A stretch of DNA of 32,458 nt from Candidatus Poseidoniaceae archaeon (GCA_030741225.1 JASLVU010000003.1:1-32458), one strand, 5' to 3'; shown: positions 1 through 32,458, counted from the first letter of the stretch. Notes: a model not told the origin generated them from the sequence alone. A program made the numbers and translations.

Positions 1-1
1 T

Positions 2-313
2 GAGGATTGGAATGACGCATGGCCAGACGCATGGCTTGATACTCAAATTGTTACTTTTGATATTGAAGGTCAAATATTCACTGTTGGTGGTTTAGCCGGC
101 CATGAAGATGTGCTCTCTCTTACTCAAGCAGCAGCGAATGAACTTGAGTTTGAATTCACTGCAGAGGAATCGGAGTTAGGGTGGTATGTCTCTTCGATAC
201 ACGATCATCAAGGGCAAGGATGGAACTACTTTGTTGATGGGAAAAAGGAAGTGGTTTCAGCAGACAAATCACCTACTGAATCGGCCACAAGAGTCCGTTG
301 GGTTCTGCTGTAA
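2..313 (+). CDS. DUF4430 / transcobalamin C-terminal-like domain protein, 5'-partial; probable cobalamin-binding protein
   Basis: Frame is open from position 2 to TAA at 311-313. The C-terminus LGWYVSSIHD...GWNYFVDGK..VVSADK...ATRVRW matches the DUF4430 pattern. Lies directly upstream of an ECF S-component. Confidence 0.7.
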   Translation, partial: EDWNDAWPDAWLDTQIVTFDIEGQIFTVGGLAGHEDVLSLTQAAANELEFEFTAEESELGWYVSSIHDHQGQGWNYFVDGKKEVVSADKSPTESATRVRWVLL

Positions 314-354
314 GTTAGGTAAGCCTCAAATCATCAGCCCTCTTGGGTCGGTGT

Positions 355-1014
355 ATGTTCCAAGCGATGGGTGTACACGGGCCCACTCTCTCTCCGGTTG
401 CGAGTATGTTCTTGGACGCTGGTTTGGTGGCAATTGCTTTTTTGTTGCTGGCTAAACCAAGCAAAAGGCCGATTGCCAATATGCTGTTCTTTGCAAGTTT
501 GATTTTATCCGTCTCTTTACTCCGTATTGTCATGCAACCTCTGCCGAATATCCAGCCAGTTACTGTAGCCGCTCTGCTGGTTGGAGCTCAACTTGGTGCG
601 CGGCGAGGTGCAGCATTCGCACTGCTCGTAACGATGATTTCTAATTTCTTCATTGGCAACGGTTGGTGGACGCTGTTTCAAGCCGCAGGTTGGGCGAGTA
701 TTGCCGTATTCGGCTCACGACTAAACCTCATTACATCAGAAGGTTTGAACATGCGACGTGCAATTCTTGCATCAGCTTTTGCCGCTCTGTGGTTTGACCT
801 GGTCGCCTCTCTTTCAATCCTTGATGGTACCATTGGCTTTGGTGAATTCCTCATCTATTTGGGTCATGGCCTTCCGTTTGACCTCCTTCACATGGTCGGT
901 AATTTGGCATTTGTTGTATGGCTTGGTGCTTGGTTTGTTGGTTTGCTTGAGCAAGAAACAACTCTTGACGAGGTTGAATTTGCGGTGGTGAACAGTCATG
1001 CCATCGACGGTTGA
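355..1014 (+). CDS. ECF transporter substrate-specific S component (CbrT-like, probably cobalamin)
   Basis: About 6-7 hydrophobic helices. LPNIQPVT, ISNFFIGNGWWTLFQ and GLPFDLLHMVGN are typical of CbrT-type S components. ATG at 355 preferred over TTG at 343. Confidence 0.8.
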   Translation: MFQAMGVHGPTLSPVASMFLDAGLVAIAFLLLAKPSKRPIANMLFFASLILSVSLLRIVMQPLPNIQPVTVAALLVGAQLGARRGAAFALLVTMISNFFIGNGWWTLFQAAGWASIAVFGSRLNLITSEGLNMRRAILASAFAALWFDLVASLSILDGTIGFGEFLIYLGHGLPFDLLHMVGNLAFVVWLGAWFVGLLEQETTLDEVEFAVVNSHAIDG

Positions 1015-1366
1015 AGAACCATCAATGGTCCTTATCGCTCGAAAAGATTTGAAGATGTCAGCAGGAAAATTAGCCGTGCAATGCTCTCATGCCGCTGTGA
1101 CCTGCACTTTGAGTGCGAGAAAGAGCCATCCACGGTTGGTTGAGCGATGGATGAATGCAGGAGCAAGGAAAATATGCTTGAGTTCAGATGATTTAGAAAC
1201 CATACAGCGACTCATTGGACAGGCTCAAGCAGCAGGACTCGTAACGACTCTTGTCAAAGATGCCGGACATACAGAATTGCCGCCTGGCACCGTTACTGTA
1301 CTTGGTATTGGCCCATCTCCTCGCCGTTCAATCGATGCGCTTGTTTCCGATTTGAAACCGTATTAG
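998..1366 (+). CDS. pth2: Peptidyl-tRNA hydrolase Pth2 (copy 1)
   Basis: RKDLKMSAGKLAVQCSHA and DAGHTELPPGTVTVLGIGP motifs; overlaps the upstream gene by 17 nt. Confidence 0.95.
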   Translation: MPSTVEEPSMVLIARKDLKMSAGKLAVQCSHAAVTCTLSARKSHPRLVERWMNAGARKICLSSDDLETIQRLIGQAQAAGLVTTLVKDAGHTELPPGTVTVLGIGPSPRRSIDALVSDLKPY

Positions 1367-1375
1367 GTGTTCAGC

Positions 1376-1792
1376 ATGGGTTTCCGTTCCTTCTTACACA
1401 GAATTACCGCTCCGCACCCCAGTGGTCCATCTCCAAACGGTAATTGCAAGATGGTTTTTGTTGTTAATCATAATTTGAAGATGGGCAAAGGAAAAATCGC
1501 TGCCCAAGTCGGACATGGTGCCGTTCTTGCGACCATGAAGGCTGGTGAGAAAAAGCCCATGTATCTTGAAAAATGGTTAGCCTCAGGGCAAAAGAAAGTT
1601 TGCGTCAAAGGAACAGACGCCGCACATCTTCTTGATTTGCAAACCTCGGCAGAACGTGGTGGAATTTTGACGACACTTGTTCATGATGCTGGACACACTC
1701 AAATTCCGAGCGGCTCATTAACCGTGTTGGCGTTAGGTCCGCATGTAGACGATATTCTTGACGAAATTACTGGTGAATTGAAGTTACTTTGA
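1376..1792 (+). CDS. pth2: Peptidyl-tRNA hydrolase Pth2 (copy 2)
   Basis: KMVFVVNHNLKMGKGKIAAQVGHG and DAGHTQIPSGSLTVLALGP motifs. ATG at 1376 follows AGGTG; alternative GTG start at 1367. Confidence 0.93.
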   Translation: MGFRSFLHRITAPHPSGPSPNGNCKMVFVVNHNLKMGKGKIAAQVGHGAVLATMKAGEKKPMYLEKWLASGQKKVCVKGTDAAHLLDLQTSAERGGILTTLVHDAGHTQIPSGSLTVLALGPHVDDILDEITGELKLL

Positions 1793-1832
1793 GTTCCATT
1801 GATTTGATGAATGGAGCCTTCTTCGCCTGTCC

Positions 1833-2873
1833 ATGCGTGATTACGATTCCGACCGTGTAGATTTGCGATCCGATACGGTCACTCAACCGACTCCATCGAT
1901 GCGCCAAGCCATGAATCTCGCTATTGTAGGCGATGATGTACTTGGAGATGACCCTACAGTGAAACTTCTTGAGCAGCGACTTGCCAAGATTTGCGGTAAA
2001 GAGGCTGGCCTGTTTGTACCCTCTGGAACCATGTCCAATGCCATTGCACTAAGGGCACATACCAGTCCAGGAGATGAGATTATCACTGCAAAAAACAGTC
2101 ATATCTATCTTTACGAAGGCGGAGGATATGCCGCTTTATGCGGTGCTTCAATCGCATTGGTTGATGTTCATGACGGCCTCATGCGGCCTGAAGATGTTGA
2201 GCGGGCCATTCGTAAGCAGGCGGGCTCCCTGTCGCATTATCCTGATGGTTCATTGGTTTGCGTTGAGAACACTTCGAATCGGGGCGGTGGAGCTTGTTAT
2301 CCTCAAGAAACTCTTGATTCAATAGTTGCTGTTGCCAAAGCAAACGATTGCGCCACACATATGGACGGTGCCCGAATTTTCAATGCTGCCATTGCAACCA
2401 ATACCTCGGTCGAGCGAATGCTTCGCGATTTTGACTCAGCCTCGATTTGTTTTTCCAAGGGCTTAGGTGCTCCAGTGGGCTCGGTCTTGGTCGGTTCTCA
2501 AGCCTTCATTGCTCGTGCTCACCGCTGGCGAAAGATGTTTGGGGGTGGCATGAGGCAAGCAGGAATTCTCGCAGCTGGTTGCCTTCATGCTTTGGACCAT
2601 CATGTCGAACGTTTGGTCGAAGACCACCAAAGAGCAAGAACATTAGCCAACGCAATAAACGAGTTGGATGATTTTGATGTCGCTCTCAATACGGTTGAGA
2701 CAAACATGGTGTACTTCCATTCGCATGTGCCTGCTGTTGAGGTGATGGAGAAACTAAAGTCTCGCGGCATCGATGTTATGGATATCCAACCTCATGCTTG
2801 TCGGATTGTGGTGCATCTTCACATTACTGACGAGGATGTTCAGCGAATAATTGACGCATTTTCCTCTTTCTAA
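1833..2873 (+). CDS. ltaE: Low-specificity L-threonine aldolase (PLP-dependent)
   Basis: DLRSDTVT, GDDVLGDDPTV, FVPSGTMSN, HMDGARIFNA, CFSKGLGAPVGS (PLP lysine) and RKMFGGGMRQAG motifs. Confidence 0.95.
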   Translation: MRDYDSDRVDLRSDTVTQPTPSMRQAMNLAIVGDDVLGDDPTVKLLEQRLAKICGKEAGLFVPSGTMSNAIALRAHTSPGDEIITAKNSHIYLYEGGGYAALCGASIALVDVHDGLMRPEDVERAIRKQAGSLSHYPDGSLVCVENTSNRGGGACYPQETLDSIVAVAKANDCATHMDGARIFNAAIATNTSVERMLRDFDSASICFSKGLGAPVGSVLVGSQAFIARAHRWRKMFGGGMRQAGILAAGCLHALDHHVERLVEDHQRARTLANAINELDDFDVALNTVETNMVYFHSHVPAVEVMEKLKSRGIDVMDIQPHACRIVVHLHITDEDVQRIIDAFSSF

Positions 2874-2882
2874 GTTTAATAC

Positions 2883-5252
2883 ATGTCGCCAATTTTTTGG
2901 GGCATGAGGAATACAAGCAATGCATCGATTTGTTCGGTTTGTGAACATCCGTCATCATCCAGTACGTGTTTGCTGTGCGATTCAATCATCAATACGAACA
3001 AAACACAGCAATGGGGGTGTCAGGTGAGTCAAGGTTCGCATGATGAAGCAATCGAAATGCTTGGCGCCGAAAATAAATCCGCTCAAAAAAGATGGAAATC
3101 TATTGTCCAAAGCACATCACAATCCAAGGATGTTCAATGGGCACGATTGTCCGACATTTCGAAAGATCCCGTGCTTTGTTCACCATGCACCGATGAAGAA
3201 TTGGATGAAATAAAGATTCGAATTTCAAACGGGCAAAGGCTCTCAAATCTTCAAAAGCAACAATTACAGCGAGGGTTTCAACTTGTTGGGGACGTACATG
3301 TTTCTATTGCAGAAGGTAAGATGATGATTAATGGAAGTACTCTTCCCGCTCAAGTCCCTCTTCTTTCGGTTCTCAATTTGCTTTCTTCGAAGAAATCGAG
3401 AATTGGTTGGAATTTGGAAAAATTATTGATTGCTCTTGGGTCAATGAATACTGCCGCTATTTCGGCAACATTACCTCATCACATCCACAGACGGTTCATG
3501 CGACATAACCACATTTTAGAATCGAAACAAAAACCAGGTGCAGCAGCAGTTCTCTCTTGGGTTGAATGGGTATCTGAAAATCATTTATCTCCGCCTGAGG
3601 ATTGTTTGATTCATCCTTTAGGGGCATGGTCTCGGGATGTTCGTTCATGTTTGACCACACCGAACGGTTCAACCTTTGAAGCCAATTTGAAGGAGGCATT
3701 TGTCCATCACCCCCCGACTCTCGAGTGTCTTGTCCAGTTCCCTTGGATCCCCCGTTGGATGGTGTATACGTCTCCAATCCAAGTGAGCACAAATCGGCCA
3801 TGGCCGCTTCAGATTGTCAACGAAAAGCTGAAGTTGATTGTTCGGTCGAAAAACAACGCCTCACGAAAAACCTCGGTACCAGATAATCCTGCACTATGGG
3901 CTCTTCTGCTGTCCTACACCTATTCCCCGATGTCTTCAGAAGCTGGAAATTTACTGTATGCACTCCAGTACAACTGGACCAATACTGAGTCAACCGTCTC
4001 ATCGATTTCATCTCCAATCAAACGCTCGATACAGTTACTTCGTCAAGTCATTGACAGCAATTCGGACCGAATTTTCGTTCACGACCAATACATGCTTGTC
4101 ATAGGCCGTTTGGGACATTTCTTCGAGATTAAAGTTGGCCGCGGGGCTCATGGCGCTCCATTCATTATCAAGTCAATCGATTCTCTTGAACCTCGGTCAT
4201 CGACTCCGCTCTGCATTTACGACAGCTCATTCCACTCGTCGGTGCCGTTGGGTGATACCATTGTATCTGTGTTACTCGCACTTCTTGATGATGTGAAAAC
4301 CTCTACCGAAATTGACAGTCTTCAAAAATATCTTTGTCATTACCCTCCGCTAGGTTTCCCTCGTCTCCTTCATGAAGGACACTTACGATTGCTCAACACT
4401 TCGACCCTTGCTGAATTCAAGAAGATTGTCGATCAAAGTTTAGATTCCCGTATTCGATGGTTGAAGGAATCGCCTCGAGAGAATGGAAATGAATTTGAAC
4501 AAATTCAAGGACAGAACATGATGCATCTTTTCCGTAGAAACATTGCTTTCAATCGCAACAGGTGGCAATTCGATAATCACAGGAGAGCAAGAACATCACG
4601 ATGCGACACATTGGTCGAGCATGCTCTTGCTGCCGATTCTGCACTACCTCACCCCCAATTCATTGAATTGTGGCATGAATCACTTGAAAAAGGGGACGAG
4701 GAAGGCCATATGCACAACAATTACGTTCATCGCCGAATGCTCAGAGAAATAGTTCCTCCGCAGATTCCAATAGCGACGAATAATCGATTACCAACCGGAG
4801 ATATACGAAACGGAGAGCGCCGGTTTTGCGAGGTGTTTTCTCGTGTATGGGATGCGATGATGCACCATCCAATTGGCTCTACATTCCGCATGGGTGTTGT
4901 TGATGGTGGTGATTTGACTTTCGAACATTGTCACCTTGGTGTAACTCTTCGAAACCAACAAGAGAGGCGAATTGTCAGACGATTCGCAAATTTGCTCGGT
5001 TTTGTTGAAAATGGAACCTTTGGGCAGAGGATGGTGTTTGTCCGTCGAGACCATGCTCGAACGACTGCATTTAGAGACCTGTCGACCTTTCTAAATCGTA
5101 TACAAGACAACACATATGCAGTAAATACCTCGCCATGGCGTTGGCATTATATCCAAGTGGTAAAAACACCGACAGAAATACCAACTCTTCGATGGGAACT
5201 CGAGCAAGACTTGAGAGATACCAAGCGTAAAGGGGTTCCAAGAAATCGTTAG
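2883..5252 (+). CDS. Hypothetical protein (~780 aa) with N-terminal CxxC...CxxC zinc ribbon
   Basis: Long uninterrupted ORF starting 9 nt after ltaE; CSVC-x8-CLLC at the N-terminus. Start may be ATG 2904. Confidence 0.75.
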   Translation: MSPIFWGMRNTSNASICSVCEHPSSSSTCLLCDSIINTNKTQQWGCQVSQGSHDEAIEMLGAENKSAQKRWKSIVQSTSQSKDVQWARLSDISKDPVLCSPCTDEELDEIKIRISNGQRLSNLQKQQLQRGFQLVGDVHVSIAEGKMMINGSTLPAQVPLLSVLNLLSSKKSRIGWNLEKLLIALGSMNTAAISATLPHHIHRRFMRHNHILESKQKPGAAAVLSWVEWVSENHLSPPEDCLIHPLGAWSRDVRSCLTTPNGSTFEANLKEAFVHHPPTLECLVQFPWIPRWMVYTSPIQVSTNRPWPLQIVNEKLKLIVRSKNNASRKTSVPDNPALWALLLSYTYSPMSSEAGNLLYALQYNWTNTESTVSSISSPIKRSIQLLRQVIDSNSDRIFVHDQYMLVIGRLGHFFEIKVGRGAHGAPFIIKSIDSLEPRSSTPLCIYDSSFHSSVPLGDTIVSVLLALLDDVKTSTEIDSLQKYLCHYPPLGFPRLLHEGHLRLLNTSTLAEFKKIVDQSLDSRIRWLKESPRENGNEFEQIQGQNMMHLFRRNIAFNRNRWQFDNHRRARTSRCDTLVEHALAADSALPHPQFIELWHESLEKGDEEGHMHNNYVHRRMLREIVPPQIPIATNNRLPTGDIRNGERRFCEVFSRVWDAMMHHPIGSTFRMGVVDGGDLTFEHCHLGVTLRNQQERRIVRRFANLLGFVENGTFGQRMVFVRRDHARTTAFRDLSTFLNRIQDNTYAVNTSPWRWHYIQVVKTPTEIPTLRWELEQDLRDTKRKGVPRNR

Positions 5253-6202
5253 TCTTCTCTACGTGGATTACGTAACAAGGCAACTGCAGCGAGTATCCCC
5301 ACACTTGAAATCATTGAGATTCCAGGTAGTGACCCTTCATCTTCATCGCATCCCTCTGGAAGCATGCATTCTAATTCGTCAGAGGTTTGATTCTCTACGG
5401 GAGTATCTTCAACAGGGTAATTCAACTGGTAAAGTAGGTGAACAGAGAGATCGTTGCCGTCGTATGCAGGCGGAAGAGTGATGCTGGTATTACCTGACAT
5501 GGAAATCTGACTGCCATTAACTTCCAACAGCCCAAGTTCAAGGATTCCACGAACTACATGGGGGTAGTCCTCTAAGCCATTTGTTCCCTCTTCGAAGTTT
5601 GCCGACTTTTCAACAATCCATGCTTGGGCAACGATTGAACTTCCGTTCGGTGCTGTTAAACTCTCAATGTTCAAAGCCCATTCTACTGTCCCAGATGTGT
5701 TGGATGTGGGCGACCATACAAACAGAGAATCTCCTGCATGTTCAAGTGATTCTTGTGCGTGCTGGGTAAATTCAACCTCTAGAGATTCTGAACTCGTGAC
5801 GCTTCCTGGCTTGATGATTGTACCGTTAAATATCACCACAGGTGGTGCGAAAACACCGTACCTGTCGTGGAATCTTTGGTCAACTTCAATACTCCCAAGA
5901 GGGTCTTGGATTTCATTGATTGCCCGATGTATGTGGTACTGTTGAATGCCGGAATCATTTTCGATAGCATCAAGAGCATGCTCAACGTCAACACAGTTTG
6001 AGCACCATGTTGCAGTGTAGACCTCAACAACAGGTGGCAAATCACTCAAATTAAGCGTGGAGTTTCCAGTGCTGTTTGCATATGCCCATTGTCCCCCAAT
6101 AAGTAGGCCGACATCAGTTTGAGTTGCCGGAGCGGCCACGGTTGTGGCCGGCCCAACACTTGTCAAAATTAAGATCCCAATGAGGAGGATTGCTTTGCGC
6201 AT
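5249..6202 (-). CDS. Secreted thioredoxin-fold (CXXC) protein with C-terminal PGF-CTERM-like membrane anchor
   Basis: Signal peptide MRKAILLIGILILTSV; VVEVYTATWCSNC active-site motif; cis-Pro-like FAPPVVIFNG; tail LPGI + hydrophobic helix + RNPRRED. Confidence 0.8.
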   Translation of the reverse strand: MRKAILLIGILILTSVGPATTVAAPATQTDVGLLIGGQWAYANSTGNSTLNLSDLPPVVEVYTATWCSNCVDVEHALDAIENDSGIQQYHIHRAINEIQDPLGSIEVDQRFHDRYGVFAPPVVIFNGTIIKPGSVTSSESLEVEFTQHAQESLEHAGDSLFVWSPTSNTSGTVEWALNIESLTAPNGSSIVAQAWIVEKSANFEEGTNGLEDYPHVVRGILELGLLEVNGSQISMSGNTSITLPPAYDGNDLSVHLLYQLNYPVEDTPVENQTSDELECMLPEGCDEDEGSLPGISMISSVGILAAVALLRNPRRED

Positions 6203-7389
6203 ATCTTGGCGAGACGTTGTTTGGATATCAAAGCATTCTTTTTGTGAATCTCACTTGTTGGGTCGTAGCATGCATTTGAAGCATCAAATGCTCCGTTGTC
6301 GTGGAATGTTCCTGCTTCGGATTCCTTCACCAATGCGTCGTATCGGGAACGAATACCGCTGCTGGTTAAGCCAAAGACGTCTGCCAAAAGGTCGGCTGCT
6401 CCTGACTGCCAGCCGAAGTAATTCATGCTTGCATACATGGTGACGCAAACAATCATACGTGACTCGACATTGATTGAGAGAGCTTTGCTGGTGCCTTCAT
6501 TGAGTAGACTTAGACGGGCCTCAGTCTCGTAACTCAAGAGCTCCAATTCCTCGGCGCTGAAGTGGACTTCCAGTCCTTCGAGGATGTGCCAGATTGCTTG
6601 GTCAATGGCATCTTCTCTTCTGTCGTCGGCGTTTTTGCGCTTTGGCAATTTTTCCCACCCCATAGTGACTTTGGCCTTCCAGTGGCTAAGAATTCGAATG
6701 CGTGCATTCATGATTTGCTTTGGGCTAATGCCTGCTTGCTCCATGGTGGCACGTCGGTCAAATTTAGGCATAAGCCCCATTTCACCTGCAAGTTCAACGA
6801 TTGCTGCAGCAATGATGACTGCGTTTTGCTCTTCTGATGAACCCTTGATTCCTTTCTCCTTTCGACAGATGGATTGCTTTGGCATCCCGAGTCGCTTAGC
6901 CATAGACTTACTCTGCTTCTTTCGGATTGCTTCCTGTTCAGCAGTGAGGGGCTTGCATGACATCTCGACCAAGAATTCCAAGATGTGGAGGGCATGTCGA
7001 CCATACAGTTTCTCGATATTTCGCTTAACGCGCTTGGCGAATGGGTGAGGGTTTCGAACAGAACTACGGTCCATTTTCTCCAAAAGATAGTATTTGCTCG
7101 GATTGTTTACGCCGCGAGACCCGTAACGCATTTTAGGACCTGTTCCGCCCAAGTTTCTGTTTCGGTCTACATCGTTTCGAACAGCATGGTAGTGAGCTGC
7201 TTCACCAAACAAAACAGCCCCGTTGTCCTTGGCATCGGTTTCCTGGTTGTTGTGTACTAGGCCACAATCGTTGCACCACACTTCACCTTTTTGTGGGACT
7301 CGTTCTAGATTCTTGCTACCGCAATCATCGCATTCGTTTAACTCCTTTTTTGTTATCTTCATATCTTTACTCATTTTTTCCAACTCCAT
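6169..7389 (-). CDS. Divergent transcription initiation factor IIB (TFB)-like protein
   Basis: Zn ribbon CDDCGSKNL..VPQKGEVWCNDCGLV. Two cyclin-repeat-like ends: IAAAIVELAGEMGLMP...AGISPKQIMNA and VTMYASM...LADVFGLTSSGIRSRYDAL (compare TFB VTEVTVRNRYKEL). Confidence 0.75.
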   Translation of the reverse strand: MELEKMSKDMKITKKELNECDDCGSKNLERVPQKGEVWCNDCGLVHNNQETDAKDNGAVLFGEAAHYHAVRNDVDRNRNLGGTGPKMRYGSRGVNNPSKYYLLEKMDRSSVRNPHPFAKRVKRNIEKLYGRHALHILEFLVEMSCKPLTAEQEAIRKKQSKSMAKRLGMPKQSICRKEKGIKGSSEEQNAVIIAAAIVELAGEMGLMPKFDRRATMEQAGISPKQIMNARIRILSHWKAKVTMGWEKLPKRKNADDRREDAIDQAIWHILEGLEVHFSAEELELLSYETEARLSLLNEGTSKALSINVESRMIVCVTMYASMNYFGWQSGAADLLADVFGLTSSGIRSRYDALVKESEAGTFHDNGAFDASNACYDPTSEIHKKNALISKQRLAKICAKQSSSLGS

Positions 7390-7543
7390 TCTTGTTTGCT
7401 CATTGCGTGCCCAAAATTACCGTGTTCCTGTTCTGATTCGCCGAGGCAAATAGGCTGATGTGGGGTTTTTTCAGGCGGCCGCATTATGTAGTATGTGCGC
7501 CCTCCTATTTTAATTTAACCCACATCATGACCTAAATTTACAG

Positions 7544-7562
7544 AACATGAACCTTTCATGTT
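7544..7562. promoter_or_regulatory. Perfect inverted repeat AACATGAA-cct-TTCATGTT, candidate operator
   Basis: 8-bp arms with a 3-nt spacer in the divergent intergenic region. Confidence 0.45.
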
Positions 7563-7592
7563 TAGACAAACAACGAATATTGGAATCGACAG

Positions 7593-7600
7593 TATATAAA
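7593..7600 (-). promoter_or_regulatory. Candidate archaeal TATA box (TTTATATA on the minus strand) for the tfb-like gene
   Basis: Matches the TTTAWATA consensus. It also reads TATATAAA on the plus strand, so the direction is not certain. Confidence 0.5.
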
Positions 7601-7619
7601 CGATTGAAGGAAAGAACGC

Positions 7620-7685
7620 TTTGCGCAAATAGAAATGCCCTACCCTATATAACCAACAATCAATCAATACCATTGTGCGCACAAT
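7620..7685 (+). promoter_or_regulatory. Candidate addB-addA promoter: TATATAA (7646-7652) flanked by two TGCGCA-core palindromes
   Basis: TTTGCGCAAA at 7620-7629 and ATTGTGCGCACAAT at 7672-7685 are both perfect palindromes. Confidence 0.45.
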
Positions 7686-7761
7686 ATCTTTCTCGATTCG
7701 GTGAAAACAGTTGAGAGCCTTCAAGAACAGTCGACATCTGTGCCCTTGTTGGGGGAACGTT

Positions 7762-10700
7762 ATGAACGGAAATAGTATGCCAGCGATAACTCTTGAAGCA
7801 GTTCCCTCGGGCCATAATATTCCTACATGGCTCCTCCAAAGCATATGTGATGGAGAGTGTGACAATCATCTTTTCTTGTATCCAAACGAAGGTAGCAGGA
7901 GTCAAGTCCTGCATCGATTAGCACAATTAAATGTTCCAATTGATACAACGCATCACCTTACACTGCGTCGGTTGATTTCTTTGATGATTCTCGATTCAGG
8001 ATTGCCACCTGTTCTTCAAGACAGTTCGGGATTGTTTCTATCTATCCACGCCCATGTCAAAAAGGCTGCTGAATCCGGCGATTTACCTCTGATGTATTCT
8101 CCTCAAAATCAAAGGCAATGGTCACCATATCAAACCGAACGTCTGCTTGCATTGCATCACTCGTTAAGTGAATTGAAGAATCCTTGGAATTGGGATAACG
8201 ACCCAGGTGCAAAGGAGTTTGATTCTATTTTGAGAAAGGTCTGTGAGCAATTGGGAGGGACTCACCCACATCATGCGCTTACAAGCTTGATCAAACATTT
8301 CAAAGAAAACGATTCAGTACCGTTTACACTCAACGATGTTCAAGGTCTATTTGTCTTAGATTCAGCCCCAGACTACACTGAGGTCGAACGAACTTTCCTT
8401 CAACAGATTGGATGTATGCGGCCAGTACACCAACTGTGTGTCCCCGGTTCCTTTCGACTTGGTTATCATGGGTCACATTTGCTTGAGGGTGATTGGGAAT
8501 ACGTGAATGAAGAAACCTTGCCTTCCTGGATTCCGAAACATCAAATTTGGGATTTTGACGACATAAATTCGTGGAGGTCTCCTGTTTCCCTTGAACGCAA
8601 GACCACGTATCATCGAATAACTGTCAACCGGAGAGCACATTGTATCGATGCCGCTTTTGAAATCCTTCATGAGTATCGTCAATCGATGAATGGGGAGGTT
8701 CTCATCATCGATGGCTCTGCAGAGAACAACAGAAGAATGTGGAATTCTAGGCTTCGTTCGCTTGGCTACCTTACTGGTTTTGAAAAACAATCTCTTGAAC
8801 AAATTCCGTCTCTTGCGAGTCTCGCTCATCTCATGAGGATTGGTGATGGTTTAGACGCTTGGTCGATTGATAAGTTAAAATCGTTATTTGAAAATCAAAG
8901 CCTTCCTCTTCCAAATGGAGGAGTAGGAGGTTTGCAGCACCCTACCAAAACAGATTGGACTCCTCGCCCCCATCCGCACATTTTGGAAAATATTGCTCGT
9001 ACCTTTCATGTCCGAGGTGGTTTAGGTGCACTTCATCGATGGCTTTCTACGCTTTCAAACGCAACTCCACAACTTGGAATTGAGCGAGAAAGGGCATTAC
9101 AAGAACTTGAGGAAACTCAATGGTGGCTTGGATGTATTGCTCAAACATGGCACCCGCTTCTCGACAAATTTTCTCAAGAGGTATTGAAGACTGAAATCAT
9201 CGGTTGTTCGTCTGGTGAAAAACTTCCAATGCCCCCACGTCCCAAAGACGGTTTGCAGTGGCTTGATACGTTGCTTTCGAAATTGGATTGGGATTCTCTG
9301 AAAGACCTAACGGTTGGCCACAATCGTTCTATCGCAGGATTACAACACCTTCGCGAATCACACAAAACCACTCAAAAAACGCTAAAAAAAGCGAACTTAG
9401 AAGTTCCGTCAACCGGCCAAGAATTTCTCAATTATATCGACCATTTAATTCAAAACACCACCGTTCCACGTACGCGAAACAGAGGAAATCAAATACAAAT
9501 TTTAACTCCTGAAGAGGCTCAAGGGATGGAGGCAGACCTCGTTCTTCTTGTTGGATTGGATGTTGGTTCATGGGCGATGAAGTCTCCAAGAGTTCCCTGG
9601 CTCGATGCGCAATCTAAACTCCGATTAGGCATGCTTCATTCTGATTTGACAATTCGCAAAGGCCGTCACCATCTGCGCCATTTGTTAAATTCTGCAACAT
9701 CCGTAATTGTGTTTGATAGCACAAAAGAAGAAGGGGGCGGCCCTAGCGCTCCCCTTGCGGAATGGTTCACTGAGTTACGCCAAAGTGGGGAGCTTTCATT
9801 GCTTCAAAACCCCCCGAGTTTTCTCCCTCAATCTTCCCATCAAACTGGAAATTTGAATCGAAGTTGGCATTGGACTACCGATGAACACGGTGAAGCATGG
9901 CTAACGCCAAGGCCGTTTACTGTGTCTGTTCAAGATGGAGTCATTTTTGCCGAGCGCGCAGGACATCGCCTTCGTGACCAACGGCAACGCCTCGGATTAG
10001 CATTGAGAGATGGCCTCCAACCCAGCGGTAATGTACTTTCAAAAAGTTCAGTGGCGATGGCACATGAGGTTTCCATTCAACTGGACCGATTTCATCGTCA
10101 GCCTAGCCACAAAAATTTAGAGAAGAACGAATATCTTCCGTGGCACCTTCGAAAGTATTTACTCAGTGTTGATGGGCTAAATTTGCGTCCGAAGAAAAGT
10201 CAAGTTTCAGTTGGTAGCAACCAACATGAATCATGGCCGAATCTTGGTATGAAAGGTTCGAGGAGTAACGGACCTGCAATAGATCCACGTCCATTACCTC
10301 CACAGAATATGAAGAGTGATATTCTCAATTCGGTGATGGGGTATTCCACTCCAATTGAAGTCGATGTTTGGTCTCCAAGCCGAATTCAGTCTTGGCTTGA
10401 ATGTCCGCGTTTAGCATGGATGAAAAACCATCTCAAAGCTCAAGCCCAAGAATCGCAGTCTGAAGATTTGGACCACAGGACTCGCGGTACTATTCTGCAC
10501 GATGCTGAAGCTTCCCTACTGCGTTTCCACGGTGTTCCTACGGCGGCACGACCGATAACTTCGCCTCTACCTCTCGATCGAACTCCTTTGGAACAACTTT
10601 GGCTTTCGATTCTCGATTTCCTCAGGGATGAGGTCTCTTGGCTCAAACGTGACGACGCTATTGCTGTTCATCGTTGTAGAGAAATGCTTGGTGTCACTCC

Positions 10701-11493
10701 AGATGTATGGCGAAATTATCTCGAAGGAGAGGGGCAAATTTCCTGTGGCGGCCGGATAGGAAGGATGCTCCTTTCGGATTATTCACTGAATCATGCTGCG
10801 CCGATAGCATGCGAATATGGTGTCGGACTTGACGGGAACTCAGCAATTACATTGGATGCTTGCGATGACAAAGGAAATCCTTCACCGTTCAAAATTCGTG
10901 GAAGAATTGATCGAGTTGACGAAATCGTTCTTGATGAGAAGCAAAGGAAGGAAGCAATTGCAGACGGCGTCCTTTCCGAAACCCTCGTATCAGAGCCGAT
11001 GCCCCTGGGGCCAGGCCTTCTCCCTCCGGCGAATCGCTTGGTTGTCATTCGGGATTTGAAGACAATCAATGGACCTAAAATCAATGAACAGGGGAATCGG
11101 CATCGACGTGGTTTATTTGATGAAGTACAACTCGCATTGTACGCAAGGGCATGGGAATTGTCGTTCCCCGGCGATCGCGTTGTAGGCATCGGAGTAACCG
11201 AAATAGGAGAATCTACAGTTCATTACCTTGAAATGGACCAGTCTGTAACCAAATATCTGCATGATGCAGAAATAGGAGAACGAACATATTACTCACAAAA
11301 ATTGCATCGATATCTCGAATCGCAATCGAGTGAGGATATTGGATTACGAGCGTTGATTGCAGAACGACTGAGAACCTCAAACCGTGCAATTTTAGCAGCA
11401 AAATCTGGTAATGTGAACTCAACTCCGGGGCGTCACTATTCGTTTAGTCCAATACGCCTTGTGTATCCAAGTAAATTTGGAGGGAATGCATGA
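7762..11493 (+). CDS. addB: AddB/RexB-like subunit: inactive helicase-like body plus C-terminal PD-(D/E)XK nuclease
   Basis: Degenerate helicase motif V (ILTPEEAQGMEADLVLLVGL), no Walker A, WSPSRIQSWLECP, RGTILH, IRGRIDRVD, IRDLKT and QLALY. Coupled (ATGA) to a downstream UvrD/AddA gene. Start uncertain (TTG 7711, ATG 7762 or ATG 7777). Confidence 0.8.
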   Translation: MNGNSMPAITLEAVPSGHNIPTWLLQSICDGECDNHLFLYPNEGSRSQVLHRLAQLNVPIDTTHHLTLRRLISLMILDSGLPPVLQDSSGLFLSIHAHVKKAAESGDLPLMYSPQNQRQWSPYQTERLLALHHSLSELKNPWNWDNDPGAKEFDSILRKVCEQLGGTHPHHALTSLIKHFKENDSVPFTLNDVQGLFVLDSAPDYTEVERTFLQQIGCMRPVHQLCVPGSFRLGYHGSHLLEGDWEYVNEETLPSWIPKHQIWDFDDINSWRSPVSLERKTTYHRITVNRRAHCIDAAFEILHEYRQSMNGEVLIIDGSAENNRRMWNSRLRSLGYLTGFEKQSLEQIPSLASLAHLMRIGDGLDAWSIDKLKSLFENQSLPLPNGGVGGLQHPTKTDWTPRPHPHILENIARTFHVRGGLGALHRWLSTLSNATPQLGIERERALQELEETQWWLGCIAQTWHPLLDKFSQEVLKTEIIGCSSGEKLPMPPRPKDGLQWLDTLLSKLDWDSLKDLTVGHNRSIAGLQHLRESHKTTQKTLKKANLEVPSTGQEFLNYIDHLIQNTTVPRTRNRGNQIQILTPEEAQGMEADLVLLVGLDVGSWAMKSPRVPWLDAQSKLRLGMLHSDLTIRKGRHHLRHLLNSATSVIVFDSTKEEGGGPSAPLAEWFTELRQSGELSLLQNPPSFLPQSSHQTGNLNRSWHWTTDEHGEAWLTPRPFTVSVQDGVIFAERAGHRLRDQRQRLGLALRDGLQPSGNVLSKSSVAMAHEVSIQLDRFHRQPSHKNLEKNEYLPWHLRKYLLSVDGLNLRPKKSQVSVGSNQHESWPNLGMKGSRSNGPAIDPRPLPPQNMKSDILNSVMGYSTPIEVDVWSPSRIQSWLECPRLAWMKNHLKAQAQESQSEDLDHRTRGTILHDAEASLLRFHGVPTAARPITSPLPLDRTPLEQLWLSILDFLRDEVSWLKRDDAIAVHRCREMLGVTPDVWRNYLEGEGQISCGGRIGRMLLSDYSLNHAAPIACEYGVGLDGNSAITLDACDDKGNPSPFKIRGRIDRVDEIVLDEKQRKEAIADGVLSETLVSEPMPLGPGLLPPANRLVVIRDLKTINGPKINEQGNRHRRGLFDEVQLALYARAWELSFPGDRVVGIGVTEIGESTVHYLEMDQSVTKYLHDAEIGERTYYSQKLHRYLESQSSEDIGLRALIAERLRTSNRAILAAKSGNVNSTPGRHYSFSPIRLVYPSKFGGNA

Positions 11494-14400
11494 TGATTCG
11501 GTTTAATCGTAGTCAGCGCCTAGGTTTGGACTTGGACAAACATATAGCCCTTGACGCCGGAGCCGGAACTGGAAAAACCACGGTTATGGCAGAACGTTAT
11601 GTTCAACATCTTTTGTCTCATGAACAAAGAGCAACTTTGCTTCTACCCCCAGGCCCGCGAGAGCCATTGAACGGCCATGGCTCCTTACGTGCTCCGCCAA
11701 AACAGCGCACCAGTCAGAAGGAATGGAAAGCCTTACTTCCCAGTGAAACGGTTGCAATTACATTTACGAAAAAAGCAGCATCAGAATTGAAATCAAGAAT
11801 CCGTTCAAGAGTTGCACAAACACGTTCCAGCCCAATTCAATCAGGAGATGTCGATGGGATTTTCGACCCAAGAATTCGTGACCAAGCCGATGTTGAAATG
11901 CTTCTTTCATCGCTGGACGAGGCACCAATCTCTACAATTGACGCATTTCTTTCTCAACTTGTATCCCCTCATCTTGATTCTGTCGCAATTCATCCGAGCA
12001 GAGAACAGATTGCGGAAGAACGCTCGCCGTTGTTAACTCGCGAGGTTTTACAATCCGCATGGAGAATTCGAACAGTTTCAGATGCTCTCGAGGCAGGCGT
12101 ACGAGGCAATGTTGCGGAATTCATTTCTGCACGTAATCGGCTGGCGATTCTTCTTGGTGGTCAAGAACGAGCTGCCGTAGTTCTCAGTGGTATGCTCGGA
12201 AAATCATTGTTCGTTGAAGAATCTCACCGAGCAATGGTGTCGCGAGCAAAATCAATAGGCCATTTTTGGGATGGAAGAAGTTCATTGCCGAATGAAGTAC
12301 TCATGGATATGTTTTTGGAACCAGTTCGTGATATTGCCGTAGAATACACTCAGATTCTGCAAGGTCTACTTGTACAATGGACAGACCATTTCTTGGGATA
12401 TTCGACACATTATGTCGCACCATGTGAATTGGAAATCGAAACATCGCTTACACGGTTTAACCATCTAACAAATCTAGCTAGAGAGCCGTTGCCGGAGAAT
12501 CCAATTGAATGTATTCAGTGGGTTTGGCAAGTGGCGCTTGCCTCAACTTCAGCCAGTCAGTTGGAGTCAGAGGACGAACCAAACTTTTTCCCAAAAGGCG
12601 GCTTACCTCAAGCGAACCATTCAAATGGATGGCATCCGGGACTTTACGGAAAGTCTGCAGCAACCACATTGTCGAAAGGGGTTCGAGATACTCTCCATGC
12701 AGAAGCCGCGCTCTTGGCTGAAAGTCTACGTAGTCATCTCAATTCACGCCAAGGACGGCTTGTTCGCTTGCTTGGAAAATGTGCTTTTTTGTTTCAGCCA
12801 TTATCTGATATTCCATACATGCCAGATGATTGTGAACTTCGTCCACAACCCGTCGGTACTGAATTTGAAGATTTAGCTCCTTCAGGTAATCTCAGAATTT
12901 CCAGTGAGTTACAAACAAGTGTTCTCAGCGATTTGCTACTTGTCCATCGTGGATGTCAAGACATTCTAACTTTGATGAAAGCCCAAGAAGGGGTTCACGA
13001 CTATGACGACATTCAACGATTAGCGGCTGATTTAACCCTTGCCCGTTGCCCAGACATTGTCCGTCACATCTATCCCCATGAAGTGGTTCAAGCATTGGAT
13101 AGTTTCGATGATGAACCGTGGTCCGACCGTCATATCGCTCGAGCAATAAGGTTGGCGTCAGATGATCAACAATGTTTTGAAGATTTAAATCGCAGATTCG
13201 CTGTTTTGCAATCGATTCGACGCCAGTTTCGAGCTTTTATTATCGATGAATTTCAAGACACGAACCCTGCGCATTTCCGACTTCTCGCTCGGTTATGGGG
13301 TCATCGGAATGCAAATTTTGACGAGCCAAAAAAACCACTCGGACCATGGGATCCGACAATTTGTATAGTTGGGGATATGAAGCAGAGTATCTATCGTTTC
13401 CGTCAAGCAGAGGTAACAGTCATGCGAAGGACAGTATCCGCGATTAAGCTTGCCAATGAAACAGAGTTGCTGGACTCTCGATTAGACCATCTACGTAAGA
13501 ACGGCCATGGTCGTGACCCGAGGCCTGTTGGTGCTGGTGGTCAAACCGGTTCGTTCATTGTAGGTACAGAGGTCAAAGGTTCGTCAATACCCTCTCTACC
13601 TTGGGAGCATGTCAGTTTTGCATTTGACGACGATGAGAGCGCATTCAATGTTCTTGACGAGGAACATAAGCATCGGCGCTCGCTCGGACATGTTGACCTT
13701 ACATCGAATCACAGAACATTACCGAATCTAATGGATATGATGAACGGTATGTTCCAAGATGTATTTTCCCCACGACACCACCTTCTCCCTGGCGACTGGC
13801 ACGCAGAACATCAACATCTTCGGGCAGCACGTGTATTAGATAATTCAAACGAATCTAATTCCAGCATTATTTCGGTAAATAATGAGAGCAGTGATGCGAA
13901 ATCATCTCTCTCCAATTGCCACGGAAAATCCACTATCGACTCAAAACAGCAAGGGCAAGTTGAATGGCTTTTACCGCTTCAAATTGATGCTCAGAATCCG
14001 AGCCTAGAACTTGACGAGTACTTCGATACCTTCAGTGCACTTGAAGCTTCAAACCATCACCTCGAAAATGAGTTAATTGCAGCACGATTGCAGGCACTTC
14101 TCTCTCATCGGCCAACACAAGTTTGGAATTCGAAGACGGATTCTTACACCGAAATACCTCAAAATAATACCGAGGTGAAGCCCGAAGATGTCCTGGTGCT
14201 TGTTCATTCTCGAAAACATATTCCAGATTTGATGACTCGATTGCAATCGAGAGGAGTTCCGGTCATGGCCGACAGGCAGGGCGCTTTACTCTCACAACCA
14301 ATCGCGTTACCCTTACTTTCATGCCTCGAACTTCTTGCTAATCCAATGTCTCGTCATGCTGCACTAACACTTGCCCGCTCCCCAGTTTTCGGATTCAATG

Positions 14401-16580
14401 ACGCAGAATCTCACCGTTTAATGACTCAAGAGTTTGAAGGAAATTGGTGGCAAAAAATACAGCATTTTGCCCCGAATGATTCGATTCGTCAGCTTGCCCA
14501 TCATCTTGAACAACTTGTTCAGTGTGGTGCATTGCACGATGTGTTTGATGTAATTCTGGACCATTCTGACCTTTTGGTGGCTTATCCAGATGATACTTCT
14601 CGCCAAAATGCCGAGTCGATATGTGCTTTGATGGTCAATATAGGCAATGAGCTAGGTCACGAACCTTCTGCAATCTTTAATCGACTCACTGATCTTGAAG
14701 ACTTGGGCAATCAAGGTCCATCAGCTATTACGACACCTTCCGGCGGAGCAGTTCAAATCATGACCATTCATGGTGCTAAAGGGCTTCAAGCGCCGGTCGT
14801 CGTCGTAGCAGGATTATTCCACGCCGGGAAGTCTGATGCAGCCCTAGCAGCGAGAAACAATGTCCTTGTCACACCTCAAGTTATTGCCGGCAGAATAAAT
14901 CCATGGAGTTCTCGCGAACGACCCAAAGACGGTCTTTGGGAATTCACCAAGTGCATCGACCATGCTCAGCGCCAAGCAGAACGACGTCGAGAGTTCTATG
15001 TTGCTTTGACGAGGGTGGAGAATCATCTGATTTTATCCGGTTCTCCATCTCGAACCGCAGAAATAGATTCGAAAACCAAGAAATTGATGGTTCGAGTAAA
15101 ACCATCACTCAAAACTATGGGGGGGATGCTCTTGGATGGTTTACGCAGTCTTTCGCATCAAAACCGGATAGAGGATTCTCCGTGGCTATTGGAGGGAGAT
15201 GATTTCGCATCACCGCTCTCATCCTTTACCGAAACAATGCTGGAATTAGATCCGTTTGAATTATCCAATACTTCTCTGCTTGGAATCCCTACTCTGGGGG
15301 GGATAAACATCTATCATGGACCACAATGTTTCCCGAATTTACAGAACAAAACCCCTCTCCAACAATGGTACGCTGTTGAGCAGCGTATGAGCGGACTCTC
15401 CGATGGACACAAGACCGACAAGAAGGTTGTTCCAACAGTTCATCAAATTCTAAGGATGCCAGCACACAGTCTTGACTCAAGTTTCAACAATCCACGAACT
15501 CACTGGTTGACGGAGGTTCGAGGATGGATGCCGGAACCATTCCACTTCTTTTCAACCCAAGCAGGAGAGAGCATGAAACCCAAATCTCTCTATCCTGAGG
15601 CCACGGTATTTGGAACTCTCATGCACCGACTTATTGAAATCGGACTTCAAAACCCCGCATCTCAAAACGGTCCACCAGTTCTTGATTTACCTTCGGCATG
15701 GGTGTATGATGGAGAAGACAAACTCGATGATTATGAAACCATCAAACGCGTCATGGCAGAAGAAGGTCTTGGCGTTGACCAGTCAAGCGATGACGTAGCA
15801 CAAAGAACTGCAAAAAGGTTGGCTGAACTGGGCCGCTTGATACGAATCGGATTGCTTGGTAAGTATGCTGCTGGTGGTCAATATCATGGATATGTGGTGG
15901 AAGGACTAAGGACGGAATTACCGTTTTATTATGTTGACAAGGTGAATTTTTCTGATTTATTCAGAACGGGGTTCTCAGTCAATGGACCAGTACCTCTCTC
16001 TCAAATCAATCATGTGGATGTTGTGTTTGATGGTCGAGCAGACCTTGTACTCGCCTTACGAGATGACAACGGGAATGGATTTTTGCAAGTTGTTGACTTG
16101 AAAACCAAAGGATGCCGAGATGAATTCAACTCGGATGATTCCAGCCGAGGTAGTTCATTACAACGCTATGAAGGTGATCTCCTCGACCCTCATGCATCAA
16201 CCGGTGCAGAAGCCACAATTCTTGAGCAACATAAACTGCAACTTACGTTGTATTCCCTCGCATTAGAATCAATTGAGTTACAAAAGCCCGAATCAAAACG
16301 CCGAACAGTACTCCCGCCTTCGCTTCTCATAGGCGCATCTGGCAGGATTGTCCAAATGACACCAGAAGAATACTACGAATCCAAAAAGTTGTTTTCGAAG
16401 CATGTTCGTTGGATGGCTCAGTTGTCTGCAGCACCTGAAACAGTTCCGGAGCCGTTAACTGTTGAAGACTCCAATGGAGATGTTTTGGCGTTGTGCCCAT
16501 TTTCAAAGGGAGACATCCGATTGGGTCTTTCCGGAGACGATATTCTTGGGAACAATGAAGAAAGAGATTATGATTTGTAA
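11490..16580 (+). CDS. addA: AddA/UvrD-family ATP-dependent helicase-nuclease
   Basis: Walker A AGAGTGKT (11556-11579), AITFTKKAASELKSRI, STIDAF, DEFQDT (13245), VGDMKQSIYRFRQA, MTIHGAKGLQ and FYVALTR. C-terminal RecB-type nuclease FGTLMH / GRADLV / VDLKT / QLTLY. Confidence 0.9.
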   Translation: MMIRFNRSQRLGLDLDKHIALDAGAGTGKTTVMAERYVQHLLSHEQRATLLLPPGPREPLNGHGSLRAPPKQRTSQKEWKALLPSETVAITFTKKAASELKSRIRSRVAQTRSSPIQSGDVDGIFDPRIRDQADVEMLLSSLDEAPISTIDAFLSQLVSPHLDSVAIHPSREQIAEERSPLLTREVLQSAWRIRTVSDALEAGVRGNVAEFISARNRLAILLGGQERAAVVLSGMLGKSLFVEESHRAMVSRAKSIGHFWDGRSSLPNEVLMDMFLEPVRDIAVEYTQILQGLLVQWTDHFLGYSTHYVAPCELEIETSLTRFNHLTNLAREPLPENPIECIQWVWQVALASTSASQLESEDEPNFFPKGGLPQANHSNGWHPGLYGKSAATTLSKGVRDTLHAEAALLAESLRSHLNSRQGRLVRLLGKCAFLFQPLSDIPYMPDDCELRPQPVGTEFEDLAPSGNLRISSELQTSVLSDLLLVHRGCQDILTLMKAQEGVHDYDDIQRLAADLTLARCPDIVRHIYPHEVVQALDSFDDEPWSDRHIARAIRLASDDQQCFEDLNRRFAVLQSIRRQFRAFIIDEFQDTNPAHFRLLARLWGHRNANFDEPKKPLGPWDPTICIVGDMKQSIYRFRQAEVTVMRRTVSAIKLANETELLDSRLDHLRKNGHGRDPRPVGAGGQTGSFIVGTEVKGSSIPSLPWEHVSFAFDDDESAFNVLDEEHKHRRSLGHVDLTSNHRTLPNLMDMMNGMFQDVFSPRHHLLPGDWHAEHQHLRAARVLDNSNESNSSIISVNNESSDAKSSLSNCHGKSTIDSKQQGQVEWLLPLQIDAQNPSLELDEYFDTFSALEASNHHLENELIAARLQALLSHRPTQVWNSKTDSYTEIPQNNTEVKPEDVLVLVHSRKHIPDLMTRLQSRGVPVMADRQGALLSQPIALPLLSCLELLANPMSRHAALTLARSPVFGFNDAESHRLMTQEFEGNWWQKIQHFAPNDSIRQLAHHLEQLVQCGALHDVFDVILDHSDLLVAYPDDTSRQNAESICALMVNIGNELGHEPSAIFNRLTDLEDLGNQGPSAITTPSGGAVQIMTIHGAKGLQAPVVVVAGLFHAGKSDAALAARNNVLVTPQVIAGRINPWSSRERPKDGLWEFTKCIDHAQRQAERRREFYVALTRVENHLILSGSPSRTAEIDSKTKKLMVRVKPSLKTMGGMLLDGLRSLSHQNRIEDSPWLLEGDDFASPLSSFTETMLELDPFELSNTSLLGIPTLGGINIYHGPQCFPNLQNKTPLQQWYAVEQRMSGLSDGHKTDKKVVPTVHQILRMPAHSLDSSFNNPRTHWLTEVRGWMPEPFHFFSTQAGESMKPKSLYPEATVFGTLMHRLIEIGLQNPASQNGPPVLDLPSAWVYDGEDKLDDYETIKRVMAEEGLGVDQSSDDVAQRTAKRLAELGRLIRIGLLGKYAAGGQYHGYVVEGLRTELPFYYVDKVNFSDLFRTGFSVNGPVPLSQINHVDVVFDGRADLVLALRDDNGNGFLQVVDLKTKGCRDEFNSDDSSRGSSLQRYEGDLLDPHASTGAEATILEQHKLQLTLYSLALESIELQKPESKRRTVLPPSLLIGASGRIVQMTPEEYYESKKLFSKHVRWMAQLSAAPETVPEPLTVEDSNGDVLALCPFSKGDIRLGLSGDDILGNNEERDYDL

Positions 16581-17185
16581 CCGACCATTGCTAATGTGCC
16601 AACAAACCCGTCTCTGACACCAACTCTATGGAGGGAAACATCGACAAATCCTGCATCCAGCATTGCTTTCTCCCACTGCTTTTCGCTTCGAGTTGACATG
16701 TGTACATTGAGAGCCTCCGCCCAGTCAAGACTGTCTTCATTTTCGAGGTAATGGTCGATACCAATGACAGCCATCCCACCGCTTTTGAGCCATATATCGT
16801 GGAATGCTTTGAGCATCTTTTCAGGTTCCTTAAGGTAGTACAGAAACTCCATACTGTGAATTAAGTCGAACGTAGTATCGGGCTTCCAATGAGGTAGTTT
16901 TGCGACGTAGTATTCGCCATCCGCATCTAAAGATTTGGCTTTTTCAACCATCTTTTGAGAACCATCAACTCCCACAATGCGTGAACAAAATTCATCCTCT
17001 CCAATCAGTCTGCAAACCCATCCATTCCCACATCCAACATCGATAGCTGTGAAGTTTGACTTCCTTGGCAAAGCGGCTATTTTTAGCATTTCATGTACCG
17101 AATTAGCATGGCCCTTTTCCATTCCCCGATCTTTGCCTTTGTCAGCCCATTCACCGAACAGGTCCGTCGCATCTCGAAGGCTCAT
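16568..17185 (-). CDS. Class I SAM-dependent methyltransferase
   Basis: AIDVGCGNG motif I, VGVDGS, FDLIHSMEFLYY and LKSGG. Confidence 0.9.
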   Translation of the reverse strand: MSLRDATDLFGEWADKGKDRGMEKGHANSVHEMLKIAALPRKSNFTAIDVGCGNGWVCRLIGEDEFCSRIVGVDGSQKMVEKAKSLDADGEYYVAKLPHWKPDTTFDLIHSMEFLYYLKEPEKMLKAFHDIWLKSGGMAVIGIDHYLENEDSLDWAEALNVHMSTRSEKQWEKAMLDAGFVDVSLHRVGVRDGFVGTLAMVGYKS

Positions 17186-17262
17186 AATTTCCCTCGAACC
17201 GAGACATTACAAGAACGTGTTTATTGCGAAAAGAACTTTTCCTACCGACTCTTGAAAGATTC

Positions 17263-18225
17263 ATGCTCGATGTATCCACTACCATTGAAGAAGTTCTCTA
17301 TCCTCCAATTGAACCGTACGAAACAGGCATGCTTCAAGTCTCTCAACTGCATACAATCGCTTGGGAGAAAAGTGGTAATCCTGAAGGAATGCCCGTTCTC
17401 GTAATTCATGGAGGTCCTGGCGGCGGAGGACAACCCAGTTATCGCCAATACTTCGATCCGAATGCTTACAACATTATTCAGTTTGATCAAAGAGGTTGTG
17501 GTAAATCAACTCCCCATGCTGAATTGAAAGACAACACCACTCAAGCATCAATCAATGACATTGAAATGTTACGAGAAAAGTTCGGAATTCAAACATGGCA
17601 TGTGTTTGGAGGTTCTTGGGGCTCAACGCTATCTCTCGTGTACGCACAGCAGTATCCAGAGTGTGTTCGGAGTCTCATGTTGCGCGGAATATTCATGTGT
17701 CGAAAAAGCGAACTGCATTGGTTCTATCAAGATGGCGCTAGTCATATTTTCCCAGATGCTTTTGACGCCTATCGAGAACACATTCCTGCAGATGAACAGG
17801 ATGATTTAATCCAAGCCTATTACGCGCGTCTCACAAGTTCAGAGGCTGAAGTTCGACGAGCTGCCGCAAAAGAATGGACCCGATGGGAAATGGCCACAAG
17901 CCGATTGTTCCCAGATGCCTCGTATCTTGAAAAGGCAGAGGATTTGGACTTCGCAGTTGCATTTGCTCGGATTGAATGTCACTATTTCATCAACGGTATC
18001 TTTCTTGAGGAAGCGCATATTCTTAACAACGTAGCTGCTGTTCAACACATCCCAATGCACATTGTACAAGGACGATATGATGTGGTTTGCCCCGTTCGAA
18101 GTGCTTGGGAATTGCACAAAGCAGTACCCAAAAGCAAGTTGATTATTGTTCCTGATGCGGGACATTCTATGGGTGAAGTTAGTATTGCGAGAGAACTTAT
18201 TGCAGTTACCGATTCGTACCGATAA
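17263..18225 (+). CDS. pip: Proline iminopeptidase (alpha/beta hydrolase, S33)
   Basis: HGGPGGG, FDQRGCGKS, GGSWGST nucleophile, GRYDVVCP and DAGHS. ATG at 17263 chosen over TTG at 17224. Confidence 0.95.
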   Translation: MLDVSTTIEEVLYPPIEPYETGMLQVSQLHTIAWEKSGNPEGMPVLVIHGGPGGGGQPSYRQYFDPNAYNIIQFDQRGCGKSTPHAELKDNTTQASINDIEMLREKFGIQTWHVFGGSWGSTLSLVYAQQYPECVRSLMLRGIFMCRKSELHWFYQDGASHIFPDAFDAYREHIPADEQDDLIQAYYARLTSSEAEVRRAAAKEWTRWEMATSRLFPDASYLEKAEDLDFAVAFARIECHYFINGIFLEEAHILNNVAAVQHIPMHIVQGRYDVVCPVRSAWELHKAVPKSKLIIVPDAGHSMGEVSIARELIAVTDSYR

Positions 18226-18324
18226 TACATGTCAAATCAAGGGTTTTGCTCTGTCCTTTCATGCGTCGGCTTGATAGGGTGGTGACGTGTGGGCGTTCAT
18301 GGAGGCTTACCTCCGGGTGAAAAA

Positions 18325-19128
18325 ATGACCGAAGATGGAACCATTACACCAGAAGATTTTGAACCTGCAGTCAAGAAATTGTCACCGGACGAATACGAAG
18401 ACCAAATCAAGGTCCTTTACGAGGCGTTCACTTCTGCACAAGCTGATTTGGAGGATGCATTAGCGACCATTGAAGTTCTTGAAAAGGAAATAATTGAGCG
18501 AGAGATTGAGAAGGAAACTCAAGAGGCCCTTCTTTCTGAAAAGGAGGTTCGAATCAGAGAACTGGAACTTCGAGCGGTCAAGGCAACAAAAAAGGTCGAG
18601 CATCTTGAACCAGAATTGGAAAAGATGGAGGAAAAATACTCTCGTGAAAAGACTCGTGTAAGCACTGTTTTCAGCATTGCTGAAGAACTCGATAATGATT
18701 TGAAACATGCAGTTGTTGAGATGAAGGCTCGTGATGATTGGTATGTTGACCACATGCAGATTTTTGAAGACCTTAACAAAGCAATCAAGGTTCGATATGA
18801 AATGATCGAACGAGCAATAGAGGCTGAACGGAAGTCACAGCATATGGCACGAGCCTTCACCGAACGTATGGAAGACATGGTCGAAGCCCGAGCATCTGAC
18901 ATGGCAGAGGCTGAAGCAGAAGCAAAGGCTGCTGAGGAAAACAACGCCTCAGTGGAAACCGTCGAATCTGAAGAAAACGCCTCGTCCGAAGAGCCTTCTG
19001 AGGAAAGTGCAGACAAGCCTGATGAGCCATCTGACGAAGAACAGACTGAAGATACGCCAGAAGAAGCATCGACCACGACCACTGCCTCGGCTACATGGGC
19101 TGACGGCGATGACCCTTGGGCAGATTGA
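18325..19128 (+). CDS. Acidic coiled-coil hypothetical protein
   Basis: E/K-rich heptad pattern over about 190 aa, then an E/S/T/P-rich tail ending WADGDDPWAD. ATG at 18325 is preceded by GGGTGA. Confidence 0.8.
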   Translation: MTEDGTITPEDFEPAVKKLSPDEYEDQIKVLYEAFTSAQADLEDALATIEVLEKEIIEREIEKETQEALLSEKEVRIRELELRAVKATKKVEHLEPELEKMEEKYSREKTRVSTVFSIAEELDNDLKHAVVEMKARDDWYVDHMQIFEDLNKAIKVRYEMIERAIEAERKSQHMARAFTERMEDMVEARASDMAEAEAEAKAAEENNASVETVESEENASSEEPSEESADKPDEPSDEEQTEDTPEEASTTTTASATWADGDDPWAD

Positions 19129-19137
19129 GGTGGGTAA

Positions 19138-19995
19138 ATGGCTGGATTGGCCCATGGAGGGCACGGTCCGGTTTTGATTCCTTTTTTCATGGGTGGAAGC
19201 GCGCTCATTATCGGCGCCACCATTGATTCATTGTACGGACTCATTCCTTTATTTGCGATATTCTGTTTCATGTTCTCTGCTTTCTGCGCCAATTTCTGGC
19301 GTGATCCGGACCGCCCAATTCCTCGAGAGGATGGGATTCTTGTCAGTCCTGCAGATGGCCATGTAATGTTCGTACGAAGAGAGAGGGCAACAGGTCGTCG
19401 CCCCTCCAAAATTGAGGAAGAATCGGGCAATTGCCAATCGGACACGTTAACGGGTAAATGGTTTCCAGAACCATCATCAGACCCTCTTCTGTTTGAGACA
19501 GAGCAGCGTTTTCAATCTGTGCCGGAAGGCGAAGAGTCGCCCACGGATGTGTTTCGAATTGCAATTTTCATGTCTCCACTTGATGTTCATGTCAACCGTT
19601 CGCCATGTGCAGGAACTCTGCTTCGGATGGAACACCGTACCGGGAAGGGGATGCGACGAGGTCCTTTTCGTCCAGCCTACAAAAAAGAAAGCCAATACAA
19701 CGAACGTGTTCGAAGTGTTTTTTGCAGTGAATCCAATGTTATGATTGAAGTTACACAAATTTCTGGAATACTTGCTCGGACAATTGTTCCATGGCTTGGG
19801 ACAAATTCGAAAGTACGGCGTGGGCAACGCTATGGAATGATTCGTTTAGGTTCGCGAGTAGATATTCGTGCCCCTGCGATTCATTTTTCCCCGACTGTGA
19901 TTTCAGCCGAAGAGAAGAACCCCAGTCATCCAAAGGGTGAATTTGTCCAAGCCGGAACAACTGTTTTGTTTCGAGCTCGAAATCAAGTTGACTAA
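19138..19995 (+). CDS. psd: Phosphatidylserine/archaetidylserine decarboxylase proenzyme
   Basis: NFWRDPDR, LVSPADG, IFMSPLDVHVNRSP, NER and GMIRLGSRVD (G-S self-cleavage site); N-terminal membrane segment. Confidence 0.92.
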   Translation: MAGLAHGGHGPVLIPFFMGGSALIIGATIDSLYGLIPLFAIFCFMFSAFCANFWRDPDRPIPREDGILVSPADGHVMFVRRERATGRRPSKIEEESGNCQSDTLTGKWFPEPSSDPLLFETEQRFQSVPEGEESPTDVFRIAIFMSPLDVHVNRSPCAGTLLRMEHRTGKGMRRGPFRPAYKKESQYNERVRSVFCSESNVMIEVTQISGILARTIVPWLGTNSKVRRGQRYGMIRLGSRVDIRAPAIHFSPTVISAEEKNPSHPKGEFVQAGTTVLFRARNQVD

Positions 19996-20047
19996 ATCTC
20001 CGGTGGATTGAAACATGAACGGTTAGCCCGATGACCGGGGAGAGAGT

Positions 20048-21214
20048 ATGTCTGCGCCAAAAACGCTCACACTTCTTGGGGAAGGTAAGAAAGGTGCGCG
20101 TATCCATGATTTGGTGAAGGCTCCAGCGAATACTCCGTGGGCCCGTGCTCGTCAGCAATCATGGGACGCTAGTGAACCAGCGACAGTGTATTTCACTCCA
20201 GAAACTCTTGCCGATGGCACACCTTGCAGTGCAGTTACTGTTATTTTGCGAACCAAAGGTTGTCATTGGTGGTGGTCCAGTGGCTGTACCTTTTGTGGGT
20301 ACTTTAACGACACAAGAGATGATGTCACGAACGACGATCTTCACTCTCAATGGCAGTATGCATTGGAAAAGTTTGATGATTTCAAAGACCATGCAATGGT
20401 GAAGGTTTACACGAGCGGCTCGTTACTTGAAGACAGAGAAATACCTGTGGAATTTCAGCAAACCGTGTTATCAGATTGCCAGAGGCTTGGTAAAGAATTG
20501 ATTGTTGAAAGCCGATGTGAACAGTTGACAGATACAAAATTGGCATGGGCCAAGCAATTCAATCAAAGCTTTGCTGTTGCCATTGGGTTGGAAGCCTATG
20601 ACGATGAAGTACTCCGTTTTCACGTGAACAAGGGATTCTCAACCAAGGCATGGGATAGAGCGGTTGATAATCTCAAAAAACACGGTATTCGAATAAAGAC
20701 ATATCTTATGTTCAAACCACCGTTTATGAGTGAAGCAGATGCTTTGAACCACGGTGTAAAGTGGATTGAAGATGTTGCTCACAGAAGCGATGAAATTTCA
20801 GTCAATCCGATGAATATCCAACGGGGCACCATCATCGACCGATTGCACAGGAATAACGAATACCGGCCTCCATGGCTCTGGTCTTTGGTTGAAATGATTC
20901 GCCGAGCACACCCGACAATTCATCCCGATGGAGGAAAAAACGGAGATAAAGACCAAGTTTGTCGATTGATCATCCATCCTACTGCAGGAGGTAAAATTCG
21001 AGGCGCACATAATTGTGGCTCTTGCGACTCTGAAGTGGTTGCGGCGATTGAACGATATGCAGTTTCAGGTGATTTGGAAGAATTCACAGGCCTTTCCTGC
21101 TCCTGTGAAGCGGCCTGGAGGGAAGAATTGCTCCTTGAGCAAGCACTTCCCACCCCTCTTGGAATATCCAAACCTCGAAGAGGAAATACACTTGACAACC
21201 TTCGTTCTCTCTAG
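20048..21214 (+). CDS. raSEA: Archaeosine biosynthesis radical SAM protein RaSEA (TIGR01210-like)
   Basis: VILRTKGCHWWWSSGCTFCGY (CX6CX2C), KVYTSGS, IGLE, YLMFKPPF, YRPPWLWS and RGAHNCGSC. Confidence 0.88.
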   Translation: MSAPKTLTLLGEGKKGARIHDLVKAPANTPWARARQQSWDASEPATVYFTPETLADGTPCSAVTVILRTKGCHWWWSSGCTFCGYFNDTRDDVTNDDLHSQWQYALEKFDDFKDHAMVKVYTSGSLLEDREIPVEFQQTVLSDCQRLGKELIVESRCEQLTDTKLAWAKQFNQSFAVAIGLEAYDDEVLRFHVNKGFSTKAWDRAVDNLKKHGIRIKTYLMFKPPFMSEADALNHGVKWIEDVAHRSDEISVNPMNIQRGTIIDRLHRNNEYRPPWLWSLVEMIRRAHPTIHPDGGKNGDKDQVCRLIIHPTAGGKIRGAHNCGSCDSEVVAAIERYAVSGDLEEFTGLSCSCEAAWREELLLEQALPTPLGISKPRRGNTLDNLRSL

Positions 21215-21283
21215 CGTTTTTCAATCGAAGAAATCCTCTTTGGTTGGAGTGAATGTTTATCACCGCATTGCGAGTGGGAGGAT

Positions 21284-21300
21284 TGACCCCTACGGGGTCA
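21284..21300. promoter_or_regulatory. Inverted repeat TGACCCC-tac-GGGGTCA upstream of the small membrane protein gene
   Basis: Perfect 7-bp arms, 5 nt before a GGGTGA SD-like site and 17 nt before ATG 21318. Confidence 0.4.
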
Positions 21301-21317
21301 TAAGTGGGTGAACGACT

Positions 21318-21590
21318 ATGACCAATGCTTCTACTTTACCTGATGTCACTGTTGGAACCGGAGAACCGTCTAGCAGTCGTGTCTTTTTGACACTTTTCAG
21401 TGTGACACTCCTCGGATTGCTTGCCTTATTCTCAAATGTTTTTGGATGGGATACAATTCCGTTGCTTGGAGAACTCGTACCCCTCATCGGAAATCTTGGT
21501 GGAAGTGGAATTTGGTATTACCTCATTGGAATTCTTATTGGTTTGGGCGCAATAGTCGCCTCTTTGCTTAGCGAGGTCATCGTCGATTAG
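21318..21590 (+). CDS. Small membrane protein (2-3 TM), hypothetical
   Basis: 90 aa, highly hydrophobic, with SD-like GGGTGA. Followed by GGAGGTG before the next gene, consistent with an operon. Confidence 0.75.
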   Translation: MTNASTLPDVTVGTGEPSSSRVFLTLFSVTLLGLLALFSNVFGWDTIPLLGELVPLIGNLGGSGIWYYLIGILIGLGAIVASLLSEVIVD

Positions 21591-21602
21591 GAGGTGTGAT
21601 GA

Positions 21603-23570
21603 ATGGAAGTCGTGTTTATTTCTACTGCTCTAATGGTCGGCATACTGGCCCTTGTTTCAAATTACATGGTCAAAGGCATTGGCGGGATGGCAAGTCCATT
21701 GCGTCAAGTTGGTTTGTTTCTCCTGAATAAAGCACCTGCTGGACTTATTGATTTGTTCAAGGATAAAGCAGGCAGTGGAACCAAGACTTGGATGCGATAC
21801 GGTATGGCTTGGTTCTTTATGGCGGTGCTCGGTACTTTCCTCGGCATTTGGCATCGCTACGACCCGACTGCTCTCAACTCACTTTCGAGTGTAGGCTGGA
21901 GTTACGATGACGGTTCGATGCTTACCGATTACACTCGAATTTTCTTCTCAACTGCGATGAATTACCTCCTTGTTGGCGCAGCACTCGTTGCCGTCTCACG
22001 TTCTTCGAAGGGACGCCTCGCAAGTGAGGCCAGCGCATCCATGGTTGCAGCCCTGTTGACTGCATCCACAATTGCAGTTTTGCTTCTGCCTGCTGTATTT
22101 TCATTCCTAACAATTGAAAATGAGGCGGCAATTTTGGAAACACTGCAAAATATTTCCATGCTGCTGCTTTCTGCTATGCTCCACCTAGCACTTCTCATCA
22201 ATATCTTCATCACTCTCGGTGATCGTGAACACGATGATATTTCACCAACGACATGGTTCTTGGTCCTCGCTCTTGTTGCCAAAATAACCAGCATGTTGTT
22301 TATTTTCTTTGGAGAGATTGTCGATGCTTCCCAAATGGTCTGGATGGCCGAACGAGTCCTCAATGGCTGGGTCCCACTTGCGCTTATCTTTGCCGTGGCT
22401 TACCACATCATTCCTTTCACTGCCGGTAAACCCGTTTGGTCTGCATCAATGCAAAAAGCGAACATGCTGTTCCTCTTTGTCACCATTCCGCCTTTCTTTA
22501 TGTCGTCAGCAGATGCCGGTGAACTGCTGCAAAATGTCGGTGCAATTCTCATGGCATTGGGGCTACTACCGTTGTTTGCTGGTTCCGTAAATATGGTTGC
22601 AACCGCGGCTTCTAACCTTGAAAAGATTGTGAAAAACCCAGGAGCATTTGCTGCTACTGCAGCGATGATGATTCTTCCAATCTTTGCCGTTGGTGGATTC
22701 TTCACTGGTATGGATACTTTCGTGGGAATGGACAAACTTGGCAACATGGCTCATACTGTCGATTCAGGATTTATGTTCACAGTTGGAGGACTGATGATGC
22801 TCGCTGCAATATTTACCTCATATCCGCTGACTTCACAAAAGCAACTGGCCAAAGCCAGCAATGCGCAACTTGCGGTATGGTTTACAATCATTGGAGGCCT
22901 AGCAGCAACAATTTCAGCATTAATTGGTGACTTTACCCAATACGGGGTTTCAAATTCAGGAGTTGAAGATGCGGTTGCTTCAACTGGCGGCTTCTATCTT
23001 GTGTCCGCCGCATTGTTTTATCCAATAACAATCGGTGTAATTCTTGCTGCACTTTCCATGATACACACTGGCCGTCCGAACAACGCATCCCTTACTGAAG
23101 CAGTGACCTCTACAGACATTCACTCCTACACTTTGGTTGAAGGTTCGACGACCATTCGAACTTTACTTGGTCGTGGCGTCGGCATTGATACGAAATTGAA
23201 CATTGGCGAGGTTGAAGAAGATGAAGGTGGTTCTTCTCTCATTCGAGTATCTGCTCAACTGCATAACGATGAAATTGTAGAATATCCCATGCCTGAGGAA
23301 TTGGTTATGCTTGCTCAATACCTCAAGCAATCAAAGCAGACCATTTTCGAATTCTTCAGCTCGATTGATTTGGATGGTTCCGGAGAAATTGACGGTTATG
23401 AATTCAGAGAGGCCCTCGCCAAAGCGAACATTGCTGACCTTCCTCCATGGGAAATGGGGCGTTTGGTTTCAGCGGTAGACTTGGATGGGGACGGTCGTTT
23501 GAACCTCCCAGAATTGGACATCATGCTTGTCAAGATTCGGAATGAGATTCTCGATTCTGAAGAAGAGTAA
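21603..23570 (+). CDS. Multi-pass membrane protein, heme-copper oxidase subunit I (CcoN)-like but lacking metal ligands, with C-terminal EF-hand pair
   Basis: About 12-13 hydrophobic segments. [14 protein letters not shown] and [25 protein letters not shown] resemble CcoN. EF-hand loops [12 protein letters not shown] (23367-23402) and [12 protein letters not shown] (23478-23513). Confidence 0.7.
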   Translation: [655 protein letters not shown]

Positions 23571-23584
23571 CCACGCACAAAGGT

Positions 23585-24877
23585 GTGTTCACTGTGAAGA
23601 TTGGACTCGTTGGCAAACCGAATGTCGGCAAATCAACGTTTTTTAGTGCTGCTACCTTAGCAAAAGTCGACATTGCAAATTATCCTTTTTGTACGATAGA
23701 ACCGAACGTCGGGGTTGCATTCGTCGCCGCCCGCCTCCCATGCCCTTGCAAGGACCTCCGATTACGACTTGAATCTGAAGGCAGATTGGATCCAGTCGAT
23801 GCTGAAGACCCGCGTCAGGGAAGTTTGTGCGAACCAAGAACGGGAACATGTGTAGCGCATCGTCGGTTAGTCCCATGCTTTTTGGTTGACATTGCTGGTC
23901 TTGTTCCAGGGGCGAGTGAAGGCAAAGGAAGGGGGAATGCTTTCTTAGCTGATTTAGCGAATTGCGATGCTTTAATTCAGGTGGTCGATGCTGCTGGCAG
24001 CACCGATATTGAGGGTAATCCTCAAGGAAATCAACAATCCAAGGAGGTTGCACAACAACGAATACGTGATGAGGTTGAATTTTTGAGCAAGGAACTCGAT
24101 GCATGGATCTCGGGCCTGCTTAACGATGGTTGGACCCGCGGTGTTCGAAGAGTTCAAGCCGAAGGCGAGAAAGGACTTGTGATGTATCTTCAAGAGCAGT
24201 TAACAGGTTTGGGGGCAACTCAACACTCAATATCATTGGCTTTTGAATCGTTTAAGAAGCAGCATTCTGAGTTAGGTCGTCCTTGGGATTGGGAACACTC
24301 AGTTATCTCTTCCTTGGCTTTTGAAATACGACGGATACTATTCCCAATTCATATTGCTGCAAATAAATTCGACATTGCTCCATCAGGTGTTCTGGATGGA
24401 ATCGAAGTCAATGGCCGCCTCATTCCATGCATGGCAGACGTTGAACTGGCATTGAGGCGCGCGTCATCAGCAGACTTGATTCGATATATTCCCGGTGAAG
24501 ATAGCTTTCAATATTCATCCAAGAACTCACTTTCTGAAGCTCAAAATAAGGCCTTGGACCACATGCTTGAGAGGCTTTCAACCAACAAAGGAACCGGTGT
24601 TTCATCGATGATTGATTCGGTTTTGTTTGATGAATTGAATCATATTGTTGTTTATCCAGTCCAAGATGAAAATCATTGGACGGATGGAGAAGGTAAGGTC
24701 CTGCCAGACGCATTTGTTGTTCCTTCTGGAATTCAAGCCAAGAATCTCGCCTTTAAGGTCCACAGTGATCTTGGTGAAGGATTCATTCGTGGTGTTGACG
24801 GGAGAACACGTCGGGTCGTTGGTTCAGAACACGAACTTATCGACGGCGATGTATTGAAAATACACGCCAAATCTTAG
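23585..24877 (+). CDS. ychF: Obg-family YchF-like NTPase (archaeal type) with TGS domain
   Basis: GLVGKPNVGKST, ANYPFCTIEPN, DIAGLVPGA..GKGRGNAFL, ANKFD and TGS region VHSDLGEGFI...L.DGDVLKI. Confidence 0.92.
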   Translation: MFTVKIGLVGKPNVGKSTFFSAATLAKVDIANYPFCTIEPNVGVAFVAARLPCPCKDLRLRLESEGRLDPVDAEDPRQGSLCEPRTGTCVAHRRLVPCFLVDIAGLVPGASEGKGRGNAFLADLANCDALIQVVDAAGSTDIEGNPQGNQQSKEVAQQRIRDEVEFLSKELDAWISGLLNDGWTRGVRRVQAEGEKGLVMYLQEQLTGLGATQHSISLAFESFKKQHSELGRPWDWEHSVISSLAFEIRRILFPIHIAANKFDIAPSGVLDGIEVNGRLIPCMADVELALRRASSADLIRYIPGEDSFQYSSKNSLSEAQNKALDHMLERLSTNKGTGVSSMIDSVLFDELNHIVVYPVQDENHWTDGEGKVLPDAFVVPSGIQAKNLAFKVHSDLGEGFIRGVDGRTRRVVGSEHELIDGDVLKIHAKS

Positions 24878-25264
24878 TCAATGACCCTTAGGCCGGTCAT
24901 AGGCCGGAGTTAATCTTGCCATATCTCCCGAATATTGACCACCACGATAGATAAACCAAACCGGGGCGATGAGGGTCAAGATGACCAGCAATGCGAGCAC
25001 ATACAATCCCCAAGGTCGGACATCGCTGAGAACGATGATCCAAAGTGTCCATAGCAATGGAATATACATGAAAATACTGTACCTTCGAGCCATTATCTGC
25101 AGTCGAGCACTTCGAAGCGAATCGTCGAACATGTTTGCAGCTTCTTCTTCGGTAACGAGACCTTTTTCTACACCACAACGAACACAAACCTGTGCTCTTG
25201 GTCCATTTCCGTGAATGAATTGCTCCCGGGAATAGGTGCTTGAGCAGTATCTGCATGTTGGCAT
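24878..25264 (-). CDS. Small hypothetical protein: N-terminal CxxC...CxxC zinc finger plus two TM helices
   Basis: CRYC...CVRC followed by two hydrophobic helices; fills the gap between ychF and pabBA. Confidence 0.75.
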   Translation of the reverse strand: MPTCRYCSSTYSREQFIHGNGPRAQVCVRCGVEKGLVTEEEAANMFDDSLRSARLQIMARRYSIFMYIPLLWTLWIIVLSDVRPWGLYVLALLVILTLIAPVWFIYRGGQYSGDMARLTPAYDRPKGH

Positions 25265-25301
25265 AGATGTCCCTCAAATTTACCGAAACACTCCCGATTC
25301 T

Positions 25302-27539
25302 TCAAGCATCCGCTTCAAACTGTAGGAAATTATCCAGTAGTTTCAATCCATCTTTTGAACCGACTGATTCTGGATGAAATTGAACACCACATATCGGTAG
25401 TGATTTGTGTTCTAAAGCCATAATTTCATTGGTAGATTCTTCATATGTGATATCAAATATTCCAGTATCTTTGACATTTGAAACACTCAATGAATTGTAT
25501 CGAGTGAACATTGATGGAGATCGAATTCCTGAAAAAACTCCACTATCGGAATGTAGGCATGAACGAGGCACACCATGAACGGGGCCGTGAACGGAACGAG
25601 CAACGGTCATGCCGGCTGCAAGTCCAATGGCTTGATGACCGAGACAAATTCCCATTACAGGTTGCGGAATTAGCGATTGAAGAGAGGCTTTTGCGATTGC
25701 TAAGGTAAGTGGTGAATCCTCGGGCTTTCCAGGACCAGGACCCAGAATCACATGGCTCGGTTTGAGTCGGTTTACCAGTTTGGCGGCAGAATCAGCGTTC
25801 CATGGTTTTCCGGAAAGGTAATCTCTGGCTTTGAGAATAGATACATCATGCCCTAATCCAGCAACAGCGTGAGCAATATTCAGTGTAAATGAGTCGAGAT
25901 TGTCGATGAGAAGGATGCCATTGATTGTCGGAATCGATTCGTGAACAAACTGAACAGAACCATGTGCTGATGTAATTGGTGCTTCTTCGATTTCTAACGG
26001 GTGATTTGTGAGTTTGCGGGTAGGCAATGCTGAGTCGTTGTTTTCAATCCACCCGCATGCACGACGTAGAGCAGCTGCTTTCCATTTTGCTTCGTTGACT
26101 TCGGCCCGTGGAATCGACCCGATCGTGATACCTCCTCCAGCGGCAATACTTCCACTCCATCCGTATCTCGTTTTCTTTGCAATGAGTGTTCGAATCATGA
26201 TGTTCAATGCACATGAACCAGAATGAACATCAATCCATCCAAGTGAACCGGTCCAAAAGGAGCGCGGTCGTTTTTCAACTTCGTCTATTGCTGCACAAAC
26301 GACAGTTCTTGGACACCCTGTGATACTCCCTCCAGGAAATACATTTTGAATCGCATCGATACCATTCATTTTATCTTCAAATTTGCCGGAGAGATGGGAG
26401 ACGAGGTGCTGAACTTGAGCGTAGGCTTCAACATCAAACCGTTTGATAGCAATACTTCCGACTTTAGAGACATGAGCAATATCGTTTCGCATCAAATCTA
26501 CAAGCATTCTGTGTTCGGAACGTTCCTTTTCGTCTTCAACCATTTCATTGCGTAAAAGAAGTTCTTCTGCATCTGTTGTGCCACGTGGACGGGTTCCCTT
26601 AATCGGTGAAGTGAAGACATTTTCTTCATCGCATTTGAGAAGGCTTTCAGGTGATGAACAGACGATTGAAATATTCAAATCAGGTGCTTCAATGTATGCT
26701 GAAAAAGGTGCAGGATTGGAGATTGTAAGACGCTGAAAGATTCTTCGAGGATGTTCGTTTAATTCTCCATCCCACCACCTTCCTACATTGACTTGATACA
26801 TCTGTCCAGAACGAATACTTTCACGAATATCATCGATTATTCTCTCATGCTGCGTATCTGTCATTGAACTGGAGTCTTGGGTAAATACAGGTTCTTCAAG
26901 CTCCGGCAAGGGATGATTCTTGTTTACATAATCGAGAATTTGAGCAGACCAAGAATCGTCAATGAGGGAATGAACAGTCATTGTCTCGGTTTTTCGGTCT
27001 TGAACAATCATTTTTTCAATGAGCCAAAGTACAGTCAGAAGTTCTTCTTCATCTGGAGGATGTTGGAGATAAATTGGCTGTGTCCACTGAACCATATCAT
27101 ACGACAACGCACCGGCCCAAAACGGTCGCTGAGGAAGTGAACTGTCCGGTTGGTTTTCAAACAGCGCATCGGGGGTGAGAGTACGTAATTTGTTGAGCAT
27201 CTCATCTATTGATTGGGCAAAAATGGAGGTTGAGTGATACCAGCAACCGTGTTTCCATTCCTCGACGATTGCAGTGAATTTCTTTTTGTTCGGATTTACT
27301 TGGATTTCACCATTCAGCGGACTGTGTGAATTGGGAATGACGATATCTTTTGGCTGTACAATTTTCACTCGCCATTTTGGCGGACCGCACAATATCGAGA
27401 ACTGGGCTAAATGTGAATAAGGTCCGCTTGAACAGAAAAGGATTTCATCAGGACCTCCATATTTTACTGCATTTTGTCCAAGCAAACCTTCGTCTCGAAG
27501 GTGATTTTGGAGCCCGAGCAATTCAAGACTCATCGCCAT
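25302..27539 (-). CDS. pabB: Fused aminodeoxychorismate synthase: chorismate-binding (PabB) domain plus C-terminal glutamine amidotransferase (PabA)
   Basis: NPAPFSAY, SSPE, SPIKGT (PabB-type lysine, 26592-26606), EHRMLVDLMRND and FPGGSITGCP. GATase motifs IDNLDSFT, LGPGPGKP, GICLGHQ and QFHPES. Confidence 0.88.
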   Translation of the reverse strand: MAMSLELLGLQNHLRDEGLLGQNAVKYGGPDEILFCSSGPYSHLAQFSILCGPPKWRVKIVQPKDIVIPNSHSPLNGEIQVNPNKKKFTAIVEEWKHGCWYHSTSIFAQSIDEMLNKLRTLTPDALFENQPDSSLPQRPFWAGALSYDMVQWTQPIYLQHPPDEEELLTVLWLIEKMIVQDRKTETMTVHSLIDDSWSAQILDYVNKNHPLPELEEPVFTQDSSSMTDTQHERIIDDIRESIRSGQMYQVNVGRWWDGELNEHPRRIFQRLTISNPAPFSAYIEAPDLNISIVCSSPESLLKCDEENVFTSPIKGTRPRGTTDAEELLLRNEMVEDEKERSEHRMLVDLMRNDIAHVSKVGSIAIKRFDVEAYAQVQHLVSHLSGKFEDKMNGIDAIQNVFPGGSITGCPRTVVCAAIDEVEKRPRSFWTGSLGWIDVHSGSCALNIMIRTLIAKKTRYGWSGSIAAGGGITIGSIPRAEVNEAKWKAAALRRACGWIENNDSALPTRKLTNHPLEIEEAPITSAHGSVQFVHESIPTINGILLIDNLDSFTLNIAHAVAGLGHDVSILKARDYLSGKPWNADSAAKLVNRLKPSHVILGPGPGKPEDSPLTLAIAKASLQSLIPQPVMGICLGHQAIGLAAGMTVARSVHGPVHGVPRSCLHSDSGVFSGIRSPSMFTRYNSLSVSNVKDTGIFDITYEESTNEIMALEHKSLPICGVQFHPESVGSKDGLKLLDNFLQFEADA

Positions 27540-28323
27540 GCCTCACATCGAACCAAGTTGTTTCTTTTTGATAATGTTCCTTTAGTATTGATTGACAATG
27601 GTTGGTAAGAGTCTGGCTGTCGCTAAACTCTTCACTGTCGAGTGAAAGTATTCTGCAAGCTCCCAAGCCACTGCCAATGACCACGATTTCGACAGCTCTG
27701 GCCACCAACCTTTCGTTTAATCTCCCGGATTGTACAAGAATACCTGATTTCTGCAATCCCTGGGATATATGATTGAAAGTGATGCTTTCAACACCACCTT
27801 GGTCCTTGGCAGCGACCCAAACAATTCCATCTTCATCCATAACTAAGGGCATTGCTCTATCGGCATCAATAATGGCGAAGTCATGGACAAGAAACGCAAT
27901 GTCGCAACCAAGTTCTTGTGCGGATTCTCGTGCTTTGATGTACGGAGACCAGCAACCATGTTTTGTTCCGTTTATTCTTTTGGACCATTTTGGTGCTGCA
28001 ATTGTCGTTGCATCCAATTCTTCATCACGCAATTCAACATCCCTCGTTTCAAGAGTTAATGTTCCGTTTTGAGACAACTCAATTCGAAGAAGTTTACCAA
28101 GAGAAATTTCTCCTTCGACTGTCTCGACATCGACCATTTTACGAATCTGATTCTCAAGAAGATGATTCATGTTTTGTGGGAAAGGTATGCGTAGATTTTC
28201 AGCATGCTTTGCCATTCTTTCACTATGCAGCGGCCAGTCGGCAATTTTGAATTTGCCATCCCACAACGCAGTTGTAAACACCGCGTTTCGTGGGTTTGGC
28301 AGAATGCCTATGCTCATTGACAC
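27523..28323 (-). CDS. pabC: Class IV aminotransferase-fold protein, probable 4-amino-4-deoxychorismate lyase
   Basis: VFTT...HSERMAKHAENLRI, GTKHG (PLP lysine) and GVESIT; overlaps the start of pabB by 17 nt. Confidence 0.7.
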   Translation of the reverse strand: MSMSIGILPNPRNAVFTTALWDGKFKIADWPLHSERMAKHAENLRIPFPQNMNHLLENQIRKMVDVETVEGEISLGKLLRIELSQNGTLTLETRDVELRDEELDATTIAAPKWSKRINGTKHGCWSPYIKARESAQELGCDIAFLVHDFAIIDADRAMPLVMDEDGIVWVAAKDQGGVESITFNHISQGLQKSGILVQSGRLNERLVARAVEIVVIGSGLGACRILSLDSEEFSDSQTLTNHCQSILKEHYQKETTWFDVRHGDES

Positions 28324-28326
28324 CCC

Positions 28327-31300
28327 TCAAAGCAAGTCATCCAAGAAGGATGTATCAATACTCGCTTGTGGGAGTTGCGGCGAATTGGGTTCAGCGAGAT
28401 CATTCATAAGTGCGTTGTTTTGAACTGGGCGCATTACAGGTTGCGGTGCCTGGTATGCAGGACGCCCGTACAAGTCTTGATTTTCAATTCGCTGTGCGGC
28501 AGCGTAGATATCATTCGCTTGATTTACAGGAACTGCAGGCACTGGCTTTGATGGCATTGGAGGTGCAGTTGAGTCACCAAAAGAATCCCAAGTGTCATCT
28601 TGAATGCCCCATGTGGCTTCTTGCAATTCAAGAGTACGGTCCCTCTTTCTTTGACCGCCACGTGACCGAACAATAGCAAGCAAGAGTATCAACGCAGTGA
28701 CAAGAAGGCCGGCAGCAAGCAAGTTCGGTGTTGTCAGAAGTGTTGAGAAATCGTTCTGGTTATTGGAGTCTTCACCAGAGCCAGCATTGTTTGCGTCTTT
28801 GCCGTACACATCAAGCATCACAGCGTTGACTTCTTCTCGTTCAAAGAGGTCGTCAAATGGTGTGACTGCAACGTACCATGCCGAAGTATTGGTTAACGCT
28901 TGGTAATTGCTCGGCGTGATTAAGAAAGTGTTCGATGCTTTCACTTCAGCCACAAAGTCTGCATCTGAAACAGAGGTAAAGTCTGTTCCAGAGATATACA
29001 ATCTGTAACCGCGAACACTTGAATCAGCAGAATGAGTCCACTCGACAAAGATATTTGATTCGGAATTCCATGACAGAGAGATGTCTTCGATTTCATCAAG
29101 GTATCCTCCCAAATCGTCAACATCATTGTCTATCGATTTGTTCGAAACAGTCTGGAGGTTAATTTCCTGAGCATTTCCAGCAGTATCTCGGACAACGACA
29201 GCGACCCATATTTCGAGTCCTTCTACCACTGGCGTATCTCCGGCAACAACTTCGATAGTGAGTGGAAGTTGAGGTAGTCGGGGAAGAGTTGCAATTGGTG
29301 TTGCAGGCCCTGAACTTCCGAGCCCTACTGCATCAAAAGACCATGTGGCGCCGTAGACATCATACCCAGCAACATCGCTTTCATTACTCAACTCAAATTC
29401 CAGCAGAAGGGCACTTCCATCATCGAGAGGCCGGTCGTAAAGATTGAGTGAGGAAATCACTTCAGGTGCAGTAATATCTTGAACGTTGTTTATTGGAATA
29501 ACCGAGGCTTGAGGTAGTTGGGTGAGATGGACATTTCCTGCTAAGTCATGCACGGTAACGACAACGAAGAGTTCTATATCTGGCTTGATGATTTGTGGGG
29601 TTGCATCCACGATTGAATCGCCACCGTAAAGCGCTGTAGAGATTGAAAGTTCAATTGGATTCAAGTCTTCATCAATCCATTGCTTGTTAATTTTCAAACA
29701 AGCGCACACAGCAGGGTCGTCACCAAACGCAGCCCAAGCTACGGACAAATCGGACAACGGCTTATCAGCAGCCCACACAATGTAATGTGAGAAATCATCA
29801 GCATCGGAAATAGACCAAATGACATCGATTGCAGTTCCATCGTCATCTGGATGGTCAAATGCGTTGACTGAGCCGACTCTATCCGGAGTTGTACCGCTGC
29901 CTGCAGTATTGCGAAGGGGTGTAACTTTCATCACATCAACATCATTGAGATTGGCATTAAGCCAATCGTCGTAAGCGACAACACCAACATAGTAGGCTTG
30001 ACCATCTTGGAGACCAACACCGTCAATATTGGTGACAGTTGTCGAATTCTCGGAACAGTCATCGATTATTTTCGCTTGGGAATATTGGTCGCTTGCAACA
30101 GATGTAGATGGGATTGTTTCAGCGTCAGTCCCTCCTGATGACAAACGAATAAAGATTGCATAAAATGTACAATCTTCGGCAGTATTGACGTCCCATGAAA
30201 CAGTAATTCGGCCACCATCATCGTCTGGAGTATCAATTGCAGCCACATTTTCCATCTTTGGAGGAGCAGTGTTGTCATTGAGTCCGCCAGTAGGCACCAC
30301 AGGACCAATGATTGTTGGGTTCATGAGGTCCTCTTGCCCGGATTCATCGGCACATGTAAGAGCAAGCCAGTAGGGCTGTCCAGCATCAAGCGAAACAACA
30401 GTGGTGTTGCCTTCGGTTTTGTTCACTTCAGCCACAGGTGTCAATCCCAGAGCATCTGTGATTGAAGTGGTTGAAGCATAGATCATGGTTCCAACCAAAT
30501 CTAGAGAAGTACATCGAGCCCATTCCACTTCTAAATCGCCATCATCTCCACCATCGTGGGGCCCAGCACTTGCCCAAACTGGAGAAAGCGGGACTTCGTT
30601 GGATGCAGAGGCGGGCCCGAGTACCGGAGACGGTATACCTAGGTGTCCATCGTCATATTCAACGACGACAACAGCGTAATACTCGTTTCCATCAACAATT
30701 GGTACACCGTTTGCAGTTGTCACTTCGCTTGAAAGTCGGCTGTGCAGAGAGATTGCTTTGTCAACAGTTCTTCCAACAAGGTCGTCTGCCGTTAGTGGCA
30801 AACCAGAATCGGTCGTAAACGGCCCTTCGTTAACATAGATAAGATAGCGAGCGAAATTTTCGTCATGGACAAGTGTCCAGTTTGCAAGAAGGGCTCCACC
30901 GCCATCATCGGGCCTGTCAATGAGGTCGGTCATTGAAACAGGAGTTTCTGTACGTACATAGTCGTAAATCAGTCGAGCATGAAGCGAGCCGTTGGATGGG
31001 GAGCGAAGCGTCAAAGTCACAAATTGAGTTCCGTTGATTATTACTCCATTTGAAACAGCAAGTTGCAGCGATGTCTCAAAGTCTGGATTGTTGTTTAGTT
31101 CAATAGTTGCGTTGTACTTCAAACTCTTTGAGTGGGCCCAAGTTGCAGCATTCTTAACAGGTGAAGTGAATGCAAGTGGTACGGTTTGGAACATGATGCC
31201 ATTGGTGCCTGCAACTCCCAAACTACTGTCAAGAGATACGGTAGAGTTGAGGTCAGCAAGAACGATATTCATCCCTGGATGGGTCATTTCCGAGATATCT

Positions 31301-32457
31301 TGAGCGGCAAGGTTGAAGCCAACATTGAGCGGATCTGCATAACGAACTGAGACTCTTTCGACTTCGGTATACTGTGCATTGTTTTCAAATCCAAACAGTC
31401 CTTCTCCATCGGTAGTTAGCCAGATATAATTGGCAGAAAGTGTACCACCAGTGAGATCAGGCATAGCAATCATTTTCTTGTTTTGGTGCGAGTTTGTACG
31501 CGCCTCAACAATCGATACGCCATTGTTTCCAAAGACCAACAAATCGTCGCCATCGCTGACCATTTTTTGGACCGGCCAACCAAATATTTGGAAAGAAGGA
31601 ATGCCGTTTTCGAAGAATCCTGAGGAACTGTTCCAGTGCGTCATCGGTCCAATATCGGTCGCGATATGAATCCCCCAGAAATCACTGGCCAAAGCATCAA
31701 CATTGTTTGAAGGCAATTGATCGAATTCATGGCCAGTAATCGCACCAGAAGTCAATCCTATTGTGGTAACAGCAGGACGTTCATTGCCTGCTCCATCGTG
31801 TCCGATGAACAGCATGTTTTCGGTCACACCAGTTGGCGAATATGAGGTAAGAGATTTCGTTGAGGTACCCATGAGGCCAGAGGCTGAGTTGTAGAGGGTT
31901 GTAGCATTCGTTGTAAGGTTCATTTCAACCAAACCAGCAGGTGTAGCCATCCATAGAGAATTGCCTTCAACAAGAACATCTTCAACGATATTTGTAGGCA
32001 ATCCATCGGAGGTTGTAAGTGGATTAATCCAGTCGGCCTGAGTATAATCCCAACGACCAACACCACCGTTTGTAGCAATGTACAGTATGTCTGATGTAGC
32101 AGCGAAATTGTTCACTGCATTTGACGGTAATCCGCCAAGCAACTTACCGTTGCCATAGCCGGTTTGAATGTCATAGAGTTGTACGCCTGGTGCAGAGCCG
32201 CCACTGCCCATCAGTCCGAGAACAAGGGTTGTGCCATCGAGAACCATTCCATCAAGATAGCTATGCAATCCCCCGTTTAGACGTGTGACAATACCGGTCA
32301 GCGTGTCCAACTTGTACAAACCAGTAGGTGTAGATGAGATGTACAAATCGGTTCCAATTAATTCGGTATCTTGCGCTTTACTGTTTGCAGCCATTGTCCA
32401 ACCGTTTTGCCACAATATTGAGCCGTCAGCTTGCCATTCACCTTGAAGTAATCCTGC
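28327..32457 (-). CDS. Large acidic cell-surface protein, 5'-partial: beta-propeller repeats, FN3-like repeats, TM helix and cytoplasmic tail
   Basis: Frame stays open to the window edge. LPSNAV / DGLPTNIV / LPSNNV propeller repeats; repeated D-x-P-x-D-D-G...W modules; LLAAGLLVTALILLLAIV-RSR anchor; P/Q-rich tail. Confidence 0.85.
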   Translation of the reverse strand, partial: AGLLQGEWQADGSILWQNGWTMAANSKAQDTELIGTDLYISSTPTGLYKLDTLTGIVTRLNGGLHSYLDGMVLDGTTLVLGLMGSGGSAPGVQLYDIQTGYGNGKLLGGLPSNAVNNFAATSDILYIATNGGVGRWDYTQADWINPLTTSDGLPTNIVEDVLVEGNSLWMATPAGLVEMNLTTNATTLYNSASGLMGTSTKSLTSYSPTGVTENMLFIGHDGAGNERPAVTTIGLTSGAITGHEFDQLPSNNVDALASDFWGIHIATDIGPMTHWNSSSGFFENGIPSFQIFGWPVQKMVSDGDDLLVFGNNGVSIVEARTNSHQNKKMIAMPDLTGGTLSANYIWLTTDGEGLFGFENNAQYTEVERVSVRYADPLNVGFNLAAQDISEMTHPGMNIVLADLNSTVSLDSSLGVAGTNGIMFQTVPLAFTSPVKNAATWAHSKSLKYNATIELNNNPDFETSLQLAVSNGVIINGTQFVTLTLRSPSNGSLHARLIYDYVRTETPVSMTDLIDRPDDGGGALLANWTLVHDENFARYLIYVNEGPFTTDSGLPLTADDLVGRTVDKAISLHSRLSSEVTTANGVPIVDGNEYYAVVVVEYDDGHLGIPSPVLGPASASNEVPLSPVWASAGPHDGGDDGDLEVEWARCTSLDLVGTMIYASTTSITDALGLTPVAEVNKTEGNTTVVSLDAGQPYWLALTCADESGQEDLMNPTIIGPVVPTGGLNDNTAPPKMENVAAIDTPDDDGGRITVSWDVNTAEDCTFYAIFIRLSSGGTDAETIPSTSVASDQYSQAKIIDDCSENSTTVTNIDGVGLQDGQAYYVGVVAYDDWLNANLNDVDVMKVTPLRNTAGSGTTPDRVGSVNAFDHPDDDGTAIDVIWSISDADDFSHYIVWAADKPLSDLSVAWAAFGDDPAVCACLKINKQWIDEDLNPIELSISTALYGGDSIVDATPQIIKPDIELFVVVTVHDLAGNVHLTQLPQASVIPINNVQDITAPEVISSLNLYDRPLDDGSALLLEFELSNESDVAGYDVYGATWSFDAVGLGSSGPATPIATLPRLPQLPLTIEVVAGDTPVVEGLEIWVAVVVRDTAGNAQEINLQTVSNKSIDNDVDDLGGYLDEIEDISLSWNSESNIFVEWTHSADSSVRGYRLYISGTDFTSVSDADFVAEVKASNTFLITPSNYQALTNTSAWYVAVTPFDDLFEREEVNAVMLDVYGKDANNAGSGEDSNNQNDFSTLLTTPNLLAAGLLVTALILLLAIVRSRGGQRKRDRTLELQEATWGIQDDTWDSFGDSTAPPMPSKPVPAVPVNQANDIYAAAQRIENQDLYGRPAYQAPQPVMRPVQNNALMNDLAEPNSPQLPQASIDTSFLDDLL
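28830..30930 (-). repeat. About six tandem FN3-like protein modules, most starting with a D-x-P-x-D-D-G motif
   Basis: DRPDDGGGALLANW (~30918), PHDGGDDGDLEVEW, DTPDDDGGRITVSW (~30234), DHPDDDGTAIDVIW (~29856), DRPLDDGSALLLEF (~29436) and SWNSESNIFVEW; most are followed by Y-x-I/V-Y and later Y/W-x-A-V-V. Repeats are visible at protein level only. Confidence 0.65.
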
Positions 32458-32458
32458 C

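Follow-up and report, generated by a model that had tools for sequence, protein, structure and literature searches.

Loss of three iron-staple ligand cysteines in an AddB-like nuclease of a Poseidoniales archaeon

An AddB-like nuclease has lost three of the four Cys ligands of its [4Fe-4S] 'iron staple' in a Poseidoniales (Marine Group II) archaeon, of which one stretch of 32,458 nucleotides (the window) was analysed. The reading favoured here, with a probability of roughly 0.75, is that the staple ligands were lost once, that the protein most likely binds no cubane cluster, that tyrosine packing probably substitutes for it, and that the protein still works with its AddA-like motor, the two genes encoding an AddAB-type helicase-nuclease in which it is the nuclease subunit. 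The site was dismantled once in one subclade of the genus, with Tyr taking the place of the second and fourth Cys, and Ser, Gly or Asn, all of them small residues, that of the third. The pocket would have been remodelled simultaneously, an invariant Trp becoming Leu or Phe, a His becoming Leu, and the Lys or Gln in front of the first Cys becoming Glu or Asp. With the cubane most likely no longer bound, the C-terminal tail of the nuclease domain would probably be joined to its N-terminal turn by the two Tyr packed against the region of the retained Cys, leaving a nuclease that could still act with the AddA-like motor.

The addB-like frame was open from TTG 7711 in the ORF listing, giving 1260 aa, and ATG 7762 is the likely true start, since the 1243-aa homologues begin at the equivalent position. 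Residue numbers follow the 1260-aa ORF (P0001 numbering) and are 17 above those of the likely mature protein. The addA-like protein carried a Walker A (residues 23-30), helicase domains of the UvrD type (UvrD-helicase, E 1.8e-32; UvrD_C, E 1.1e-13) and, at its C-terminus, a PD-(D/E)XK-like domain, with 21.4 bits against PDDEXK_1, slightly below the 22-bit cut-off, and an addA_Gpos match (E 7.7e-47) under the curated cut-off. The remaining genes in the window were archaeal housekeeping genes, e.g. PTH2 and TFIIB zinc ribbon. Three short contigs from the RNA-library runs X17 and X19 lay on the stretch (10375-10525, 10718-10868 and 11046-11210); these libraries may hold DNA, and the contigs are no proof of transcription.

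Table 1. Coordinates of the gene pair and of the ligand, pocket and catalytic positions in the window
Feature	Position	Strand	Remark
addB-like gene	7762..11493	+	1243 aa from likely start ATG 7762
Glu897 (GAA), just before retained Cys	10399..10401	+	E/D in 8/8 loss-clade proteins
Cys898 (TGT), first ligand position in WLECPR	10402..10404	+	retained
Nuclease motif GRIDRVD	10900..10920	+	D1067 and D1070 invariant
Nuclease motif RDLKT	11050..11064	+	D1115 and K1117 invariant
Nuclease motif QLALY	11128..11142	+	Q1140 and Y1144 invariant
Leu1198 (TTG)	11302..11304	+	Leu in 7/8 loss-clade proteins; His in 92/112 Cys-bearing homologues
Leu1215 (TTG, one base from TGG)	11353..11355	+	Leu (7) or Phe (1) in loss clade
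Tyr1243 (TAT), second ligand position	11437..11439	+	replaces Cys
Ser1246 (AGT), third ligand position	11446..11448	+	replaces Cys; S, N (AAC) or G (GGC) across loss clade
Tyr1252 (TAT), fourth ligand position	11464..11466	+	replaces Cys
addA-like partner	11490..16580	+	1696 aa; ATG overlaps addB stop by 4 bases

A RecB-family PD-(D/E)XK nuclease domain with its catalytic motifs was identified at the C-terminus of the AddB-like protein (Pfam PDDEXK_1, E 9.1e-11), and the adjoining addA gene encoded an SF1 UvrD-like helicase with a C-terminal nuclease of its own, both of which are features of AddB. In fold comparison, residues 870-1260 matched AddB chain B best (Z 20.4, with 293 residues aligned at an rmsd of 3.3 A), the match covering AddB residues 771-1142. 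AdnA came next (Z 16.3-16.6; PDB 6PPR, 7SJR), and lower matches were RecE (Z 11.8), MGME1 (11.3), RecB (7.5; 5mbv_B, RecB chain), 1w36_F (Z 8.3) and 8b1t_C (Z 8.0), the last two of which we take to be RecC chains. The link of the domain to AddB was drawn through fold comparison only. Searches of sequence against structure gave little: phmmer against the solved PDB structures returned no match for the AddB-like protein, and the family profile matched Cas4 4r5q alone (E 0.031) among solved structures. For the N-terminal part, which in AddB is an inactivated SF1 helicase-like domain and in B. subtilis the locus of Chi recognition, the sole match was a weak and local one to TIGR02786 addB_alphas (residues 558-680, E 2.3e-9), whose 36 bits did not reach the curated cut-off of 486.5. 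No Pfam family was matched by residues 1-880, and a Walker A, sought in the AddB-like protein, was absent. The RecB/AddA type, in which the nuclease is fused to an active SF1 motor in a family without the staple, does not fit, since there is no Walker A, the orthologues have four Cys, and the closest folds were those of AddB and AdnA and not that of RecB. The window's protein also lacks the pattern of the iron-staple class of AddB, Cas4, Dna2 and Exo5 (one N-terminal and three C-terminal Cys that hold an Fe-S cluster across the nuclease core), in which its ancestry is placed by the phylogeny given below.

The prototype 'iron-staple' nuclease, AddB of B. subtilis (PDB 3U4Q, 4CEJ), shares with the window's protein the C-terminal RecB-family nuclease domain, for which it is the best fold match, the first Cys in a turn before the domain, the x2/x5 spacing in the tail and the adjoining addA-like gene. 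In contrast to it, the window's protein has three of the four ligand Cys replaced, a very low sequence similarity, an N-terminal part without Walker A and an archaeal host. According to the available text of PMC3321194, the B. subtilis cluster is bound by C801, C1121, C1124 and C1130 and buried within a shell of conserved aromatic residues. Published work on B. subtilis AddAB also states that DNA-end binding disappears when any single ligand Cys is mutated, and that the nuclease domain unfolds once the cluster is gone. Function without a cluster would thus need real compensation, since those mutants lose end binding and unfold. For the Cas4 family, four Cys are described in all members (PMC5704561, as far as its available text goes).

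In the window's AddB-like protein the four-Cys ligand set (C ... CxxCx5C) was absent, with the first Cys alone remaining. The first-pass annotation had read from the DNA that the upstream Cys is kept, that Tyr, Ser and Tyr stand at the CxxC-x5-C spacing with codons one substitution away from Cys, and that the catalytic motifs are intact, and these readings were borne out. TGT encoded the Cys in SWLECPR, and the translated tail was PGRH-Y-SF-S-PIRLV-Y-PSKFGGNA followed by the stop, the spacing being exactly CxxC-x5-C and TAT, AGT and TAT each a single base from TGT. GRIDRVD, RDLKT and QLALY were present and invariant among the homologues, with the catalytic D, D, D-x-K and Q...Y unchanged in 60/60 aligned sequences.

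The chance that these codons come from a sequencing or assembly artefact, or from a chimeric contig, is practically negligible, and nothing in the data spoke for it. Independent metagenome contigs carried the same four codons as the window: the X5 and X7 contigs, from two DNA runs of other studies, spanned 10318-11600 with 5 and 4 differences, 0 of them in the four codons. The loss state was shared by six other species genomes, with differing synonymous codons among the 7, and the 8 protein clusters that showed it came from more than one source. Against a chimera stand the neighbouring genes, which were archaeal housekeeping genes (PTH2, TFIIB zinc ribbon and others).

The ligand columns were read from an alignment of P0001 and the 120 homologues listed (121 rows). 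Cys filled the first column in 121/121 rows, the second was C112/Y8/gap1, the third C112/S6/G2/gap1 and the fourth C104/Y8/S8/gap1, the gap being the truncated P0008 in each case. Cys was thus present at the lost positions in 112, 112 and 104 of the 121 rows, and because of these columns the match of the altered residues to Cys positions is one of homology and not of chance. A single clade, of 8 protein clusters among the 121 rows, was altered at all three C-terminal columns. In a separate 8-protein clade the fourth Cys was changed to Ser and a new Cys was found upstream, giving a shifted ligand pattern. At the species level, the best 30 loci in the genus comprised 7 of the state C-Y-[S/N/G]-Y and 23 of CCCC. 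The strict retention of Cys898 is a point against the cluster-less reading.

In a 50%-identity library of 1.84 billion proteins, 98 representatives of the AddB-like family were matched. The wider alignment of 98 rows (91 representatives, P0123-P0213, and 7 already met) contained 33 CCCC rows and 15 fragments of the type -CCC, and its sole Y-S-Y row was a fragment from the loss clade. The Poseidoniales AddB-like proteins form a separate, divergent family.

Both trees placed the loss on one branch. With FastTree (119 rows), the 8 loss rows formed one clade (100*) nested within Cys-bearing clades. With IQ-TREE, 22 species sequences were used, and the last 32 residues were removed to keep the trait columns from shaping the result. 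The 7 loss species were again monophyletic (100/99), their sister was a 12-species CCCC clade (100/100), and 3 CCCC outgroups formed the root. Stem lengths were 0.33 for the loss clade and 0.32 for its CCCC sister. The loss is read as one derived event, since the loss clade is monophyletic, its sister Cys-bearing and the root formed by Cys-bearing outgroups. The derivation from an Fe-S ancestor proposed in the first-pass annotation is thus strongly supported by the phylogeny, together with selection and motif conservation.

Other positions had changed along with the ligands. The Cys-bearing Poseidoniales orthologues (P0011-P0018, G003) resembled the window's protein in length, operon and catalytic motifs, whereas they carried C...CxxCx5C, Trp1215, His1198, Lys or Gln before the first Cys and a tail one residue longer. 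Identity to the window's protein was 52-56% for P0011-P0018 and 53-57% for the sister-clade species. Position 1215 was Trp in 112/112 Cys-bearing homologues and Leu or Phe in the loss clade only, which makes this residue a candidate for a former shell residue of the cluster pocket. At position 897, the 112 Cys-bearing homologues had K in 56 cases and otherwise S, R, N or a different residue, E accounting for no more than 5%. Because all the co-changes map to one branch, they count as a single evolutionary event without replication.

It is highly unlikely that the ligands merely migrated, the cluster still being bound through Cys898 and other Cys of the domain (C989, C1034, C1051, C1012). Position 1051 was Cys in 7/8 loss-clade proteins and in a fraction of 0.0 of the Cys-bearing rows, position 1012 was Cys in 5/8 loss-clade proteins, and the separate clade with the shifted pattern offers a precedent within the family. 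Yet C989 and C1034 were common to the sister clade and to 56-59% of the Cys-bearing homologues and so predate the loss, the two clade-specific Cys were not invariant (I or R occur), and Trp1215 was lost along with the canonical ligands. Since three new conserved Cys were not present in the loss clade, this explanation was rejected.

The gene was under purifying selection. Pairwise dN/dS (NG86) was calculated for the nuclease domain; among the first four loss-clade genomes the synonymous sites were saturated (pS 0.76-0.86) and dN/dS was uninformative, so the closer species G049, G067 and G042 were added. Values in the loss clade were 0.075 (G000-G049, dS 0.23), 0.047 (G000-G067) and 0.083 (G004-G042), and five pairs of the CCCC sister gave 0.050-0.072. 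Overall, the 0.05-0.08 of the nuclease domain equalled the values for the rest of the protein and for the Cys-bearing sisters, and the gene is not decaying. Across the loss clade the Tyr codons were TAT or TAC and those of the first Cys TGT or TGC, the residues being unchanged. The frame was open in the 6 full-length loss-clade genes (G000, G004, G006, G022, G049, G067); for G042 the last 891 residues read open, and a 1305-aa open frame was listed. Two TGA flagged within the G004 match both lay upstream of the real start, with a 1247-aa frame open.

That the nuclease domain has been retired, catalytically or structurally, and now does no more than support the AddA-like motor as a scaffold, or that the gene is becoming a pseudogene, is very improbable in view of these results. 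RecC, which carries a dead nuclease-like domain, provides the analogy, and the tail of the window's protein was predicted by AlphaFold with low confidence (10-residue blocks of 59, 51 and 37); for a Cys-bearing sister, modelled with those same 59 companion rows, the tail blocks were 82, 78 and 60. On these models, the tail could be floppy instead of forming a new staple. Loss of the staple is also destabilising in B. subtilis AddB, by the available text of PMC3321194. Against retirement, the frames were intact, dN/dS was as low as in the rest of the protein and in the Cys-bearing sisters, and all catalytic residues were invariant. The tail was also conserved as much as the rest of the domain, mean pairwise identity in the loss clade being 0.75 for residues 1230-1256 and 0.76 elsewhere in the domain; near Cys898 it was 0.97. 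Since the gene is under strong selection despite the loss of ligands, the nuclease apparently works without the cluster, i.e. the enzyme would be functional without a cofactor thought indispensable.

A swap of the metal is unlikely, in which Cys898, His1242 and the two Tyr would form a mononuclear site (e.g. Fe3+ or Zn2+) stapling the domain without an oxygen-labile cubane. Tyrosinate, His and Cys serve as iron ligands in other proteins. Cys898 was invariant in 7/7 species with both synonymous codons in use, both replacements were Tyr in 8/8 proteins, and a His preceded the second position in the loss and sister clades alike, all as such a site would have it. Tyr is, however, the transition neighbour of the Cys codons (TGY to TAY) and would be expected even if it had no part in metal binding, and the S, G or N at the third position does not suggest a ligand. 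His1242 and Cys898, moreover, are just as well conserved in cluster-bearing proteins, and no new function has to be invoked for keeping them. An actual exchange of the cubane for a mononuclear, oxygen-tolerant Cys898/His1242/two-Tyr staple holding Fe3+ or Zn2+ is quite improbable; if true, it would be a cofactor type undescribed for any PD-(D/E)XK nuclease, and would show a DNA-repair enzyme replacing its cofactor step by step in nature.

The nuclease domains of RecB, AddA, RecE and MGME1 have the same PD-(D/E)XK fold and work without an Fe-S cluster; in these the staple is absent family-wide, whereas the window's protein comes from a staple-bearing family and lost the staple so recently that the first Cys and the spacing are still there. 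The nuclease domain of AdnA, from mycobacterial AdnAB, was the second-best fold match; AdnAB has two motor subunits, unlike the window's AddB-like protein, which has no Walker A. A precedent for the cluster-less reading comes from the clusterless MutY glycosylases (MutYX), natural DNA-repair enzymes. Certain lineages of these, as described in the available text of PMC12631127, have lost a [4Fe-4S] cluster that had been regarded as indispensable, and they compensate structurally for it, although their fold and reaction are unrelated and the compensation consists of helix expansion and a new helix (PMC12631127). In the window's AddB-like protein no insertion was seen, only point substitutions.

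On sequence grounds, the AddB-like protein thus appears to be a genuine variant, new and without the cluster, within a nuclease class already known. A literature search for a natural Cys-less AddB or RexB found none, the original Yeeles 2009 paper lying outside its reach, and one RexB hit proved to be a strain name with no connection; among the papers searched, none paired AddAB with Poseidoniales. It has long been asked if Fe-S clusters of DNA-processing enzymes have a purely structural role or also act in redox chemistry or signalling. The laboratory view so far, in the accessible portion of the literature, has been that the AddB cluster cannot be removed, since single Cys mutants lose DNA-end binding. 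Here there are natural matched orthologue pairs of about 55% identity, from the same genus and operon, with and without the ligand set, and the variant without it is under purifying selection across 7 species with saturated synonymous sites, so the role of the cluster becomes directly testable. The results also show an AddAB-like system to be conserved in the archaea that are most abundant in the surface ocean.

As to oxygen and iron, the first-pass annotation suggested that the loss may be an iron-sparing or oxidation-resistance adaptation to surface seawater, an idea that the data neither support nor contradict; the 23 other species read in the genus keep the cluster ligands. The type of SOD was tried as an ecological discriminator and failed to separate the loss clade from its sisters: Fe/Mn-SOD, sought in 72 species genomes of the genus, was matched in 0/72, and Ni-SOD was present in 69/72 species, whatever the state of AddB. 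A single cluster in a low-copy repair enzyme would save little iron. SufB/D, an EndoIII-type Fe-S motif and at least 2 further nucleases with the four-Cys staple are still present in the window's genome, which makes the loss one of the AddB-like protein specifically and no general retreat from Fe-S.

The AddB-like protein of the window (P0001) belongs to the iron-staple nucleases and, as far as the sequence evidence can tell, kept its function after losing the ligands of the staple. The staple is defined by four conserved Cys, according to passages of PMC3378879 for AddB and Dna2 and of PMC12094033 for AddB, AdnAB and ACE1/ACE2. The first-pass annotation had described one retained upstream Cys and three C-terminal Cys positions each changed by a single base, and all its sequence statements were correct on re-reading: ligand positions 1-4 were encoded by TGT (10402), TAT (11437), AGT (11446) and TAT (11464), in the contexts SWLECPR and PGRH-Y-SF-S-PIRLV-Y-P, giving Cys898, Tyr1243, Ser1246 and Tyr1252, and the motifs GRIDRVD, RDLKT and QLALY were all present.

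The sole Pfam match of P0001 was PDDEXK_1, a PD-(D/E)XK nuclease family (residues 887-1071, E 9.1e-11), with a weak local match to NCBIfam addB_alphas (36 bits, cut-off 486.5). Its open frame starts from TTG 7711, which is probably not the true start, because close homologues (1243 aa) have their start at the position matching ATG 7762. The 17 open codons at 7711-7761 (+), 5' of the homologues' start, would be a non-coding extension, and the '2 TGA' in the match of genome G004 lay inside this same extension. Residues are given in P0001 numbering (likely protein: minus 17). The stop of the addB-like gene and the ATG of the addA-like gene overlapped by four bases. The AddA-like partner (P0002) contained a Walker A motif (residues 23-30) and the domains UvrD-helicase and UvrD_C, and its C-terminal part resembled PDDEXK_1 with a score slightly below the Pfam cut-off (21.4 bits); its best NCBIfam matches, addA_Gpos and recB, were each under cut-off. 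It was unusually long for an AddA/RecB-type protein, and extended segments separating its helicase motifs had no match. The named homologues of P0001 among the matches listed belonged to Poseidoniales / Marine Group II archaea.

P0001 was aligned with 120 homologues listed out of 256 found, and orthologues did carry Cys at the lost positions. Among these 121 rows, ligand column 1 was Cys throughout, while columns 2-4 read C112/Y8, C112/S6/G2 and C104/Y8/S8, each with one gap from P0008, a protein cut short. The eight Y-[S/G]-Y rows were precisely the eight closest proteins (68-100% identity), and the next closest among the matches listed (52-56%) read H-C-S[FY]-C-x-VRQI-C-PSA. Only 98 matches came from 1.84 billion 50%-identity representatives. 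In the wider alignment of 98 rows (91 representatives new to that search and 7 met earlier), all four Cys (CCCC) were present in 33 and -CCC in 15 fragments; the sole Y-S-Y row was an 86-aa fragment from the loss clade, and a few odd rows had truncated or frameshifted ends.

A FastTree phylogeny of 119 full-length proteins, leaving out P0002, truncated P0008 and fragment P0080, placed the eight loss rows in one clade (support 100), sister to P0011-P0018 (CCCC, 100) and nested within more CCCC clades. A match to the addB-like protein was found in 67 of the 72 genomes of the genus; among the best 30 of the 67 matching loci, 7 species read C-Y-[S/N/G]-Y and 23 CCCC, ligand 3 being S in G000 (the window's genome), G049, G067, G004 and G042, N in G006 and G in G022. 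In an IQ-TREE analysis (LG+C20) of 22 species sequences, with the last 32 residues cut off to keep the trait from driving the topology, the 7 loss species were monophyletic (100/99), as were 12 sister species (100/100), with equal stem lengths (0.33 and 0.32) and a root from three CCCC outgroups. Mapped on these trees, Cys put the loss clade inside CCCC clades, which bears out the proposed Fe-S-ligand ancestry; by these sequences the ligand loss is one derived event. A separate FastTree clade of eight protein clusters (P0054, P0056, P0057, P0059, P0060, P0067, P0069 and P0076; support 100) had Ser for Cys at ligand 4, an extra Cys four residues before ligand 2 (PTPC-xxC-xxC...S-PS) and Trp1215 retained, and looks like a shifted ligand set, not a loss.

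Assembly error could be excluded. The window stretch, whole or in part, was found in 20 public runs from 12 studies; 16 DNA runs carried half or more of the sampled words, 15 of them labelled seawater or marine metagenome (exception, run X10), and one of four small-share RNA runs was labelled hydrothermal vent metagenome. Contigs of runs X5 and X7, not flagged as possible sources of the window assembly, covered 10318-11600 with 5 and 4 differences, none within the four ligand codons. Short contigs from two RNA libraries matched three pieces of the addB-like gene, giving a hint of its transcription.

As to pseudogenisation under relaxed selection, the comparisons argue that the gene is not decaying in the loss clade. 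Synonymous sites were saturated in most loss-clade pairs (pS 0.6-0.86; pN 0.09-0.24). Nuclease-domain dN/dS was 0.075 for G000-G049 (dS 0.23) and 0.047, 0.050, 0.083, 0.070 and 0.065 for the other loss-clade pairs with estimable dS, as in five CCCC sister pairs (0.050-0.072), and the part upstream of the domain fell in the same range. The frame was open in the six full-length loss-clade genes examined; in G042 the last 891 residues read open and a 1305-aa open frame was listed at the locus. Catalytic residues were invariant in 60/60 aligned sequences and in all 19 species rows of a second alignment. Conservation within the loss clade was 0.75 for the tail (1230-1256), 0.76 for the rest of the domain and 0.97 around Cys898. 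Both Tyr were retained in all 7 loss species with codons alternating TAT/TAC, and Cys898 as TGT or TGC, while ligand 3 drifted (AGT/AGC, AAC, GGC); from this codon pattern, the two Tyr and Cys898 are under selection, and the middle residue need only be small.

Other substitutions accompanied the loss. The matches listed were scanned for residues common to at least 7/8 loss-clade proteins and present in no more than 5% of the Cys-bearing rows (112). Trp1215 was W in 112/112 Cys-bearing rows, replaced in the loss clade by L (7) or F (1), and the window codon TTG is a single base away from TGG; the Trp was also found in each tail-bearing representative of the wider alignment. In B. subtilis AddB, conserved aromatic residues form a shell around the buried cluster (PMC3321194), and we infer that Trp1215 was once part of that shell. 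Among the same matches, His1198 (H in 92/112 Cys-bearing rows) was L in 7/8 loss-clade proteins, the mainly K position before the first Cys became E or D, and the conservative core substitutions V1173L and V1160I tracked the loss. Since all these changes fell on one branch, they were taken as a single event.

An AlphaFold2 model of residues 870-1260, built with 59 homologue rows, had mean pLDDT 88.2 and pTM 0.89. Its top Foldseek match was AddB chain B (E 1.3e-7), and VIA-align superposed it on 4cej_B with Z 20.4 and rmsd 3.3 A over 293 residues (AddB 771-1142, a range including all four ligand positions of B. subtilis AddB). Lower VIA-align matches were AdnA (Z 16.3-16.6), then ACE1/Cas4, RecE, MGME1, Dna2 and Exo5; RecB chain 5mbv_B gave Z 7.5, and two RecBCD rows that scored higher (Z 8.3 and 8.0) are presumably RecC chains. 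The tail was the weak part (pLDDT block means 59, 51, 37); a control fold of the Cys-bearing sister G003 with identical companion rows reached a mean of 89.4 and tail blocks of 82, 78 and 60. The predictor may know CxxCx5C but not its replacement, or the modelled tail may be less ordered, and the gap is soft evidence both ways.

The organism is not giving up Fe-S, and the loss is specific to the AddB-like protein, because G000 encodes SufB/SufD, an EndoIII-type Fe-S motif and at least two other PDDEXK_1 proteins with an N-terminal Cys and CxxCx5C (404 aa on contig C44, 533 aa on C230). PDDEXK_1 loci of G000 lay on C230 (L052, L053, L055, L057), C44 (L054, the 404-aa protein ending in CQNCSRRYAC) and C59 (L051, interrupted by the contig end). 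In a tandem pair on C230, the 533-aa protein carried CDRCDWSQIC, and its 594-aa neighbour, without CxxCx5C, may be a further staple-less member. Ni-SOD was found in 69/72 species of the genus (G000, C24:1373-1765) and the Fe/Mn-SOD C-terminal domain in 0/72 genomes. The lineage already has one iron-economical trait, yet this trait does not separate the 7 loss species from the rest. The suggested adaptive rationale, iron sparing or oxidation resistance, is hypothetical; oxidation robustness seems the more plausible reason than iron saving, and the loss may also have been fixed neutrally following compensation.

Among the papers searched on AddB cysteine/Fe-S, iron staple and RexB iron-sulfur, none described an AddB that naturally lacks the Cys, and none joined AddAB with Poseidoniales. 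As a precedent of this kind, clusterless MutY (PMC12631127) comes closest.

The rest of the window held archaeal housekeeping genes, including two PTH2, a TFIIB zinc ribbon and a chorismate-binding enzyme. The Radical_SAM-scoring protein had a Cys triad spaced C-x7-C-x2-C (CHWWWSSGCTFC), where C-x3-C-x2-C is usual. Two of the five ORFs with no Pfam match were very large (789 and 1362 aa).

Open reading frames of the window and their matches
Feature	Coordinates	Strand	Remark
PTH2 peptidyl-tRNA hydrolase, adjacent paralogue pair	998-1366, 1367-1792	+	E 7.6e-37, 2e-38
ORF	2883-5252	+	no Pfam match at E <= 0.001
ORF	5249-6202	-	no Pfam match at E <= 0.001
addB-like ORF (P0001)	7711..11493	+	open frame
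addA-like ORF (P0002)	11490..16580	+	1696 aa; open frame, overlaps addB-like ORF
ORF	18289-19128	+	no Pfam match at E <= 0.001
Radical_SAM-scoring protein	20048-21214	+	29.5 bits, exactly the cut-off
ORF, 655 aa	21603-23570		Pfam: C-terminal EF-hand pair only
ORF	24878-25264	-	no Pfam match at E <= 0.001
ORF	28327-32415	-	no Pfam match at E <= 0.001
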